Assembly: GCA_013177825.1 (NCBI GenBank)
Contig: JABLXX010000001.1
Span: 208,936 to 272,935, forward strand
Direction: 5' to 3'
DNA length: 64,000 bases
Origin: Syntrophaceae bacterium
GTDB taxonomy: Bacteria; Desulfobacterota; Syntrophia; Syntrophales; PHBD01
The translations under genes were made by a program, and so were the position numbers. Below are positions 1 through 64,000 of the stretch, piece after piece. Numbering within the stretch: position 1 is the first letter of the stretch; the number at the start of each line of letters is the position of its first letter. The notes under the pieces are model-generated. The model worked only from the letters and a program-made list of their open reading frames with translations, ran no database searches and was not told where the DNA came from.

Positions 1-1
1 G

Positions 2-97
2 GAAAAGGACGTGAGGGAGGCCCTCAAGCATATAGACCAGCTGGACGTAGTCCATGGAGAAACAATCCTGATCCGGATCGAGGACGAGAATCTTTGA
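2..97 (+). CDS. 3-prime end of a CDS that starts upstream of the window (possibly the C-terminal tail of homoserine dehydrogenase)
   Basis: Frame is open from the window edge: EKDVREALKHIDQLDVVHGETILIRIEDENL*. Its TGA (95-97) overlaps the ATG of the next gene. The function is guessed only from the tail sequence and the neighbourhood. Confidence 0.35.
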   Translation, partial: EKDVREALKHIDQLDVVHGETILIRIEDENL

Positions 98-1308
98 TGA
101 AATATGTAATTCTCCTGGGAGACGGAATGGCGGATCGACCATTGGCCGAACTGGGCGGAAAGACCCCCCTGGAAGCCGCCCGCACGCCCAACATGGATCG
201 CATTGCCGGAACCGGCCTGATCGGACTCGTGGATACCATCCCGGAAGGACTCGTGCCGGGCAGCGACGTGGCGAACCTGTCCGTGCTCGGCTACGATCCA
301 CGCAGCGTTTACAGTGGCCGGGGGCCTCTGGAAGCCGCCAATATGGGCGTCCGGCTCAAACCCGATGACGTGGCGTTCCGCTGCAACCTGGTGACCCTCG
401 CAGGGAATGACCTGGACGTTATGGACAGTTACAGCGCCGGCCACATCGGGACGGATGAGGCCGCCTCGATCATCACCGACCTGCACCGTTGCCTTGGGAG
501 TGATGAATTTCAGTTCCATCCCGGTATCAGTTACAGACACCTCTTGGTCTGGAAAGGCGGGAAGGCCTCTCTGGCCACCACTCCCCCTCATGATATTACG
601 GGACGGAAGACAGCCTCCTATTTACCAAAAGGAGAAGGGGAGCAGGCGATTCTGCGCCTCATGGAGGACGCCGCCCCGCTCCTGAGCGGCCATCCCATCA
701 ACCGGCAGCGGATTGCAGCCGGGAAAAAGCCCGCCAATGGCATCTGGCCCTGGGGGCAGGGGTTGGCACCGCGCCTTGTTCCACTTACGGAGACATACGG
801 AATCCTCGGGGGAATGATCTCGGCGGTGGATCTCCTTAACGGCATGGGAGTGTACGCAGGCCTGAACGTAATCCGGGTCGAGGGCGCCACCGGCTTCACC
901 GACACCAACTACATCGGCAAGGCGCAAAAAGCGATTGAGTCTCTGGGGGAGATGGATTTCATCTTCGTTCATGTGGAAGCCCCCGATGAAATGGGCCATG
1001 CAGGGGACATCGAGGGGAAAATCAGGGCCATTGAAGACTTTGATGAAAAGGTGGTTGGAACGGTCCTGAAGGGGCTGGAGACGCTGAAACCTTACCGGAT
1101 CATGGTGTTGAGCGATCACCCGACGCCGATCAAGCTGCGGACCCATTCGTCCGAACCGAGTCCCTTTGCGGTCCTCTCCTCCGAGAGAGAGGAGAATCCC
1201 GGCCGGGGTGCCGTCTACTCGGAGGCGGAGGGTAGGCGATCAGGGCTTCTCCTTTCCCCGGGATATCTTCTGATGGAGCGGTTCATTCGGGGACGGCTCC
1301 ATGCCTAG
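97..1308 (+). CDS. apgM: Cofactor-independent phosphoglycerate mutase family protein (archaeal ApgM type; the same family has been proposed as a non-canonical homoserine kinase)
   Basis: N-terminus MKYVILLGDGMADRP...GKTPLEAARTPNMD and metal-site region FIFVHVEAPDEMGHAGD...VLSDHPTP are typical of the ApgM/alkaline-phosphatase superfamily. ATG at 97 preferred over the TTG at 94. Confidence 0.8.
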   Translation: MKYVILLGDGMADRPLAELGGKTPLEAARTPNMDRIAGTGLIGLVDTIPEGLVPGSDVANLSVLGYDPRSVYSGRGPLEAANMGVRLKPDDVAFRCNLVTLAGNDLDVMDSYSAGHIGTDEAASIITDLHRCLGSDEFQFHPGISYRHLLVWKGGKASLATTPPHDITGRKTASYLPKGEGEQAILRLMEDAAPLLSGHPINRQRIAAGKKPANGIWPWGQGLAPRLVPLTETYGILGGMISAVDLLNGMGVYAGLNVIRVEGATGFTDTNYIGKAQKAIESLGEMDFIFVHVEAPDEMGHAGDIEGKIRAIEDFDEKVVGTVLKGLETLKPYRIMVLSDHPTPIKLRTHSSEPSPFAVLSSEREENPGRGAVYSEAEGRRSGLLLSPGYLLMERFIRGRLHA

Positions 1309-1735
1309 GCACCGCGTCCAGGTCCGGGTGATCTATGCGGACACGGACGCCATGGGGATTGTCTACCATACGAATTATATCCGCTGGTTCGAAATCGGAC
1401 GGACGGAGTTGCTGCGCGACATGGGGCTCAGTCATGCCCGGATGGAAGGAGAACCTTTCCTTCTTCCACTGACTCGCGTTTATTGCCATTATCTTGTCCC
1501 GGCCCGGATCGACCAGTTGCTGACGCTGGAAACGGAAATCGCCTACCTCAAACGAGCGAGCGTCAAGTTTCATTACGAAATCTGGGATGAGCGTCGTGAG
1601 GTGAAAATGGTGGAAGGATACTCGGTCCATGCGTGTACCGACCGGAACGGGCGGATCGTGCGGTTGCCCGATTTCTGCATCCGGCAGGTCCTTCATCACG
1701 AACCGCAGTTGAAAGGAGAAAAACATGGCGGATAA
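1301..1735 (+). CDS. Acyl-CoA thioesterase, YbgC/4HBT hotdog family
   Basis: VRVIYADTDAMGIVYHTNYIRWFEIGRTELLRDMG is the 4HBT/YbgC catalytic-Asp N-terminal signature. Overlaps the upstream stop by 8 nt. Confidence 0.8.
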   Translation: MPRHRVQVRVIYADTDAMGIVYHTNYIRWFEIGRTELLRDMGLSHARMEGEPFLLPLTRVYCHYLVPARIDQLLTLETEIAYLKRASVKFHYEIWDERREVKMVEGYSVHACTDRNGRIVRLPDFCIRQVLHHEPQLKGEKHGG

Positions 1736-2396
1736 AACCCAGGAACTGGACCTGAAAGGACCGGACCGCTTCCAGACACTGATTATGAATATAACCCGAT
1801 ACGTATCGGAGAACAGGAAGCAGTTTTACATCGGCACAGCGGCCGCTGTTGTTGTTGTTCTGACAGTCAGCGGCTGGTTTTTCTATCGATGGCAGGATGA
1901 AAAAAGCGCCTCCGCACTGTACGGACAGGCGATGAGCAAGGCGCGGGGTGAGCAGGTCCAGCCGGCGGATGTCGTCAAGGCCTACCAGGAAGTCGTAACC
2001 CGGCATCCTTCAAGCCAGGCAGCGGCCCTGGCCTCATTCCGCCTGGGAAACATCCATTACCTGCTAAAGGACTACGATGCCTCCCTGAAAGCCTACCAGA
2101 CTTTCCTTTCCCATGCCCCCGCCCGGAGCGACCTCGTGACGCTCGCCTATACGGGGGAGGGATACTGCCATGAGGCAAAAGGGGATTTCAAGAACGCCCT
2201 CTCTTCATTTGAAAAGGCCGAAAAATCGAAGGGTGGCACCCACTTTGAGTCCATGACATTGCGAAACATCGCCAGAACTTACGAGTCATTGAACGATCCT
2301 GCAAAGGCGCTGGATTATTACAAGAAGGCGTTGGGAAAGAGCAATGATCCTTTTGTTGAAAGCCTCATCAAGGTAAAAATCGCCACGCTGGGATAG
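1725..2396 (+). CDS. Membrane-anchored TPR protein (YfgM-like)
   Basis: Single N-terminal TM (FYIGTAAAVVVVLTVSGWFFY) followed by TPR-like repeats (ALASFRLGNIHYLLKDYDASLKAYQTF..., AKALDYYKKAL). Confidence 0.65.
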   Translation: MADKTQELDLKGPDRFQTLIMNITRYVSENRKQFYIGTAAAVVVVLTVSGWFFYRWQDEKSASALYGQAMSKARGEQVQPADVVKAYQEVVTRHPSSQAAALASFRLGNIHYLLKDYDASLKAYQTFLSHAPARSDLVTLAYTGEGYCHEAKGDFKNALSSFEKAEKSKGGTHFESMTLRNIARTYESLNDPAKALDYYKKALGKSNDPFVESLIKVKIATLG

Positions 2397-2419
2397 GGCG
2401 ATCCGCGACCCAATCAATC

Positions 2420-4078
2420 ATGCCGAGCCTATCCACTCTGCAGGTCGTTCCGGAACTCCTTAAGCGAGAGGACATCCGGAACCGCCTGTTTTTCAGTATT
2501 CTTGTCACGATTCTGGCCATCCAGGTCTGGGCCGCCCTGGTCAATATTCATTTTGGGATCGACAGCATCCAGATGATGTCTGTTTTCGAATCCGATGAAA
2601 CCGCGGCCGTGGCCCGAACCCAGAAGAACCTCGCCGAAGGAGACCTATCCCCGGACGGGATGTTTCAATATGGTTTCTTCTTCAACACGCTGGCCTACTG
2701 GACTGTTCGTTTCTTCCAGTTTCTGGGCTACAACCGGGACACGACAGTGGCTTTTCTGGCCATCAACTACCGTCTGATCGCCGTTTTGTCATTTCTCCTG
2801 CTTCTCTTTCTTTTTCAGCGCCTCTCGCTGCTCCTGGTCAAATCCCGCGAGCTCTCCTGGCTCAGTGTGCTTCTGCTCGCTTCCGTCCAGCAGATCTATT
2901 ACTGGTCTCAGACGATTCACCCCGACATCACGCAGACCATGCTGATCGTGGCAGCCGCCTGGGTGGCACTGAAATCACACATGTTCCGAAATGCCAACTG
3001 GGCAGCCTTTCTGGCCGGCATGGCCTTCGGAACGAAATACGGAGGGATCTTCATCCTTCCATTTCTTTTCATCCCGGCTCTGATGAACGACCGGCCGGAT
3101 CTGTCCCTGAAAGGAAAGCTCCGCGGGAAGGCCCCGCTGTTCCTCCTCTCTTTCCTTCTGGGGTGGCTTATCTTCAATCCCTATGTCATTTTCAATTTCA
3201 TCCATTTCCTGCGCTGGTTGAAGTTGATCATTGTGTACACATTGACAGGTTTTGTCGGATCCACCGGACAAATCACATCGGCTAATCCGTTGCTCTGGTT
3301 CCCCGTCCTCTACAGGGCGTTTTATACGCCGGGCGCCCTCGTCATGCTGGCGGGACTCTTTCCCGCCTTGTGGTTCCTGGTCCAATCCATAAAACGAAGG
3401 GAAGGGCTTCGGGAACCCGACACATTGAACCGGATTGTCATCGGAGCCTACTGTCTTTTCGCCTTAGTCCACATCCTTCTGGGCGTCAAATCCCGCGAAG
3501 TGAGATACGCCTTTCATTTCATCCCGTTTCTCATTCTCCTGTCATTCACCGGATGGGCGATCCTGTCCTGCCGGATGAAGCAAAGGGGAAGGGCGATTCT
3601 TTCTTTCGCCCTGCTCCTTCTGATCGCACCAGCCAACCTGAACGCAGTCCATTCCATGGCATCCTGTTCAAACAAGGAATCGGATGCCCGGCTTGCCTCG
3701 GGGCGTGTCCTGGAGGAACGGTATTCTCCAGATACAAGGATACTGGCCGATTTTTACGCCTACGTCCCCCCCAAGTTCAAAAACACCCTGGTGGAATGGG
3801 GAATCAGAAGCGAGTCGATTCTACGGGAAAATCCTCAGGTCATTCTCGTCAGCCGGGCCATGACGGGCCGCTGGATCTGGAAAGCACCAGGCACGTCGTT
3901 CCGCGACGGGTCTTTCGTGACAAACCCATCCTACCCGGAAGCACAGCTGCGTTCAGTCCGGGATGTATTCTCCATGCTGTTCTCGAACCCCTCAAGGACA
4001 TATCGTGCAATCTACGAGGATGACCACGTATTGATCCTGGAACAGCAGAATCTTCCGGAAGGAAAAGGTCAACCATGA
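2420..4078 (+). CDS. Polytopic GT-C-fold glycosyltransferase (ArnT/PMT, GT39/GT83-like)
   Basis: At least 10 predicted TM segments. An acidic motif FESDE lies in the first extracytoplasmic loop. A soluble C-terminal domain of about 150 aa is present. Sits next to a polyprenyl-phosphate glycosyltransferase-like GT2. Confidence 0.6.
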   Translation: MPSLSTLQVVPELLKREDIRNRLFFSILVTILAIQVWAALVNIHFGIDSIQMMSVFESDETAAVARTQKNLAEGDLSPDGMFQYGFFFNTLAYWTVRFFQFLGYNRDTTVAFLAINYRLIAVLSFLLLLFLFQRLSLLLVKSRELSWLSVLLLASVQQIYYWSQTIHPDITQTMLIVAAAWVALKSHMFRNANWAAFLAGMAFGTKYGGIFILPFLFIPALMNDRPDLSLKGKLRGKAPLFLLSFLLGWLIFNPYVIFNFIHFLRWLKLIIVYTLTGFVGSTGQITSANPLLWFPVLYRAFYTPGALVMLAGLFPALWFLVQSIKRREGLREPDTLNRIVIGAYCLFALVHILLGVKSREVRYAFHFIPFLILLSFTGWAILSCRMKQRGRAILSFALLLLIAPANLNAVHSMASCSNKESDARLASGRVLEERYSPDTRILADFYAYVPPKFKNTLVEWGIRSESILRENPQVILVSRAMTGRWIWKAPGTSFRDGSFVTNPSYPEAQLRSVRDVFSMLFSNPSRTYRAIYEDDHVLILEQQNLPEGKGQP

Positions 4079-5550
4079 AGATTCCTTCCACTGGACAGCA
4101 ATACGTACAGGAAGGCACGCAGGCCGGTCATCGATTTTCGGAGACCCGTTCCGCACATTGGAACAAAGTCGCCAATACGTGTAATCCGTGGCGCGGGTTG
4201 GGAGGGGCTTACCGCTCCCGCCTTGTGGAGGTCTATGGCTTCCTGATTCCGCCCGGATCCACGATTCTGGAACTGGGATGCGGCCGGGGAGACCTGCTCG
4301 CTTCCCTCCGGCCGTCAAGGGGCATCGGGGTTGATTTCTCCACTGCCATGATTGAACAGGGAAGGCAATATCATCCGGAAATCCATTTTGTCTGCGAAGA
4401 CGTACACAACTTCAAGACGGATGAGATCTTCGATTACATTATCATCTCCGATCTTCTGAACGATCTCTGGGACGTCCAGCAGGTCTTTGAAACCATACGG
4501 TCGAACTGTCACACCCGAACGCGGATCGTGATCAACCTGTACAGCCACCTCTGGGAAAAACCGCTGAAGATGGTCCAGCAATGGGGGATGGCCACCCCCA
4601 CGCTTCCTCAGAACTGGCTGACCGTCGAGGATGTGGCGAACCTTCTGTACCTGACCGGTTTTGAGAGGATCCGCTCCTGGCCGGAAATTCTCTTGCCTTT
4701 GAGATTCCCCTTACTTTCGTCATTTCTCAACCGCTATGCGGTGAGGATCTGGCCTTTTCGCTGGTTCGCCCTGACAAATTTTCTCATTGCCCGGCCGCTC
4801 CCTCTCCCCAACAATGGAGCCCCGGCCTCTCCCCCTCTCGTATCGGTTGTCGTACCGGCGAGAAATGAGGCGGGCAACATCCCGCGGATTTTCGCCCGCA
4901 CCCCGGAAATGGGCCGGGGAACAGAGCTGGTGTTCGTCGAGGGACATTCACAGGACGGGACTTACGAGGCAATCGAGAAGGCCATGGCGGAGAATCCTGA
5001 ACGCCGCTGCCAACTTTATCGCCAGACGGGAGTCGGTAAGGGCGATGCGGTCCGCCTCGGGTTTTCCAAGGCAACAGGGGACATCCTGATGATTCTCGAC
5101 GCGGACCTTACCGTGCCACCGGAAGACCTGCCCCGTTTCGTTGCTGCGCTTACCTCGGAGAAGGCGGAATTCATCAACGGAGTTCGTCTCGTCTACCCCA
5201 TGGAAGATCGAGCGATGCGTTTTTTCAACCTCCTGGGAAATAAGTTTTTCAGCCTGGCCTTTTCGTGGCTTCTTGGACAGTCCATCAAGGACACCCTCTG
5301 TGGAACAAAGGTTCTGAAAAAGGAAGAGTACGGACGAATTGAACAGAACCGATCCTATTTCGGAGACTTCGACCCCTTCGGCGATTTTGACCTGATTTTC
5401 GGGGCTGCGAAGCTGAATCTGAAAATTGTCGATCTTCCAGTACGATACAGAGAGCGGACCTACGGCACCACCCAAATCCAGCGCTGGAGTCATGGCTGGC
5501 TTCTGCTGAAAATGGTGGCGTTTGCCGCCCGAAGAATAAAATTCATCTGA
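4075..5550 (+). CDS. Bifunctional class I SAM-dependent methyltransferase / family 2 glycosyltransferase (polyprenyl-phosphate sugar synthase-like)
   Basis: N-terminal half has the SAM motif I ILELGCGRGDL. C-terminal half has VSVVVPARNEAGNI, GKGDAV and ILMILDADL (the DxD region of GT2), plus a C-terminal amphipathic/TM tail. Overlaps the upstream gene by 4 nt. Confidence 0.8.
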   Translation: MKIPSTGQQYVQEGTQAGHRFSETRSAHWNKVANTCNPWRGLGGAYRSRLVEVYGFLIPPGSTILELGCGRGDLLASLRPSRGIGVDFSTAMIEQGRQYHPEIHFVCEDVHNFKTDEIFDYIIISDLLNDLWDVQQVFETIRSNCHTRTRIVINLYSHLWEKPLKMVQQWGMATPTLPQNWLTVEDVANLLYLTGFERIRSWPEILLPLRFPLLSSFLNRYAVRIWPFRWFALTNFLIARPLPLPNNGAPASPPLVSVVVPARNEAGNIPRIFARTPEMGRGTELVFVEGHSQDGTYEAIEKAMAENPERRCQLYRQTGVGKGDAVRLGFSKATGDILMILDADLTVPPEDLPRFVAALTSEKAEFINGVRLVYPMEDRAMRFFNLLGNKFFSLAFSWLLGQSIKDTLCGTKVLKKEEYGRIEQNRSYFGDFDPFGDFDLIFGAAKLNLKIVDLPVRYRERTYGTTQIQRWSHGWLLLKMVAFAARRIKFI

Positions 5551-5564
5551 TTGCGGTATGCCGG

Positions 5565-6362
5565 ATGATCAAAAATCTCTTGCTCCATCCATTGACTCGA
5601 GGCCTGGATGTCGATGACCCCGCAACCACGGAGGTAAGGCGGAGGATCATTCGGAGCAAGCCTTTCCTGCATCGCATTTATGAGGAATGGTATACCGGCA
5701 TCGTGGCATGCCTGCCCGGCGGGGAAGGCCCGGTTGTAGAGTTGGGTTCGGGAGCCGGCCATCTGGAGGATTTTCTTCCGGGCGTCGTAAAAACGGAGAT
5801 TCTGCCTTGCCCTCATGTAGCCGTCGTCTTGGATGCGGGATTTCTTCCTTTTTCCGACACGTCTGTGCGAGCGCTCGTCATGACCGATGTGTTTCACCAC
5901 CTTCCCAAACCGGAGGCCTTTCTGCGGGAGGCGGCCCGTTGCCTCCGGCCGGGCGGATCGGTGCTCATGATCGAACCGTGGGTTACTGCCTGGTCTCGGT
6001 TTGTCTATCGTCGCCTTCATCCCGAGCCCTTCGAGCCGGATGCGGAATCATGGGAATTTCCCAGCAAAGGACCTCTCTCGGGAGCCAACTCCGCCTTGCC
6101 CTGGATCGTCTTCGGCCGCGACAGGGACCGCTTTCAGGCTGAGTTTCCGCTTCTCCGGCTTGAGTCCGTCGAGCCGATGATGCCTATTCTTTACCTCCTT
6201 TCCGGCGGTGTTTCCCTTAGAAATCTCCAGCCCGGATGGACATTCCCGCTGTGGCGTTCCCTGGAGCAGGCATTGAAACCGCTCTGGCCGTCCATTGCCA
6301 TGTTTGCCCGGATTGTCCTCCGCCGGATCGACGGAGCGGATCCCAAGGGGAATGGAAGATGA
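5565..6362 (+). CDS. Class I SAM-dependent methyltransferase
   Basis: [11 protein letters not shown] (motif I), then [36 protein letters not shown] (Methyltransf_11-like). Confidence 0.75.
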
Positions 6363-6940
6363 AGGAAAAGATCGAAGGCCCCTTCGGGCGATTTCTGAAA
6401 AAATACGGATCCCGTGTCATTCACCTCTGGTTCGAGGAATACACCGGTTGGATCACCCGCAACCTCCCTTCCCTGGAGGGAATGGCAATCCGTTACGCTT
6501 TGTACCGACTTCTATTCAAAAGGCTGCCTTCCTTTCCTCTGATCTATCCCGGCGTTTACTTCACACATACCTATGGTCTGAGTGTTGGACACCGTTTTTC
6601 CGTGAATACGGGGGCGCTCCTGGACGCAAGGGGAGGCATCACGATCGGTGATGGAGTCATGGTCGGTCCCTACGCCGTCATCGTATCTTCGGAACATGAT
6701 CTGGGCCGACCGGGGATTCCCATGACGTCCAGAGACCACGTCCTTTCAATGGTTGTGATCCAGGATGATGTCTGGATCGGGGGACACGCGGTGATTCTCA
6801 AGGGTGTGACGATCGGCCGTGGAGCCGTCGTCGCCGCGGGCGCTGTCGTGGCATCCGATGTCGAACCCTATGCGGTTGTAGCCGGAATGCCGGCAAAGAT
6901 CATTCAGAACAGAATGTATTCCAGGGAGGATTTGGAATGA
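6359..6940 (+). CDS. Left-handed beta-helix (hexapeptide repeat) acyl/acetyltransferase
   Basis: Hexapeptide repeats [16 protein letters not shown]...[32 protein letters not shown]. Start moved to the ATG at 6359 (MKEKIEG), which overlaps the upstream stop as ATGA; the 6236 extension is not protein-like. Confidence 0.8.
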
Positions 6941-8064
6941 CCGGGGAATCGAACCCGCACGTGAAGGAAAGCAATTCCTCATCGCCTTCACGAAACCGTC
7001 TGCGGGAAGGATTGTTGAACGGTATGCTTCTAGTGGTAACACTGGTCCTGGGTCTGCTTTTCATTGACTGGTTCAGCACGTTTTTCATCGACAGCCGTTC
7101 CCCCTTTGAACGCATGTTCCCGGTGGAACAGACAAGGCATCTCGAACCCTTCATCATGTTCAAGGGAAAACCGGGAGGAGGGCACAACGATCTTGGATAC
7201 AAGGGAAGATCCCCAACTCAAGCGCGGCCCGGCAGTTATCGCATCTTCTTCCTCGGGGGGTCCACCGCCTACGACGGGGAACCTCCCATTGCGGAATTGC
7301 TTGAAAAGCGGTTTCATGAAATGGGTGCAAAAAACGTTGACGTGTTCAACTTCGGCGTAGTCAGTTCCAATTCCGGGATGGAACTGGCCCGTGTCGTCCA
7401 TGAAATACTGGATTACAAGCCCGATTATGTGATTTTCTTCAATGGCGGCAATGATCTGATCTCTCCTCTCGGCTGGGATCCGCGTCCCGGTTATCCATTC
7501 AATTTCATGGCTTATGAGAAAAATCCCCTGATGGAGACCCGCCGGCAGTACAGCCTGGTAAAATCAATAGCCTTGGGAAGCAACCTGTTCCGCGTCGCCG
7601 CCGGCCGCTATCCAGCCCTCAACGAATGGCTCCTGGGACAGGAGGATCTCCGGAAACAGGCCGGTTTCAAAACAGTTCCCTGGATGGAACATATCGTTGC
7701 CGTCTATCTGGGAAACGCCATGAAGGCCCAGACCGCCCTCTCCGGCGCTGATGCCCGCTTCGCCGTCTTCTTCCAGCCGCTGATCTATTACAAGGACCAC
7801 CTGGGGGCGAAGGAACAACCGCTCTGCGCCGAACAGGGCAGGGGATATTATGAAGAAATGAGGTCGAAGGTGCGCTCGATGTACCGGGAGCGCTTTCCCA
7901 GCCTGAATTTCTTTGATGTAAGCGACATTTATGATACAGAGCGAAGCGACGTTTTTACTGATATCATTCACACAACCCAGGAGGGACGAATGGCCATGGC
8001 GGTCACGATCTGTGACCGGATCGCTGCCGACGCCCTCCGGGATATGAAGAGGAAAGGCAAATGA
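6937..8064 (+). CDS. Membrane-anchored SGNH/GDSL-type hydrolase or acyl-esterase
   Basis: N-terminal TM ([16 protein letters not shown]). SGNH blocks: FFLGGSTAY (block I), [11 protein letters not shown] (II), FFNGGNDL (III), DIIHTT (V). ATGA overlap with the acetyltransferase gene. Confidence 0.6.
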
Positions 8065-9881
8065 CAGCATCGAAAAAGAAAGGTTCAGCGGGGAGGCGGC
8101 TGATGTCGGGAAACGAGGCCATCGCCCGCGGCGCGTACGAATGCGGCGTTCGATTCGGATCCGGATATCCCGGAACGCCCAGCACGGAGGTCATGGAAGA
8201 GTTCGCCCGTTATGAAGGCGTGTATGCCGAATGGTCCCCCAATGAAAAGGTGGCCCTGGAAGTGGGAATCGGCGCTGCCCTGGCCGGGGCGAAGGCCCTT
8301 GTAACCATGAAGCATGTCGGCGTGAATGTGGCTGCCGACCCTCTCTTTACCGCCAGTTATACCGGAACGAACGGGGCCCTGGTGATCGTCTCCGCCGACG
8401 ACCCATCGCTGCATAGTTCGCAGAACGAGCAGGACAACAGGAATTACGCAAAATTCGCCAAGATCCCGATGCTCGAACCGGCTGACTCGGAAGAGGCGCG
8501 GCAATTCATCAAGATCGCTTTTGAAATGAGCGAACGATTCGACACGCCGGTGTTCCTGCGATCCGTGACGAGACTCTCCCATTCCAAGGCAGTCGTAACG
8601 CCCGAAGATCCAGTCCCGGTGGAAGACCGCACAGCCATTAACATCAACGCCGCCAAGTATGTAATGGTCCCCTTTAACGCCCGGGTCCGTCGCGTGGAAG
8701 TGGAAAAAAGAATGAATGCCCTCCGGGAATTCGCCGAAACGTTCCCTGAAAACCGGATGGAAATCAACGATCCCGAGGTGGGGATCATCACGGCCGGTAT
8801 GTGCTACCACTATGCGAAGGCCGCCTTTCGCAATTATTCCTACCTGAAACTGGGGATGGTATACCCGCTCCCGGTGGGCCTGATCCGTGAGTTCGCCCGA
8901 AAGGTGAAGAAAATCTACGTGCTCGAAGAGATGGATCCTTTCTTCGAAGAGCAGATCAAAGCCCTCGGCATTTCCGTGATCGGAAAAGAGATCTTCCCCT
9001 ACACCGGCGAATTCGACCCGGGAATCGTACAGACAGCCATTTCCGGTACAAAACCGGAATCCATCTCTTGCCCGGTCGAGATTCCTCCGCGGCCGCCCAA
9101 CCTCTGTCCCGGTTGTCCACACCGAGGTCTCTTCCATGTCCTGAACCGTCTGAAGACCTTCGTTACAGGGGACATCGGCTGTTATACCCTTTCATTCATG
9201 AAACCTCTCGAGGGGCTGCATTCCTGCATCTGCATGGGCGCCAGCATCGGCATGGCCCACGGAATGAGCAAGGCACTGGGAGAAAAGGGGAGGGGAAAGA
9301 TCGTCGGCGTGATCGGCGATTCCACCTTCCTTCACAGCGGCATCACGCCCCTTCTCAACCTGGCCTATAACAAGGGAGATGCGGTGATCGTCATCTGCGA
9401 CAACCGGACGACCGCCATGACGGGCATGCAGGAGCATCCAGGGACTGGTTATACCCTGCAGGGGGAGAAAACAAAGCCGGTGGACCTCAAGGCACTGATC
9501 ACCGCGCTGGGCATCGATTCCGTCAGGGTCGTGGATCCCTATGACCTGAAAGCGACGCGCGCGGTTCTCAAGGAAGAGCTCGACCGGCCGGGGCCTTCCG
9601 TTGTCATCTCCCAGCGGGCCTGTGTTTTGTTCAAGCGGGAAGCGCAGGCCGCACGCAAGCCCCTGCGGGTGAACCCAGACAAGTGCATCGGCTGCCGGTC
9701 TTGCATCGGCCTGGGCTGTCCGCCCATCGCCTGGCGCAATTTCTCGGAGCTGCCCCCGGAGCAGGTGAAGAAAAACGCCAAGAAGCAGGATGGAATGGCT
9801 GTCATCGATGGAACCCTTTGCAACGGCTGCACGGTCTGTCAGCAGTTGTGCAAGGTCGGGGCCATTGTCGAGGAGGACTGA
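8061..9881 (+). CDS. iorA: Indolepyruvate:ferredoxin oxidoreductase, alpha subunit
   Basis: LMSGNEAIARGAYECGVRFGSGYPGTPSTEVME, a TPP-binding region (GDSTFLHSG) and C-terminal 2x[4Fe-4S] motifs CIGCRSCIGLGCP / CNGCTVCQQLC. Confidence 0.9.
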   Translation: MTASKKKGSAGRRLMSGNEAIARGAYECGVRFGSGYPGTPSTEVMEEFARYEGVYAEWSPNEKVALEVGIGAALAGAKALVTMKHVGVNVAADPLFTASYTGTNGALVIVSADDPSLHSSQNEQDNRNYAKFAKIPMLEPADSEEARQFIKIAFEMSERFDTPVFLRSVTRLSHSKAVVTPEDPVPVEDRTAININAAKYVMVPFNARVRRVEVEKRMNALREFAETFPENRMEINDPEVGIITAGMCYHYAKAAFRNYSYLKLGMVYPLPVGLIREFARKVKKIYVLEEMDPFFEEQIKALGISVIGKEIFPYTGEFDPGIVQTAISGTKPESISCPVEIPPRPPNLCPGCPHRGLFHVLNRLKTFVTGDIGCYTLSFMKPLEGLHSCICMGASIGMAHGMSKALGEKGRGKIVGVIGDSTFLHSGITPLLNLAYNKGDAVIVICDNRTTAMTGMQEHPGTGYTLQGEKTKPVDLKALITALGIDSVRVVDPYDLKATRAVLKEELDRPGPSVVISQRACVLFKREAQAARKPLRVNPDKCIGCRSCIGLGCPPIAWRNFSELPPEQVKKNAKKQDGMAVIDGTLCNGCTVCQQLCKVGAIVEED

Positions 9882-9884
9882 CGA

Positions 9885-10463
9885 ATGAAAAGCGAAGTCA
9901 AAAGCATTCTCATGGCCGGCGTGGGCGGGCAGGGCGTCCTCCGGGCGAGTGATATCCTCTGCCAGGTGATGATGGATTCGGGGCTGGACGTGAAGAAGAG
10001 CGAAGTCCACGGCATGGCCCAGCGGGGCGGATGCGTTACAAGCCACGTCCGTTATGGGCAAAAAGTCCATTCCCCTCTGGCGAAAAAGGGGGATGTGGAG
10101 ATCCTGCTGGCCTTCGAAAAACTGGAGACGCTGCGCTACCTGGATTACCTGAAACCGGGCGGCATCGTCATCATCAACGATGAAGAGATGAATCCGCCGT
10201 CCGTCAACCTGGGGGCGGCGGCATATCCGGAAACCGTGGTTCCCATCGTCAAGGAACGTTTTCCATCGGTTATCGTGGTCAACGCCCCGGAACTTGCCGA
10301 CAGGGCCGGCAACCGCCGGGCCGTCAATACGGTTCTCCTCGGTGTCCTGTCGAAATATCTAAAAATCGAAGAGAAGCAATGGGAAAAGGGGATCCACGAT
10401 TCCTTTCCGCTAAAGACCGTGGAAGCAAATATTAAGGCGTTTCACTTGGGGAGGGGCGCGTAG
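9885..10463 (+). CDS. iorB: Indolepyruvate:ferredoxin oxidoreductase, beta subunit
   Basis: ILMAGVGGQGVLRASDIL...EVHGMAQRGGCVTSHVRYG is the gamma-domain signature of the 2-oxoacid:Fd oxidoreductase family. Lies immediately after iorA. Confidence 0.85.
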   Translation: MKSEVKSILMAGVGGQGVLRASDILCQVMMDSGLDVKKSEVHGMAQRGGCVTSHVRYGQKVHSPLAKKGDVEILLAFEKLETLRYLDYLKPGGIVIINDEEMNPPSVNLGAAAYPETVVPIVKERFPSVIVVNAPELADRAGNRRAVNTVLLGVLSKYLKIEEKQWEKGIHDSFPLKTVEANIKAFHLGRGA

Positions 10464-10549
10464 GCCTTTTTCCCGGGTCTCTTCGGCACTTTCTCCGTTC
10501 CGACCGGGAAGACGGACATCGCATAAGGCCATGATCGTCCAGGTCGTTC

Positions 10550-10577
10550 TTGACAAATTCCATGCGATGGCTACTCT
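10550..10577 (+). promoter_or_regulatory. Candidate sigma70-type promoter for cbpA
   Basis: TTGACA (10550-10555), 16-nt spacer, TACTCT (10572-10577), about 120 nt upstream of the cbpA ATG. Confidence 0.3.
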
Positions 10578-10696
10578 TGTTTCAGTCGGAAAGGTACAGG
10601 ATCAATCCGTTACCGTAACCGATCGGACCTGTACCGGAATCCCCGGCGCCTGAGGAAATCCTTTTCGAACGGAAAGAGAGCGAGCAGAGACGGGAC

Positions 10697-11641
10697 ATGG
10701 CGGACGACTATTACAAGACCCTCGGAGTCGAAAAATCGGCCTCATCGGAAGAAATCAAGAAGGCTTACCGAAAGCTGGCCCTGAAATATCACCCGGACCG
10801 GAACCCCGACAACAAGGCCTCGGAAGAGAAGTTCAAAAAGATCAGCGAGGCGTATGCGGTCCTGAGTGACCCTGAAAAAAAGCAGCAGTACGACCAGTTC
10901 GGATCGGATCAGTTCCGCCAGCGCTATTCCCAGGAGGATATTTTCCGGGGAGTCGATTTGGACGAAATCCTCCGCAGTTTCGGATTCGGAGGATTTTCAC
11001 GTGGAGGTACAAGGACTTACAGGACTTCGACCAGAAGGGGAGGGGGCTTCGGCGGCGCGGAAGCGGACCCGTTCGCCGATCTCTTCGGCGGCGGGCAGGC
11101 GTATGCGAACATCCCCCAACAGGGCCAGGACCTGGAATACAATCTCGCCATTACCCTGGAAGAATCGGTTTTCGGCGCGGAGAAGAAAATTGCCGTTCCC
11201 CAGGAAGGGAAGGTCGAAGAGATCAATATCCGCATCCCGGCAGGCATCGCCGCCGGAAAAAAACTGCGCTTGGGCGGGAAGGGCTATCCCGGTGCCTTCG
11301 GCGGGCCCCCGGGGGATCTCTATCTCCACATCTCTCTCATGCCGCATCCCATTTTTGCCCGTGACGGCAGCGATATTTTTCTGGAAAAGGCCGTTACTTT
11401 TACGCAGGCGGCCCTCGGTTCCACTGTCGACGTGCCGACCCTGGACGGTACAACCAAACGGATCAAGATTCCCCCGGGAACCCAGAACAATACAAAGATC
11501 CGCATGAAAGGCTACGGCGTACCCCATATGAAGGGCGCGGGGAAGGGCGACCAGTTCGTCAAGATCAGCATCCAGGTACCGAAAAACCTGACGGACCGGC
11601 AGCATCAGCTCCTGAAGAAGCTGGCCGAAGAGGGGATGTAG
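10697..11641 (+). CDS. cbpA: Curved-DNA-binding / DnaJ-like co-chaperone (J domain plus C-terminal substrate-binding domains, no zinc finger)
   Basis: [34 protein letters not shown] (J domain with HPD), a G/F-rich linker, and DnaJ_C-like beta domains. The CxxCxGxG repeats are absent. Confidence 0.85.
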
Positions 11642-11653
11642 GGAGGACGCGAT

Positions 11654-12034
11654 ATGTCGAGACGACTTCTGCTTGCGGGATTGATCGTATTGACCCTGTT
11701 TACGGCGGGCTGTGCAGCCGTAGGGCGGACCCGGGATTTTCGTCCCATCGATCCGTCTTCCCTTTCCCGCATCACACCGGGGGTAACAACGGGGGCCGAG
11801 GTTATCCGCCTGTTTGGTCCGCCCTCCCAGATAGTCAGGCTGTCGAACGGTAATGCCTACATTTATTCAAGTAAACTGTCTAAGACAACGGGGCTCTGGC
11901 TCGCCATCATCACCTTTGTCAACATGGATACCCGCCAGGATCAGGTGGTGTTCTTCCTGAATTCTCAGGATGTGGTAACCCATCATGGCGCATCTTTCCA
12001 TACCGGCGAGGCGCTTTATGGCCTCCCGTTTTAA
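11654..12034 (+). CDS. Small lipoprotein, BamE/SmpA_OmlA-like
   Basis: Signal peptide with lipobox LFTAGC. The pattern ITPGVTTGAEVIRLFGPP resembles the BamE fold signature. Confidence 0.55.
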   Translation: MSRRLLLAGLIVLTLFTAGCAAVGRTRDFRPIDPSSLSRITPGVTTGAEVIRLFGPPSQIVRLSNGNAYIYSSKLSKTTGLWLAIITFVNMDTRQDQVVFFLNSQDVVTHHGASFHTGEALYGLPF

Positions 12035-12461
12035 AACGGCGTTTCTTCTCATCCTTGCCTGCATCGTCTTCGTGACGGGCTGCTTTTCCTTCCGGGTCAT
12101 GCACGCCCGGGAGGGGAATGACGTGGCGGATCCGGGGAAACGTTTTCAACCCGGAAAAAGCGGCCTCGGGGATGTCCTTGCCGTCTACGGCGCTCCGACG
12201 GAAGTCCATAAACTCGGGACGGAAACACTTCTCATCTACGAAAGGATGCACTATCGCGGCGGTCAAATGACCATGGGAATCCCCATGAGTGACGTCCTTC
12301 CCACCAGTATCAATCTCAGCGGCCACGGCGACCTGATTCGTTACGACACGGCAGCCTTCTTTTTTCGGCCTGATTCCGTTCTCATCCGGACTGCCTACGT
12401 TCAGGGAAGCTCCTATCCTTTTTGGGATACTTTCTGGAGCGACAAAGCCGGCAGGCCATAA
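12018..12461 (+). CDS. Small lipoprotein, distant paralogue of the preceding one
   Basis: Start moved to the ATG at 12018 (MASRFKTAFLLILACIVFVTGC, lipobox VTGC). FQPGKSGLGDVLAVYGAP resembles the BamE-like motif. Overlaps the upstream gene by 17 nt. Confidence 0.5.
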   Translation: MASRFKTAFLLILACIVFVTGCFSFRVMHAREGNDVADPGKRFQPGKSGLGDVLAVYGAPTEVHKLGTETLLIYERMHYRGGQMTMGIPMSDVLPTSINLSGHGDLIRYDTAAFFFRPDSVLIRTAYVQGSSYPFWDTFWSDKAGRP

Positions 12462-12811
12462 TTCTTCCTATCTTTTATTTGTCAGATAAATACCGGATAG
12501 AACCAGAATCCTGCCGATATCAACTCAATCGTCATTTCTTCTTTAAGCAGAGTCACTCCGAGAATCACTGCCGTCAAATGTACCTCCGCAATGCCTGAAT
12601 ATATCGTAAACATATTGGATCAGTAATTTGGTGTCGGACCGATGTCGGGCCACCGTCGTCACCCCACACTGAATGTCCGATAAGATATGTTATGTAAACC
12701 TGTGTGTATGTTTTCCTGAGTCTGGACTTCGGGGTCGACTTTACTCCTGCAGGTTTCCAATGAGAGATGACTTTGGGGTGGAATTGCCGGTTGTCATGGC
12801 ACAGGTCAAGA

Positions 12812-13531
12812 TCAGTCCAGTTCCACCTCACCCCAGGCGCCCATACTGTCTGCCACGACAATGACGACGCCGAGGACTCCGGTGATTTGCTGTGCTCTAT
12901 CAAGACCTTTCTTTATGGTTGCCTTGTTTTGGACGAGATTGCCGATGGAAGTCGCTGCCGCATCGGCCAAGGCAGCAGACGTCGACAAGACGGTTACGGC
13001 ATCGGCCCGTCCGAGACTGAGGCTCGGCCCGACCGTGCCGGACGACGTGCAAATTCCCAACGGTGTCTGCTCAGGACGAATATTCAAGGATATCCGGTCG
13101 CTTAACGGAGATGTGCCCGCAAAGAGGCCGATCCGGACATCCCGATCCATCCTGATGAAGATGTCCCCGCCGTTTTCGATAATGATGTTTTCCGATAAAG
13201 GCAGGAGATCCCTGCCCACCCTTTCCGCCATGGCTCCGGCTACAGCAGCCATAGGACCCACGCCGGCCTGCTCGGCGGCTTCCAGCATGTCCCGGACGAT
13301 CGGCGGGGCAAGATCTTCTTTTTCCAATGGAATCAGAGAATTCAGGAAAGTCGGATGGGACTCGATGTATCTCTCAAGCTGCCTGCGATACTTGTAAACG
13401 GCCTGGAGAGAGGGTCCTGTGAGGTCGCGGGAAGCGCTGATCATGAGGTCAGTCTGGCCTACACGGACTGTAAATAACACCAGGTCCGGGGTTGAGATCC
13501 TTTGGCGATACGTTCGCTCACGATATTCCAT
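12812..13531 (-). CDS. UPF0280 family protein (ApbE-like fold)
   Basis: MEYRERTYRQRI...FTVRVGQTDLMISA...GVGPMAAVAGAMAE...IIIENGGDIF...GICTSSGTVGPSLSLGRADAVTV matches my recollection of UPF0280. Its start codon shares 1 nt with the dnaE stop (TAATG). Confidence 0.65.
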   Translation of the reverse strand: MEYRERTYRQRISTPDLVLFTVRVGQTDLMISASRDLTGPSLQAVYKYRRQLERYIESHPTFLNSLIPLEKEDLAPPIVRDMLEAAEQAGVGPMAAVAGAMAERVGRDLLPLSENIIIENGGDIFIRMDRDVRIGLFAGTSPLSDRISLNIRPEQTPLGICTSSGTVGPSLSLGRADAVTVLSTSAALADAAATSIGNLVQNKATIKKGLDRAQQITGVLGVVIVVADSMGAWGEVELD

Positions 13532-16500
13532 TATTGAAAATGGGTCGTGCCTTTCCCCAGGAATTGTTCGGCCTCGTCCTTCAGAACATCCGAGATGTCC
13601 AATCGCGAATCCTGGCCAAGAAAGATCACCGTCTCACATCCATTGGCATGAAGATGAAGGTACCCTTCGTATTTCCCAGGATATTTCAGAATCAGCGCTT
13701 TCAGGGTTGCCAGATCGTCGGGCTGGAAACGCAATGCATCGACCTTGAAATGAACGGAAGAAAATGGATGATCGGCAATTTCCGCCAGATTGAGGATCTC
13801 CGTTGCCTTGACCCGAACATTTTCCTCGTCCGCATCCAGAGTTCCCGTAACGAGGAGCGGATCCGCCCCTTTCAGCAGAGACTCGTATTGCCGATATGTT
13901 TCGCCGAAAACGATCACCTCGACGGATCCTTTTAAATCCTCAAAGGTTACATAAGCCATTGTGTCTTTGCGCTTCGTCTTGATCTCTTTGATGGCGCTGA
14001 CGATCCCGCCGAAAGAAACGGTTTCCTTGTCTTGCATTCCCTTCAGCGTCTCAATGTCCGCCGTTGCGACCCGCTTGAGCTTCTGTTCGACGAAGGCCAG
14101 GGGATGGCTGGTTATATAGAAACCGATCAGCTCCTTTTCATATGATAGCATTTCTTTATGATTCCAACTGGTATTGCCTTCATTATTAAAGCTATCGTTT
14201 AATGTGTCGCCGTCATTGCCCTCCAGCGAGTCAAACAAACCGGTCTGTCCCGCTGCCCTGTTCTGGGATTCCCGACTTGCCAACTCCAGGTCATGTTCAA
14301 ACGATCCCATTAACAGGCGCCGATTTGGATAAACGGAGTCGAAGGCGCCGCACTTGACCAGGCTTTCCACAACCCGCTTGTTGATCTTCCGCAGATCCGT
14401 ACGTCGGCAGAAGTCCTTGAAAGAAATAAACTTTCCACCATTCTGACGGGCCTCAAGAACGGCCTCCACCGCTCCAACCCCCACGTTTTTGACAGCTGCC
14501 AGCCCGAAACGGATATTACCATCCTCGGAAACGCTGAAATCGCTCAAAGACGAGTTTATGTCCGGGGGAAGGACTCCAATCCCCAGAGAGCGGCAATCGT
14601 GGATGTAGCGGATGATTTTGTCCCGATTGTCCTTTTCCGAGGTGAGCAGGGCCGCCATGAACTCAGCCGGGTAATGGGCCTTCAGGTACGCCGTCTGGTA
14701 GGTAATTACCGCATAGGCGGCACTGTGGGACTTGTTGAAGCCGTATTCGGCGAAGGTCTCCATCTGGTCCCAGATCTTCTGCGCCTTCTGCTGTGGAATG
14801 GCATTCTGTTTTGCACCATCGAGGAACTTCGGCTTCTCCTTCTCCATCTCCTCCGGCTTTTTCTTACTCATCAGTCGACGCAAATTGTCCGCATCGGCCA
14901 TGGAGTAGCCGCCGATGGAACCGGCAATCTGCATTACCTGTTCCTGATAGACGATAACGCCGTATGTTTCCTGAAGGATATCCTTCAACTGCGGCATTTC
15001 ATAGGTGATTTTTGTCCTACCCTGCTTCCGGGCGATGAAATCGGGTATTTGACTCATCGGCCCGGGACGGTACAGGGCGATCAGGGCGATGACATCCTCG
15101 ATGCAGTCGGGCCGCAGGTTGACCAGAAGATCCTTCATACCGGAACTTTCGAGCTGGAAAACCCCGTCGGTGTCTCCCCTTCCCAGAAGCTCATAGGTCT
15201 TCGGATCGTCAAGAGGCAGGTCCTCAATATTCAGGTGGATTCCCCGCCCTTCTTCCATGAAATGAAGGCAGTTCTGAATGACCGTCAGCGTCTTGAGTCC
15301 CAGGAAGTCGAATTTGGTCAGCCCGATGTCCTGGAGGTCCTTCATAGCGTATTGGGTGACCACTGAATCGTCACCTTTTGGACTCCGGTAGAGAGGCACC
15401 CGTTCCACCAGAGGTACGTCTGAGATGACTACGCCAGCCGCATGAGTGGAGGCGTGGCGGTTCAGACCTTCCAGTGAGCGCGACAACTGAAGGAGTTTCC
15501 GGACCTTTTCGCTTTTCTTGGCCTCATCTTGCAGGCGGGCTTCATCCTGAATCGCTTTGTCGAGCGTTATGTTGAGCACATTGGGCACGAGCTTCGCGAT
15601 GGCGTCCACTTCGCCATAGGGAATGTTGAGTGCACGCCCCACGTCACGAATGACCGCCTTGGCCTTCATCTGCCCAAAGGTGATGATCTGGGCCACCCGA
15701 TCGTGACCGTATTTGTCAGTCACATAACGGATGATCTCGTCCCGTCCTTCCTGGCAGAAGTCGATGTCGATATCGGGCATGCTCTTGCGGTTCGGGTTCA
15801 GGAATCGCTCAAAGAACAGTCCGTAACGGATCGGATCGATGGAAGTAATGCCGATGGCAAAGGCGACCAGGCTTCCGGCTGCGGATCCCCGGCCGGGGCC
15901 GACGGGAATCTTCTTTTCCTTGGCGTATCGCACGAAATCGGCCACGATGAGGAAATAGCCGGAAAATCCCATGTTGCGGATCATTTCCAGTTCTTCCCGA
16001 AGCCGCTTCAGGTACACTACCTGGAGTTCCGGGTCCTTGCCGCGGAGCAGGGCCGGCAGTTTCTCCGCCAGCCCTTTTTCGGCCTCCCGGATGAGCAGGT
16101 CGTCCAGGGATTCCCCCGAGTCACTCTGGAACTGGGGAAGCAGGAACTCGCCGAACGTAAAGGAAAGCTGGCAACGTTCAGCAATCCGCAAGGTGTTTTC
16201 GATTGCTTCCGGATGGCTCCCGAACAGGCGGATCATCTCCTCGGGCGATCGGAAATAGAGCTGGTCTGTTCCGAACCGCATCCGGTCCGTCGTCTCGATG
16301 TTTTTCCCCGTCTGGATGCAAAGCAGGACCTCGTGGGCCTCGGCGTCCGAACGCTGCAGATAGTGGCAATCGTTTGTCGCCACCAGGGGAATCGAGCGCT
16401 TGCGGGCGATCTCGATGAGGCCGGCATTGGCAGCATTCTGTTCTTCCAGGCCGTTTTCCATGAGTTCGAGGAAAAAATTCCCGTCCCCGAAAATATCCCT

Positions 16501-17013
16501 CAACTCGTCGGCGGCCCGAATTGCGCTGTCCCGGCCTTCCTTCAGAAGGCGGTCCGCAACCTCGCCATGCAGGCAGGCGCTCGAGGCGATGAGTCCTTCA
16601 TGGTGTGTCCGGAGGAGTTCCTTGTCCACGCGGGGCCGGTAGTAAAAACCCTCCGTCCATCCCGCAGTGACCAGCTTCATCAGATTCCGGTATCCCGTCA
16701 TGTTTTCGGCCAGAACGACGAGATGCCGGGCCGTTTCGCCGATCCCCTGGGACTGCCTGTCGAAGCGGCTTCCCGGGGCAACGTAGAGTTCACAGCCGAT
16801 GATGGGCTTGATACCCGCTTTCCGGGCCCGCTGATAAAAATCGATGGCGCCGAAGAGGTTGCCGTGGTCCGTGATGGCCAGCGCCGGCATTTCATATTCC
16901 TTCGCCTTCTGGAACAGATCCGCAAGACGGATGGCACCGTCTAGCAGGCTGTACTGTGTATGAACATGAAGATGAACGAAGTCGGAGGGCATGTATTCTC
17001 GATTTCCGGTCAT
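13531..17013 (-). CDS. dnaE: DNA polymerase III alpha subunit
   Basis: 1160 aa. PHP domain FVHLHVHTQYSLLDGA, polymerase core GPGRGSAAGSLVAFAIGIT..PDIDIDF, and an OB-fold tail. Confidence 0.97.
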   Translation of the reverse strand: MTGNREYMPSDFVHLHVHTQYSLLDGAIRLADLFQKAKEYEMPALAITDHGNLFGAIDFYQRARKAGIKPIIGCELYVAPGSRFDRQSQGIGETARHLVVLAENMTGYRNLMKLVTAGWTEGFYYRPRVDKELLRTHHEGLIASSACLHGEVADRLLKEGRDSAIRAADELRDIFGDGNFFLELMENGLEEQNAANAGLIEIARKRSIPLVATNDCHYLQRSDAEAHEVLLCIQTGKNIETTDRMRFGTDQLYFRSPEEMIRLFGSHPEAIENTLRIAERCQLSFTFGEFLLPQFQSDSGESLDDLLIREAEKGLAEKLPALLRGKDPELQVVYLKRLREELEMIRNMGFSGYFLIVADFVRYAKEKKIPVGPGRGSAAGSLVAFAIGITSIDPIRYGLFFERFLNPNRKSMPDIDIDFCQEGRDEIIRYVTDKYGHDRVAQIITFGQMKAKAVIRDVGRALNIPYGEVDAIAKLVPNVLNITLDKAIQDEARLQDEAKKSEKVRKLLQLSRSLEGLNRHASTHAAGVVISDVPLVERVPLYRSPKGDDSVVTQYAMKDLQDIGLTKFDFLGLKTLTVIQNCLHFMEEGRGIHLNIEDLPLDDPKTYELLGRGDTDGVFQLESSGMKDLLVNLRPDCIEDVIALIALYRPGPMSQIPDFIARKQGRTKITYEMPQLKDILQETYGVIVYQEQVMQIAGSIGGYSMADADNLRRLMSKKKPEEMEKEKPKFLDGAKQNAIPQQKAQKIWDQMETFAEYGFNKSHSAAYAVITYQTAYLKAHYPAEFMAALLTSEKDNRDKIIRYIHDCRSLGIGVLPPDINSSLSDFSVSEDGNIRFGLAAVKNVGVGAVEAVLEARQNGGKFISFKDFCRRTDLRKINKRVVESLVKCGAFDSVYPNRRLLMGSFEHDLELASRESQNRAAGQTGLFDSLEGNDGDTLNDSFNNEGNTSWNHKEMLSYEKELIGFYITSHPLAFVEQKLKRVATADIETLKGMQDKETVSFGGIVSAIKEIKTKRKDTMAYVTFEDLKGSVEVIVFGETYRQYESLLKGADPLLVTGTLDADEENVRVKATEILNLAEIADHPFSSVHFKVDALRFQPDDLATLKALILKYPGKYEGYLHLHANGCETVIFLGQDSRLDISDVLKDEAEQFLGKGTTHFQ

Positions 17014-17033
17014 AACACCGGACGTGCCGGGGT

Positions 17034-18512
<1,479 letters not shown>

Positions 18513-19016
18513 TCATTCAGGATGTTTCTCCGTGGATTTGCGCTGGAGAAGATCGTAGGTCTGCCCGTTCACAGAGAGATAGAAGGCATCTCTTCGGGCG
18601 TCGTATTCAACGTGTTCCGCCAACTGGTAATAGGCCGGCCGGGAAAAGCGGGCCGGGAATCGTCCTCCGCGGACCGAGCAGTAAGGCACATTGTCTTCCG
18701 TCATGCACAGGCTGGATGGGTCGAGGGATTCCAGGCTGTCGTCGCACAGGAGAAGCTTGAGCCCGCCGCCGTTCCCTTCCGCTTCTGCCGACCGAAAGAC
18801 AGCCCTGATTACAAAGGGAGTATCCTCCACTTCAATGACGCAGCAATCATGTCCCAGGTCGATCCAGTACCGCCCCTCTTCGTCAAGCCGGAGGTGTTCA
18901 TAGAAATAATTTACAATCTCCTTGCGGAACATGACGGCGCCACGGAAGTACCAGACACCGTCCCGGTCAACCCGGATGTCACACAGAGGAATGTTTTCCT
19001 GTGAGTATTCCATCAT
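18513..19016 (-). CDS. DUF1285 domain protein
   Basis: IRVDRDGVWYFRGAVMFRKEIVNYFYEHLRLDEEGRYWIDL...EVEDTPFVI matches the DUF1285 pattern as I recall it. Confidence 0.6.
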   Translation of the reverse strand: MMEYSQENIPLCDIRVDRDGVWYFRGAVMFRKEIVNYFYEHLRLDEEGRYWIDLGHDCCVIEVEDTPFVIRAVFRSAEAEGNGGGLKLLLCDDSLESLDPSSLCMTEDNVPYCSVRGGRFPARFSRPAYYQLAEHVEYDARRDAFYLSVNGQTYDLLQRKSTEKHPE

Positions 19017-19471
19017 TTCTCAAGATTCTTTCTGCTGTCGATCCATATCGTCACGGGACCGTCGTTGATGAGCCGAACCTTCATCATCGCCTGAAATTCG
19101 CCTTCTCCGACACGACCATCGAGCCGTTCCCGCGACTTGCCGACAAAGTAATCGTAAAGACTCCGGGCGCGTTCCGGCTCCTCAGCGTGAGCAAAAGACG
19201 GTCGCCGACCCTTTCGGCAGTCTGCCAGCAGGGTAAACTGGGATATAGCCAGCATGGCCCCTCCCGTGTCCAGCAGGGAAAGGTTCATTTTGCCGTCCGG
19301 GTCCTCGAAGATCCGAAGGTTGATGATCTTTTCCAGGAGATAGTCGGCATCCGCTTCCCTGTCTCCCTGCTCCACGCCGAGGAAGACCAGGAGTCCGGCA
19401 CCGATTTCGGAAAGGTTTTTTTCTCCGGCCGTTACACCGGCCTCGGAGACACGCTGGATGACGGCCCGCAT
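19013..19471 (-). CDS. dtd: D-aminoacyl-tRNA (D-Tyr-tRNA) deacylase
   Basis: MRAVIQRVSEA...GLLVFLGV...SQFTLLADCRKGRRPSF...MKVRLINDGPVT. Start set at MRAVIQRV (19471), not the 13-codon extension. Confidence 0.92.
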   Translation of the reverse strand: MRAVIQRVSEAGVTAGEKNLSEIGAGLLVFLGVEQGDREADADYLLEKIINLRIFEDPDGKMNLSLLDTGGAMLAISQFTLLADCRKGRRPSFAHAEEPERARSLYDYFVGKSRERLDGRVGEGEFQAMMKVRLINDGPVTIWIDSRKNLEK

Positions 19472-19605
19472 CTGCATACCCCGTCTAAACGCGGCGCATG
19501 TTAGCAGCAATCGGAGCGGCCTTCAAGTGCTTTGTGTTTTCGTGAGCGGGAAATGGCGAGAGGCCCCAGGGTGGGGCCTCTCAAGCCGAGAGCCGTCGGA
19601 AAAAA

Positions 19606-21261
19606 TCAGTTGTTCTTTTCCGGGGCGACAGACAGAATCTGTGTTATGGGGAGAGCGGCAATATCGAGGAATTTTCGATACTTTGGATTTTCAGGCGGAA
19701 GCATGTCCATGACCCTTGAGTACAGATTTTCGATGGTTACTTCACGTCCCTCCTGCTTGCCCGGAATTCCGTAGCGGATTCTTTTCCGTTCCTGTTCGTT
19801 CAGTTTATTGATAAGATTCTTTGTTGTCCAGATGGAACCCCGGCGTGCGAAGTCCGAGAGCCTCGATGCATAGTTGACCGAGTCACCCAAAGCTGTGAAT
19901 TCGATGTTCGGGGCTGTGGGAATCGTCCCGAAGAACTCCTGTCCTTCATTGATTCCAATATTTAAATACAGATCGTTGGACCATCCCTTGCGCAGTTTCC
20001 ATTCGTAGCTCAGACGTGCCATATTTGCCTTCAGTTCCACCGAACAGGCAATGGAATTCATCAGGTAGTTGGAATCCCGCTCCCGTAGGAAATAATAAAC
20101 CATACCGTCCCCCACGTGCTTTCCGTACATCCCGTAATAGCTGCGGAAAGAGCCTTCCATCGTTTTCCAGATCTCGTTGATGAGTTCGAAGTACTCCTCC
20201 GGTGCCAGTTCGGCGCAGATCCGGCTGGATTCCTGCAGGTCGGCCACGAGGACACAAAAGGAGGTCAACGTGGGCATCCTCTGCTTCATAAGTTCCCGGA
20301 CCACTTGGTCGCGGCTGGAGAGAAGTTCAGCAACTCCTTTAATAATCCTTTCCACCTGCCCGTACACAAAGAGAATTCCCTCGCGAAACACGGCATAATA
20401 CACGTGATAGGGTTGCTTTTTTCCATTCAGGCCTGGGGTCTCCAGAAAAAGGTCTTTCACAGAATCATGGGGAGCTGCTTCCGAGCGTTCGTAGAGCTTC
20501 TCCAGATATTCCAGCTCTTCCGAGGCCATGTCGCCGTACATTCTTGAAAGAAAACTTGTAGTTTGTTTGGCTTTCACAAACGACATGTGAAAAGCGCAGA
20601 GGTCGAGATCCATGCTTCCCAAGGTTCGGCTTGAGGCCCCACATCGGAGGAGAAGACGAAAAACATTACGATTTTCAGCCTCCCGGATGGTGCGAACGGA
20701 TCTGCGAAAAATTTTCTCCTCCGCCAGAGGATTGATCCAGTCGATTTCGAAATTATTGTTCAAAAGGTACGCAGGACAGGGAATCTCATCGATTGTGACC
20801 TGCAGCGACATCCCCCTTCGCCGGGCCTCTCCCTCCCTGGCTGCGAGGTTGGAATGGCCCGATCCTTTGGATGGCTCCTCATGGAGGGTCTCGGTCAATA
20901 CTTCACCTTGCTTTGCTCCTGAGAGAGCCGCCGGCGGCTCTTCAGGATTCAAAATTGCTGTCTCCTGTGCTTCCTTCCCTGTTTTTTTTTCCACGGGAAA
21001 ACGAACGCCAAGTTCATCGAGAATACTGTGCATATTTCTTCCCTCCCTCTTCATTCGTTGCACCGCTTCGATCCGTTCGACCACGGAAAGCGGAAAGTAG
21101 CCGATCCGTCTTGCTTTGACACGATCTCCCTCCGGCTTTGCGACGCGCGGTTTCGGTATCAGGCCCATCTGAATGTAATTGTTCAGAGTTGCCCGCGAGA
21201 TTCCGGTCTTGTGCAGGATGTCCAGGCTGCTGATCCAGGAGGTTTCACTCGAGTTGTCCAC
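19606..21261 (-). CDS. One-component protein: MerR-type HTH, low-complexity linker, PAS-like region, class III adenylate/guanylate cyclase domain
   Basis: HTH: LDILHKTGISRATLNNYIQMGLIPKP...IGYFPLSVVERIEAVQRMKREG. Cyclase: FCVLVADLQESS (metal Asp), YGKHVGDGMVYYF (Lys plus second Asp), ALGDSVNYASRL (Asn/Arg). GTG start with the RBS GAGGAG 6 nt upstream. Confidence 0.8.
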   Translation of the reverse strand: MDNSSETSWISSLDILHKTGISRATLNNYIQMGLIPKPRVAKPEGDRVKARRIGYFPLSVVERIEAVQRMKREGRNMHSILDELGVRFPVEKKTGKEAQETAILNPEEPPAALSGAKQGEVLTETLHEEPSKGSGHSNLAAREGEARRRGMSLQVTIDEIPCPAYLLNNNFEIDWINPLAEEKIFRRSVRTIREAENRNVFRLLLRCGASSRTLGSMDLDLCAFHMSFVKAKQTTSFLSRMYGDMASEELEYLEKLYERSEAAPHDSVKDLFLETPGLNGKKQPYHVYYAVFREGILFVYGQVERIIKGVAELLSSRDQVVRELMKQRMPTLTSFCVLVADLQESSRICAELAPEEYFELINEIWKTMEGSFRSYYGMYGKHVGDGMVYYFLRERDSNYLMNSIACSVELKANMARLSYEWKLRKGWSNDLYLNIGINEGQEFFGTIPTAPNIEFTALGDSVNYASRLSDFARRGSIWTTKNLINKLNEQERKRIRYGIPGKQEGREVTIENLYSRVMDMLPPENPKYRKFLDIAALPITQILSVAPEKNN

Positions 21262-21374
21262 GGCATCTCCTCTGCGTCTTCTCGTATGAACAGTCCAAAA
21301 ATACGAATTATCGTCTTTACGTGTCCAGAATAAGTAAACAATGGTGGGTTGTCAAGAAAAAAATGGACAGTCCA

Positions 21375-21410
21375 CGGCAATTTATTGCCATTACCGGCTG
21401 GAGTGTATAA
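21375..21410 (+). promoter_or_regulatory. Palindrome GGCAAT-TT-ATTGCC overlapping the -35 position of a TATAAT promoter facing the radical-SAM gene
   Basis: Perfect 6+6 inverted repeat at 21375-21388. TATAAT at 21405-21410, 16 nt downstream. A second TATAAT lies at 21438-21443. Confidence 0.3.
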
Positions 21411-21548
21411 TACAACGTAAAAGAAATATCTTGTACAGTATAATGGCATTTATGCCCGCCCTCATGCCGCCTTCCGACTTTACCGTTGTCCTTTCCTCCG
21501 GCTGTGTGCTATGGTTTTCCAAATTCACGAATATGTCGAGAATCTCTC

Positions 21549-22913
21549 ATGCTTTATTCTTACCGCAAAAAAAACATCCTTCTGGTCAATCCGTGGATCC
21601 ACGACTTCGCAGCGCATGATCATTGGGCAAAACCAATGGGGCTCCTCTATATTGCATCTATTCTTAGAAAATATAACTATAATATAAAATATTTGGACTG
21701 TTTATGTTTGTGTTCTGAGTTAGGCTGTGGGCTGGATCAGGCATTCTCTCGGCGCAAGGGAGACGGGCGAGGATCATATCCGAAGGAAGAGATCCCGAAG
21801 CCCGATATTTTGGGCGGAATCCCGAGAAAGTACAGTCGATACGGATTCTCTCCCCGGCTCGTGGAGGACCGGCTGAAAAAAATGGCCAGGCCCGATCTCG
21901 TTCTCGTAACATCCTTCATGACCTACTGGTACCCGGGAGTCATCGAGACGATCAGTCTCATACGATCCGCCTGGAAGTCCGTGCCCGTGGTCCTCGGTGG
22001 CATCTATGCGACGCTCTGTACCGAACATGCTATCAGATACTCGGGGGCCGACCTCGTTCATCCCGGTGATGGAATCGCGACGCTTCCCGCTCTCCTGGAG
22101 GAGGTTTTCGCGGAGCGGCATGAACCGTCCAAATGCACAGATACGCTGGACAACCTTCCCTATCCGGCCTTCGATCTTCTGCCATATCTGGACCAGATTC
22201 CGATTCTCACCTCACGAGGTTGCCCTTTCCGCTGTACTTATTGTGCATCCCGCCGGATGGAGCCCCGGTTTCGCAGGCGAAGTCCTCAGGCTGTCGCCGA
22301 TGAAATCGTCTATTGGCATGAACGTTTCGGAATTTCCGACTTTTCGTTTTATGACGATGCCCTGCTGACGAATCCGAAGGAGATGATTCTACCGCTGATC
22401 CGGGAGATGATCCGCCGGAATCTACTATGCCGTTTTCATTGTCCCAATGGCCTGCATCTGCGGGACGTCGACGAAGAGCTCAGTCGGCAACTCTTCCGGG
22501 CTGGATTCAAAACCCTTCGCTTTGGTTTCGAGACGGCGGACGCGGACCGGCAGCGGGAAACGGGTGGCAAGGCCTGCTCCGGCGACCTGAAAAATGCGAT
22601 GGAATGCCTCCGGAAGGCCGGTTACCGCGACGGAGAGGTGGGGGTATACCTGCTTTGCGGACTGCCGGGACAGGGTGTTGCGGAAATCGGCGAGGGAATC
22701 GACTTCGTCCGCTCCTGCGGGGCGAGACCCATCCTTGCGGAGTATTCGCCCATTCCGGGAACGGAACTCTGGGACCAGGCGGTGTCTGTCTCACCCTACC
22801 CAATCGCCGAAGAGCCCCTTTTTCACAACAACACCTTGCTTCCCTGCGCGGAGAAGGAACTGACACTGCCGGTTTTCAGGGAATTGAAGAGACGGGCGCT
22901 GGCTCCGGACTGA
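21549..22913 (+). CDS. B12-binding-domain radical SAM enzyme (class B)
   Basis: N-terminal Rossmann-like region NILLVNPW...PMGLLYIASIL...DLVLVTSFMTYWYPG. Radical-SAM motif TSRGCPFRCTYCAS. Start set at the ATG at 21549 (MLYSYRKKNILLV). Confidence 0.8.
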   Translation: MLYSYRKKNILLVNPWIHDFAAHDHWAKPMGLLYIASILRKYNYNIKYLDCLCLCSELGCGLDQAFSRRKGDGRGSYPKEEIPKPDILGGIPRKYSRYGFSPRLVEDRLKKMARPDLVLVTSFMTYWYPGVIETISLIRSAWKSVPVVLGGIYATLCTEHAIRYSGADLVHPGDGIATLPALLEEVFAERHEPSKCTDTLDNLPYPAFDLLPYLDQIPILTSRGCPFRCTYCASRRMEPRFRRRSPQAVADEIVYWHERFGISDFSFYDDALLTNPKEMILPLIREMIRRNLLCRFHCPNGLHLRDVDEELSRQLFRAGFKTLRFGFETADADRQRETGGKACSGDLKNAMECLRKAGYRDGEVGVYLLCGLPGQGVAEIGEGIDFVRSCGARPILAEYSPIPGTELWDQAVSVSPYPIAEEPLFHNNTLLPCAEKELTLPVFRELKRRALAPD

Positions 22914-23070
22914 ATGCCGGGATTAATAAAATCCTGAAGGGAGTGAAAGCCGGGGGACAGGACGTGCCGGTGTGGTTTTCAAAGGACCGGAAACCGGACA
23001 TTCGGGGAGGGGCTGCTTTGGTTTTGTCGGCCACGCAGGTAGCCGAAGGGCGACGACCGGAAGAATCGAA

Positions 23071-24210
23071 TCAGGACCCGGCCCGGCGGAGAATCTCCGT
23101 CGCCTGGATGATCTTCATGACCTCCACCGTCCCGGAAGCCGGGAAAAGCTCCAAGGCATCATTGAGAAGCCTGGGCAGGTGGGATTGAGGATTCACGCCT
23201 TGCCCTCCCAGGATCTGCATGGCCTTCTGGGTGACCAGCAGGGCCGTTTCGGCGCCGACGGCCTTGGCCCGGGCCGCCCACTTCCCGATGCGCCGCGGCT
23301 GCACACCACGGTCCAGGGCTGCTCCGGGATAGTAAACGACCCACCGGGCCTTTTCGATCTCCGTTTCCATTTCTGCCAGCATGAACTGGATGTGCTGAAG
23401 CCGGCTGATCGGTTTCCCATAAAGGACCCTTTCCCGGGCAAAGCGGAGGGCGATTTCGAAGGCGCCCTCGGCGATGCCGAGACCGATGGCCCCGATGGTG
23501 GGACGGGAAACGATGAAGCTGGAAAGGGCAATCGCATGCCCGTCGCCTTCCCGGCCGATCAGGTTCCCGCCGGGAACGCGGCAGTCCTCGAAAAGGAGTT
23601 CGCTGATTGGGACGGAGCGGAACCCCGTCTGGCTCTCCCTTCGTCCGACCCGAAAACCGGGCGTCTTCTTCTCGACCATGAGCATGCTGGCACGGTTTCC
23701 TGTCCGGACCAGAAGGAGACAGTAATCCGCAATGCCGCCGTTTGTAATGTAAACCTTTCGTCCCCGGACCCGGAACGTATCTCCTTCCCGCGCCGCTTCC
23801 GTATTGAGGTTGGCCACGTCGGAGCCGCCGGTGGGCTCCGTGGCGGCAAGGCAGATGATCCGCTTTCCCCGAAGTACCGGGGTCAGATACCGCTTTCGCT
23901 GTTCCTCGGTGCCGTATCGCTCGAGGGCATGGACAGGGGCCAGGGTACCTTCCAGAAAGAAGGCGATGGACGGATAGACCCGGGATATTTCCTCGGCAGC
24001 GACCAGTCCCGCCAGATAACCAAGGCCCGATCCGCCGGTTTCCCGGTCCTGGGCCGCACCGATGATTCCTAGAGACGCAAGGGAAGCCGGCAGTTTACGG
24101 GGAAATTCACCTACTGCGTCCAGATCGAGGGCCCGGGGAGCAAGTTCCTCTTCCGCCATTCGACGCACGGTTGCCCGAAACTCCTGAAGTTCTTCGCTCA
24201 ACTCAAACAT
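23071..24210 (-). CDS. Acyl-CoA dehydrogenase
   Basis: MFELSEELQEFRATVRRMAEEELAP...LAATEPTGGSDV...YITNGGIADY...QILGGQGV. Start at 24210 (RBS AGGA 9 nt upstream). The longer ORF extension is not ACAD-like. Confidence 0.9.
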   Translation of the reverse strand: MFELSEELQEFRATVRRMAEEELAPRALDLDAVGEFPRKLPASLASLGIIGAAQDRETGGSGLGYLAGLVAAEEISRVYPSIAFFLEGTLAPVHALERYGTEEQRKRYLTPVLRGKRIICLAATEPTGGSDVANLNTEAAREGDTFRVRGRKVYITNGGIADYCLLLVRTGNRASMLMVEKKTPGFRVGRRESQTGFRSVPISELLFEDCRVPGGNLIGREGDGHAIALSSFIVSRPTIGAIGLGIAEGAFEIALRFARERVLYGKPISRLQHIQFMLAEMETEIEKARWVVYYPGAALDRGVQPRRIGKWAARAKAVGAETALLVTQKAMQILGGQGVNPQSHLPRLLNDALELFPASGTVEVMKIIQATEILRRAGS

Positions 24211-24483
24211 CGTTTCATTCCTCATCGCAGGATGGTCCGATACACGCGGGGTGCAATTCTCTATCACATTACTGTCGGGAATGCCCTTCCCTTTCTTCCT
24301 CCTGGGATGAGGTCCCCCCAGATATTGCAGGAGCAGATCCGCCTCTTTGCCGGTTGAAAAAAACTCAGCCACCTGTTAGTGACAGAGAACGAAACGGCAA
24401 ACCCCGACCGGCGTATCACTCCTGCCGTGAACTGCGGGAAGTCCGCTTCCGGTCCTGAACAATCCCATCGAAGGAGGGCGATC

Positions 24484-25623
24484 ATGGATTTCAGACTTAC
24501 GGAAGAGCAGGAACTCATTCGCAAGAACATGAGGGAATTCGCGGAGAAGTATGTGGACCCCATCGCCGCCGAGATTGACGAAAACAGCAGGCATCCTGTC
24601 GAGCTGTTCCGGAAGCTCGCAGAGGGAGACTGGATGGGGATTCCAATTCCCCAGGAGTACGGCGGAGCCGGAGCGGATTACCTGACGCACACGCTGGTCG
24701 TGGAGGAATTGTCGCGATCCTGCTCGTCAACGGGATTCACCGTCTCCATTCACGTGGGCATCGCCTGCATGCTGATCAACCTCTTCGGCAGCGAAGACCA
24801 GAAAAAAAAATTCCTCGTTCCCATGGCCAGAGGCCGGCACCTGGGCGCCTTTGTCCTGACGGAGCCGGGGGCCGGGACGGACGTTATGGCCGCTACGACC
24901 ACCGCCGTGGCGGACGGAGGCGATTATGTAATCAACGGAACAAAGACCTTTACGTCCAACGGACCGACGGGCGACACCTACATGGTCTTCGCATGGACAG
25001 ACAAGGCGGCAGGTCGGAAGGGCATGAGCGCCTTCATCGTTCCCAAGGAAACCATAGGTATGAAAGCAGGCGAACACTTTGACAAGATGGGTCTCCGCTC
25101 CTCCCAGACCTCCGAAATGGTCTTCAAGGACTGCCGGGTCCCGAAGGAAAACCTGCTGGGCAAGGAAGGAAACGGTATGGCCATGGCCATGGCGGGCTTC
25201 GACCACGGCCGAGTCGGGATTGCGGCCCAGTCCGTCGGAATCCTGCAGGCGGCCCTGGATGAGTCCATCCGGTATTCCAAGGAGCGGGTCCAGTTCGGCA
25301 CCCCCATTGCCCGGCACCAGGCCATTTCCTGGATGATCGCCGACATGGCCACGGACCTGTCCGCCGCTCGCTACCTGACCTATGCCGCCGCCTGGCTGAA
25401 AGACCAGAAACAGCCCTTCAGCAAGGAGGCCTCCATGGCCAAGCTGTTCGCCGCCGAGGCCGCCATGAAACACACGATCAAGGCCGTTCAGATCCACGGC
25501 GGATACGGGTACTGCAAGGGTGCCAAGGTGGAGCGACTGATGCGGGACGCGAAGATCACCGAGATTTACGAAGGAACGTCGGAGGCACAGAGGATGGTGA
25601 TATCCGGAAACGTGCTCCGCTAG
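24484..25623 (+). CDS. Acyl-CoA dehydrogenase (short/medium-chain, butyryl-CoA dehydrogenase-like)
   Basis: MDFRLTEEQELIRKNMREFAEKYV...FVLTEPGAGTDV...FTSNGP...QIHGGYGY...RDAKITEIYEGTSEAQR. RBS GGAGG upstream of the ATG at 24484. Confidence 0.92.
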   Translation: MDFRLTEEQELIRKNMREFAEKYVDPIAAEIDENSRHPVELFRKLAEGDWMGIPIPQEYGGAGADYLTHTLVVEELSRSCSSTGFTVSIHVGIACMLINLFGSEDQKKKFLVPMARGRHLGAFVLTEPGAGTDVMAATTTAVADGGDYVINGTKTFTSNGPTGDTYMVFAWTDKAAGRKGMSAFIVPKETIGMKAGEHFDKMGLRSSQTSEMVFKDCRVPKENLLGKEGNGMAMAMAGFDHGRVGIAAQSVGILQAALDESIRYSKERVQFGTPIARHQAISWMIADMATDLSAARYLTYAAAWLKDQKQPFSKEASMAKLFAAEAAMKHTIKAVQIHGGYGYCKGAKVERLMRDAKITEIYEGTSEAQRMVISGNVLR

Positions 25624-25662
25624 GAAACCGGGGTTCGGGAATGCCCGGACGGAGGGATGAGG

Positions 25663-26433
25663 ATGGCAGTCCTGGTTGCATGCTTCAAATGGGTCATCGA
25701 CGAGGCCTACATCCGGCGGACCTCCGCCGGTGAACTGGACCTGTCTTCTGTCAGTTACAAGATCAGCGACTACGACCGGAACGCCCTGGAAGAGGCGGCC
25801 CGCCTGAAGGAAGCAGCCGGAGGATCCGTCGCCGCCGTAACCGTGGGTATCCCCGAAGCGACCAAAGGCGTCAAGGACGCCCTCTCCCGGGGCGCCGATC
25901 AGGCCTTTTTCATTGCCGATCCCTCCTTTGAAAAGCTTGATGCCTCCCGGACGGCCGCCGTTCTGGCGGATGTCATCCGGACACGCATCGGTCATTTTGA
26001 TCTGATCCTCTGCGGCGAAGGATCGAGCGATCGCTACGACCAGCAGGTTGGGATCCGCCTGGCGGAGCGGCTGGGCATCCCCTGCGTGTCCTTTGTCCAG
26101 AAGATCGATCTGGAGGAAGGGCGCCTGTCGGCCGAACGGCGTCTGGAGGACGGGATCGAGCAGGTTTCCGCCCCGTTGCCCGCCGTTGTGACGGTCCTTC
26201 CGGACATCAACGTTCCCAGAATCCCCGGCGTGAAAGACACGCTGTCGGCCTCCCGCAAGCCCATCGTCACGATCGGCAGGGAGGAACTGTCCGTCACGCA
26301 GGACGACGGGCATTTTCGCACCGTTTCACTCACGGCTTCCCGACTGGAGCGGCAGTGCGAGCGTTTCGGGATGGACGAGGCGGAAATCAGCCGTTTTGTC
26401 GGAATGCTTCGACAAAAGGGAGTTCTCCGATAA
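25663..26433 (+). CDS. etfB: Electron transfer flavoprotein, beta subunit
   Basis: MAVLVACFKWVIDE...ISDYDRNALEEAARLKE...DLILCGEGSSDRYDQQVG. The second ATG (25663) is better spaced from GGAGGG than the one at 25657. Confidence 0.85.
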   Translation: MAVLVACFKWVIDEAYIRRTSAGELDLSSVSYKISDYDRNALEEAARLKEAAGGSVAAVTVGIPEATKGVKDALSRGADQAFFIADPSFEKLDASRTAAVLADVIRTRIGHFDLILCGEGSSDRYDQQVGIRLAERLGIPCVSFVQKIDLEEGRLSAERRLEDGIEQVSAPLPAVVTVLPDINVPRIPGVKDTLSASRKPIVTIGREELSVTQDDGHFRTVSLTASRLERQCERFGMDEAEISRFVGMLRQKGVLR

Positions 26434-26444
26434 AGGAACACGCC

Positions 26445-27407
26445 ATGGCAGGAATCTGGATATTCGCTGAAAAGATCGGGCAGGCCCTGGAACTTCTCGA
26501 GGCGGGGCAAACACTCATCGCCGCAGGAATGAGCGGAGAACTCGCGGCCTTTTCGTGGCCGGGCGGACCCGACCCGGAGGTACTCGGAACGGGAGGCGCC
26601 GCCGAAGTGTTGCTGCTTCCGCCTCTGGCCGAAGATCAGCCTCTTGAGGCCTATGGACCCGCCATTTTGGCGGAAGCCCGGCAAGCAGGGCCGGACTTAT
26701 TGCTCTTTTCCGCCACGGCCCGCGGCAAGGACCTGGCGGCCCGGATCGCCGGCGGTCTCGATGCCGGACTCTGCAGCGGATGCACCGCTCTCCGCTGGGA
26801 CAGCGAATCCGAAACACTGGAAATGGAGAGGCTTTTGTACGGCGGAGCGGCGGTTCACAGGATCGCGGCCCTCGCCTTCCCCATTCTGGCGGCCGTGCCC
26901 CCCGGAACGTTCCGTCCGGGCGCCGGAAACCCGGACCGGAAACCCCGAACCCGTCATCTGCCGGCGCCTCCCCTTTCTTCGGTCCGCGTACTGGAACGAA
27001 AGCCCAAGGAGCGGCAGGGACTGGACGTCGCGGCGTCGAAGATCGTCGTATGCGCCGGCCGCGGCTTCGACAAAAGGGAAGATCTTGCCCTTGCCCGCGA
27101 CCTGGCGGATGCCCTGGGTGGCGCCCTGGCCTGCACGAGGCCGATTTCTGAGGAAATGCACTGGCTTCCGGAAGACCTCTGCATCGGACTGTCGGGCATC
27201 CAGGTCAAGCCGGACCTGTATATCGGTATCGGCGTCTCCGGCCAGGTCCAGCACCTGACGGGAATCCGCGGCGCCAAGGTCGTCTGTGCCGTCAACCGCG
27301 ACGATCAGGCGCCGATCTTTGCCGCAGCCGACCTGGGCATCGTCGGCGACCTCTATGCGGTCCTTCCCCGTCTCCTTCAGGCGTTGAAGGAAACGGCGTC
27401 TCCCTGA
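26445..27407 (+). CDS. etfA: Electron transfer flavoprotein, alpha subunit
   Basis: C-terminal FAD-binding region IVVCAGRGF...LGGALACTRP...QVKPDLYIGIGVSGQVQHLTGI...VVCAVNRDDQAPIF. Start at the ATG at 26445 (MAGIWIFAEK). Confidence 0.85.
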   Translation: MAGIWIFAEKIGQALELLEAGQTLIAAGMSGELAAFSWPGGPDPEVLGTGGAAEVLLLPPLAEDQPLEAYGPAILAEARQAGPDLLLFSATARGKDLAARIAGGLDAGLCSGCTALRWDSESETLEMERLLYGGAAVHRIAALAFPILAAVPPGTFRPGAGNPDRKPRTRHLPAPPLSSVRVLERKPKERQGLDVAASKIVVCAGRGFDKREDLALARDLADALGGALACTRPISEEMHWLPEDLCIGLSGIQVKPDLYIGIGVSGQVQHLTGIRGAKVVCAVNRDDQAPIFAAADLGIVGDLYAVLPRLLQALKETASP

Positions 27408-27689
27408 ATGGCCGGACACGAGAAGGAGCAGAGAGGCACATTCATGGGTACTCCCCGCTGGTGGATCAGGAACGCCGTTATCGCTCTGGGATCGGCTTTT
27501 TTTCTTGCCTTCGGCGTCGAAGCCCTCGTCGCGGCCTACCGTCTTCGGAACGCCCATGAATTCATCGTTTATTTCTTCTCTTCCAGTTTCATCATCCTCA
27601 TCAGCCTGGTGGGGCTTCTCTACCCGCTCCTGCAGATTCATGCCTTTTTCCGGGCCAGGAAAGGTGAAGGCCATGATGACCAGCCCTGA
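27408..27689 (+). CDS. Small two-TM membrane protein (hypothetical)
   Basis: ATG directly abuts the etfA stop. Two hydrophobic helices (AVIALGSAFFLAFGVEALVAAY; FIVYFFSSSFIILISLVGLLYPLL). Its end overlaps the M16 peptidase start by 17 nt. No recognisable family. Confidence 0.4.
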   Translation: MAGHEKEQRGTFMGTPRWWIRNAVIALGSAFFLAFGVEALVAAYRLRNAHEFIVYFFSSSFIILISLVGLLYPLLQIHAFFRARKGEGHDDQP

Positions 27690-29169
27690 CAGGCGCCTTG
27701 TTCTTCTCATTCTCTCGGCGCTGCTTCTCTGGGGAGGCATTGCCCAGGCCGAGGACCTGGAGGGAAGGGTCCTCCGCAAGATTTTGCCCAACGGCCTGAC
27801 GGTTCTTCTCCTGGAGCGCCCCCTGAGTCCCACCGTGTCGCTCTATATTCGCTACAGAGCGGGAGCGGCCGACGATCCGGACGGCCGGACCGGGACGGCC
27901 CACCTGTTGGAACACATGCTCTTCAAGGGCACCGAAACCATCGGCCCCCTGGATCCGGCCGGAGATGCAGAGCTTCTGGAGCGGATCTTCCAGGTCGGCG
28001 GAGAGCTCGACAGGGAACGAGCCCGGGGGGACCAGGCCGATACGGGAAAAGTGAAGGATCTCATCGCCCGGCTCGAGGACCTTCAATCCCGGCACCGGAA
28101 GACGTTCAAATCCAACGAAATCGACCGGCTGTACTCCATGAACGGCGCCGTGGGTCTCAATGCCTCCACGGGGCAGGATGTGACTACCTATCATGTCAGC
28201 CTGCCCATGAACCGCATCGAACTCTGGGCCAGGATCGAGTCGGACAGGATGATCCGTCCGGTATTTCGTGAGTTCTACGCCGAGCGCGACGTGGTTCAGG
28301 AAGAGCGCAGGCAGCGCACCGATACGGATCCGGGCGGCCTCCTCTATGAGCGTTTCATGGCCGCCGCATTCATTTCCCATCCCTATCGCAGGCCGATCCT
28401 CGGCTGGCCTTCCGATCTTGCGTTCCTCGATCCGACGGTACTGAGGTCTTTTCTTCTCCATCACCACGCTCCGAACAATACCGTCATCGCCGTCGTCGGG
28501 CGGATCCGAACCGATGACGTTATCCGACTGATCGAGAGATACTTCGGAGACATTCCCCGGCAGGCCCCTCTTTTCGGACATCTAACGGAGGAGCTTACCC
28601 AGCGGGGCGAACGGAGGGTTCGAGTGGAATTCGACGCCCGTCCGCAGGTGATGATCGGCTGGCATAAACCGGCTCTCCCCCATTTCGACGACTACGTCTT
28701 TGACGTCATCGAGGCGCTGCTCTCCCGCGGCCGGACCTCCCGGTTCTATCAAAAACTCGTGGAGGAAACGGGAGTGGCGGAAAGCGCCGCCGCCGCGAGC
28801 AGCCTGCCCGGCTCCCGGTACCCGAACCTGTTCGTGTTCTTCGGAACGCCCCGGGACCCGCATACTCCGGAAGCACTGGAGAAAGCCGTCCAAGCCGAGA
28901 TCGCAATACTGCAGAAGGAGCCCGTCCCGGAAAAGGAGTTGGAAAAAGTGAAGAACCGGATGCGGGCCGATTACATCCGGGAGCTGGCTTCCAACGAGGG
29001 GCTGGCGAGCAAGCTGTCCTATTACGAAGCCATTGCGGGCGACTGGCGATACATCACCGGACACCTGAAGGTCATCGATCGGATCACCCCGGCGGACGTC
29101 CAGCGCGTGGCCCGGACCTACCTGGTTCCGGAGAACCGCACCGTCGGTGTGCTGGAGAAAAAACCATGA
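27673..29169 (+). CDS. Secreted M16 (pitrilysin/insulinase) zinc peptidase, catalytic subunit
   Basis: Signal peptide MMTSPDRRLVLLILSALLLWGGIAQA. Inverted zinc motif GTAHLLEHMLFKG (HxxEH). Start set at 27673. Confidence 0.85.
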   Translation: MMTSPDRRLVLLILSALLLWGGIAQAEDLEGRVLRKILPNGLTVLLLERPLSPTVSLYIRYRAGAADDPDGRTGTAHLLEHMLFKGTETIGPLDPAGDAELLERIFQVGGELDRERARGDQADTGKVKDLIARLEDLQSRHRKTFKSNEIDRLYSMNGAVGLNASTGQDVTTYHVSLPMNRIELWARIESDRMIRPVFREFYAERDVVQEERRQRTDTDPGGLLYERFMAAAFISHPYRRPILGWPSDLAFLDPTVLRSFLLHHHAPNNTVIAVVGRIRTDDVIRLIERYFGDIPRQAPLFGHLTEELTQRGERRVRVEFDARPQVMIGWHKPALPHFDDYVFDVIEALLSRGRTSRFYQKLVEETGVAESAAAASSLPGSRYPNLFVFFGTPRDPHTPEALEKAVQAEIAILQKEPVPEKELEKVKNRMRADYIRELASNEGLASKLSYYEAIAGDWRYITGHLKVIDRITPADVQRVARTYLVPENRTVGVLEKKP

Positions 29170-30599
29170 GACGCCTGCCGGTTGTCTTTCTCGTGATTTT
29201 GCTGACTCTTATTTCCTTCCTCCCAGCATCGGCAAAGGCTGAAGATCGTTCCAAGACGGTGCCGCTGATCCGGATTTCCCCTGACCGCCTCTCCTATCCG
29301 CCCCTCGATTTTCAGGTCCCGCGGGCCGAACGCTTCCTCATGAAAAACGGCATGGTCGTCTATTTCTTTCAGGACCGCGAGGTTCCGGTCGTAAACGTCC
29401 AGGCCTTCCTGAAGGCCGGTTCCCTGCAGGACCCGGACGGCAAGGAGGGGCTCGCGGAGCTGACTGCCACGGTGATGAGGACCGGCGGCATCCGCTCCCT
29501 GTCGGGACGCGGGGTGGATGAACGACTGGACTTCCTGGCCGCCGAAGCGGGACTGGCGGCGGGCCCGCAGACCATCACGGCCACCTTTTCGGTCCTGAAA
29601 AAAGATCTGGAAGAGGGACTCGCGATCTTCTCCGGCATCCTGCGGTATCCCGTCTTTGAGGAAGAAAAGCTGCATCTGGCGAAAGAACTGAAGAAGGAAG
29701 ATCTGCGGAGGATCGCCGACGATCCCCAGCGACTGGCCTTTCGTGAATTCAACCGCTTTTTTTACCGGAACAGCCCCTGGGGCCGCCTCTCTTCCCTGGC
29801 GTCGATCGACGCCGTCCGCCGGCAGGACCTGGTTCGCTGGCACCAGCGCTTCTTCTCACCCCGAAATCTGTGGATCGCCGTCAGCGGCGATGTAACCCGA
29901 AAAGAGGCCGAGGCCGCCCTGGAGCGCCATTTCGGAACCTGGCCCGCCGCGGAGCCCGCCGGGACTTCGACGCCCCCGCCCTCTCCACAGCGGCGAGGAA
30001 TCCGCTTTATTCCCAAGGAGATATCGCAATCCATCGTCATCGTCGGTCACCCGGCGCCGCCGAAAAGCGCCCCGGATTACTATGCCTTTGAGGTCCTCGA
30101 CTTTCTCCTGGGCAGCGGCGGCTTTTTCTCACGAATTTTCCAGGAAGTCCGCACCGACCGGGGGCTTGCCTACAGTACGGGCAGCTTTTATCGGGACCGC
30201 CGCGACCACGGGCTATTCGGCGCCTATGCATTCACCGGGGCGAAGTCAACCCTCCCGGTCCTGACACTCCTGGAACAGATCCTTGCGGAAAGCGAAAAAC
30301 GCGGCTTCACGGAGAAAGACCTGCAGCTGGCCAAGGATTCCCTGCTCAACAGCTTCCTCTTTTCTTTCCAGTCACCGGAGCAGATCGTCAAGAGCCGTCT
30401 TTCCGTTGAGTTCAACGGCCTTCCCGCCGATTTTCTCGAGACCTACCGGGAAAGAATCCGCCGCGTAACCCTGGATGATCTGCAGGTGGCGGCGAACCGC
30501 TGGCTGGACGCAGGCAGGGCGTCGATCCTCGTCCTCGGAAATCCCGGCGATTTCGGAGGCAGCCTCGAATCCTTCGGAAGCGTGACCAAAGCCCCGTAG
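29166..30599 (+). CDS. Secreted M16 family peptidase-like protein lacking HxxEH (probable non-catalytic partner)
   Basis: Signal peptide MRRLPVVFLVILLTLISFLPASA. The M16 fold pattern is present, but the equivalent site reads GLAELTATVMRTGG. ATGA overlap with the upstream M16 gene. Confidence 0.8.
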   Translation: MRRLPVVFLVILLTLISFLPASAKAEDRSKTVPLIRISPDRLSYPPLDFQVPRAERFLMKNGMVVYFFQDREVPVVNVQAFLKAGSLQDPDGKEGLAELTATVMRTGGIRSLSGRGVDERLDFLAAEAGLAAGPQTITATFSVLKKDLEEGLAIFSGILRYPVFEEEKLHLAKELKKEDLRRIADDPQRLAFREFNRFFYRNSPWGRLSSLASIDAVRRQDLVRWHQRFFSPRNLWIAVSGDVTRKEAEAALERHFGTWPAAEPAGTSTPPPSPQRRGIRFIPKEISQSIVIVGHPAPPKSAPDYYAFEVLDFLLGSGGFFSRIFQEVRTDRGLAYSTGSFYRDRRDHGLFGAYAFTGAKSTLPVLTLLEQILAESEKRGFTEKDLQLAKDSLLNSFLFSFQSPEQIVKSRLSVEFNGLPADFLETYRERIRRVTLDDLQVAANRWLDAGRASILVLGNPGDFGGSLESFGSVTKAP

Positions 30600-30750
30600 C
30601 CCGGCGGTTCCCGTTTGGACCCGGCGGAAACCGGCCTCCGGATCGGGAAATACAGGCCCCCCTCCCGCCACAGTTTTCTTTGCCTCCGGACCCTTCCTGT
30701 GGTAGAAATCGCGCTCCGTTTATCATTCAAGGAGCAGTGACCCGACGAAC

Positions 30751-31998
30751 ATGATCCGGCAAGACACCTTCCAGCGCATATCCGCGCGCATCGATCGTTA
30801 CGAAGCGGACATGATCCGCCTCCAGGCCGAGTTGACGGCCATTCCCGCCCTGGCCCCGGAAAACGGCGGGGACGGCGAATACAGAAAATCGCGCCGTCTG
30901 AAAGAGCTTCTCGAAGAGTATGGCTTCCCGGAGGTCCGGGAGATCAATGCCCCCGACGAGCGGGTATCGGACGGCGTCCGCCCGAACCTGGTGACCCTGA
31001 TCCCTGGGCGGACCGACCGGAGGGTCTGGATCCTGTCGCATATGGACATCGTTCCGCCGGGAGAGCTCTCCTTCTGGGACGGAGATCCCTACACGGTCCG
31101 CGTCCGCGACGGCAAGGTCTTCGGAAGGGGGACGGAAGACAACCAGCAGGATCTGGTCGCCTCCGTCTTCGCCGCCAAGGCGTTCCTCGACGAAGGAGTC
31201 GTTCCGGAGGCCGCAATGGGGCTTGCTTTCGTAGCCGACGAGGAAACGGCCAGCCACAAGGGGCTGGATTATATCCTGCAAAGCCCTGATAATCCGTTCC
31301 GCCGGGACGACCTGCTGGTCGTCCCCGATTCGGGAAACGAAGACGGCTCCCTCATCGAGATCGCCGAGAAGAGCATCCTCTGGCTGCGCTTAGAGACCAT
31401 TGGAAAGCAGTGCCATGCCAGCCGGCCCGATATGGGCCTCAACGCCTTCCGGGCGGCGTCCCACCTGGTGGTTCGCCTGAACGGGCTTCACGACCGTTTC
31501 GAAGCCGTCGATCCCCTTTTCAATCCTCCGCGAAGCACCTTCGAACCAACCCGGAAGGACGCCAACGTCCCCAACGTCAACACGATCCCCGGCGAAGACG
31601 TTTTCTACCTGGACTGCCGTATACTCCCACAATACGACCTTTCGGAGGTCGAAGCGGTCATCCGGTCCATGGCCGATGAAATCGAAAAAAGCTTCGGTGT
31701 CTCCATCTCCATCGCACCGGTGCAGCGGATCCAGTCCCCCCCGGCGACTCCCGCCTCGTCACCGGTCGTTTCCGCTCTGAAGAACGCCATCCGGGATGTG
31801 TACGCTGTTTCCGCCACGCCCCAGGGGGTGGGAGCGGGAACCGTTGCCGCCTTTTTCCGGGCCGCCGGGTACCCCGTGGCCGTCTGGAGCCGCTGCCGCT
31901 ACATGGCCCATCAACCGAACGAATACTGCCTCCTGTCAAGCATGACGGGCAATGCCAAGGTCTTCGCCCATCTGGTCCTCCAGGAAGCGGGATACTGA
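30751..31998 (+). CDS. M20 family metallohydrolase (ArgE/DapE/ACY1/CPG2 type)
   Basis: SHMDIVPPG, GRGTEDNQQDL, FVADEETAS: the metal-binding His/Asp/Glu blocks of M20. Confidence 0.8.
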   Translation: MIRQDTFQRISARIDRYEADMIRLQAELTAIPALAPENGGDGEYRKSRRLKELLEEYGFPEVREINAPDERVSDGVRPNLVTLIPGRTDRRVWILSHMDIVPPGELSFWDGDPYTVRVRDGKVFGRGTEDNQQDLVASVFAAKAFLDEGVVPEAAMGLAFVADEETASHKGLDYILQSPDNPFRRDDLLVVPDSGNEDGSLIEIAEKSILWLRLETIGKQCHASRPDMGLNAFRAASHLVVRLNGLHDRFEAVDPLFNPPRSTFEPTRKDANVPNVNTIPGEDVFYLDCRILPQYDLSEVEAVIRSMADEIEKSFGVSISIAPVQRIQSPPATPASSPVVSALKNAIRDVYAVSATPQGVGAGTVAAFFRAAGYPVAVWSRCRYMAHQPNEYCLLSSMTGNAKVFAHLVLQEAGY

Positions 31999-32068
31999 AC
32001 GGCATCGGGTCCTTGCAAACCGAACGGAACAGTGTCCGGAATCGTCCGCTCCATCCGCCACATTTCCA

Positions 32069-32097
32069 TTGACACGTCCTCATGATTTCCCTATGCT
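32069..32097 (+). promoter_or_regulatory. Sigma70-type promoter for the hydrogenase operon
   Basis: TTGACA (32069-32074), 17-nt spacer, TATGCT (32092-32097). About 210 nt upstream of the ATG at 32310. Confidence 0.45.
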
Positions 32098-32309
32098 CGT
32101 TTGGAATTTCAAGCACTTGAATTGTGTGTTGAAAATAACAGAGGACCTTTCGGACACTCGGTCCTGATTCATCCAGCGGGGGCGCGTTACAGCAAAGGGG
32201 GGTTTGCTCTTTCGGGCAAGCCCCTCGCTTGTCTGTCGCAGTCCGCTGCGGCAGGGCGCCGGACAAACGAAGCGCAATGAATATACGGAAGGCTTAGGAC
32301 AGGTTCCAT

Positions 32310-35300
32310 ATGATCAGCATTCGCATCGACGGGCAAGACTATCTGGTGGAAAAAGGACAGACCATCATCGATGCCGCGCGGGCCCACGGCATCGACATCC
32401 CCTTTCTCGGATACGACCCCCGGGTCAGCCCGCCAAGCAACGTGGAAGCGGCCTTTGTGGAGCTTCATGCAGGAGGCGGCATCAGATTCGTCTCGGCGAC
32501 GGCCACCGAGGCGTCGGAAGGCATGGTCATCCGTACAGAATCGGATGCCCTGGCAAGTTACCGGAAAATCTACCTTCAGGCCATACTCCGCCATCACTAC
32601 GGCGACTGCACCGCACCGTGCGTCCGGCGCTGTCCCGCCCACATCGACATCCAGAAGTATATCTACCACGTGGATGCCGGCAATTTCCGGGAGGCCCTGG
32701 AAGTCATAAAAGACAGCAATCCGATGCCCGCCGTCTGCGGCCGCGTATGCCCCCATCCCTGCGAATCCGACTGCCGGAGAAACGCCGTCGACGGCGCCGT
32801 CAACATCAACGGCATCAAGCGATTCGTCGCCGACAGGGACCGCTGCCAACTCACCCCCTACCGGCCGGAGTGTGCGTCCGATACGGGCTTTCGAGTCGCC
32901 GTCATCGGTGCCGGTCCCGCGGGTTTGACAGCGGCCTGGTTTCTCCGGAGGGCCGGGCATCGGGTAACGATCTTCGAGATGCAGGAAGCGGCTGGAGGAA
33001 TGCTGCGCTGGGGAATCCCCTTCTACCGTCTTCCCGAGGAAGAACTCGATGCGGAGATCCAGTCCATTCTCGAACTCGGTATCGACATTCATTACGGGAA
33101 GAAGCTTGGCCGCGATTTTACGCTGGATTCCCTGAAAAAGGACGGGTTTGACGCCGTGTTCGCCGGCCTGGGCGCACAGAAGGCATCCCCGATCGGAGTG
33201 GAGGGAGAAAACCTCCCCGGCGTCGTCTCGGGACTTGATTTTCTCGCGGCACTGGCGCGGGGGGGGAAACCGGAAACGGGGGAGCGGGTGATCGTTCTGG
33301 GCGGTGGAAACACCGCCATGGACGCGGCCCGCAGTGCCGTCCGGCTCGGAGTCAGGGATGTCGTCGTAGCCTACCGGAGAACCCGTCGCGAAATGCCGGC
33401 CCAGGAGGATGAGATCGAAGAGGCCCTGGAGGAAGGAGTCGACATCCGATACCTGACAGCCCCGCTGGCCATCGAGAAGGAAGGCCCCTTGCTTCGGCTC
33501 ACGTGTACAAAAATGGAACTGGGGGAACCGGACAAGAGCGGAAGAAGACGGCCTGTTCCCGTTCCGGGGTCCGAGTTCACCCTCATGGCGACGATGATCA
33601 TCTCCGCCATCGGGCAGACCGTGGACGGCCTCTGCCTGGGACACGAAAAGCTTCTCGACCGGTGGGGAAATGTCCAGGCCGATCCCGCGACCATGCAGAC
33701 GGCGATTCCCTGGGTCTTCTCAGGCGGCGACTGCGTAACGGGTCCCGACATCGCCATTGCCGCCATCGGGGCCGGCAGGAAAGCGGCCGCATCCATCGAC
33801 CGTTATCTCCGGGAGGGAACGGTCCTGTCTCCCGACGAACCATACTCCTGCACGAAGGGTGACTGGAAGGACATCCCGAAGGATGCCTTCAAGGACGTCC
33901 GGCCCGCCCGGAGAAACGGGATCATCGTTCTGCCGCCCGAAGAAAGGAAATCAACCTTTGCGGAATCGACCCGGACCTGGGACGCCGATACGGCCATGGA
34001 GGAAGCCTCCCGGTGCCTCCTGTGCGGTTGCTCGGAGCGCTACGGATGCGATCTCCGAAGTTACGCAAGCCGCTACGGCGTCCAGCACGATGAATCACGG
34101 CCGGGAACACTCCTGCCGGTGGACGACAACCACCCGATCATCCGGCGTGACGCCGGAAAGTGCATCCTCTGCGGACTCTGCCTGAAGGTATGCCGTGAGA
34201 TGGAGGGAGTCTCCGCGCTGAGCTTTTACGAGACGAACAACGTTCTCACCATCGGACCGAACGACCACCGCCCCCTGGATCTGACGACCTGTGTCGCCTG
34301 CGGTCACTGTACAACCATCTGCCCAACGGGAGCGCTGACCCTGAGGCCGGTCCTGCCTTCCGTGTACCGGGCCCTCCACACGCCGGAATGGACGGTCGTC
34401 GCCCAGATCGCTCCGGCGGTGCGCGCCGCCTTCGGCCAGCACTACGGCATTCTGCCGGAAAACGTCATGCCCGTGTTGAGCGCGGGGCTGAAGGAACTGG
34501 GATTCGATTTTGTCTTCGACACCTGCTGGGCCGCTGACCTGACCATCATGGAGGAGGGCACGGAATTCCTGTCGCGCCTGGCGGAGGGCGGCGTGATGCC
34601 CCAGATCACGTCCTGCTGCCCTGCCTGGGTGAATTACTGCGAAAAAATGGCACCGGACATCCTGCCCAACCTTTCCTCCTGCAAATCTCCCCAGCAGATG
34701 TTCGGCGCGGTCATGAAGCGCTATTTTGCAAAGCAGTTGCGGGTGAGGCCGGAACTTCTCTGCTTCATCTCCATCATGCCCTGCAATGCCAAAAAATACG
34801 AAGCCAGCCGTCCGGAGTTCCGATCGGGAGACGTTCCCGACGTGGATATCGTCATGACGACAACCGACGTCATCGCCATGTTCGAGGAGAGGCACATCGA
34901 TCCCCTGTCGATCAAACCCGTTCCCGTGGACGCGTTCTTCGGGAAGGCCAGCGGCGCCGGCATCATTTTCGGGGCCAGCGGCGGCGTGGCGGAAGCGGCC
35001 CTGCGGCTGGCATCGGAGAAGATCAGCGGCCGGAGAATGGAGAGCTTCAATTACGAAGGCGTGCGGGGGATGCAGGGGGTCAAGGAGACCAGGGTCCGGC
35101 TGGGCGAGACCGACGTCCGGCTGGCTGTCGTCAGCGGGCTGCAGAACGCCCAGCGGTTGATCGACCGGATTCGGGCCGGCGACGCCCCCTACGACCTCAT
35201 CGAGGTCATGGCCTGCCCGGGCGGATGCATCAACGGCTCGGGCAATCCGGCTCCACAGCTGAAAAGCGACACGGAATACCGCCTGGAGGTTCTGTACCGT

Positions 35301-35750
35301 CTTGATCAGGAGGCGTCCATCCGGACCAGCCAGGACAATCCCTCGGTCCAGGACGTCTATCGAAACTGGCTGGGGCGGCCGGACAGCGACGCCTCCCATC
35401 ATGCCCTTCACACGACCTACCGCCGCCGCTCCATGCGCCCGCAGGAACCGGCCGCTGCCGTTCCCCGTACCGAATATCCGGTGGTTGATGTGGGGGTCTG
35501 CATCGGAACGAACTGCTACGTCAAGGGATCCTGGAAATTGCTGGAGGGCCTGTCGGCCGAGTTGAAAAGGCGGGGTCTCACGGAACGGTGCCGAGTGAAG
35601 GCCCGTTTCTGTACGGGACAGTGCCAGGACGGCCCGAACATCGCCGTCAACGGCCGGATCATCGGCATCGCGAATCCGGACGACGCGGTGGGCATCGTCG
35701 ATCGGCACCTGATTCCCGCTCTGGACGGCCCCTTCAAGGAAAAAGAATAG
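32310..35750 (+). CDS. Chimeric NAD(P)H oxidoreductase (GltD/NfnB-like) and catalytic [FeFe] hydrogenase, with a C-terminal thioredoxin-like [2Fe-2S] domain
   Basis: GltD-like: CTAPCVRRCP...CGRVCPHPCESDCRRN, VAVIGAGPAGL, VIVLGGGNTAMD. 2x[4Fe-4S]: CILCGLCLKVC / CVACGHCTTICP. H-cluster motifs ITSCCPAWV, MPCNAKKYE, EVMACPGGCINGSGNP. C-terminal CIGTNC...FCTGQC. Confidence 0.9.
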   Translation: MISIRIDGQDYLVEKGQTIIDAARAHGIDIPFLGYDPRVSPPSNVEAAFVELHAGGGIRFVSATATEASEGMVIRTESDALASYRKIYLQAILRHHYGDCTAPCVRRCPAHIDIQKYIYHVDAGNFREALEVIKDSNPMPAVCGRVCPHPCESDCRRNAVDGAVNINGIKRFVADRDRCQLTPYRPECASDTGFRVAVIGAGPAGLTAAWFLRRAGHRVTIFEMQEAAGGMLRWGIPFYRLPEEELDAEIQSILELGIDIHYGKKLGRDFTLDSLKKDGFDAVFAGLGAQKASPIGVEGENLPGVVSGLDFLAALARGGKPETGERVIVLGGGNTAMDAARSAVRLGVRDVVVAYRRTRREMPAQEDEIEEALEEGVDIRYLTAPLAIEKEGPLLRLTCTKMELGEPDKSGRRRPVPVPGSEFTLMATMIISAIGQTVDGLCLGHEKLLDRWGNVQADPATMQTAIPWVFSGGDCVTGPDIAIAAIGAGRKAAASIDRYLREGTVLSPDEPYSCTKGDWKDIPKDAFKDVRPARRNGIIVLPPEERKSTFAESTRTWDADTAMEEASRCLLCGCSERYGCDLRSYASRYGVQHDESRPGTLLPVDDNHPIIRRDAGKCILCGLCLKVCREMEGVSALSFYETNNVLTIGPNDHRPLDLTTCVACGHCTTICPTGALTLRPVLPSVYRALHTPEWTVVAQIAPAVRAAFGQHYGILPENVMPVLSAGLKELGFDFVFDTCWAADLTIMEEGTEFLSRLAEGGVMPQITSCCPAWVNYCEKMAPDILPNLSSCKSPQQMFGAVMKRYFAKQLRVRPELLCFISIMPCNAKKYEASRPEFRSGDVPDVDIVMTTTDVIAMFEERHIDPLSIKPVPVDAFFGKASGAGIIFGASGGVAEAALRLASEKISGRRMESFNYEGVRGMQGVKETRVRLGETDVRLAVVSGLQNAQRLIDRIRAGDAPYDLIEVMACPGGCINGSGNPAPQLKSDTEYRLEVLYRLDQEASIRTSQDNPSVQDVYRNWLGRPDSDASHHALHTTYRRRSMRPQEPAAAVPRTEYPVVDVGVCIGTNCYVKGSWKLLEGLSAELKRRGLTERCRVKARFCTGQCQDGPNIAVNGRIIGIANPDDAVGIVDRHLIPALDGPFKEKE

Positions 35751-35761
35751 GAATAACGCCC

Positions 35762-36037
35762 ATGCTTGTGGTCACCATCTGTGTCGGCAGTTCGTGCAGC
35801 CTCCGGGGATCGGATGAACTGGCGTCCGGAATCCAGCGGCTCATCGTCAAGGAGCAACTCGAGGGACTGGTCGACATCGTCGGCGCCTTCTGCATGGATG
35901 CCTGTTCAAAAGGCGTTTCGGTGACAGTGGGCAGCCGCGAGTTCAACGGCATTCGCCCGGAAGACGCCGACGCCTTTTTTTATCGCGAGATCTTTCCCCT
36001 GCTCGGCAACAACGAACTCGTGAGGGCTCGCTCATGA
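35762..36037 (+). CDS. Small thioredoxin-like [2Fe-2S] ferredoxin (NuoE/HndA-like, HfsA-like)
   Basis: 91 aa. MLVVTICVGSSCSLRG...GAFCMDACSKG carries four Cys in the TRX-like 2Fe-2S arrangement. Start set at the ATG at 35762. The stop overlaps the next gene as ATGA. Confidence 0.7.
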   Translation: MLVVTICVGSSCSLRGSDELASGIQRLIVKEQLEGLVDIVGAFCMDACSKGVSVTVGSREFNGIRPEDADAFFYREIFPLLGNNELVRARS

Positions 36038-37752
36038 ACGAACCGGTCATCATCACGAATCCCGCCCTGTGTCACGACTGCTACCGCTGCGTGCGGAACT
36101 GCGACGTCAAGGCAATCCGCGTCCGGGACGGACAGGCCCAGGTCGTCCCCGAGCTCTGCATCCTCTGCGGCACCTGCATCCGCGTCTGCCCCCAGAAGGC
36201 CAAAGGCGTGCGGGCCTCCAGGCCGGACGTCTTGAAGGCGCACCGGGAAGGCCGGAAAATCATCGCCTCGGTGGCTCCTTCTATTCCCGCGTTCTTTCCG
36301 CTCCGAAGCTTCGCACAGGTTGAACATGCATTGAAAGCAATCGGGTTTCACGCCGCCGAGGAAACGGCCGTCGGCGCCCACATCGTGGCCCAGGCCCACC
36401 GGGACTACATGGAACAATCGAGAGACCGCTGGCCCGTGATCACCTCTTCCTGTCCTGTCATCGTCAATCTGGTCGAGCAGTATTATCCGGATCTCATCGG
36501 CCACCTGGTGCCCATCGTATCGCCCATGATCGCCCACGGCCGGATTCTGGCCCGGAAATACGGCCCCGAGGCGTACATCGTCTTCATCGGCCCCTGCATC
36601 GCCAAGAAAATGGAAATCCATGACGAGGCCGTAAGCGGCGTTGTCCATGCGGCCATAACCTTCCAGGGCCTGCAGGAATGGATGGCCGGGGCGGACGTTG
36701 CATGGCCCGAGCCGGCGGACGTGCCCGAAAAATCCGTTGAGGAAAAAGCGAGGCTGTTCCCCGTCGAGGGGGGACTGATCGGGACGGCCAGGATGAGTAC
36801 GGACATCCTGGACAAGCATCTGGTCATCGCCTCTGGTCTTCGCGCCTGCCGGGACGTTCTGAACGATATCCGCTCGGGGCAGCTTCACGCCTCCATGGTG
36901 GAGCTCATGGCCTGCAAGGGGGGATGCGTCAACGGACCGGTCATGGCCGACATGGAAGGCGGTATCTACGCGGCCCGGGAGAAGGTGATCCGTTTTCACG
37001 GCCGTTGCCAGCCGGAATTGCCCGTTCCCCAAGACGAATGGCCCGATCTGGCCAGGGGATACCGGGACCGAAAGGAGCACGGCCCGGAATTCAGCGAGGA
37101 AGACATTCAGAAGGTCCTGCACCGCATCAACAAGTACGGCCCCGACGACGAGCTGAACTGCGGCGCCTGCGGCTATTCATCCTGTCGGGAAAAGGCGCTG
37201 GCGACCCTGCGGGGCATGGCGGAAGTGACGATGTGCATCCCCTACATGCGGCGCCGCTCCGAATCACTGCGCCAGGTGGTCATGGATGCCACGCCGAACG
37301 CGATCATCATCGTCGACAACGACCTTCTGGTTCAGGACATGTCCCCCTCGGCGGAAACACTGTTTCGGAAAACCCTGTCCGATGTGAAGGGGAAGCACCT
37401 TTCGAACCTCATCACGGTCATGGACGATTTCATTCATGTCCGCGACACGGGGCAGCCCGTCATCGGCAGGGCGAGACGGCTGAAGGAAGACTTGGTGGGT
37501 GAACAGTCCATTGTCCGTGTCGAGGGACAGCTTCTCATGGTCGCCATTATCCGCGATGTCACGGAGCGAGAGAAGGAACGGGAGCAGTTCCGCTCCATCC
37601 GCGAGGAAACCCTGGAGCGGACACGGGAGGTCCTGGGCAAGCAGATGCGGGTTGCCCATGAGATCGCCCACCTCCTCGGAGAGACCACGGCGGAAAGCAA
37701 GACCATCGTGACCCATCTGGCCCGGTTACTGGAAGGGGATGATCAGGAGTGA
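36034..37752 (+). CDS. hydS: Putative sensory [FeFe] hydrogenase (group C / HydS type) with a C-terminal PAS domain
   Basis: 2x[4Fe-4S] CHDCYRCVRNC / CILCGTCIRVCP. Variant H-cluster motifs ITSSCPVIV, IGPCIAKKME, ELMACKGGCVNGP. Extra motif CGACGYSSC-x16-C. PAS-like region VVMDATPNAIIIVDNDLLVQDMSPSAETLF. Confidence 0.85.
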   Translation: MNEPVIITNPALCHDCYRCVRNCDVKAIRVRDGQAQVVPELCILCGTCIRVCPQKAKGVRASRPDVLKAHREGRKIIASVAPSIPAFFPLRSFAQVEHALKAIGFHAAEETAVGAHIVAQAHRDYMEQSRDRWPVITSSCPVIVNLVEQYYPDLIGHLVPIVSPMIAHGRILARKYGPEAYIVFIGPCIAKKMEIHDEAVSGVVHAAITFQGLQEWMAGADVAWPEPADVPEKSVEEKARLFPVEGGLIGTARMSTDILDKHLVIASGLRACRDVLNDIRSGQLHASMVELMACKGGCVNGPVMADMEGGIYAAREKVIRFHGRCQPELPVPQDEWPDLARGYRDRKEHGPEFSEEDIQKVLHRINKYGPDDELNCGACGYSSCREKALATLRGMAEVTMCIPYMRRRSESLRQVVMDATPNAIIIVDNDLLVQDMSPSAETLFRKTLSDVKGKHLSNLITVMDDFIHVRDTGQPVIGRARRLKEDLVGEQSIVRVEGQLLMVAIIRDVTEREKEREQFRSIREETLERTREVLGKQMRVAHEIAHLLGETTAESKTIVTHLARLLEGDDQE

Positions 37753-38927
37753 GGCAGGTCGTTGAATTTGCCTGGCGCAGTTTGAACAAGGCCGGGGAAG
37801 AACTCTGCGGCGATTCGGTCATCATCCGGACCCGCCCCGATTCGTTCGTCGCCGTCCTGTCGGACGGCCTGGGCAGCGGCGTCAAGGCGAGCATCCTTTC
37901 CACCTTGACGGCAGAGATCGCCGCCCGCCTCTTCGAATCGGGGATCTCCGTGGAAGAGGTCATGCAGACACTCGTGGAGACCCTTCCGGAATGCAATGTG
38001 AGAAAACTGGCCTATGCCACGTTCTCCGTACTCACCGTGATCGAGGGCCGTCGCGCCCATCTCGTGGAATTCGATTCTCCGCCCCTGATCATGATCCGGG
38101 ACAATGCCCTCTTCGACATCCAGACGGAAAAACGGGAGGTAAGCGGCCGGTTGATCCGGGAAGCCCGTTTCGATGTCCGGGAAAACGATTACCTGGTCCT
38201 GATCAGCGACGGCTATGAGCACGCGGGCCTCGGAGGCATTTACCGCATGGGGTGGAGATGGCCGAACATCGCCTTGGCCGTGCAGCGCTTCGTCCAGACG
38301 GGCGTGGACACGCACAGGCTCATGCTCGCCCTTTCGCGGACCTGCATGAAGCTTTACGACGACAAGCCCGGTGACGATTCGACGGTCATCGCCATGAAAA
38401 TCCGGCCGGCCGTGTCCATCGCCATTCTCACGGGGCCCCCCGCCGACAGGGATCTGGACGCTCATGCCGTTTCCAGGCTGATGGACGCCGAAGGCTGCAA
38501 GATCATCTGCGGAGGGAGCACCGCCCAGATGGCCGCCCGTGTTCTGGACAGGAAACTGGAGGTGGAGTGGGTTCCGCCCTGGAAACGGACGGAGGAAAAG
38601 CCCGCCCGGAAAAAAGGCTCCCCTCCCACGGCCCTCCTGCAGGGGGTCGATCTCGTCACCGAAGGGATCCTGACGCTGGGCCAGGCCGTCGAACTCATGC
38701 GCAACGCCGGAACAAGCGACGATCTTCCCCGCGACGACGACGCCGCCACCCGCCTTGCCCGCCATCTTCTGGGGGCCGACGACATCCATCTGATCGTCGG
38801 CACGGCCATCAACCCCAACCAGGTTGCCGACCTGATCCGCGGCGAGCCCATGCGCATGGTTTACATTCGTGAACTCGTTCAGGATCTTACACAGCGAAAC
38901 AAGCAGGTCCGGGTCGAGCGGATATGA
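37749..38927 (+). CDS. SpoIIE/PP2C-family serine phosphatase with an uncharacterised C-terminal domain of about 160 aa
   Basis: LCGDSVII...VAVLSDGLGSGVKASILS...DYLVLISDGYEHAG...GDDSTVIAMKI are SpoIIE-type metal-binding Asp blocks. 4-nt overlap with hydS. Confidence 0.8.
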   Translation: MRQVVEFAWRSLNKAGEELCGDSVIIRTRPDSFVAVLSDGLGSGVKASILSTLTAEIAARLFESGISVEEVMQTLVETLPECNVRKLAYATFSVLTVIEGRRAHLVEFDSPPLIMIRDNALFDIQTEKREVSGRLIREARFDVRENDYLVLISDGYEHAGLGGIYRMGWRWPNIALAVQRFVQTGVDTHRLMLALSRTCMKLYDDKPGDDSTVIAMKIRPAVSIAILTGPPADRDLDAHAVSRLMDAEGCKIICGGSTAQMAARVLDRKLEVEWVPPWKRTEEKPARKKGSPPTALLQGVDLVTEGILTLGQAVELMRNAGTSDDLPRDDDAATRLARHLLGADDIHLIVGTAINPNQVADLIRGEPMRMVYIRELVQDLTQRNKQVRVERI

Positions 38928-38938
38928 CCTGCACCGAA

Positions 38939-39664
38939 TCAGTCATGATCCAGAATGATCGAACGTTGCGAGGACGGGGGCTGGATCAACCGTCTGGGGA
39001 GTGCAATTCTCACCGTTGTACCCGTCGGGCCACGTTCCGGATCGGCATTCGATTCAATTCTCATTTCGCCTCGATGCGCTTTGACCGTACTGTACGCCGA
39101 CGGCAGGCCGAGGCCCGTTCCCTCACCGACCGGTTTGGTCGAGAAAAAGGGCGTGAGCAGTTCGTCCAGGTGCTCCTGCGGGATTCCCGTTCCCGTGTCG
39201 CGGATCGTAATCATGATCCTTTCACCGTCGGCGCTCTCCTCCCCGAATACCGTGAGTATGCCCCCCTGGGGCATGGCCTCGATGGCGTTCCGTTCGAGAT
39301 CGATCAACGCTTTCACGATGCGCTCATGATCCAGCCAGACGTCTTTGTCCTTGATTTCCGACCGGAGGGCTACATGAACGGATTCCGGTACGGAGAGGGA
39401 CCGGAGGCTGTCATCCAGGATAAGGACAATGTCCGTTTTTCTAAATTTTAGTCCCTGCAAGGCCTGAAGTATCCCCCTTTGGTCATGTCTTTCATTCTGC
39501 CGCTCTCCTCCGGTATATTCCACTTTGATTGCAGAAGGAAGGCAGCTTCCGGAGGCATCCGGATTCCTGAAACCGTCCCCTGCCTTCGTACTTTTCCTGC
39601 GGGTGAAGACTATACACGAGATCGGGGTGTCCCAGCAAAACGTTTGCAATGGGAAAAGGATCAT
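38939..39664 (-). CDS. Sensor-less histidine-kinase core (HATPase_c with a weak DHp region)
   Basis: N box [13 protein letters not shown]1 RDTGTGI, F box FFSTK, G2 GTGLGL. Candidate H-box [15 protein letters not shown] at 39664 preceded by GAGGAG 8 nt upstream. Confidence 0.7.
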
Positions 39665-39727
39665 GATAGCGTCTCCTCTCGTTTTTGGGTGTATTCAATT
39701 CCCTTGTCCCTTCATGCGATTAACGGT

Positions 39728-40729
39728 TTGAAGCCTAGATCCGACTCCACATCCGAGGAAAGAATCGTTTTCCCGGACAACAACACTCTTCGGACGCTGC
39801 TGGGTGAACATGACCGGCACGTCAAACTTCTCGAAAAACTCCGGGCGGTCAGGGTGGGGGTTCGCGGTAATGTCCTGTCCATCTCAGGAGAAGCGGAGGC
39901 GGTGGAACTGGTCAGGAATCTTCTAACCCAGTTGTATTCCCTGACGGAAAAGGGATATCCGCTCTATTCCTCCGACATCGATTACGCACACCGGATTTTA
40001 TCGGAAGATTCGCAGACGAACCTGGAGAAGATCTTCCTCGATACGGTCTTCATCCCCTCGAAAAAGCGTCCCATCTCCCCCAAGAGCATTGCCCAGAAGG
40101 GGTACATCGATGCCATCCGCAAACATGACATGGTCTTCGGAATCGGGCCGGCCGGAACAGGCAAGACGTATCTCGCCATGGCCATGGCGGTATCCTGTCT
40201 CATGGAAAAGAAAGTCCACCGGATCGTTCTGGCGCGACCGGCCGTCGAGGCGGGTGAAAAACTCGGGTTCCTTCCCGGAGACCTTTCCGAGAAGGTCAAT
40301 CCGTATCTGCGCCCCCTGTATGACGCCCTGCACGACATGATGGATTTCGACCGGGCCTCGGCCATGATCTCCAAGGGCATCATCGAGGTGGCGCCTCTCG
40401 CTTTCATGCGCGGCCGCACTCTGAACGACTCCTTCGTGATTCTGGATGAAGCCCAGAACACAACGTCGGAACAGATGAAAATGTTCCTGACCCGTCTTGG
40501 CTTCGGATCGAAGGCGGTCATCACGGGCGACATCACCCAGATCGACCTGCCGGAGGAAAAAGTATCCGGTCTCGTGGAGGCCGAGCGGATCCTCGGGCAG
40601 ATTTCCGGGATTCGATTCGTTTATTTCAGCGAACTGGATGTGGTCCGCCATCCTCTTGTTCAGGACGTGATCCGCGCATACAACCATCTGGGACGCAGCC
40701 GCAGGCGGGCAGACGAAAACGGAAAATGA
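39728..40729 (+). CDS. phoH: PhoH-like ATPase (YbeZ)
   Basis: Walker [14 protein letters not shown], Walker [21 protein letters not shown]. There is no in-frame ATG near the conserved N-terminus. The TTG at 39728 is the best candidate, so the start is uncertain. Confidence 0.8.
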
Positions 40730-43140
40730 ACCCCATTGACCGCACCGTCGAGAGCATATCCTCCTGGCTTCGACAGGCCATCCGTCAGGTGGATTTCCTG
40801 CCGCCTTTCGCGCGGAACAGGCAGTTCCAGATGTGGAGCACCGCCATTTTCCTGTCGATCGTTGTGGCCTATCTGCTGACTCCCAGCGTTCATATCATCC
40901 CGCCCAATTACAAGCTTGGCTCCATTGCTACCCGCGACATCCGTGCGGACCGCGATTTCTTCGTTGAAGACAAGGCGGCCACTGAACTGAAACGCATGGA
41001 AGCCACCAACACCGTTCCTTCGATATACGACTGGGATGTGGAAGTGTCCGATCGGCAGCGGCTGCAGATCACCCGCGCCTTCTCCGCCATGGAGGGTGTC
41101 ATTCGAGGAATCGACCGAACCGCATTGTCGGTGGGCGTCCTCACGGTCAGGGACCTGGCGGATATCGGGCGGGGCCGCAAGGAGTTTGAGCAGATCCTCG
41201 GCGTTACCATTCCCGAGCAGGACTTCCAGGTGTTGTTGAAACACCGTTTCTCGGCGGAAACAGCGGCAAAGGTAATCAAGCTGATCAACGCCGTTTACCG
41301 TACGGAATGGATCACAAATGTCAGTTTTCTCACCCGGGATACCAGGAACGGCATCATTGTCCGTGATCTCAAGACACAGCAGCAGGAACGGCTGACGGAC
41401 CTGTCTCCCATCTGGCATGTGCAGGATGCGGCGAACCTGGCGCGCAGAAAAGCCGCACTGGCCCTGAAGGAAGAACGGGAAGACATCCGCAGGGCCGCCA
41501 TCACCCTGACGGAAAGGCTCATTCAACCGAATCTGACCCTGAACCAGCCGGCCACGGAAAAGGAGCGCCAACACGCCCTCGACAGCGTCAAGCCCGTTCT
41601 CTACCAGGTCCAGAAGGGTGAGGTGATTACCCGGGAAGGGCAAAAGATCACACCGACCGACCTGGAAAAAATCGCAGCCCTTTACAAACTCGATGGCGAA
41701 AACGTCCACGACAAAATCGCCATGCTCACCGGCATGTTTCTCCTGGTGATGTTTTTTGCATTGACGATATATACCGTCGCCCGCCGGTGGCTTCGCAAAC
41801 CGTATCGGGAAAATGCAGACCGCATCTTCCTTTCCCTGACGATCCTGCTTCAGTTTCTGTTGATCAAGGCGGGCATTTTCGTCGCCGGAGCCGTCAACCG
41901 CGCCTTCCCCTTCATCCCGACGGAAGCGGTCTATTACGCCATCCCATTTGCGTTCGGCCCTATGCTGGTCGCCTTCCTCATCATGAGGAAGCTGTCACTC
42001 CTGTTCGCCGTGTTTACGTCGGTCCTGGCCTCATTTCTCTTCGACAGCCTGATCTCCATGACACTGTTTGCCCTGCTGGGCAGCATCGTGGGTGCCTACT
42101 ATATCGCTCATTGCCGCCAGCGGTCCTCCTTTCTGCGAGCCGGAGTCCTGCTCGGAATCGTCAACGTGGGAGTTATTCTCTGCCTGGGACTCCTGGAAGG
42201 ATCCCTGTCGGATCTGTCCATTCTGGCGAAACTGTCCATGGGCTTCATCGGAGGCCTCGTGTCCGGCATTTTCGTGGCCGGCATCAGTCCCCTGTTTGAA
42301 AGCGTGTTCCCCTATACGACCGATATCAAGCTCCTCGAACTGGCGAACCTCAACCAGCCAATTTTTCAGCGCATGATCCTCGAGGCGCCCGGAACCTATC
42401 ATCACAGCGTCGTCCTCGGCTCCATGGTCGAGGCGGCAGCGGAGAGCATCGGTGCCAATTCCCTGCTTGCGAAAGTGGGTGCTTACTACCATGACATCGG
42501 CAAGCTGACGAAACCCCTCTATTTCATCGAAAACCAGCGAAACGGGGAAAACCGGCACGAAAAACTCTCTCCCCGCATGAGCGCACGCGTCATAACCGCC
42601 CACATCAAGGACGGATGCGATCTGGCCATTCAGGCTGGACTGAGCCGCGACGTCCTCAACATCATCCGGGAACACCACGGGACGAGCCTGGTCACGTACT
42701 TCTACGAAAAGGCGCGCAAGGATAAGGATCCTTCCATTCGGGCCCTCCCGGAAAGCGATTTTCGTTACCCGGGTCCGAAGCCTCAGAGCCGGGAGTCGGG
42801 TCTCGTTCTCCTGGGGGATGTCATGGAGGCATCGTCCAGAACGCTGACGAATCCGACTCCCGCACGAATCCGGCATTTCGTTCAGGAGCGGATCGAGCGC
42901 GTGGTCGCAGACGGGCAGCTTGACTCCTGCGCCCTGACGCTGATGGACCTTAAACTGATCGCCGAGAGTTTTACCCGCATCCTGACCGGGATGTTCCACC
43001 ATCGCATCGACTATCCCGCTCCGCCCGCCCGGGAGACAAACGGCCGGAAGGAACTGCCCGCAACCAATGGACATCTGGATCGAAAACCGGCAGAAAAAGG
43101 AAAAGATCGACCGGCGTCGAGTGCGGAGCGTGCTGCGTAA
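40726..43140 (+). CDS. pgpH: 7TM-receptor HD/HDIG phosphohydrolase (PgpH-type, candidate cyclic-di-AMP phosphodiesterase)
   Basis: Extracytoplasmic N-terminal domain, seven TM helices, then the HD domain [14 protein letters not shown]...GAYYHDIGK...EHHGTS. ATGA overlap with phoH. Confidence 0.85.
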
Positions 43141-43528
43141 AGCGCTTCGCCGACTTGGCCGGGAAGATTCCGAAATCAGTCTGCTTTTCCTGGACGACGA
43201 AGGGATTCGGGAAATCAACCGGACCTACCTGAATCGCGACTATCCCACCAACGTCATTTCCTTCTCCATGACCGAAGGCCCCTTCGGAGACCTGAATCCC
43301 CGCGTTCTTGGCGACATTGTGATTTCCGTGGAGCGGTCCCGCCGGGAGGCCCTTGAATCAGGTCTGCCTCCGGAAGATTACCAGGACTATTTGTTGATTC
43401 ACGGGCTTCTGCACCTGCTGGGATACGATCACGAAACTCCCCGGGAACAGGATGGGGAGTGTATGCGGGAGATGGAGAGGGAACTGTTTTATCGAGTTAA
43501 AGGGTATCGGATGGAGGGAGAGGATTGA
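43067..43528 (+). CDS. ybeY: Endoribonuclease YbeY (16S rRNA maturation)
   Basis: MDIWIENRQ...TNVISFSM...HGLLHLLGYDHE (zinc-binding H3 motif). Confidence 0.92.
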   Translation: MDIWIENRQKKEKIDRRRVRSVLRKALRRLGREDSEISLLFLDDEGIREINRTYLNRDYPTNVISFSMTEGPFGDLNPRVLGDIVISVERSRREALESGLPPEDYQDYLLIHGLLHLLGYDHETPREQDGECMREMERELFYRVKGYRMEGED

Positions 43529-43595
43529 CCGGATCGCCGGCAGTGCCGTCCCGGTCTGGAAACGGCCATGCGGGCGCCCTGTCTGTTCCCTGATC

Positions 43596-45485
43596 TCACC
43601 GGATCTGAATGATCTGCCCGGGATGGATGGAATCACCATTTCCCAGGTTGTTGGCCTTCCGTAAAATTTCAACGCTTGTTCCGTTGCGGACGGCGATTCG
43701 AAACAGGTTGTCGCCTTTCCGAACCTTGTATGTCTTCCCTTCTTCTCCGGCCGATGTTCCGGCCGCCTTCCCTTTTTTCCGGTTCTTCTGAGCCTTCTGG
43801 TCCGCCGTATCTTCGGAAGTTTCCTCATTCCGCTGGGAAGGGATCTTCAGCAGCTGTCCCGTAAAAAGCTTGTTTCCCTTGACCCTGTTGAGTCTGCTGA
43901 GCTGCGCAGGAGTCGTGTTGAACCGTTCCGCCAGTTCCGAAAGGGTGTCCCCCTTTTTCACCCGGTATGATCCACTGGATCCGGCCGACCCTTTTTTCGT
44001 GATGCGGACCGGTGAAGCAGCCGCCGATCGACGTTTCGCCGGAATGACCAGCGTCTGTCCGGATCGCAACCGCGCTTTCGCCAGCGACGGATTGCAGGAC
44101 CGGATGGCCTGGGGCGTCGTTCTGTGTTTTCGGGCGATGGAAGCGAGGGAGTCCCCCCTCCTCACCCGATAGCGGACAAACCGGTGTGATTCACGGTCCG
44201 GCGCCGGAAGCTCCCAGCGCGGAATGTCATCGATCCTGGCGAGCAGGACCTCCGCCTTCTCGATGGGCACCTTTAGGTCGTAATCCTTATCCGGCGTGAT
44301 CCCGTGCCGCAGTTCCGAGTTCAGAAAAGACATGGTTTCCTCGGAGGTCTCGATCCGGGTGGCGATGTCCGCCAGCTTCATGGATTTCTGGATTTTCACG
44401 GTCTCGAAGGGAATCTCCTTTTCCAGCGCCTCCGGCAGTTCCATGCCATATTTCTTCGGGTCCCGAATGATGTGGATCGTGGCGAGAAAGCGGGGAACAT
44501 AGCGGGCCGTTTCGTACGGCAGGAGATGGTAAAGATCCCAGAAACGGTCAAGATAGTTGAGCTTTTGCTGGGAAATGACCCGGAGCACCCTTCCCTCTCC
44601 ACAATTGTATGCAGCCAGCACCGTAAGCCAGTCGCCGAACATTTCATGAAGAGCCTTCATGTAGTCGATGGCCGCCCGGGTTGACTTTTCCAGGTCCATG
44701 CGCTCGTCGACCCAGTCCGTCCGGTTCAGGCCGTATTTATAACCCGTCGAGGGAATGAACTGCCAGAGGCCGAGGGCGCGGGCCCTGGAGAGTGCGTGAA
44801 TCTTGAAACCGCTCTCCACCAGGGGCAGCCAGGAAAGCTCTTCCGGCAGCCCCGCTTTCTTAAGCTGCCGGACCATGGCCGGCCGATAGATGCCGGAACG
44901 GCGATAGGACTCCATGAAGAAATTCCGCTCCACCGTTTGAAAGGAACGGATCTCCTTCTCCACATCGGCGTTCATCAACAGGGGGATTTCGCTGCGTTTC
45001 CCTTTGGCCACCGTTCGCATGGACGTGTAGATGGCGACGATGCGCCGGGCGACAAGGAGCCTCAGGTCGTCTTTCTGCCGGGCGACGGAAGGATCGCCAT
45101 CCGTATCCAGCACCAGGGCATAGGCCTGATCCAGGAGCTCCAGGGCTCCCTCCAGATCCCCACGCGACCAGGAGACCTGTGACTCTTCCAGGAGGGCCAG
45201 GGCTTCCTCCATCAGGTCCTGATCCTGTCCCTCTCCGTTGTTCGCCTCCTGCGGTGATGCCGTTTCCCCGATCGGTTTCTGCTCCCCGGCAGACATCGGT
45301 TTATCGGCTGTACGAGTCTTCTCCGCAGACGGATCCCTCACATCTGCCGATGCGGCAACCGCGCTCTTCGCTTTCGACTGTTCCTCCGCACCCCATGACG
45401 TTCCGAGGAAACAAAACACGATAACAATCGAGAGGATGATCCAGCTGACGGATCTTTTCTGCATGCCGCAACTCCTTCCCTTCAT
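43596..45485 (-). CDS. Membrane-bound lytic murein transglycosylase (MltD-like) with C-terminal LysM repeats
   Basis: Signal peptide. SLT domain LPLVESGFKIHALSRARALGLWQFIPSTG. Four LysM-like repeats (YRVRRGDSLASIARKH, YRVKKGDTLSELAERF, YKVRKGDNLFRIAVRN, among others). Confidence 0.85.
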   Translation of the reverse strand: MKGRSCGMQKRSVSWIILSIVIVFCFLGTSWGAEEQSKAKSAVAASADVRDPSAEKTRTADKPMSAGEQKPIGETASPQEANNGEGQDQDLMEEALALLEESQVSWSRGDLEGALELLDQAYALVLDTDGDPSVARQKDDLRLLVARRIVAIYTSMRTVAKGKRSEIPLLMNADVEKEIRSFQTVERNFFMESYRRSGIYRPAMVRQLKKAGLPEELSWLPLVESGFKIHALSRARALGLWQFIPSTGYKYGLNRTDWVDERMDLEKSTRAAIDYMKALHEMFGDWLTVLAAYNCGEGRVLRVISQQKLNYLDRFWDLYHLLPYETARYVPRFLATIHIIRDPKKYGMELPEALEKEIPFETVKIQKSMKLADIATRIETSEETMSFLNSELRHGITPDKDYDLKVPIEKAEVLLARIDDIPRWELPAPDRESHRFVRYRVRRGDSLASIARKHRTTPQAIRSCNPSLAKARLRSGQTLVIPAKRRSAAASPVRITKKGSAGSSGSYRVKKGDTLSELAERFNTTPAQLSRLNRVKGNKLFTGQLLKIPSQRNEETSEDTADQKAQKNRKKGKAAGTSAGEEGKTYKVRKGDNLFRIAVRNGTSVEILRKANNLGNGDSIHPGQIIQIR

Positions 45486-46592
45486 CGCTTGGAGGCCGCG
45501 AGGAGATAAGCCTCGATAAAATCGTCGATTTCCCCGTCGAGGACCCGGGTTACATTGCCTGTTTCAAGGTTTGTCCGGTGATCTTTGACCATCTTGTAGG
45601 GATGAAGGACATAGGACCGGATCTGGCTCCCCCAGGCGATGTCCTTCTTCGACTTCTCCATTTCATCCAGCTTGGCCCTCTGTTCCGTGAGCTTGCGCTC
45701 ATACAGGCGGGACTTGAGGTATTTCATGGCCATGGATTTGTTTTTGTGCTGGGACCGTTCATTCTGGCACTGGACGACAATGCCCGTCGGAATATGCGTG
45801 ATGCGGACGGCCGAGTCCGTTTTGTTGACGTGCTGTCCCCCGGCACCCGTGGACCGATAGGTATCGACGCGCAGGTCGCCCTCATCGATTTCAATGACGA
45901 TCTCGTCGCTCACTTCGGGAAAGACAAACACGGATGCAAAGGATGTATGGCGCCGGGCACCGGCATCGAAAGGAGATATCCGGACAAGACGATGGATGCC
46001 GATCTCCGCTTTCGCGTAGCCGTAGGCATACGGCCCCTCCAGGGTTATGGAAGCGCTCTTGATGCCCGCCTCTTCCCCGGGGAGCAGATCGATGACCTGC
46101 ATCCGGTAGCCTTTTCTCTCCGCCCATCGGCCGTACATGCGGAAGAGCATTTCCGCCCAGTCCTGGGCCTCGGTACCGCCGGCGCCTGCATTGATGTTCA
46201 TGATGGCGTTGAGGCGGTCCTCTTCCGCGCCCAGCATGAGGCGGAATTCGTCATCCCGGACATTCGTTTCGAGGTGGTCGAGATCCCGGGAAATGTCCCG
46301 GATCGTATCCTCGTCCCCTTCCTCGGACGCCAGTTCATAAAGTTGCGCCAGATCCCGGTAAACCCGATCCCGTTCTTTCCAGCCGCCGATGACCTCCTCC
46401 AAGCGGCTTTTCCTCTTCAGGATTTCCCTGGCCGTTTCCTGATCACTCCAGAAATCATCTTTCAGGACCTGGGCATCCAGGGTGCTTTTTTCAGCTTCCT
46501 TGCCGGCGACGTCAAAGACACACCCCGAGGTTTTCAATTCGTTTCTGAAGATCCTCCAATGTCTGTGCCAGTGCCTCTGACCCTTCGATCAT
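45482..46592 (-). CDS. prfB: Peptide chain release factor 2, requiring a programmed +1 frameshift
   Basis: Frame 0 (46592-46515) reads MIEGSEALAQTLEDLQKRIENLGVCL, then an in-frame TGA. The +1 frame continues DVAGKEAEK... and carries SPF and GGQ motifs (RISPFDAG; GAGGQHVNKT). Confidence 0.92.
46511..46529 (-). promoter_or_regulatory. prfB +1 frameshift cassette
   Basis: The minus strand reads CTC GGG GTG TGT CTT TGA C: an SD-like GGGGTG three nt upstream of the slippery CTT-TGA-C. Confidence 0.88.
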
Positions 46593-46604
46593 GGTTCTTT
46601 CTCC

Positions 46605-48242
46605 TTACTTTTTTCGTTCTCTCGGGGGATCTTTCCGGCTGGAACGGGGCCGGCCGAAGCGGCCCGGTGATGAAAAGCCGATCACCACGAGGGTGCCGCC
46701 CAGGCAAAGGTAAACAAAGATGTCCCCATATGCCCCATAAAACGTCTTCTCGTCAATGAAATTCACGCTTCCGGCCAGGGCTGTCCTCTCGAAGATGCCC
46801 GTCTGCGCTGCGATTCTCCCGGTAGGATCCACAATGGCCGAGATGCCCGTATTGGCCGCCCGAATCAGGAACAGGCGGGTTTCCACGGCCCGGAATACCG
46901 TCATCGAAAGGTGCTGATAGGGAGCGGACGTCCGGCCGAACCAGGCATCGTTGGTAATGTTCACCAGCAGATCCGCTCCCTGGCGTTTGTAGGCCCGGCC
47001 GGCCTCTGCAAGAATCCCTTCATAGCAGATGAGGACCCCGGGCCGGTGGGCGCCCATCGTCAGAACCTGATATCCGGATCCGGACTCGAAATCGCCGATT
47101 CCTTCCGTCAGTGCCGTCAGAAAGGGGATGATCCGGCGGAACGGAACGTATTCCCCATAGGGCACAAGGTGGACCTTGTCGTACCGGCTTTGCACGGCTC
47201 CTTCCGGTGAAACGAGGAAGGCGCTGTTGAAGGAGGCGATCTCGCGCTCCCTTTGTTCGTAGCGCGGACTGCCCAGGATCAGCCAGGAAGCGGTTTCGCG
47301 GGGGAGGAATGTCACCTGTCGGTGCAGGTCGTTCCGGTCCTGGAAATAGAAAGGGGCGGCCGTCTCCGGCCAGACGACGAGACCGCCCGGCGGGGCGGGC
47401 GTCCGGCGCGAGAGGGAGGTGTAGATGTCGACCGTCTCCTGCTGGTATGCAGGGTCCCACTTCACGTCCTGCTCGATGTTTCCCTGGACGAGGCGAACGG
47501 CCAGAGAGGGGGCTCCTTCGAGCTTCTTCCCGATGTCTCCGATCCGCCACCATCCGTAACCGTGAACGGCGGCGATCAGAACGATACAGACCAGGACCTC
47601 CCGAAGCCATCGCCGGTTATCGGCCCGTTCGAAGAGAAGGCGGAAGAGAGCGGCATTCGCCATCACGACCAGGAACGTCAGGCCGTAGGTTCCGGTGAAC
47701 TCGGCCGTCTGAATGAAAGGCAGGTTCGGATACTGGGAGGCTCCCAGGTCCGCCCAGGGAAAACCGCTCAGGAGGCGGGACTTGACGAACTCGAGGGAAG
47801 TCCATACCAGCGGGGCTCCCAGGAGCAGCGGAAAGCCCCGATGCCTGAAGAAGACAAGAGCGCCTGCAAAGATGGAGACATAGAGCCCCAGGTACGCCGC
47901 CAGGAGGAGCATGACCGGGATTCCTACGGCGAAGGGAAGGCGGCCGTAGTGTACCACTACGTGAACGATCCAGTAGAGAATCCCGACATAGCCCGTGAAA
48001 CCGGCCGCCCACCCCAATCCGAACGCCTGCAGGATGGAGGCGTTCCGGACAGCGAGAAAAAGGGGCACGAGAGCCGCCCAGGCCACGACGGCCGACCCGT
48101 AACGCGGAAACGACAGACAGAGAAGCGCGCCGCTTGCCAGCGCCAGGAGCCAGGCACGGGATCCGTCGGCAGCCGGAATCCTTCCGGGTTCGCTGCTTCC
48201 GGCGGCTCCGTTTCTTTTCCCCGTCCGATCAGATCGCGTCAT
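46605..48242 (-). CDS. lnt: Apolipoprotein N-acyltransferase
   Basis: N-terminal polytopic membrane domain, then a CN-hydrolase domain (VVWPETA...; ICYEGIL catalytic Cys region). Confidence 0.9.
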   Translation of the reverse strand: MTRSDRTGKRNGAAGSSEPGRIPAADGSRAWLLALASGALLCLSFPRYGSAVVAWAALVPLFLAVRNASILQAFGLGWAAGFTGYVGILYWIVHVVVHYGRLPFAVGIPVMLLLAAYLGLYVSIFAGALVFFRHRGFPLLLGAPLVWTSLEFVKSRLLSGFPWADLGASQYPNLPFIQTAEFTGTYGLTFLVVMANAALFRLLFERADNRRWLREVLVCIVLIAAVHGYGWWRIGDIGKKLEGAPSLAVRLVQGNIEQDVKWDPAYQQETVDIYTSLSRRTPAPPGGLVVWPETAAPFYFQDRNDLHRQVTFLPRETASWLILGSPRYEQREREIASFNSAFLVSPEGAVQSRYDKVHLVPYGEYVPFRRIIPFLTALTEGIGDFESGSGYQVLTMGAHRPGVLICYEGILAEAGRAYKRQGADLLVNITNDAWFGRTSAPYQHLSMTVFRAVETRLFLIRAANTGISAIVDPTGRIAAQTGIFERTALAGSVNFIDEKTFYGAYGDIFVYLCLGGTLVVIGFSSPGRFGRPRSSRKDPPRERKK

Positions 48243-49059
48243 GATCGCCAGGCAGTTTCTTCATCCGGATCTTGCGTATGGTTCTCTCGTTTGCAGATTC
48301 AATTATGATTTCAAATGGATCGATAATGATGGTCTCCCCCGGCTCCGGAATCCGCATGATGTGATGGAGAATCAGTCCGCCCACGGTCTCGAACTTGCCC
48401 CGCGGCAGCTTCACGTCGAAGTGCTCCTCGATCTCCTCGATCTCGACACGGCCGTCCAGAAGAAAATAGCCGTCCGCGGCGGGCACAATCCGCCCTTCCC
48501 GGCTGTCATGCTCGTCGTGAATCTCCCCCACGATCTCCTCGATCAGGTCCTCGAACGTCACCAGCCCGGAGGTTCCTCCGTACTCGTCGATGACGATGGC
48601 CATATGGTGCTTCCGCTGCTTGAGTTCATGGAGAAGGATGTGGGTGTTCTTCGTTTCCGGGATGTAGTAGGGCTTGCGAAGAACCTGCAGAATGTCTTTT
48701 TCATCCAGGGATTTGGACCAGAATTTGAGCAGATCCTTCACGTTCATGACGCCGACGATGTTGTCGATGTTTCCCTGGTAGACGGGCATCCGGGTGTGAC
48801 CGTGAACCCTCACCAGTTCCAGGATCTCCTCGATAGTCGAGCGGGAACTGATCGCCACCATCTCCGTTCTCGGGATCATGACCTCCCGGACGACGGTGTC
48901 GCGAAACGCCAGGATGTTCTGGATCATGTCTCCCGACTGCGAATCCAGAAGCCCCTTTTCCTCGCCGTCGTCGACGATGGACTGGATCTCCTTTTCCAGC
49001 CGGTCGGGATCGCTGGAAGAAAGAATTCCCCTGAGAAACGTGGATACCTTTTTCTTCAA
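48229..49059 (-). CDS. corC: CBS-pair plus CorC_HlyC domain protein (CorC/YbeX-type Mg/Co efflux-associated)
   Basis: VREVMIPRTEMVAI, a CBS pair, MAIVIDEYGGTSGLVTFEDLIEEIVGEI, and a C-terminal transporter-associated domain. Confidence 0.88.
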   Translation of the reverse strand: MKKKVSTFLRGILSSSDPDRLEKEIQSIVDDGEEKGLLDSQSGDMIQNILAFRDTVVREVMIPRTEMVAISSRSTIEEILELVRVHGHTRMPVYQGNIDNIVGVMNVKDLLKFWSKSLDEKDILQVLRKPYYIPETKNTHILLHELKQRKHHMAIVIDEYGGTSGLVTFEDLIEEIVGEIHDEHDSREGRIVPAADGYFLLDGRVEIEEIEEHFDVKLPRGKFETVGGLILHHIMRIPEPGETIIIDPFEIIIESANERTIRKIRMKKLPGDHDAI

Positions 49060-49105
49060 GCCTTCCCCCCTTGTCCACCTTGTGGCAGGTCGACCACGGG
49101 CCGTA

Positions 49106-49987
49106 TCACAGTCCGCGAAGATATTCGGGCCTCAGCAGCCTCTTGTCCCGGGATTCGACCACTTCCCGGATGAGCCGCACCGTTTCTTCCTTCTCTTCCG
49201 GAAGCCGGGCCCGGATCGGAAGATAATTCGAGGCATGGTTGGACGTAAAGAAACAGTTCGTGAACCGGGAACGGCCGATCATGATCCCCAGTTCTTCAAG
49301 AAAGCCATATTGATCGGGAAGAACGAACCGACCTGCCTTCCAGTCGTCGTACAGCGGGGTCCCCGGAACCAGCATCAGGGTCAGGGCGCCGGTATAATCC
49401 GGATCCATCTCCGTCAGGATGTTCGCCGTCTCCAGCGCATGGACTGCGCTGTCCTCCACCCCGCCGATGCCCAGCAGAACGGTCACTGACAGGCCAATGC
49501 CCGCTTCCTTCAGTTTTCTCCCGGCATCCACTAATTGTCGGGGCGTTGCACCTTTCCGGATTTTCTCCAGGATGGCCCCGCTTCCGGATTCAACGCCCAG
49601 ATAAGCGATCCCCAATCCCAGCGCCCGAAGCTCCTTCAACTCCTCGGGGCTCTTTTTCCGCACGCTCTTGGCGTTTGCATAGAGTCCGACCCGCTCGATT
49701 CCTCGAACATTGGCCCTGAGGTCGGTGAGAATTTCAATAAGCCTGGCCTGCGGGAGAATCAGGGCGTCGCCGCCTACGAGAAAAACCTTCCCGACAGGCC
49801 GCCTCAGAGAGAAACGGGCCGCCTCCCGGATGTCCTCCCGGATCTCGTCAAAGGATTTGATCCTAAATTTCTCCCCTTTATAGGTCGGACAGAAGGTGCA
49901 TTTGTTGTGGGAGCAGCCGACGCTGACCTGAAGAAGCAGGCTTTCTGCCTCACTGGGCGGTCTGATGATCATTCCCTCGTATTTCAT
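49106..49987 (-). CDS. Radical SAM enzyme of unknown function with a non-canonical CX4CX2C cluster motif
   Basis: MKYEGMIIRPPSEAESLLLQVSVGCSHNKCTFCPTY, FLVGGDAL, GVESGS. Start set at 49987, because the longer ORF would run through the tRNA-Asp terminator. Confidence 0.75.
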   Translation of the reverse strand: MKYEGMIIRPPSEAESLLLQVSVGCSHNKCTFCPTYKGEKFRIKSFDEIREDIREAARFSLRRPVGKVFLVGGDALILPQARLIEILTDLRANVRGIERVGLYANAKSVRKKSPEELKELRALGLGIAYLGVESGSGAILEKIRKGATPRQLVDAGRKLKEAGIGLSVTVLLGIGGVEDSAVHALETANILTEMDPDYTGALTLMLVPGTPLYDDWKAGRFVLPDQYGFLEELGIMIGRSRFTNCFFTSNHASNYLPIRARLPEEKEETVRLIREVVESRDKRLLRPEYLRGL

Positions 49988-50006
49988 GTGCCATCGCCTC
50001 TGGACG

Positions 50007-50040
50007 AAAAAGGGGGGTTGACCTGTCTGGCCAACCCCCC
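50007..50040 (-). terminator. Rho-independent terminator after tRNA-Asp
   Basis: The minus strand reads GGGGGGTTG-(11 nt loop)-CAACCCCCC followed by TTTTT: a 9-bp GC-rich stem. Confidence 0.75.
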
Positions 50041-50050
50041 TCAGCATATT

Positions 50051-50127
<77 letters not shown>

Positions 50128-50200
50128 GTTATGCTCACTGTCTTTTTGTAAAAGAATACTCCTGTTTTTCCGCGAATGCAAACAAGAGTCTCGCTCTATC

Positions 50201-50276
50201 TGGTAGGCGGAACAGGACTCGAACCTGTGACATCCACGGTGTAAGCGTGGCGCTCTCCCAGCTGAGCTACCCGCCC
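50201..50276 (-). tRNA. tRNA-Val (anticodon TAC), CCA encoded
   Basis: Minus strand GGGCGGGTAGCTCAGCTGGGAGAGCGCCACGCTTACACCGTGGATGTCACAGGTTCGAGTCCTGTTCCGCCTACCA. Anticodon loop CTTACAC. The acceptor stem has two G-U pairs. Confidence 0.88.
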
Positions 50277-50344
50277 AAATCCGGAGGACGCCCTTTAGCA
50301 GATCGAAAAGAGTCTTGTCAAGTCCAACCTTGCTCAATATCCCG

Positions 50345-52801
50345 TTAATGCGTGATCGAAGTCGATACGGATTCTCCGCGTGAACCGGATGCCGCGTCTT
50401 CCCCGGTTTCCCGGCGAAGGGTTCCCGCAAACAAGGGCGCTTCAGTGGATGGATCCCCTGCGAAGGCCACCTTGAGAACATCGTCCATATGCTCCACGAA
50501 GACAATCTCCAACGCCTTCAGGACATTGGATGGAACCTCCGCCAGGTCCTTCTCGTTATCCTTGGGAATGATGACGGTCTTCAGATTTCCCCGATGGGCC
50601 GCCAGAAGCTTTTCTTTCAGTCCGCCGATCGGCAGAACCCTTCCCCGGAGTGTGATTTCTCCGGTCATGGCCAGATCGCCCCTGATTTTTCTGCGAATGA
50701 ATGCAGAAGCGATGGAGGTCGCCATGGCGATGCCCGCCGAGGGACCATCCTTGGGGATCGCTCCCTCGGGGACATGGATATGGACGTCAATATCTTTGTA
50801 GAAGTTCTCTTCGAGGCCGAATTTTTCCGCTCTGGCACGCACATAGGTCAATGCCGCCTGAACCGACTCCTGCATGACATCTCCTAGCTTGCCCGTCATG
50901 ACCATCCGTCCCGTTCCCTTCATGAGGGAAGACTCGATATTGAGCAGTTCCCCGCCCACTTCCGTCCAGGCCAGGCCGATACAGAGGCCGATCTCGTCCC
51001 TTCCTTCCGCCTCGCCATGGCGGAACTTGGGCACGCCAAGGTACTTGGAGACATTTTTCGACGTGATCTTCAACTGGTTCTTCTTCCCGTTCGTCACGAT
51101 CTCCCGGGCCACCTTCCGGCAAATGGAGGCGATTTCCCGCTCCAGGTTCCGCACACCCGCTTCCCGTGTGTACTGGCGGATGATGCCCAGGATGGACCCG
51201 TCTGTAAAAAGGATATGCTCAGCTTGCAGCCCGTTGGCCTCCATGGACTTTTTAACCAGGAATTTCTTTGCGATATTGAGCTTTTCCGGTTCCGTGTAGC
51301 CGGCAATCCGGATGACCTCCATGCGGTCCTGCAGTGGAGCCGGGATCGTCTGCAGAACATTGGCGGTGGTGATGAACATGACGTCGGACAAGTCGTAGTC
51401 GACTTCCAGGTAATGGTCATTGAAGCTGCCGTTCTGCTCCGGATCAAGCACTTCCAGAAGGGCCGACGAGGGATCGCCGCGGAAATCGGACGAGAGCTTG
51501 TCCACTTCGTCCAGGCAGAAGACCGGGTTGCTCGTGCCGGCCTTCTTCATCAGCTGTACGATCTTGCCCGGAAGCGCGCCGATGTAGGTTCTTCTGTGTC
51601 CGCGAATCTCCGCCTCGTCCCGCACGCCCCCCAGGGAGAAGCGGACGAACTTCCGGTTCGTGGAACGGGCCACGGACTTGGCGATGGAGGTTTTCCCCAC
51701 CCCCGGCGGACCTACGAGGCAGAGGATGGAACCCTTGTTTTTCTTCACCAGGCTCTGGACTGCCAGGTACTCCAGGATTCGCTCCTTCACCTGCTTGAGC
51801 CCGTAATGGTCTTCCTCGAGGATGGCCTCCGATTCCTTCAGGGTGTAAGCGTTGTCCGTCTTCTCGAACCAGGGAATGTCGAGGAGCCAGTCTATATAGT
51901 TGCGGACCACCGTCGCTTCCGCCGACATAGGGGCCATCATCTGCAGTTTTTTGATCTCCTGGCGGACTTTCTTGTCCGCCTCCTCGGAGAGTTTTTTCGC
52001 CTTGAGCTTTTTCTCAAGATCCTGAATCTCGTTTTTGAAGTCGTCCTTCTCCCCCATCTCCTTCTGGATGGCCCGCATCTGCTCGTTGAGGTAGTAGTCT
52101 TTCTGGGTCTTCTCCATCTGCTTTTTGACCCGCTTCTTGATCTTCTCCTCAACCTGCAGGATCTCAATCTCTCCGATCATCAGCTCATAAACGGCCTCCA
52201 ACCGCTCGTTGAGATTCGTGATCTCGAGAACCCGCTGTTTCTCCTCCAGCTTGACGTTCAGATGGGAAACGACGATATCCGACATCTTGGCGGCGTCTTC
52301 CATGGCGGAAACGGTAGCTATCATTTCCACGTGAATCTTTTTGCTGAGCTTCACATAACTCTCAAAGGCTTCCTTGAGGTTTCTTACCAAAGCCTCCGTT
52401 TTTACTGTATCTTCTCCTTCGTCACTTTCCACCTCCCGAACGCGGACCAGAAAATAGTCCTCGTTGGGGAGATATTCTTCGATAACTCCCCGACTTTTAC
52501 CCTCAACGAGCACTTTCACGGTGCCGTCGGGAAGCCTCAGAAGCTGGATGATGATGCCGATGGTCCCGATCGAATAGATATCTTCTTCCGCGGGCTCGTC
52601 TTTCTGAGCCAGTTTCTGGGCCACGAGAAAAATGCCCTTCTCGTGCTTCATGGCCGATTCGAGGGCGGAGATCGACTTTTCCCGTCCCACGAAAAGAGGG
52701 ACGATCATGTGCGGGAAAACGACTACATCCCGAAGCGGCAGGAGCGGAATGGAAACGATCCTGGATTTGTTTTCGTCGGCACTGCTGTCAAATATGGCCA
52801 C
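50345..52801 (-). CDS. lon: ATP-dependent Lon protease
   Basis: LON N-domain [15 protein letters not shown], Walker [10 protein letters not shown], proteolytic Ser region [11 protein letters not shown]. Confidence 0.97.
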
Positions 52802-52852
52802 TGGGTCACCCCGTTCTATTGTCTCTGTTTAGGCATCCGGCGTGATCGCCGC

Positions 52853-54115
52853 TCAGGCCGTCTCCGTTTTCTTTTCCATGACGAAGAGCGGCATTTCCTT
52901 CCGGAGCACGACCTCATCGCTGATAATGCACTCCTGGATATCGTTCCGGGAGGGAAGCTCGTACATGATGTCCAGCATCGTATTTTCGAGAATGGCACGC
53001 AATCCTCTCGCGCCGGCCTTGCGGTCTACAGACAGCTTGGCGATGGACCGAAGGGCTCCGTCGGTAAACTTCAGAGCCACGTTTTCCATCTCAAATATTT
53101 TCCGGTACTGCTTGATGATCGCGTCTTTCGGCTCCACAAGGATCCGGATCATGTCGTCCTGGGTCAACTCGTCGAGGGTTGACACGACGGGAAGCCGGCC
53201 GATAAACTCGGGAATCATTCCGTATTTCAGGAGATCTTCCGGCTGAACCTCCGCGAGGAGTTCGCTCAGCCGCCGATCCCGCTTGCTCCGCACATCGGCA
53301 CCGAATCCCATGGAGGTCGCTCCGATGCGCTTGGCAATGATGTCTTCGATCCCGTTGAAAGCCCCGCCACAGATGAACAGGATGTTCGTCGTGTCCACCT
53401 GGATGAATTCCTGTTGGGGATGCTTCCGTCCCCCTTTCGGCGGAATGTTCGCCAGGGTACCCTCGATGATCTTGAGCAAGGCCTGCTGGACGCCTTCCCC
53501 GGAAACGTCCCGGGTGATCGAAGGATTTCCCGATTTCTTGGCGATCTTGTCGATTTCGTCGATGTAGACGATCCCCCGGGACGCACGCTCTACGTCATAG
53601 TCGGCATTCTGAAGGAGGCTCAGGATGATGTTCTCAACGTCCTCCCCCACATATCCCGCCTCGGTCAAAGTCGTCGCATCGGCAATGGTGAACGGGACGT
53701 TCAGGATTTTCGCCAGGGTCTTGGCGAGCAGGGTTTTTCCCGAACCCGTGGGACCGATGAGCAGGATGTTGCTCTTCTGGATTTCAACCCCGTCCAGGCT
53801 CACATTCGAGGAGAGCCGGCGGTAGTGGTTGTAGACCGCCACGGAGAGCACCTTCTTCGGCTTCTCCTGGCCGATTACGTACTGATCGAGAAAAGACTTT
53901 ATTTCCCGGGGCTCCGGAATCGTCTGGCGAGGCTCGTCGAGGAGGGGCGCATCGGTCTCCTCGTCTACGATGCAACGGCAGAGTTCGATGCATTCGTCAC
54001 AAATATAGGCCGTGGGCCCGGCGACGAGCTTGCGTACCTCGTTCTGGCTCTTTCCGCAGAACGAGCAATAAAGCATTCCCGGACCGCCGTGCACATCCCG
54101 TCCTTTCCTAACCAT
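52853..54115 (-). CDS. clpX: ATP-dependent Clp protease ATP-binding subunit ClpX
   Basis: Zinc finger [11 protein letters not shown]...YICDEC, Walker [17 protein letters not shown]. Confidence 0.97.
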
Positions 54116-54190
54116 GTCATTCTCCTGTTCGCTTCAACCGCTATTTCCCGGCTTAACCAGTTCAATCCGGCAATGGATGCCGAACCGGTG

Positions 54191-54790
54191 TTACTTGTTA
54201 TCCTTCGCAGGCCTTTTCTGCAGGATCTCATCGATGATTCCGTACTCCTTGGCCTGTTGGCTGTCCATGTAATAATCACGCTCCGTGTCTGCCTGGATTT
54301 TCGCCAGGGCCTGTCCGGTCAGGTCGGACAGAATGGCATTGAGCTCATCCTTCAGGCGCAGGATTTCCCTCGCTTGAATGTCGATATCGGTCGCCTGCCC
54401 CTGAAATCCGCCGAGGGGCTGATGGATCAGGATCCTCGAGTGTGGAAGGGCGAAACGCTTCCCCTTCTCACCCGCTGCAAGCAGGAGGGCACACATGCTG
54501 GCTGCCTGTCCCATGCAAAATGTATGGACGGGACAGCGAACGTACCGCATCGTGTCGTAGATGGCGAGTCCCGAACTGACATGACCGCCCGGCGAGTTCA
54601 GGTAAAAGAATATTTCCCGGTCCGGATCCTCCGATTCCAGGTAGAGGAGTTGGGCGATGATGAGGTTCGAGACGTGATCGTCGATCGGCGTTCCCAGGAA
54701 AATGATCCGATCCTTCAGAAGGCGCGAATAGATATCGAAGGCCCGCTCTCCACGACCATCCTGTTCAACGACCATTGGAATCAGAGGCAT
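54191..54790 (-). CDS. clpP: ATP-dependent Clp protease proteolytic subunit
   Basis: [16 protein letters not shown], catalytic Ser in GQAASM, His in IHQPLGG. The start shares 1 nt with the tig stop. Confidence 0.97.
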
Positions 54791-56118
54791 CAGGCAACCT
54801 CCCCGGCTCCGGCAGGTGCCGCTACGGGAGTGATCTTCGCGCGGTCGATGATGAACTCGAATACCTTCTCGTTCCGCAACTCCAGGCGAATGTCTTCGAT
54901 CCGCTCCTCCTCCTCGAACTGCTGCTTCAGCGTCTCGACAGGCACCCCCCTCTTCGCGGCCAGTTCGCCGATCCTGCTCTCGACCTCCTCGTCGTTGACG
55001 TCGATCGCTTCGATCTGGGCGATCTTCTTCAAGATCAGGATCGATTTCACGACCTTTTTCGCCTCTTCGCGCATCCGTTCGAGCTGGGAGAAGGCCCGTT
55101 GCGAGGCCTGTTCCTTGGGCATTCCCTGTGCCATAAGGGACCGGTGCAGATCGCCCATCATGAGGATCACCTGCCGATCCTGAAAAGAGGGCGGAATTTC
55201 AAAATCATGACCCGTTACCAGCTTGTCCAGAATCTGGTCCCGAAGGGCGCTCCGTGAACGCGCCTCCGCTTCCTCTCCGAGGGATTTTTGAAGATCGGCA
55301 CGGAATTCTTCCATGTTTTCATATTTTTCGAAGTTCTTGACAAATTCTTCGTTTACTTCGGGAAGCTTCTTTTCGCGGATATCCCGGATCTTCACCTTGA
55401 AGACGGCCTCCTTGCCGGCCATGTCCGGCACTCCGTACTCCGCCGGAAAGGTGATGGGAAACTCCTTCTCTTCCTCCTTGGACAAACCGACGAGCTGGTC
55501 TTCAAACCCCGGGATGAACCGGCCCGATCCCACTTCCAGAAAATACCCGTCCGCCTTCATTTCATCCCGGGCAACACCATCCAGGGATCCCTGGAAATCA
55601 AGCGTGACGAAATCGCCATGGATGATCGCCCTGTCGCTGCTGAGTTCTCCCAGCGTAGCGAACATTTCCCGGATCTGGTCGATCCGCCGGTCGACGTCCT
55701 CGTTAGTGACGGAGACTTCCTGCCTCTCCAACTCCATCCCGGCATAATCCTTCGGTTCCACCAGCGGTTCCACTTCCACCGTCGCCGTGAAGGAAAAGTT
55801 CTTGTCCGGCTCGATCCCCTTCTGGTCGATGACCGGCTGCGCAACGGCCTGGATATCACGAGCCTGCAGGGCATCCCAATAATGCCGGTTTACCAGGTTG
55901 GTCACGGCTTCCCCTTCCGCCTGGTCCTTATAATACACTTCCAGAACCTGCCTGGGTACCTTACCCTGCCGAAAGCCCTTGACATGAGCCTTTTTCCCGA
56001 CCTGGCGGTAAGCTGCCTCCAGTTCCTTTTTTACATCCTCCCAAGGAACGTCGAATGACAGTTTCTTCTGGACAGGACTGATCTCTTCAACCTGAACCGC
56101 TGCTGTCGTTTCCGTCAC
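54790..56118 (-). CDS. tig: Trigger factor
   Basis: [18 protein letters not shown]..., an FKBP-type PPIase core and a C-terminal arm domain. GTG start at 56118 with AGGAG 7 nt upstream, preferred over the ATG extension at 56172. Confidence 0.92.
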
Positions 56119-56504
56119 AATTTGTCTCCTGAGCTGGGATAACGGCTGATGGAGAAAGGGGGTCGGGAACAAACCGGGGAATGGCGTTGTGAGAAAAATG
56201 GAAAGTGAACCCTGATCACGTCACCCGATGGATCCTGAATCCTTCAGCCGTGGTATGATAATCATCCTACAGGGGTGCGTCAATAGTGAAAACGACCCGT
56301 GCTGTCAAGCAAAACCTAACTCATGGCAGGGAAAGGGGATTTATTCGATGGTGGCATGTTTGGAGCACACCACCCGACCGTTTCCTTCCTTGCTTCGCCT
56401 GTAACCGGCTCTGTTTCAATTCCGCCGGGAAGATTCCTGATCGTACCGTGCTCAGCGTATTCAACTCCGGCCCTCTTGCTTCCCTGAACATCCGGCCTGA
56501 TCGC

Positions 56505-57005
56505 TTAAATATGCTCCGGTTTCCGTTGGGATTCCTTTTCCCTCGTTTTTTCAGCCAGACGCGATTCCCTTCTGATCTTCGCTTCCCGGTTGCGGCGCTC
56601 CTCGACGGCCGTCTCCAGAATCAGTTCCGGCAGGGGCTGGGGGCGGTTGTTCTTGTCGAGAGCCACAAAGGTTAGGTAGGCCGTCGAGGTATGGCGTATT
56701 TCACCGGTGCAGACATCCTCCGACTCCACACGAACCCCCACTTCCATTGAGGTCCGCCCCACGAAGTTCAAGCTGGCCCGCATTGTGACCAGGTTGCCGA
56801 CAAATACGGGATGATAAAAGTCCAGGCGGTCGATGGAGGCCGTCACGGCCATCGATCCGGCGTGCCGCATGGCAACGACTCCGGCGACCGTATCGATGAG
56901 CTTCATGATGACTCCTCCGTGGACGTTCCCGGCCGGATTCGCATCCTGGGGATTCATTACCTGAGCCATGACGGCTGAGCTGTTCTGCACCGTTTTTGCT
57001 GTCAT
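56505..57005 (-). CDS. Acyl-CoA thioesterase (YciA/BFIT hotdog family)
   Basis: ANPAGNVHGGVIMKLIDTVAGVVA is the YciA-type hotdog signature. RBS GGGAGAG upstream. Confidence 0.8.
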   Translation of the reverse strand: MTAKTVQNSSAVMAQVMNPQDANPAGNVHGGVIMKLIDTVAGVVAMRHAGSMAVTASIDRLDFYHPVFVGNLVTMRASLNFVGRTSMEVGVRVESEDVCTGEIRHTSTAYLTFVALDKNNRPQPLPELILETAVEERRNREAKIRRESRLAEKTREKESQRKPEHI

Positions 57006-57138
57006 TTCAATTCTCTCCCATTATCCTTTCCGATCTGTTCCCTATTCATTTCCATAACGACCTCCCGGCACATTCCGGGGATGACAAAGCCGGTCCCCTA
57101 CCTTTGCCTGTCTTGACCAACGACGATGCCCTGAATCT

Positions 57139-57567
57139 TCAGGGGCGGTCGGTGACGAGCGTCTTGCTTGACGCCGTGATGTACCTGTTCCCCAGAGTAT
57201 CGGAAACCGTTCCCTTCAACGTCACGACGGTTCCGGAAAGAGACGGTTTGTCCCGGACGTCCGTCACCTCCCAGGAGATTTCCACTTCCTGCCCTGCCTT
57301 CACCGCCCCATGGGCAATGCAGGAGAACTCGATCCCGACACCGATGCGGCCGGAGGGCCGGTAGAAATGGGTGGCCACCAGGCCCGTCATAAGCGATATC
57401 AGTTGGCCCCCCGGGACGACCAGGTCCCCGAAGCGGCTCCGGCGTGCGAAGTCCGCATCGCTGTGGATCGGGCTCACGTCTCCGGTTATGGAGGCAAAGC
57501 TCTTTGCTTCTTCGGCGGTTACCATGATTTTGCGTTTGAACCGTTCACCGATGACGATATTCTCCAT
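57139..57567 (-). CDS. MaoC-like (R)-specific enoyl-CoA hydratase/dehydratase
   Basis: FASITGDVSPIHSDADFARRSRFGDLVVPGG is the MaoC hydratase motif, on a single hotdog fold. Confidence 0.8.
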   Translation of the reverse strand: MENIVIGERFKRKIMVTAEEAKSFASITGDVSPIHSDADFARRSRFGDLVVPGGQLISLMTGLVATHFYRPSGRIGVGIEFSCIAHGAVKAGQEVEISWEVTDVRDKPSLSGTVVTLKGTVSDTLGNRYITASSKTLVTDRP

Positions 57568-57823
57568 ACAGGGTCGCCTCCTCTGTTTCCCCGAAATTGT
57601 TCAGGCAAGGATCGGCCGAGTGGCCATCCAAATCCTGGAACTCTTCCGAACTGCTGTGCGAAATGATGGCTGCGCATGGTAGGCCCCTCAATCATGCATC
57701 ATACCTGCAGAGCACAGCATTCATGCCGGTTCTCGAGAATTTACCCACAATATCACCCACAATCAGCGATTTGAAGAGCGTGGGCATCAAAACGGAAGAC
57801 AGGTAAGCTCTTGATTAATATGA

Positions 57824-57910
57824 TGGTGCGAAAGGAGGGATTTGAACCCTCAAGGGCTCTCGCCCGCTGGATCCTAAGTCCAGTGCGTCTGCCAGTTCCG
57901 CCACTCTCGC
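57824..57910 (-). tRNA. tRNA-Leu (anticodon TAG), CCA encoded
   Basis: Minus strand GCGAGAGTGGCGGAACTGGCAGACGCACTGGACTTAGGATCCAGCGGGCGAGAGCCCTTGAGGGTTCAAATCCCTCCTTTCGCACCA. Long variable arm; anticodon loop CTTAGGA. Confidence 0.9.
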
Positions 57911-57929
57911 AATTTGAATGAGGTTTTTC

Positions 57930-57958
57930 CTTATACGCGGGATCCCCCCGCTTGTCAA
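57930..57958 (-). promoter_or_regulatory. Sigma70-type promoter for tRNA-Leu
   Basis: Minus strand TTGACA (57958-57953), 17-nt spacer, TATAAG (57935-57930), placing the TSS a few nt before the mature tRNA 5-prime end. Confidence 0.5.
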
Positions 57959-58321
57959 TGAAGGGTTCCCCGGCGGACAGCATTCCGGATAACCGCCGGG
58001 AACGCTCCCCTCATGAAAGCTGTGCAACGAAGCGGTCTCCCTTCCGGCCGCTCCGGCTTCACGGGAATTTACCGGAAGGGATGTCCCGCAGGCGGGGCGC
58101 ACAATATGCCAGACCGTCCGGACGGTCAAGCCGAAATCTCCGCTACCGCTCCCGTTCCTTCTTGTGAATCAATAGCTTCCACCCTCTTGAAGGGTCACAG
58201 AACACCGGCCCCGTCCAGCCGGCGACGGTTTGTTGCCTTGATCCCCCGAGCCGTGTTATTGAGTGCAAGTGGTCGATCGGATTGAGCAAACCATTGTCAG
58301 AATTTCTGAAAGGTGCAATGG

Positions 58322-59023
58322 ATGGGTTCCTTGGGCTGGATAAAACGAATTCTCTTTTCTTTTCTTCTCGTTGCCGCCTCCTGCGGCCTTGTCTCGGCTG
58401 CGCCTTCACACACACCGGAGTCTGCGGATGCCGTCAAAGAGGCCTCCCCCTGCCCCTCCCCGGCCAGGATTCTCATCGCCTACTGCAGCAAGTACGGCAG
58501 CACGCGCCAGTACGCCCTCTGGCTTGGTGAGCGCATTCCCGCCGATCTCGCAGAACTGGGCAAGGATGATCCGGACATCTCCCGTTACGATGTCGTCGTG
58601 ATCGGAAGCTATGTAAGGATAGGACGGATCGTTGCCGCCTCCTTCATCGAGAAGATGTGGCCGCTCCTCAGGGACAAAAAGATCATTCTCTTCACCGTTT
58701 CAGGAACTCCTCCCGATCATCCTGCTCTTGCGGAATCCTACAAACGGAGCATCCCTTCCGAAATGAGAAGCAAAATGGTCCACTTCGCCCTCCCGGGCCG
58801 GCTGATTCGAGAAAACCTGAGCCTCTTCGACCGAATCCTGCTCTTCTTCGGCCGATCCTTTGAAAAGGACGAAGTCATGCGCAAGACCATGGAGGAAGAC
58901 TACGATCATGTGCGCCGTGAGAATCTGCAATCTCTGGTTTCCGACATCCGGAAAATCACCGACTCTGCATGCAGCCGGCAACGCATCGATAACACAGGCG
59001 ATACAAACGGAACGAAACCTTGA
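58322..59023 (+). CDS. Flavodoxin-fold protein (HemG-like flavodoxin_5 family) with an N-terminal signal/anchor sequence
   Basis: MGSLGWIKRILFSFLLVAASCGLVSA (signal peptide, possible lipobox), then ILIAYCSKYGSTRQYALWL...YDVVVIGSYV. ATG at 58322 preferred (AAGGTG upstream). Confidence 0.65.
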   Translation: MGSLGWIKRILFSFLLVAASCGLVSAAPSHTPESADAVKEASPCPSPARILIAYCSKYGSTRQYALWLGERIPADLAELGKDDPDISRYDVVVIGSYVRIGRIVAASFIEKMWPLLRDKKIILFTVSGTPPDHPALAESYKRSIPSEMRSKMVHFALPGRLIRENLSLFDRILLFFGRSFEKDEVMRKTMEEDYDHVRRENLQSLVSDIRKITDSACSRQRIDNTGDTNGTKP

Positions 59024-59339
59024 GATGCAGGACCGCAAGTACGATCCTTCTCATTTGTGATTCAGACCAATCCATGGATAATCCCGATGCTGTCTGGGGT
59101 CCTGGAGCATCTAAAAATCGATTCCGTCCAACTTGAATCCGCGGGAAGATCAATCATCGGGTTGACTTGCCGAGCCAATTTCAGTAGGGTTCGTTTTGAT
59201 TTCCGCATTTTGCACGCACTGAAAGGAATAACCCGGCGCAGGCTTTTTTAATGCTACGCATCGGCCTTGCGACCCGGAAGCGGAATCCGCTCTTCACTGG
59301 ACAGGGATCCGCATTCCACTGCTTCGATCGGGTGAACTG

Positions 59340-60983
59340 ATGGCGCTGGTAAAATCCGTGGCGGGGAACAAGTCCAGAAAAATCTTTCTTGTTTTTTTCA
59401 TTCTCTCTTCCCTTCTCCCCATCTTTTTCATGACTTACATGATCTATGAATACATCCTTCCCCAAGCGGGCACGAGGGATATCGAGGATATCAAACAAGC
59501 GATCATATTCGGCCTTCTTGTGATGCTCCCGCTGCCGCTGGTCAGTTTCCTGCTCATGTCCCGCTGGATCGGTTCGCTGGAAGTCGTAACCGGCGAGATC
59601 CAGGCAAGATCGACGGAGGTCGCGGAAGGCAGGATCGCCTTCTCCGACCAGGGCATCGACGTTCAACAAAAGGTACCGAAAGAAATTCTGGTTCGGGAAG
59701 AAAATTCGAGTCGTGACAATGAAATCCGGGTCCTGATCGACTCTTTCAACACCGTTTTCCAGACTGCGGCGGACCAGATTGCGGAGCGCCAGCGCCTTCG
59801 GGAACTGCTGGCCAAATTGATCGCCATTGCCTCCGATCTGACCTCGGAGCTGGACTTCGACCGCCTTTTTCCGCTCATCGTCGGCGAAGTAACGGCGGTG
59901 ATGGGGGCGGAGCGAACCAGCCTGTATGTCATTGATTGGGAGCGCCACGAGATATGGACGAAAGTCGCCGAGGGAATTCCGCCCATCCGCCTGCCCTTCG
60001 GCAAGGGGATCAGCGGCCGCGTTGCCCAGACCGGAGAAACCATCAATGCCGCCGACGCCTGGGAACTACCCTATTTTGATCGCACCTTCGATGAAAAGAA
60101 CAATTTTCGGACCCGATCCGTCCTTTGTGTGCCGATCAAGGGCCGGCTGGGGGAGCGGATTGGCGTTCTGCAGGTCATCAACAAGCTGGATCGGAAGCAA
60201 TATTTCGACCTGGAGGACGAGGTCTTCATGAACGCTCTCGGCTCCCAGGTAGGGATCTCCCTGGAAAACTCCCTGCTCGTGGAAGAGGTCCGTCTCTCCT
60301 TCACGAGTTTCGTCGTCACCCTGTCCGCCATCGTCGACGCCCGCCATCCCTTCACGGCCGGCCATTCGGAACGAGTCACCGAATATTCTCTGCTGATCGC
60401 GTCGGATCTGAAGCGCCTGTCCATCGATCGTGAAGCCCTGCGTTACGCCGCCATGCTTCACGACATCGGCAAGATCGGGGTGAGCGATGCGGTCCTTCTG
60501 AAAAATGGTCCGTATACAGAAGAGGAACGGGACGAGATGAACAAGCATCCGGTCATGACGCGGAGCATCCTGGAGAAGTTCCGGTTTCCCAGAGCTCTGT
60601 CCCGGGTGCCCGTCATCGCCTGCTATCATCATGAAAAGATGAACGGGCAGGGATATCCCGACGGATTGAAGGGGGAACAGATCCCCATGGAATCGAGGAT
60701 CATCGCCGTAGCCGACGTCTTCGACGCCCTGACCTCAAAGCGGGATTATCCCAAGTATGACGAGGATTCCCTGCTGACATCGGACCCGCTGCCGCTGGAA
60801 AAAGCGATCTCGATTCTTAAGGATGGATCCGGGAGCCAGTTCGATCCCAGCGTCGTGGAGAGTTTCCTGCGCTGCCTGCCCAAGGCCCTCATGATGTACC
60901 GGGGGGTTCATTTCGACCCCGAGTATGTCGATTCGTTTCTGCGGACCCGGGAACATGCGGATACGCGGGCAACGATCCACTGA
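59340..60983 (+). CDS. Membrane-anchored GAF / HD-GYP domain protein (candidate c-di-GMP phosphodiesterase)
   Basis: Two N-terminal TM segments, a GAF-like region (LFPLIVGEVTAVMGAERTSLYVID...) and an HD-GYP domain (HSERVTEY...MLHDIGKIGV...HHEKMNGQGYPDGL). Confidence 0.85.
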   Translation: MALVKSVAGNKSRKIFLVFFILSSLLPIFFMTYMIYEYILPQAGTRDIEDIKQAIIFGLLVMLPLPLVSFLLMSRWIGSLEVVTGEIQARSTEVAEGRIAFSDQGIDVQQKVPKEILVREENSSRDNEIRVLIDSFNTVFQTAADQIAERQRLRELLAKLIAIASDLTSELDFDRLFPLIVGEVTAVMGAERTSLYVIDWERHEIWTKVAEGIPPIRLPFGKGISGRVAQTGETINAADAWELPYFDRTFDEKNNFRTRSVLCVPIKGRLGERIGVLQVINKLDRKQYFDLEDEVFMNALGSQVGISLENSLLVEEVRLSFTSFVVTLSAIVDARHPFTAGHSERVTEYSLLIASDLKRLSIDREALRYAAMLHDIGKIGVSDAVLLKNGPYTEEERDEMNKHPVMTRSILEKFRFPRALSRVPVIACYHHEKMNGQGYPDGLKGEQIPMESRIIAVADVFDALTSKRDYPKYDEDSLLTSDPLPLEKAISILKDGSGSQFDPSVVESFLRCLPKALMMYRGVHFDPEYVDSFLRTREHADTRATIH

Positions 60984-61099
60984 TCCGTGTTCACCTTCAA
61001 CCTGCCGATCCCGTACGGAAACCCGAAAAAGAATCCAACTCCGGCCCTTGAATTCCCGCCTGCAGGTTCATTCTCCCGCAGCTGAACCGATCCCCATCC

Positions 61100-61837
61100 C
61101 TACAGCAGGCGGGTAACGGCGAAGCGGTCGTCCCGGTCTGCAAGGTTCAGGGCATGGTTCGGTGTAAGCAGCGAACTGGCTACATCCGGAAGATGCCTCC
61201 GGCTGACCGCCTCCGCCGCTGCCATCTGCTCCGGCGTCGGGGGCGGATAAGGCTGCCCGGGTACGGGGATGTATCCCATGATGTGAAACGGGATGTCACT
61301 GCTCACCGAAGACAGCCAGGCGGCGATCCCTTCCACCTGGTCGAGTTCCACGAGCCCCGGCACATAGACGACGTTCACCTTCAGTTTCATGCCCGCTTCG
61401 TGGGCGGCGGCCACATTGTCGAAAACCCGTTTCCGGTCCTGCCCCGTGACGGCCCGGTGGAGATCCTCGTCCCAGGCCTTGAGGCCGACGTTGGCCCCGT
61501 CCAGGTGCGGCAGGGGCAGCCTGCTGCCGTTCGTATGGCCCAGGCGGGTGCCGACCCGGAGTTCCTCCTTGGCGAAGCGGAGCATTTCCGGCAGATCCTT
61601 CGCCACGGTGGGTTCCCCTCCCATGAAAGACAGGTTCTCGATGGGCAGGCGGCGGAGGGCTTCCTTGATCTCCCCCGTCTCAAGGTAGCGCTCCGGAGCC
61701 GGAGATGCGAAGCCCGGCTTTCCCCCGGGACCGCTCCGCAGCTTGTAGCTGCACGTGGGGCAGCGGAAGGTGCATCCGTAATTGTGGACGGTCGCGAATC
61801 GGTGCTGCTTGTTGTAGGTCAGCTTGTAGAAGGCCAC
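61100..61837 (-). CDS. Radical SAM protein, PflA/NrdG-activase-like
   Basis: FATVHNYGCTFRCPTCSYK (CX3CX2C), SFMGGEPTV, and a C-terminal HIMGYIPVPGQPYPPPTPEQM tail resembling activase-type enzymes. Confidence 0.7.
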   Translation of the reverse strand: MAFYKLTYNKQHRFATVHNYGCTFRCPTCSYKLRSGPGGKPGFASPAPERYLETGEIKEALRRLPIENLSFMGGEPTVAKDLPEMLRFAKEELRVGTRLGHTNGSRLPLPHLDGANVGLKAWDEDLHRAVTGQDRKRVFDNVAAAHEAGMKLKVNVVYVPGLVELDQVEGIAAWLSSVSSDIPFHIMGYIPVPGQPYPPPTPEQMAAAEAVSRRHLPDVASSLLTPNHALNLADRDDRFAVTRLL

Positions 61838-61899
61838 GGTTCAGTCCTTTCTTGCATGGCGGTTCTGCGGCTTCGGACGGCCGCGCTCCTTGACGTTCA

Positions 61900-62520
61900 T
61901 CATATTCCCCCGTAGCGGGTGGCGCTGATGATGGGCTTACTGAGATACAGGCCCAGGGAGGCACCGATCATGGATCCCGCGATCCCCTGGGCCGTCTGGA
62001 CGGCGATGTACCAGGGCGCGAAGAACTGGTGCCAGATGAAAGGGGCGGAGAAGCAGTAGAAGTAGAGATAGACCGTCAGCCCACGCAGAAATCCCGCCCC
62101 CAGCGCGTTTTTCATGGAGCCCAGGTAATTCCCGGTGGCAAGGAAATAGAGCTCCAGGATGAAGCTTGCTAGGAGCGCGTAGGGCCACCACAGAGGATTG
62201 ATGCCGCTGGAGATCGTCTGGGCCAGGAGGCTGTGCCCGCAGATGATCAGGGTGGCCGTTCCCGCCCTGGGAATGAGACGGATGCCGATGAACAGCGTAG
62301 CCGTGTAGGGTATGGAAAAGAAGAACGACTGGATCAGGGGAACCCGGCTCAGGCCGAACTTGAACGGCAGGATGGCGATGTAGAGGAGGCTGCAGAACAG
62401 GGCCGCAGTAACCAGGTCCTGGATGCTGAAAGACGGAACCGCCCTGCGCGTCCACAGGATGTGGAAAAGGACGGCGCCCAGGACGGTAACGAGGATCAGC
62501 GAGCCGATGTAAAGGTTCAT
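61900..62520 (-). CDS. Integral membrane protein, ECF-transporter S-component-like (substrate unknown)
   Basis: 206 aa with about 6 hydrophobic helices. 4-nt overlap with the upstream ecfT-like gene. No diagnostic motif recognised. Confidence 0.45.
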   Translation of the reverse strand: MNLYIGSLILVTVLGAVLFHILWTRRAVPSFSIQDLVTAALFCSLLYIAILPFKFGLSRVPLIQSFFFSIPYTATLFIGIRLIPRAGTATLIICGHSLLAQTISSGINPLWWPYALLASFILELYFLATGNYLGSMKNALGAGFLRGLTVYLYFYCFSAPFIWHQFFAPWYIAVQTAQGIAGSMIGASLGLYLSKPIISATRYGGI

Positions 62521-63308
62521 GAGAAGGCCCCCTGGAACATAACGAGCAGGACCATTCCCGTCGTGGAAAAACCGAGAACGAGCCAGTCCCGCAGGGAAAA
62601 GCTCAACTCCCGCACCAGCGTCTTCTTACCCGTGAAAGCCCGGACCTCGGCGGCAAGGGCGATGCGCCGGGCGTTTCTCAGGCTGTCGATGATCAGCGGC
62701 GGCAGGAGGTAGCGGCAGGCCCGGAATCCCCCCCGCACGCCCTTCAGGTCGAGCCCGCGCAGCTTCTGGGCCAGCAGGATGCGGTTCGCCTCGTCGATCA
62801 GGGCGGGAAGGAAACGGATGCTGACCGTGACCAGGAATCCGATCCGCCCGGGCACGCCCAGCCTCTCCATGCCGAGCAGCAGATCGGACGGATACGTGGA
62901 CATGACGATGACGGCGCTCAGGAGCATGGCCGAAAACAGCCTGAGGCTCTGCAGCGCCCCGTACAGTAAACCTTCTCGGTAAATGGCGATCCCTCCAGTG
63001 ATTCTACCGAGGAGACCCGAATCGGGGGCCACAATTGTCAGGATGGCAGTCCGGGGCTCGAGGCCGTAAAAGAACCCCTGGGAGATCATGGTGAAGCACA
63101 GGGCCGTCGCCATGAGTACGGCCGTCGTGCGGACGGTTCCCCGGGCCGGCCGGAGCAGCCCGAAGGCTCCCAGGAGCATCGCGAACAGGAGAAAAAGACC
63201 GAACGGCGTCCGGAGCGCGACGATCATGACGGCCCCCAGCAGGCCCAGAACAATCTTGGCCCGCGGATCCAGATGGTGCAGAAAGGTCTCCCTATCCAGA
63301 TACTTCAT
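62517..63308 (-). CDS. ecfT: Energy-coupling factor transporter transmembrane (T) component, CbiQ/EcfT family
   Basis: MKYLDRETFLHHLDPRAKIV..., polytopic, with the conserved coupling-helix region SLRNARRIALAAEVRAF. Start set at 63308; the upstream ORF extension is not protein-like. Confidence 0.8.
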   Translation of the reverse strand: MKYLDRETFLHHLDPRAKIVLGLLGAVMIVALRTPFGLFLLFAMLLGAFGLLRPARGTVRTTAVLMATALCFTMISQGFFYGLEPRTAILTIVAPDSGLLGRITGGIAIYREGLLYGALQSLRLFSAMLLSAVIVMSTYPSDLLLGMERLGVPGRIGFLVTVSIRFLPALIDEANRILLAQKLRGLDLKGVRGGFRACRYLLPPLIIDSLRNARRIALAAEVRAFTGKKTLVRELSFSLRDWLVLGFSTTGMVLLVMFQGAFS

Positions 63309-64000
63309 CGTTTTCCGCCCCGCCGTCCCGCAGGATGATCCGGCGTTCGGCCACGGCGGCCGCCTTTTCATTGTGCGTCGTAAAGACGACCGTCCCGCCG
63401 TCCCCGGCATACTGGAAGATGAGGGAAAAGAGCCTGTGCCAGCTCCGGTCGTCCAGACCGGTTGTCGGCTCGTCGAGGAGGAGAATCTCCGGTCCCATGG
63501 CCATGACGGAAACCACGGCCAGGATCTGCCTCTGCCCCCGGGAGAGGGTCTGGGGATGGCGTTTGCGGAAGGCGCGCAGTCCGGCAATGTCGAGATAATA
63601 GGCCACGTCCGCTTTTCTGCCGAGCCGGGCGGGCCCGAAGGCGATCTCCTCTTCGACCGATCCCGCGAAAAGCTGTTCGTCCGGATTCTGGAAGAGAAAT
63701 CCCACGCGCCCCACCAGCGATTCCAGTTTCGGCCCGGGCATTCCCAGAACGGTGATCTTTCCGCGTTTGGGCTGAAGGAGTCCCCCCAGGATCTTCAGAA
63801 GGGTCGTTTTGCCGCTGCCGTTGTCGCCCAGCAGGGCGACGACCTCCCCGCGCATGATCTCGACGCTCAGCCCGGCCAGCACCTCCCCTCCCCCGCCATA
63901 ACGAAAATCGACGCCCTCAAGGGCAAGGACCGCCGGAGCAGTCGACGGGCCGACCTTCCTTCCCAGGACCGGGATATCGCCAGTCTCTCCGTTCCCGGAG
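63292..64000 (-). CDS. ecfA: ECF/ABC transporter ATPase (CbiO/EcfA type); the 5-prime end lies beyond the window
   Basis: Walker A GDNGSGKTT, signature LSRGQRQ, Walker B LLLDEPTTGLD. The frame stays open to position 64000 (…AVLALEGVDFRYGGGGEV…), so the gene is partial or is the second half of a fused double ATPase. Confidence 0.85.
   Translation of the reverse strand, partial: SGNGETGDIPVLGRKVGPSTAPAVLALEGVDFRYGGGGEVLAGLSVEIMRGEVVALLGDNGSGKTTLLKILGGLLQPKRGKITVLGMPGPKLESLVGRVGFLFQNPDEQLFAGSVEEEIAFGPARLGRKADVAYYLDIAGLRAFRKRHPQTLSRGQRQILAVVSVMAMGPEILLLDEPTTGLDDRSWHRLFSLIFQYAGDGGTVVFTTHNEKAAAVAERRIILRDGGAENDEVSG

Follow-up and report, generated by a model that had tools for sequence, protein, structure and literature searches.

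A single gene of a Syntrophales bacterium probably encodes a self-contained, non-bifurcating [FeFe] hydrogenase that would exchange electrons with NAD(P)H, most likely NADPH, within one polypeptide; this reading, drawn from sequence comparison and a predicted structure, is the one favored here. The gene lies in the window (the whole 64-kb stretch of DNA analyzed) as one intact open reading frame of 1146 amino acids, with an ATG start and no internal stops. As the sequence-only reading had proposed, a FAD/NAD(P)H module of the GltD/NfnB type is flanked by a Cys-less domain of Fer2 fold and by the F-clusters of a group A [FeFe] hydrogenase that is catalytically complete, an anatomy borne out by Pfam matches and alignments. 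The predicted product would make or consume H2 and would read NADPH through a flavin module built into its own chain. The features are as follows.

32310..35750 (+): whole gene, NfnA/StnC-type NADPH module fused to a HydA-type [FeFe] hydrogenase (ORF, Pfam domains, PDB sequence matches, AF2 model, Foldseek)
32310..32564 (+): Fer2 (beta-grasp) domain without [2Fe-2S] ligands, residues 1-85 (Fer2_4, alignments, column profiles, AF2)
32607..32849 (+): two [4Fe-4S] sites of the GltD/NfnL module, residues 100-180 (Fer4_20, alignment to 8oh5_C, 9n5u_A, 4ylf_B and 5jca_L)
32877..33824 (+): FAD site (GAGPAG) and NAD(P)H site (GGGNTAMD ... YRRT..EMPA) in a GltD/NfnL fold, residues 190-505 (Pyr_redox_2, alignments)
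34005..34139 (+): all-Cys FS4C/N5-type [4Fe-4S] site, residues 566-610, C569/C572/C574/C580 (alignment to HydA and CpI from their residue ~98)
34140..34349 (+): two ferredoxin-type [4Fe-4S] sites (F-clusters), residues 611-680 (Fer4_7, alignments, invariance)
34350..35264 (+): H-domain, residues 681-985 (Fe_hyd_lg_C, TIGR02512, alignment to CpI and to T. kivui, A. woodii and T. maritima HydA)
35265..35444 (+): small-subunit-like HydA tail, residues 986-1045 (Fe_hyd_SSU, E 9e-17, Pfam residues 991-1040)
35484..35714 (+): thioredoxin-like [2Fe-2S] domain, residues 1059-1135 (2Fe-2S_thioredx, alignment to 7p5h_A)

Architecture of the fused chain

The domain scan that the sequence-only reading had suggested as a check returned Fer2_4, Fer4_20, Pyr_redox_2, Fer4_7, Fe_hyd_lg_C, Fe_hyd_SSU and 2Fe-2S_thioredx, every match above its gathering score. 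In HMMER searches residues 2-681 align as a single stretch to NfnA of Caldicellulosiruptor saccharolyticus (9bov_A, E 4e-176), StnC of Sporomusa ovata (8oh5_C, E 2e-159) and NfnA of Thermococcus sibiricus (9n5u_A, E 1.5e-150). Residues 574-1041 align to CpI and to HydA of T. kivui, A. woodii and T. maritima, and the HydA match as a whole spans residues 574-1122, taking in a complete H-cluster site and a Thermotoga-type C-terminal [2Fe-2S] domain. An AF2 model of the chain (pLDDT 84.5, pTM 0.76) gave the same order in Foldseek, with 9bov_A, 8oh5_C and 9n5u_A first (rmsd 3.6 Å over 707 columns for 9n5u_A) and HydA/CpI next. The NCBIfam model PRK12814, a putative NADPH-dependent glutamate synthase small subunit of 657 aa, scores 681 bits, below its cutoff of 916, and covers residues 2-632 only. 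Full-length homologues of 1139-1155 aa occur at no fewer than 70 genome loci and form about 100 clusters at 90% identity, and for that reason two genes joined by a sequencing frameshift are ruled out. The fused NADPH-module hydrogenase is a common type in syntrophic bacteria.

The first 85 or so residues are of the Fer2 type (Fer2_4 at residues 1-78, E 2e-10, 41 bits against a cutoff of 22.8) and contain no Cys, both as first read; since the earliest Cys of the protein is C100, residues 1-99 have none. Alignment to the N-termini of StnC, HydA and NuoG, together with column profiles, places G34, V45, A48 and T64 at the [2Fe-2S] ligand positions. The same four replacements are found throughout a clade comprising some 100 sequence clusters, drawn from MAGs of Syntrophales, Syntrophorhabdaceae and Desulfomonilia, while relatives at 44-48% identity keep all four Cys, as do 138 of 142 StnC/NfnA-like representatives (the Cys occur in 138-139 of these). 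The earlier description of this domain as a relic is misleading. It is not decaying: the model retains the beta-grasp strand-helix pattern (pLDDT 71-93), a new near-invariant motif (LGYDPRVSPP) is accompanied by E46, E51 and A63, mean pairwise identity is 0.63, and dN/dS of 0.10-0.30 indicates purifying selection, with conservation equal to that of the other peripheral domains. Across the clade, then, the usual [2Fe-2S] site has been exchanged for a conserved metal-free domain.

The GltD-like unit that follows is complete, with the two Cys clusters and two dinucleotide sites first noted from the letters (VAVIGAGPAGL and VIVLGGGNTAMD), now matched by Fer4_20 (residues 100-178), Pyr_redox_2 (residues 194-489) and alignments. 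The predicted cluster ligands are C100, C104, C108, C143, C147, C151, C155 and K170, all invariant in 117 family members. K170 aligns to the lysine-ligand position of StnC (K170) and NfnA (K165), where 140 of 142 StnC/NfnA-like representatives have Lys, and to a Glu in NfnL/NfnB (4ylf_B, 5jca_L). Sequence matches put the module much nearer to StnC/NfnA (E values of 1e-108 to 1e-121) than to GltD (2vdc_G and 6s6s_G, about 1e-64 to 1e-65), its Lys ligand included. Over residues 190-505, identity to the modules that bind NADPH in StnC, NfnA and NfnL is 40-50%; R240, R356 and R357 are invariant in the family, and R356 and R357 (YRRT..EMPA) are common to these three NADPH enzymes. Judged from this homology, the nucleotide is most likely NADPH rather than NADH.

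Next along the chain is CLLCGCSERYGC, the CLLCGC-x5-C motif of the sequence-only reading, whose C569, C572, C574 and C580 belong to an all-Cys FS4C/N5-type site and are invariant both in the family and in 142/142 StnC/NfnA-like representatives. Electrons from the flavin module would enter at this site (cluster A3 in Bfu nomenclature). Two ferredoxin-type sites follow (C618/621/624/628 and C661/664/667/671; Fer4_7 at residues 617-675), and of the two CxxCxxCxxxCP motifs claimed for them the second stands as CVACGHCTTICP, while the first is CILCGLCLKVC-R and lacks the CP ending.

The H-domain (Fe_hyd_lg_C at residues 695-976, E 3e-88; TIGR02512, 445 bits against a cutoff of 406) carries the group A [FeFe] motifs ITSCCPAW, MPCNAKKYE and EVMACPGGCING. 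All the motifs first quoted were found again: VAVIGAGPAGL, the second dinucleotide site, the Cys motif at C569-C580, TSCCPAW, MPCNAKKYE and GCINGSGNP. The H-cluster ligands C770, C825, C969 and C973 are invariant, as is every Cys of the predicted wire and H-cluster among the 117 family members. The proton path of CpI (C299/E279/E282/R286/S319) corresponds, in a gap-free alignment and without variation in 117 sequences, to C769/E749/E752/R756/S789; M823, K828 and M967 are also aligned. The ending GCINGSGNP, in place of one like GGGQP, is confirmed as a minor variant, the GSGNP being invariant in the clade and replaced by GAGHP in the sister clade, with ligands and proton-path residues intact. 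It might be supposed that the H-domain no longer works, serving as a sensor or as the vestigial catalytic domain of an NADPH:acceptor oxidoreductase, as in StnC. The deviating third motif, the dead FdhF-like domain of StnC and NfnA and the sensory hydrogenase gene next door all lend something to that idea, yet it is highly improbable given the four invariant H-cluster Cys, the proton-relay Cys769 and its companion residues, an H-domain dN/dS of 0.04-0.10 and the TIGR02512 score; the neighboring HydS sensor has TSSCP and GPC instead.

The small-subunit-like tail and the C-terminal thioredoxin-like [2Fe-2S] domain described at the outset are likewise upheld by Fe_hyd_SSU and 2Fe-2S_thioredx (residues 1060-1131, 28.5 bits against a cutoff of 24.8). 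Four Cys in a CX4C...CX3C pattern (C1064, C1069, C1101, C1105) align to T. maritima HydA (7p5h_A) through its residue 633. They are invariant in 98/98 clade members and absent or degenerate in most Cys-containing relatives, and none of the fused-family lineages examined is without a peripheral [2Fe-2S] site.

Proposed electron path and the confurcation alternative

Starting from the observed domain anatomy, ligand conservation, missing cluster, absence of partner genes among scanned ORFs and synteny, we infer a cofactor content, electron path, nucleotide specificity, reaction direction and mode of regulation. Hydride from NADPH would pass to the FAD of the GltD/NfnL-type module, and single electrons would then travel through its two [4Fe-4S] clusters, the one nearest the flavin having Lys170 as its fourth ligand, to the FS4C-type cluster (C569-C580), the two F-clusters and the H-cluster, where protons would be reduced. 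The N-terminal beta-grasp domain would lie off this wire, its cluster lost but the domain retained, without metal, for a structural or interaction role; in StnC/NfnA and HydA the [2Fe-2S] cluster at this place connects to the NuoF-like partner subunit. The reaction should be reversible. In syntrophs at 1-10 Pa H2, NADPH-driven H2 evolution would be exergonic, and at higher H2 NADPH would be made instead. What tells against the favored reading is that a linear wire leaves unexplained the purifying selection on the Cys-less and C-terminal [2Fe-2S] domains. The C-terminal cluster could be a second site of electron entry or exit.

One alternative is a one-polypeptide electron-confurcating (bifurcating) hydrogenase, in which an NfnL-type FAD would split or merge electron pairs; one of the two branches would run along the [4Fe-4S] clusters as far as the H-cluster, and the second would link the C-terminal [2Fe-2S] domain to ferredoxin or another carrier. 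The module is homologous to NfnL/NfnB, and the FAD of NfnSL is the bifurcating site (PMC10482914); the C-terminal domain is homologous to that of T. maritima HydA, its ligands are invariant, and the persistence of a peripheral [2Fe-2S] site across the family fits as well. Syntrophs also live at the thermodynamic limit, a setting in which confurcation is common (PMC8892533). The proposal is nonetheless unlikely, with K170 being the StnC/NfnA-type Lys rather than the NfnSL-type Glu, the FAD of StnC having been shown to be non-bifurcating (PMC10482914), and neither an NfnS/PyrK-like FAD/[2Fe-2S] partner nor a ferredoxin gene being present among the 42 window ORFs scanned (a further 7, of 104-256 aa, lay outside the scan). 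Docking of the C-terminal domain near the FAD is unsupported because the linker to it has pLDDT below 50. A specific version, to which we give still less credence, has NADPH and a carrier at the C-terminal [2Fe-2S] site jointly driving H2 formation, with the Cys-less domain as a docking or regulatory surface and possibly a target of the co-encoded, H2-sensing HydS/PP2C pair; if true, one polypeptide would make up an entire flavin-based electron-confurcating hydrogenase.

Gene neighborhood and possible partners

Two genes lie directly downstream of the hydrogenase gene.

36034..37752 (+): HydS-type putative sensory [FeFe] hydrogenase, 572 aa (Fer4, H-domain with TSSCP and GPC variants, PF04060 Fe-S motif, PAS)
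37749..38927 (+): PP2C/SpoIIE-type Ser/Thr phosphatase, 392 aa (SpoIIE E 1.7e-13; start overlaps the hydS stop)

This pair occurs directly downstream at 43 of 53 informative loci; loci other than the window and one from Syntrophorhabdaceae (L065) were probed solely for neighbors of the window's own hydrogenase gene. M16 and M20 peptidases are found upstream, and the downstream series continues with phoH and a 7TM-HD gene. The HydS sensor and the phosphatase probably adjust either expression or activity in response to H2.

No hydB/hydC (NuoF/NuoE), nfnS or gltB, and neither a Complex1_51K nor a separate NuoE-type gene, was found among the 42 scanned ORFs of the window, the 7 outside the scan being below HydB or GltB size but possibly HydC- or NfnS-sized. 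Nor do hydB/hydC, nfnS or gltB occur in the 9 scanned flanking ORFs at L065, and hydE/F/G are absent from the window. Four of five Cys-containing relatives are likewise solitary; one Cys-containing relative, P0115 (locus L079), lies beside and divergent to a rex-hydC-hydC-hydB-hydA-hydS cluster. This last arrangement, and the origin of both halves of the protein in families that normally work with BfuBC, would suit a HydA-like subunit of a larger complex, with HydB/HydC-type partners encoded elsewhere, that couples H2, NADPH, NADH and ferredoxin. Such a complex is very unlikely: the Cys-less clade lacks the [2Fe-2S] cluster through which, in every solved complex, BfuA is joined to BfuB, hydB/hydC number 0/42 and 0/9 in the ORFs scanned at the two loci, and the L079 operon has a HydA of its own. 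It is harder still to credit an H2-dependent supply of reductant to glutamate synthase, with the GltD-like module docked on GltB. HydDB proposes that role for A2 enzymes (PMC5037454), and the homology to GltD is plain (E about 1e-64), but the module's kinship and Lys ligand are those of StnC/NfnA, the FeS wire runs covalently on into the hydrogenase, and the window has no gltB-sized ORF, the largest others being DnaE (1160 aa) and Lon (818 aa).

Comparison with known systems

Full-text searching of the literature found no paper on the fused NADPH-module hydrogenase architecture. The sequence-only reading had left open whether its domain order had been described. The N-terminal order has been, because the scaffold of residues 1-680 is already solved in StnC/NfnA (8oh5; 9n5u, 9bov; PMC10482914, PMC12018979); what differs is an H-domain, predicted to be active, in place of the dead FdhF-like C-terminal domain (PMC10482914). 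In the solved Bfu enzymes electrons follow the path FAD-A7-A6-A3-A2-A1-B1, with [2Fe-2S] A1 leading to BfuB/StnB and a separate branch to the C-terminal catalytic-type domain (PMC12018979, PMC10482914). The Syntrophales protein resembles the Bfu type 1 'A' subunits of electron-bifurcating transhydrogenases (StnC of StnABC, NfnA of NfnABC) end to end over residues 2-681, sharing the Fer2 fold, FAD/NADPH insertion at the same point (Fer2 to A3), Lys ligand K170, all-Cys A3 and two ferredoxin-type clusters. It differs in lacking the four [2Fe-2S] Cys of A1, in its intact H-domain, SSU and Trx-like domain, and in having no adjacent BfuB/BfuC (NuoF-/NuoE-like) genes; its FeS domain uses C143 as in NfnB, rather than the C114-type arrangement of StnC.

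With HydA of the electron-bifurcating HydABC (T. kivui 8a6t, A. woodii 7q4v, T. maritima 7p5h) and with CpI it shares the F-clusters, H-domain, small-subunit-like tail and all catalytic residues, and with T. maritima HydA (group A3) also the C-terminal thioredoxin-like [2Fe-2S] domain. Unlike them it has a GltD module of about 465 residues after Fer2, Cys rather than His at FS4C and no N-terminal [2Fe-2S] cluster, and unlike the bifurcating T. maritima type it has no hydB and hydC in the same operon. It matches NfnL/NfnB of NfnSL (4ylf_B, 5jca_L) in fold, FAD and NADPH sites and C143-type Cys pattern, but NfnL has Glu at the place of Lys170, requires NfnS, of which the scanned ORFs hold no homologue, and has a bifurcating FAD.

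HydDB assigns to group A2 ('glutamate synthase-linked') those enzymes whose catalytic-subunit gene is followed directly by one for a GltA/GltD-type protein (PMC5037454); here the downstream gene is hydS and the GltD-like module lies inside the hydrogenase chain. As in A2 enzymes and the Pelobacter carbinolicus HndD1/SfrB-like pair, a GltD-type iron-sulfur flavoprotein is predicted to couple H2/H+ with NAD(P)(H) (PMC5037454, PMC3543383), although in those systems the GltD-like protein has a gene of its own downstream of hydA and the Syntrophales protein is one chain. The enzyme of S. wolfei is named as a non-bifurcating homologue in two papers (PMC9304861; PMC5626996). Enzymes of the S. wolfei type are multi-subunit, with a NuoF-type FMN subunit, and use NADH; the Syntrophales protein would share with them the direct passage of electrons from pyridine nucleotide to H2, feasible through low H2. 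The S. aciditrophicus enzyme is another example of non-bifurcating, pyridine-nucleotide-linked H2 production.

Architecture of the fused hydrogenase

The gene at window 32310..35750 (+) is one open reading frame with an ATG start, 1146 codons and no internal stops. A Pfam scan of its 1146-aa product recognized seven domains, each above its gathering score, in the order that had been proposed from the sequence:

Residues 1-78: Fer2_4
Residues 100-178: Fer4_20
Residues 194-489: Pyr_redox_2
Residues 617-675: Fer4_7
Residues 695-976: Fe_hyd_lg_C
Residues 991-1040: Fe_hyd_SSU
Residues 1060-1131: 2Fe-2S_thioredx

The motifs quoted in the sequence-only reading were all located, with the correction that the first ferredoxin motif ends CR, not CP. 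Homologues of 1139-1155 aa with full-length coverage make up about 100 clusters at 90% identity, and the gene is also found in at least 70 genome loci; a sequencing frameshift, and with it the reading as two genes, is therefore excluded, and the original view of a single gene stands.

In PDB sequence searches, residues 2-681 align as a single stretch to the A subunits of the Stn and Nfn transhydrogenases: the A subunit of Caldicellulosiruptor saccharolyticus NfnABC (9bov_A, E 4e-176), Sporomusa ovata StnC from StnABC (8oh5_C, E 2e-159) and Thermococcus sibiricus NfnA (9n5u_A, E 1.5e-150). Residues 574-1041 match HydA of the T. kivui and A. woodii bifurcating hydrogenases, as well as CpI, and the alignment with T. 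maritima HydA (7p5h_A) reaches residue 1122. Foldseek searches with an AF2 model built on an alignment of 63 sequences (pLDDT 84.5, pTM 0.76) gave the same ranking, with an rmsd of 3.6 Å over 707 columns against 9n5u_A and about 3 Å against HydA and CpI. StnC has a GltD fold (residues 102-565) within a NuoG-like domain, and its residues 1-101 bear a [2Fe-2S] cluster (PMC10482914); in StnC/NfnA a separate branch leads to a C-terminal FdhF-like domain that is catalytically dead. Because residues 2-681 match these subunits end to end, the GltD module first read as inserted into a hydrogenase is a real insertion, but the scaffold is the one already described for StnC/NfnA. The novelty here is a live H-domain ending the branch that is vestigial in StnC.

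Within the flavin/NAD(P)H module, C100, C104, C108, C143, C147, C151, C155 and K170 are all invariant. K170 aligns with the lysine that ligates the flavin-proximal cluster in StnC (K170) and NfnA (K165). Lysine occupies this position in 140 of 142 StnC/NfnA-like representatives, whereas NfnB/NfnL have Glu, and the FAD of StnC has been found by experiment to be non-bifurcating (PMC10482914). R240 and a YRRT..EMPA motif are common to the fused hydrogenase and its NADPH-using relatives, a homology that points to NADPH as the nucleotide.

A gap-free alignment of the H-domain with CpI equates C769/C770 with C299/C300; E749, E752, R756 and S789 with E279, E282, R286 and S319; M823, C825, K828 and E831 with M353, C355, K358 and E361; and M967, C969 and C973 with M497, C499 and C503. 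None of these varies in the clade of the window protein, and the sister clade differs solely at M823 (CpI M353), where it has Val. The third motif does end GCINGSGNP, as noted earlier; it departs from CpI only by G507S and Q509N, and GSGNP is present in 99/99 members of the window's clade, with GAGHP in the sister clade. The TIGR02512 (group A) score lies above cutoff, and all sequence-testable features of group A hydrogenases are present. Weighing these residues together with the two substitutions, we consider a non-catalytic H-domain scarcely credible. Three non-ligand cysteines are also conserved. C791 corresponds to CpI A321, which lies between the proton-path residues S319 and K322, and does not vary in either clade; C777 and C739 are restricted to the window's clade.

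A constrained Fer2 domain without cysteines

The homology of the N-terminal residues to Fer2 domains was upheld by the Fer2_4 match above cutoff, by phmmer matches of this region to 63 PDB sequences at E <= 0.01 (including the N-termini of NuoG, HydA and StnC), and by the beta-grasp strand-helix pattern of the AF2 model, in which confidence drops only at residues 31-50; the alternative that residues 1-90 are not Fer2 is thereby ruled out. The reported absence of cysteine from the fold is equally clear. No cysteine precedes C100, and the four ligand positions are taken by G34 (Gly in 98/99), V45 (V/F/I/T), A48 (A/S) and T64 (Thr in 94), inside a near-invariant LGYDPRVSPP...E46...E51...SAT motif. 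Loss of the ligands is clade-specific: all members at 62-96% identity, from Smithella, Syntrophus, Syntrophaceae, Syntrophorhabdaceae and Desulfomonilia MAGs, are without the four cysteines, and fused relatives at 44-48% identity, among them Cellulomonas composti and Propionibacteriaceae, keep 4/4. The Fer2 cysteines are present in 138-139 of 142 StnC/NfnA-like representatives. Some or all are missing from two StnC/NfnA-like proteins that are not hydrogenase fusions, P0217 (1589 aa) and P0174 (812 aa), which suggests that the same cluster was lost independently.

The label of "relic" that had been given to this domain does not hold. Its mean pairwise identity within the Cys-less clade is 0.63; the Cys-bearing Fer2 domain reaches 0.58 within the clade that carries it, the FS4C and Trx-like domains 0.67-0.68 and the linkers only 0.28-0.50. 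For the Cys-less domain, dN/dS is 0.10-0.30 in four comparisons versus 0.11-0.14 for the whole gene. The domain is under constraint, and a decaying relic is ruled out.

The electron path given for NfnABC in PMC12018979, FAD-A7-A6-A3-A2-A1-B1-FMN, names A1 beside B1 and in that description leaves the cluster type of A1 unstated; by analogy with complex I, we read A1 as the N-terminal [2Fe-2S] cluster touching the NuoF-like subunit. Judging from the StnC and NfnABC papers (PMC10482914 and the path in PMC12018979), on the solved scaffolds this cluster would sit off the branch that joins the flavin module with the catalytic domain at the C-terminus, on the route to the NuoF-like partner BfuB.

Decoupling from HydBC was considered as the cause of cluster loss but was not supported: it predicted hydBC beside the Cys-containing relatives, and four of five contexts (P0105, P0117, P0110 and P0111) had none nearby. 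The fifth, P0115, adjoins a complete hydCCBA-hydS operon that has its own HydA; at this locus (L079, 1-6721) the genes arranged divergently from P0115 are rex, a pair of hydC-like genes, hydB, a 679-aa hydA whose C-terminus is Trx-like, and one resembling hydS. From these contexts the fused enzyme seems to be generally stand-alone, and that it should be a subunit of a complex whose HydBC is encoded elsewhere is very unlikely.

Ligands of the C-terminal thioredoxin-like [2Fe-2S] cluster are invariant in 98/98 members of the Cys-less clade. Actinobacterial fused forms are without this domain, and most other Cys-containing forms have a degenerate version of it (CxCxxC, the second pair gone). A strict either/or of N- and C-terminal clusters is true only in part, as P0110, P0122 and P0123 have both; every lineage examined has at least one peripheral [2Fe-2S] site. 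The invariant C-terminal ligands bear on a single-chain confurcating enzyme, with this [2Fe-2S] cluster as a second branch, which we regard as unlikely.

Genomic neighbourhood and distribution

The genes flanking the fused hydrogenase are:

Upstream: ETF-alpha-like gene, two M16 peptidases and an M20 peptidase
Downstream, window 36034-38927 together with the phosphatase: HydS-type protein (putative sensory [FeFe] hydrogenase), 572 aa, with Fer4, variant H-domain (TSSCP/GPC), PF04060 Fe-S motif and PAS
Downstream, start overlapping the hydS stop: PP2C/SpoIIE phosphatase
Downstream of the phosphatase: 175-aa ORF, then phoH, then a 7TM-HD gene

Together with the hydrogenase, HydS and the phosphatase make up a conserved cassette of three genes: of the 53 loci whose downstream sequence is long enough, 43 have the two directly after the hydrogenase. 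Most of the exceptions are Syntrophorhabdaceae, in which the hydrogenase gene stands alone amid unrelated genes. The pair resembles the "phosphatase-linked" group C of HydDB, and the TSSCP and GPC of HydS differ from the intact H-motifs of the fused hydrogenase. The 175-aa ORF (window 38924-39451) overlaps the phosphatase stop, matches no Pfam or NCBIfam family and is just 30-70% conserved across related loci, at times displaced; it may act as the phosphatase's partner.

None of hydB, hydC, hydE/F/G, nfnS or a gltB-sized gene was found among the 42 window ORFs scanned, a set that leaves out seven ORFs of 104-256 aa. The lack of a gltB-sized ORF in the window speaks against a feeder of glutamate synthase, a role we judge most improbable. 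Within the 311-bp region 5' of the gene, window 32069-32226 contains a sigma-70-like site (TTGACA, 17 nt, TATGCT; 10/12 matches) and, at 32197-32226, a GC-rich hairpin of 13 bp with no clean T-run after it, which may be promoter and leader structure. An Rfam scan of the window gave three tRNAs only, and no regulatory RNA near the gene. Farther upstream (window 23071-27407), two ORFs of 528 and 104 aa without family match lie between an acyl-CoA dehydrogenase and an ETF-alpha-like gene. The NCBIfam families closest to the dehydrogenase, both below cutoff, are acryloyl-CoA and cyclohexane-carbonyl-CoA dehydrogenases; no ETF-beta adjoining ETF-alpha was recognized. A two-gene indolepyruvate-type 2-oxoacid:ferredoxin oxidoreductase (POR_N/TPP_enzyme_C, then POR) at window 8061-10463 is a possible source of reduced ferredoxin in the organism.

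Among the 1.84 billion representatives of a 50%-identity library, only about four clusters have the full fused architecture (P0010, P0122, P0123 and the fragment P0144), P0010 being the entire Cys-less clade; the following matches, at least 140, span residues 1-680 only and are StnC/NfnA-like. The fusion is thus a narrow branch of a large family, yet well populated in Syntrophales. The whole 17-kb neighbourhood is syntenic with the groundwater MAG "Deltaproteobacteria bacterium HGW-Deltaproteobacteria-19", at 96% identity for the fused hydrogenase and 70-98% for its neighbours. Two contigs of MAG Loclat_bin-13126 (loci L013 and L019) each carry a full hydrogenase-HydS-PP2C cassette, at 73-74% identity to the window protein, and are either paralogues or a mixed bin. 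In P0121 (4122 aa), which starts directly with the H-domain, this domain is matched in seven separate stretches; the protein is a polyprotein of tandem hydrogenase repeats or else an artefact of assembly or gene calling. Public annotation of homologues is generic ("[FeFe] hydrogenase, group A", "NAD(P)-binding protein") or wrong ("formate dehydrogenase major subunit").

Proposed reaction and known systems

We favour, with moderate confidence, a self-contained, reversible NADPH:H+ oxidoreductase. Electrons would pass from FAD through two GltD-type [4Fe-4S] clusters, an all-Cys FS4C-type cluster and two F-clusters to the H-cluster. With standard potentials of -320 mV for NADP+/NADPH and -414 mV for H+/H2 at pH 7, our calculation places the equilibrium at about 70 Pa H2 for a nucleotide ratio of 1, and higher if NADPH is in excess; H2 evolution from NADPH should therefore be exergonic at 1-10 Pa, the usual range in methanogenic syntrophy. 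The HydS/PP2C pair could plausibly set expression or activity according to the H2 level.

If this is correct, a single chain from NADPH to the H-cluster would be the simplest known link between anabolic reductant and H2, attractive for engineered H2 production or NADPH regeneration, and an unrecognized H2/NADPH valve for models of syntrophic degraders of fatty acids, aromatics and alkanes; the gene is widespread in relatives of Smithella, Syntrophus and Syntrophorhabdus. The gene also shows a live hydrogenase domain joined to the GltD-in-NuoG scaffold known from the Stn/NfnABC transhydrogenases, loss of the connector [2Fe-2S] across a clade is a natural experiment on the purpose of that cluster, and the hydrogenase-HydS-PP2C cassette is a defined system in which to probe the targets of sensory [FeFe] hydrogenases.

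A full-text literature search yielded StnC/NfnA, the A2 type encoded by separate genes, a HydB-GltD fusion from Vallitalea and nothing further; no published account was found of an H-domain with an internal GltD insertion or of the Cys-less clade, the sequences of which are public. The fused protein lacks three features that define StnC/NfnA: the N-terminal [2Fe-2S] cluster, an FdhF-like domain and neighbouring BfuBC genes (NuoF- and NuoE-like). It also falls outside HydDB group A2, since the rule for that group demands a GltD-like gene downstream of hydA. It probably works as predicted for A2, and in the manner of the HndD1 and SfrB-like pair of P. carbinolicus; it is a coherent, testable and biotechnologically attractive enzyme type rather than a categorical surprise.

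Follow-up and report, generated by a model that had tools for sequence, protein, structure and literature searches.

Gene content of the locus

The window, that is, the whole 64,000-nucleotide stretch of Syntrophaceae DNA analyzed here, contains an operon of four genes, which encode a GltD-fused catalytic [FeFe] hydrogenase, a small [2Fe-2S] protein, a second, PAS-containing [FeFe] hydrogenase (HydS) and a PP2C phosphatase (Table 1). The product of the first gene begins with a 2Fe-2S domain, a GltD-like NAD(P)H/FAD module and two [4Fe-4S] clusters, and continues with a group-A H-domain, a small-subunit domain and a thioredoxin-like 2Fe-2S domain. It scores 445.4 bits against the NCBIfam profile of group A (TIGR02512), above the cut-off of 405.95, and carries the motifs TSCCPAW, MPCNAKKYE and EVMACPGGCINGSGNP, with EVMACPGGC as the third canonical motif; the corresponding HydS motifs differ from these, as the initial annotation had stated. 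The gene stops 11 nt 5' of the gene for the small [2Fe-2S] protein, which shows a weak match to the Pfam family 2Fe-2S_thioredx (E 1.7e-3) and contains a CX4C...CX3C arrangement of cysteines (C7, C12, C44 and C48) that is invariant in 71 of 71 orthologues. The hydS gene is translationally coupled on both sides, through ATGA upstream and GTGA downstream.

Table 1. Genes of the hydS locus and domains of HydS, in positions of the window
Feature	Position	Strand	Basis or remark
GltD-fused group-A hydrogenase, 1146 aa	32310..35750	+	Pfam, NCBIfam TIGR02512
Thioredoxin-like [2Fe-2S] protein, 91 aa	35762..36037	+	Stop overlaps hydS start (ATGA)
hydS, putative sensory [FeFe] hydrogenase, 572 aa	36034..37752	+	ATG start, stop included
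F-domain, residues 6-56, two CX2CX2CX3C [4Fe-4S] motifs	36049..36201	+	Pfam Fer4/Fer4_10/Fer4_7
H-domain, residues 75-302	36256..36939	+	Pfam Fe_hyd_lg_C and CpI-numbered alignment
Accessory cluster motif C376-x2-C379-x4-C384-x16-C401	37159..37236	+	Direct reading, Pfam PF04060
PAS domain, residues ~413-509	37270..37560	+	Pfam, TIGR00229, AF2, Foldseek
C-terminal helical hairpin, residues 510-572	37561..37749	+	AF2 (pLDDT 59-85)
SpoIIE/PP2C-family Ser/Thr phosphatase, 392 aa	37749..38927	+	GTG start overlaps hydS stop (GTGA)
Orphan histidine-kinase-type ATP-binding (CA) protein, ~173 aa	38939..39460	-	Pfam HATPase_c, E 2.6e-18

The phosphatase that the initial annotation placed next to hydS is genuine. 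It matches the Pfam family SpoIIE (E 1.7e-13), its AlphaFold2 (AF2) model retrieves SpoIIE, RsbU and RsbX in Foldseek (E 5e-11), the Foldseek matches listed for the full-length model being all PP2C-type phosphatases, and its metal-binding motifs GD, DGxGxG, DG and DDxT are invariant in 78-79 of 79 sequences. The C-terminal domain of the protein (residues ~220-392) is uncharacterized, with no Pfam match and no sequence relative in PDB.

The gene for the orphan CA protein is convergent with that of the phosphatase. Its reading frame is open to 39664, with a probable TTG start at 39460 accompanied by the Shine-Dalgarno sequence AGGGGGA, and its product matches AtoS and ZraS over the CA part only; whether the protein has a part in the HydS system is uncertain. 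Pfam searches of the 20 larger remaining open reading frames of the window found no maturase genes (hydE, hydF or hydG), and the surroundings of hydS encode neither a transcription factor nor a STAS protein. In the operon leader (31950-32350), there was no match to an Rfam family, promoter and terminator scans gave no more sites than expected by chance, and inspection by eye revealed no convincing sigma54 promoter.

Metal cluster ligands and active site of HydS

The four motifs quoted in the initial annotation are all found verbatim in the translation of a single reading frame, 36034-37752: TSSCPVIV (residues 137-144), IGPCIAKKME (185-194), ELMACKGGCVNGP (290-302) and CGACGYSSCREKALATLRGMAEVTMC (376-401). 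An identical HydS protein is encoded on the Logan contig SRR6186653_20550. These motifs are beyond chance as they are covered by Pfam domain matches, which include Fe_hyd_lg_C (residues 75-302, E 1.4e-52). Two N-terminal 4Fe-4S ferredoxin motifs of the Fer4 families are also matched (residues 6-56), and their eight cysteines (C13, C16, C19, C23 and C42, C45, C48, C52) are all invariant in two family alignments.

Alignment with CpI, the reference sequence of which was checked against PDB entries 1feh and 4xdc, identifies C140, C188, C294 and C298 as the H-cluster ligands (CpI C300, C355, C499 and C503). The equivalents of CpI K358 and E361 and the APS and SP motifs are kept as well, and the cofactor-anchoring K191 and E194 are conserved in the HydS family. 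Judging from its sequence, HydS retains all ligands for the H-cluster and three accessory [4Fe-4S] clusters.

The environment of the H-cluster is altered in the way initially proposed. CpI C299, the first cysteine of TSCCPAW, is replaced with S139, W303 with I143 and M353 with G186; neither G186 nor any of the H-cluster ligands varies among 121 homologues and 83 loci, and the C299 position is occupied by Ser or Ala in the family. Among sensory enzymes, Ser is present at the C299 position in ~10%, and Gly at the M353 position in ~51% (PMC10055695). The third motif had been singled out for its lack of a glycine-rich tail; this continuation is indeed missing, and CpI Pro/His500 is replaced with Lys, but the methionine proximal to the H-cluster (CpI M497) is kept as M292, so that the earlier description is to be refined in this respect. 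The proton pathway is changed at four positions, namely, E279 to H122, a mapping that is tentative because an alignment gap adjoins it, E282 to D124, a conservative change, R286 to Q128 and S319 to V159. By sequence, HydS lacks the proton-relay cysteine and most of the group-A proton pathway; proton relay could in principle still occur through the Ser that replaces C299 and the invariant His that is tentatively mapped to E279. With its methionine at the M497 position, the sensor may be tuned toward low H2, as would be fitting for a syntroph, and natural variation at this position may track lifestyle.

The same residues bear on the role of the H-domain. HydS might be a redox sensor that monitors the ferredoxin/NAD(P)H pool via its F-clusters and the small [2Fe-2S] protein, with the H-domain being vestigial or serving as a reference electrode. 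The strict co-conservation and translational coupling of the small protein with HydS and the extra C-terminal cluster adjoining the PAS domain speak for such a function, which nevertheless appears quite unlikely, given that the residues holding the [2Fe] subcluster (C298, K191, P82/S83 and S163/P164) are invariant across three phyla and would be needless for a pure Fe-S redox sensor, and that HydS of Thermotoga maritima (TmHydS), for its part, binds the cofactor and is reactive toward H2 (PMC10055695).

C-terminal cluster, PAS domain and helical hairpin

The spacing of the cysteines that follow the H-domain is exactly Cx2Cx4Cx16C (C376, C379, C384 and C401), as initially read, and the segment matches the Pfam family PF04060 'FeS' (residues 374-403, E 1e-8). 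The four cysteines are invariant in 83 of 83 related loci from three phyla, and the motif is present in 145 of the 149 family representatives. The initial annotation rightly linked this motif to T. maritima HydS: it is the accessory motif of M2e and M2f enzymes (PMC8163306). H2 does not reduce the C-terminal cluster of the group D model enzyme (PMC13104023), which makes the part of this site in signaling uncertain.

The PAS domain and the charged helical tail were likewise recovered. Pfam PAS matches residues 413-463 (E 2.9e-5) and NCBIfam TIGR00229 (PAS S-box) residues 407-518 (E 2.8e-6), and the AF2 model of residues 345-572 (mean pLDDT 80) contains a five-stranded PAS fold, with the core above 90. 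Searched with Foldseek, this C-terminal model matches PAS/LOV sensors (E about 1e-8 to 1e-5), among them LOV-HK chimeras, FixL, EcDOS and short LOV proteins. The tail, which has no Pfam match over residues 510-572, is modeled as a charged helix of 38 residues (510-547), a turn (548-552) and a short helix (553-567). It carries the motif KQMRVA(H/Q)EIAxLLGETTAE(S/T)K, with tip variants LLGE-T/A-T-A-E-S/T-K; the motif is at least 98% conserved in 121 close homologues, and the tip is conserved in Syntrophales, Chloroflexi and Firmicutes. Mimicry of the hairpin tip of methyl-accepting chemotaxis proteins (MCPs) was considered and rejected as unsupported: the best PDB profile matches were tip fragments of a T. 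maritima MCP at E 0.34 only, and hhalign comparison with 9 MCP signaling domains gave E 0.18, no better than the reversed control.

Three relatives share with HydS the module consisting of two Fer4 motifs, the H-domain and the FeS motif (42-43% identity over residues ~5-430) and have the output covalently fused to it: PAS, HisKA and HATPase_c domains in P0255, HisKA and HATPase_c in P0240, and a sigma54 AAA+ domain with an HTH domain in P0218. The fusion of this module to histidine-kinase or sigma-54-activator outputs supports a signaling role. HydS, in contrast, ends in the short conserved hairpin and is accompanied by a separate PP2C.

The tail of the Syntrophales HydS was also evaluated as a degenerate DHp helix, with His542 phosphorylated in trans by the orphan CA protein and PP2C opposing this reaction. 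The segment RVAHEIA can be aligned with the H-box of P0255 (GVAHEINTPL), the two lying about equally far behind the PAS domain, and hhalign comparison of the tail with 7 HisKA sequences yields E 0.02 (0.2 for the reversed control). The N, G1, F and G2 boxes of the CA protein are intact, a DHp of its own is lacking, and residue 542 is His in 33 of 33 Syntrophales, the only clade with the CA gene. The similarity is, however, not significant (hhalign probability 2%, BLASTP to P0255 E 2.4), and no Pfam HisKA match to the tail is found at E<=10. Residue 542 is Gln in 30 of 30 Firmicutes and 5 of 17 Chloroflexi, with the rest of the motif kept, and the Chloroflexi that have His542 lack the CA gene. 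The AF2 model places His542 six residues from the turn and gives the second helix ~15 residues, unlike DHp. Furthermore, PP2C substrates are phospho-Ser/Thr, not phospho-His. A split histidine kinase is therefore very unlikely, being supported neither by homology nor by conservation or the AF2 geometry.

Conservation of the gene neighborhood

The HydS family is large, with 850 clusters at 50% identity (E<=1e-30), nearly all of 550-590 aa; full-length homologues (~572 aa) number above 5000. Gene neighborhoods were compared in 83 related loci from three phyla, with fetched flanks of up to 8 kb on each side. A three-gene core, which consists of the small [2Fe-2S] protein, HydS and PP2C, recurs in Syntrophales, Anaerolineae and Clostridia, and the same order is kept for the Firmicutes orthologues of HydS, at 37-43% identity. 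The gene of the small protein lies directly 5' of hydS in at least 63 of the 83 loci, and that of the phosphatase, with both PP2C domains, directly 3' in 78. A catalytic HydA is encoded within 8 kb of hydS in 50 of the loci; the GltD-fused form is found upstream in 28, in Syntrophales only. The CA gene is located within 4 kb in 26 loci, again in Syntrophales only and on either strand.

This pattern helps to assess the prospect that HydS is a low-rate catalytic hydrogenase or electron-transfer subunit, complexed with the GltD-HydA fusion and the small [2Fe-2S] protein and merely modulated by its PAS domain. The full set of H-cluster ligands is compatible with such a role, and so is the operon, where hydS is tightly coupled to the genes of a catalytic hydrogenase and a ferredoxin-like protein. 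TmHydS and TamHydS turn over H2 slowly (PMC10055695, PMC8163306), and the original description of the hfs operon presented it as the main hydrogenase in T. saccharolyticum (PMC11837493). Yet the partner type varies, being GltD-fused in Syntrophales only and elsewhere another HydA or none within the 8-kb flanks, whereas PP2C is almost universal at hydS loci. The proton pathway and the M353 position are altered, close relatives swap the PAS domain and tail for kinase or sigma54 outputs, and loss of hfsB by deletion led to higher hydrogenase activity in T. saccharolyticum (PMC5707799). Taken together, these observations make a catalytic role unlikely.

Class assignment

The sensory hallmarks listed in the initial annotation are all present, and each agrees with what has been published for putative sensory enzymes. 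Group C (M2f) takes in T. maritima HydS, Ruminococcus albus HydS and Thermoanaerobacterium HfsB. Enzymes of the M2f (group C) and M2e (group D) subclasses have two N-terminal [4Fe-4S] clusters, a C-terminal Cx2Cx4Cx16C motif and no conservation of C299, and the PAS domain occurs in group C only (PMC8163306; the family definition is also given in PMC13104023 and PMC11216029). HydS combines the four H-cluster cysteines, the anchoring residues, the loss of C299 and a small residue in place of M353 with the Cx2Cx4Cx16C motif and a PAS domain fused after the C-terminal cluster. The presence of PAS and the Gly at the M353 position distinguish it from group D.

Placement in the catalytic groups A or B, an outcome named beforehand as speaking against a sensor, was found neither with the NCBIfam cut-offs nor in the tree comparison with group A. 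HydS scores 98.8 bits against the group A profile (TIGR02512, cut-off 405.95) and 205.8 bits against that of group B1 (cut-off 450), has no Fe_hyd_SSU domain and contains TSSCP and GPC motifs that are not those of group A. In a neighbor-joining tree of the Fer4 and H-domain regions, which took in group-A sequences and no reference sequences of group B, group D or named group C, HydS joins the histidine kinase- and sigma54-fused relatives with 100% bootstrap support, apart from all group-A sequences.

Thus, with a probability of about 0.75, HydS is an ordinary group C (M2f, 'HydS-type') putative H2-sensing [FeFe] hydrogenase in a Syntrophales four-gene operon. HydDB subgroup C3 is phosphatase-linked, that is, co-transcribed with a Ser/Thr phosphatase (PMC5037454); the GTGA overlap of hydS with the SpoIIE/PP2C gene, a linkage conserved in 78 of 83 loci, makes C3 the most likely subgroup on gene linkage. 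By homology, the protein is a putative low-turnover H2 sensor; even the model enzymes of group C continue to be described as 'putative' sensors (PMC8924675).

Possible mechanism and output

As a putative sensor, HydS could operate as follows. H2 would bind to the H-cluster and be split slowly, reducing the H-cluster and the N-terminal clusters, with the small [2Fe-2S] protein as a possible redox partner. The redox or conformational change would then pass via the C-terminal cluster domain and PAS to the dimer-forming C-terminal helix and the conserved tip, which would determine how active or how available the co-translated PP2C is. Phosphorylation of the PP2C target would, in turn, match the NAD(P)H-linked hydrogenase, in its synthesis or in its activity, to ambient H2; the neighboring GltD-fused catalytic hydrogenase is probably the enzyme under HydS control. 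Low activity and a stabilized reduced state of TmHydS (PMC10055695), the regulatory phenotype of hfsA and hfsB deletions, distinct from those of hfsC and hfsD (PMC5707799), and the 111-fold decrease in expression of the HydS-containing cluster of R. albus in H2-consuming co-culture (PMC6776011) are experimental findings on relatives that speak for the sensor reading.

The interaction partner of HydS-type enzymes is the key open question of the field (PMC13104023). One candidate, although an improbable one, for the missing output interface is the hairpin tip together with the C-terminal domain of PP2C, which would form an H2-controlled phospho-switch; no description of such an interface was found in the literature consulted on HydS-type sensors. 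The tip could dock and release the phosphatase, or phosphate could cycle on T551/T552; the orphan kinase-type ATPase domain is a possible further participant in Syntrophales.

Whether syntrophic degraders of fatty acids and aromatic compounds, such as Syntrophales, gain any energy depends on H2 partial pressure. If the proposed wiring holds, interspecies hydrogen transfer and methanogenic carbon flow would have a control point in an H2 sensor connected to an NAD(P)H-linked hydrogenase. Since the HydS class is already known, the gene brings no new principle; what goes beyond the initial annotation is the retained M497-equivalent methionine, unlike TmHydS, and the hairpin tip conserved across three phyla. 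The three-gene core, the hairpin tip, the unannotated C-terminal domain of PP2C and the variation at the M497 position could offer targets for studying how HydS sensors signal.

Comparison with known systems

TmHydS has the same overall composition, with four [4Fe-4S] sites besides the H-cluster, two N-terminal [4Fe-4S] clusters, Cx2Cx4Cx16C and a C-terminal PAS domain; likewise, its M353 position is occupied by Gly and its C299 position by a residue other than Cys, its proton pathway is altered, and it is encoded with another hydrogenase (PMC10055695, PMC8163306). Compared by its published description, TmHydS differs in having Ala131 at the C299 position (Ser139 here), Ser267, which tunes the potential of its [4Fe-4S]H cluster (Met292 here), and Tyr223 (Phe242 here). 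TamHydS of Thermoanaerobacter mathranii (group D/M2e) is similar in the N-terminal clusters, Cx2Cx4Cx16C and the loss of C299, and shows low-activity, sensor-like behavior (PMC8163306, PMC13104023). Group D enzymes, however, lack PAS and typically have Ser/Thr at the M353 position, where HydS has PAS and Gly.

The closest parallels in gene organization are the hfsABCD operon of Thermoanaerobacterium, in which HfsB is a PAS-containing hydrogenase, HfsC a Ser phosphatase and HfsD the catalytic hydrogenase, and the HydS/HydA2 cluster of R. albus. As in the present locus, the genes of the PAS-hydrogenase and the PP2C-type phosphatase share an operon with that of a catalytic [FeFe] hydrogenase, and the gene of a small protein precedes them; genetic and transcriptomic data suggest a regulatory function (PMC5707799, PMC11837493, PMC6776011). 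In contrast to these systems, the catalytic enzyme of the present locus is located upstream and is a 1146-aa GltD-fused group-A protein, not a ferredoxin-only one, the orphan CA-domain gene is added, and there is no adhE, rex or Ser/Thr kinase gene nearby. In Ralstonia eutropha, according to PMC5707799, the low-activity hydrogenase HoxBC signals H2 via its PAS-containing partner HoxJ, and a phosphorylation cascade then controls the hydrogenase genes. HoxBC is a [NiFe] enzyme with an unrelated metal site and fold, and its output is a histidine kinase and response regulator rather than PP2C, so that the parallel with HydS is one of analogy, not homology.

The hydS gene and its H-domain

The hydS gene is a single long open reading frame whose position in the ORF listing of the window agrees with that first reported (see table below). 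The four motifs quoted in the initial annotation, including a Cys spacing of exactly Cx2Cx4Cx16C, are all present, far above chance, in the translation, to which Pfam and NCBIfam assign ferredoxin, H-, Fe-S cluster and PAS domains, while the upstream group-A hydrogenase, GltD-HydA, carries the canonical TSCCPAW, MPCNAKKYE and EVMACPGGCINGSGNP. HydS residues were mapped by alignment to the Clostridium pasteurianum enzyme CpI (574 residues), the reference being checked against PDB 1feh/4xdc. The mapping indicates that the H-cluster-binding residues are intact, the H-domain being predicted from its ligand set to be cofactor-competent, and that the group-A proton relay is remodelled. The three H-domain motifs differ from those of the upstream catalytic enzyme as first described, except that in the third the H-cluster-proximal Met (M292) is unchanged.

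Conservation was followed in 121 close homologues and in 83 loci from three phyla. G186, K191 and every cluster ligand are invariant, and the C299-equivalent position is occupied by Ser or Ala, with Cys only in 8/30 Firmicutes. The M497-equivalent residue is Met or Leu in the Syntrophales and Chloroflexi loci and Leu, Asn or Ser in those of Firmicutes. The Val of the window HydS at the CpI S319 position is Ala in 120/121 close homologues and in 53/53 Syntrophales and Chloroflexi loci, three Smithellaceae paralogues included.

Features of the hydS locus (window nucleotides), of HydS (residues), and HydS equivalents of CpI residues
Feature	Position	Remark
Acyl-CoA dehydrogenase, ETF beta/alpha genes	24379-27407 (+)	~5 kb upstream of hydrogenase operon
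TTGACA-17-TATGCT, promoter-like	32069-32097 (+)	operon leader
13-bp GC-rich hairpin	32197-32226	leader; ~85 nt before start codon
GltD-HydA	32310-35750 (+)	1146 aa
91-aa protein gene	starts 35762
hydS	36034-37752 (+)	ATG start, 572 aa
HydS V159 codon	36508-36510
PP2C residues ~220-392	38409-38927 (+)	C-terminal domain
Orphan CA protein	38939-39460 (-)	~173 aa; ORF open to 39664
Two 4Fe-4S ferredoxin motifs	HydS 6-56	Pfam
Fe_hyd_lg_C	HydS 75-302	Pfam, E 1.4e-52
TSSCPVIV	HydS 137-144	verbatim in translation
IGPCIAKKME	HydS 185-194	verbatim in translation
ELMACKGGCVNGP	HydS 290-302	verbatim in translation
PF04060 (putative Fe-S cluster)	HydS 374-403	Pfam, E 1e-8
CGACGYSSCREKALATLRGMAEVTMC	HydS 376-401	verbatim in translation; Cx2Cx4Cx16C
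TIGR00229 (PAS S-box)	HydS 407-518	NCBIfam
PAS	HydS 413-463	Pfam, E 2.9e-5
Helix, 38 residues	HydS 510-547	AlphaFold2
Turn	HydS 548-552	AlphaFold2
Helix, ~15 residues	HydS 553-567	AlphaFold2
CpI APS (230-232)	A81-P82-S83	kept
CpI E279	H122	proton pathway; tentative, borders alignment gap
CpI E282	D124	proton pathway
CpI R286	Q128	proton pathway
CpI C299	S139	proton-relay position
CpI C300	C140	ligand
CpI W303	I143
CpI S319	V159	proton pathway
CpI SP (323-324)	S163-P164	kept
CpI M353	G186
CpI C355	C188	ligand
CpI K358	K191
CpI E361	E194
CpI F417	F242
CpI M497	M292	retained
CpI C499	C294	ligand
CpI C503	C298	ligand

Placement in the putative sensory clade

With 98.8 bits against the group A model (curated NCBIfam cut-off 405.95) and 205.8 against the monomeric group B1 model (450), HydS stays far below both thresholds; GltD-HydA passes the group A model with 445.4 bits. 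In a neighbour-joining tree of the Fer4 and H-domain region (308 columns), a long branch with 100% bootstrap leads to a clade made up of HydS, orthologues of three phyla and representatives that are more distant. The group-A sequences of the tree, namely CpI, GltD-HydA and ten HydAs of the bifurcating type taken from the loci, all fall outside it. Both results speak against placement in catalytic group A. Because group A was the only reference group in the tree, assignment to the 'phosphatase-linked' subgroup C3 of HydDB (PMC5037454) is by gene linkage only.

Three family representatives inside the clade share the Fer4x2, H-domain and Cx2Cx4Cx16C module with HydS and have it fused to signalling outputs: HisKA+HATPase_c in P0240, PAS+HisKA+HATPase_c in P0255, and a sigma54 AAA+ domain with an HTH in P0218. 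Among the in-silico evidence, these fusions argue most strongly that HydS has a signalling role. The P0218 protein would act as an H2-responsive transcription factor in a single polypeptide, a type of which no mention was found in the cited sensory-hydrogenase literature.

The family is large and uniform. A word-indexed search returned over 5000 homologues, and identity to HydS is 64-93% among the best 120; those named, a minority, belong to MAGs of Syntrophales, Smithella and Desulfomonilia and are labelled generically, for example as 'PAS domain S-box protein' or 'ferredoxin'. An exhaustive search of 50%-identity representatives gave 850 clusters at E<=1e-30, and of the best 150 nearly all match HydS end to end, with a length of 550-590 aa; Cx2Cx4Cx16C is present in 145/149 family representatives. 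The identical protein was found on one Logan metagenome contig, and the nearest genomes are those of uncultured Syntrophaceae (84-86% identity). Second hydS paralogues with 58-61% identity, lacking an adjacent PP2C phosphatase gene and carrying ETAAE in place of ETTAE in the tail, occur in three Smithellaceae loci (L034, L035, L036), and that of L035 adjoins genes for a histidine kinase (933 aa) and an MCP (683 aa). A tandem pair of hydS genes occurs in Clostridium ganghwense (L072).

The PAS domain and the hairpin tail

An AlphaFold2 model of residues 345-572 (45 homologues, mean pLDDT 80) shows the Cys motif surrounded by short helices, a PAS core of five strands (pLDDT >90) and a helical hairpin. 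Its Foldseek matches in the PDB are PAS/LOV sensors (E 3e-8 to 1e-5), among them LOV-histidine-kinase chimeras, YF1, FixL, EcDOS and short LOV proteins with a J-alpha helix. The tail, for which Pfam has no match, is conserved more strongly than any other part of the protein: in the 121 homologues KQMRVAHEIAHLLGETTAESK is at least 98% conserved, and QM+VA(H/Q)EIAxLLGE(T/A)TAE(S/T)K is kept in Chloroflexi and Firmicutes orthologues of only 37-60% overall identity, weakening to ..LGE..A.. in more distant representatives.

That the tail and the adjacent histidine-kinase-type ATP-binding (CA) protein form a split histidine kinase could be imagined from the alignment of 'VAHEI' with the H-box of a kinase-fused relative and from a CA-domain gene that lacks DHp. 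This reading is not supported: the similarity between tail and DHp is not significant, the His542 equivalent is Gln in 30/30 Firmicutes and 5/17 Chloroflexi, and the predicted hairpin is unlike DHp. Matches of the tail to MCP tips were likewise not significant in either of two comparisons (E 0.34 in the first).

Gene neighbourhood

The genes around hydS are closely packed in the window. Stop and start codons overlap at ATGA between the 91-aa gene and hydS, and at GTGA between hydS and a 392-aa SpoIIE/PP2C gene that begins with GTG; 11 nt beyond the latter lies a convergent CA-only HATPase_c gene. Window proteins were used to scan the ORFs of the 83 loci (80 related loci from named genomes and three found via the exact protein). 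A PP2C with both domains lies directly downstream of hydS in 78/83 (Syntrophales, Anaerolineae, Clostridia/Limnochordia), the small protein upstream in at least 63/83 and a catalytic HydA within 8 kb in 50/83, the latter two in all three clades. The GltD-fused hydrogenase upstream (28/83) and an orphan CA gene within 4 kb on either strand (26/83) are confined to Syntrophales. The conserved core is therefore the small protein, thioredoxin-like [2Fe-2S] with four invariant Cys (CX4C...CX3C), HydS and PP2C. The metal-binding motifs of PP2C are invariant, and its structural model matches SpoIIE, RsbU and RsbX.

Several neighbouring features were also recorded. The C-terminal alpha/beta domain of PP2C (AlphaFold2 pLDDT mostly >85), which the PP2Cs linked to HydS share across the three phyla, with invariant GPP, CGG(S/T)T, PP, EG and NP motifs, has no Pfam match and no PDB sequence relative. 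The orphan CA protein, adjoining PP2C, has intact N/G1/F/G2 boxes without DHp, and its gene is on the plus strand in L003 and on the minus strand in L002, L004 and the window. GltD-HydA joins in one polypeptide 2Fe-2S, a GltD-like NAD(P)H/FAD module, 2x[4Fe-4S], the group-A H-domain and, besides a small-subunit domain, a further 2Fe-2S domain that is thioredoxin-like; it belongs to the 'A2 glutamate-synthase-linked' type of HydDB, which is listed with an undetermined role. The operon leader matched no Rfam family, with scan counts not above chance. The upstream acyl-CoA dehydrogenase and ETF genes are consistent with a fatty-acid- or aromatic-degrading syntroph. In several Smithellaceae genomes an MCP gene (404-435 aa) lies divergently upstream of the operon (L002 1948-3805, L003 2008-3799; also L018, L021, L023, L026, L028), beside a CheW gene in L002 and L003, the two loci inspected for it; the window has neither gene.

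Proposed mechanism and comparison with putative sensory hydrogenases

Sequence, neighbourhood and clade support the interpretation of HydS as a putative sensor paralogue, which combines three accessory clusters, a PAS domain and a conserved hairpin with translational coupling to a PP2C predicted to be catalytically intact. In the mechanism we propose, H2 would reduce the H-cluster and F-clusters, for which the small [2Fe-2S] protein is a likely redox partner; the change may pass via the cluster and PAS domains to the C-terminal helix and tip, which would gate PP2C, and the phosphorylation state of a target would adjust the NAD(P)H-linked hydrogenase.

The initial finding holds, and HydS adds one more protein to a class that has been described before and has many members. 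Specialists may value the core kept across three phyla, the hairpin tip with its invariant sequence, the PP2C C-domain that lacks annotation, the way the residue at the M497 position varies by lineage and the pairing of hydS with a GltD-fused (A2-type) hydrogenase in syntrophs. In gene content the core appears to match hfsA-B-C of the hfs operon in Thermoanaerobacterium, as well as the cluster that contains HydS in R. albus (PMC11837493, PMC5707799, PMC6776011). The accessory 4Fe-4S motif named in the initial annotation is indeed published: groups D (M2e) and C (M2f) have N-terminal clusters and a C-terminal Cx2Cx4Cx16C in common and lack C299 and other proton-pathway residues, PAS being found only in M2f (PMC8163306). 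In a group D enzyme the C-terminal cluster is not reduced by H2, and the interaction partner of the sensory enzyme has been named as the key gap (PMC13104023). Sensory enzymes have Ala (43%), Cys (17%), Pro (10%) or Ser (10%) at the C299 position and Gly (51%), Ser (32%) or Thr (17%) at M353; the corresponding residues of Thermotoga maritima HydS (TmHydS) include A131 and G177, and the authors of that study ask whether the position of S267 tracks environmental H2 (PMC10055695). Where TmHydS has S267, the window HydS and its Syntrophales and Chloroflexi relatives have Met or Leu, which would suit a sensor set for the very low H2 levels at which syntrophs live.
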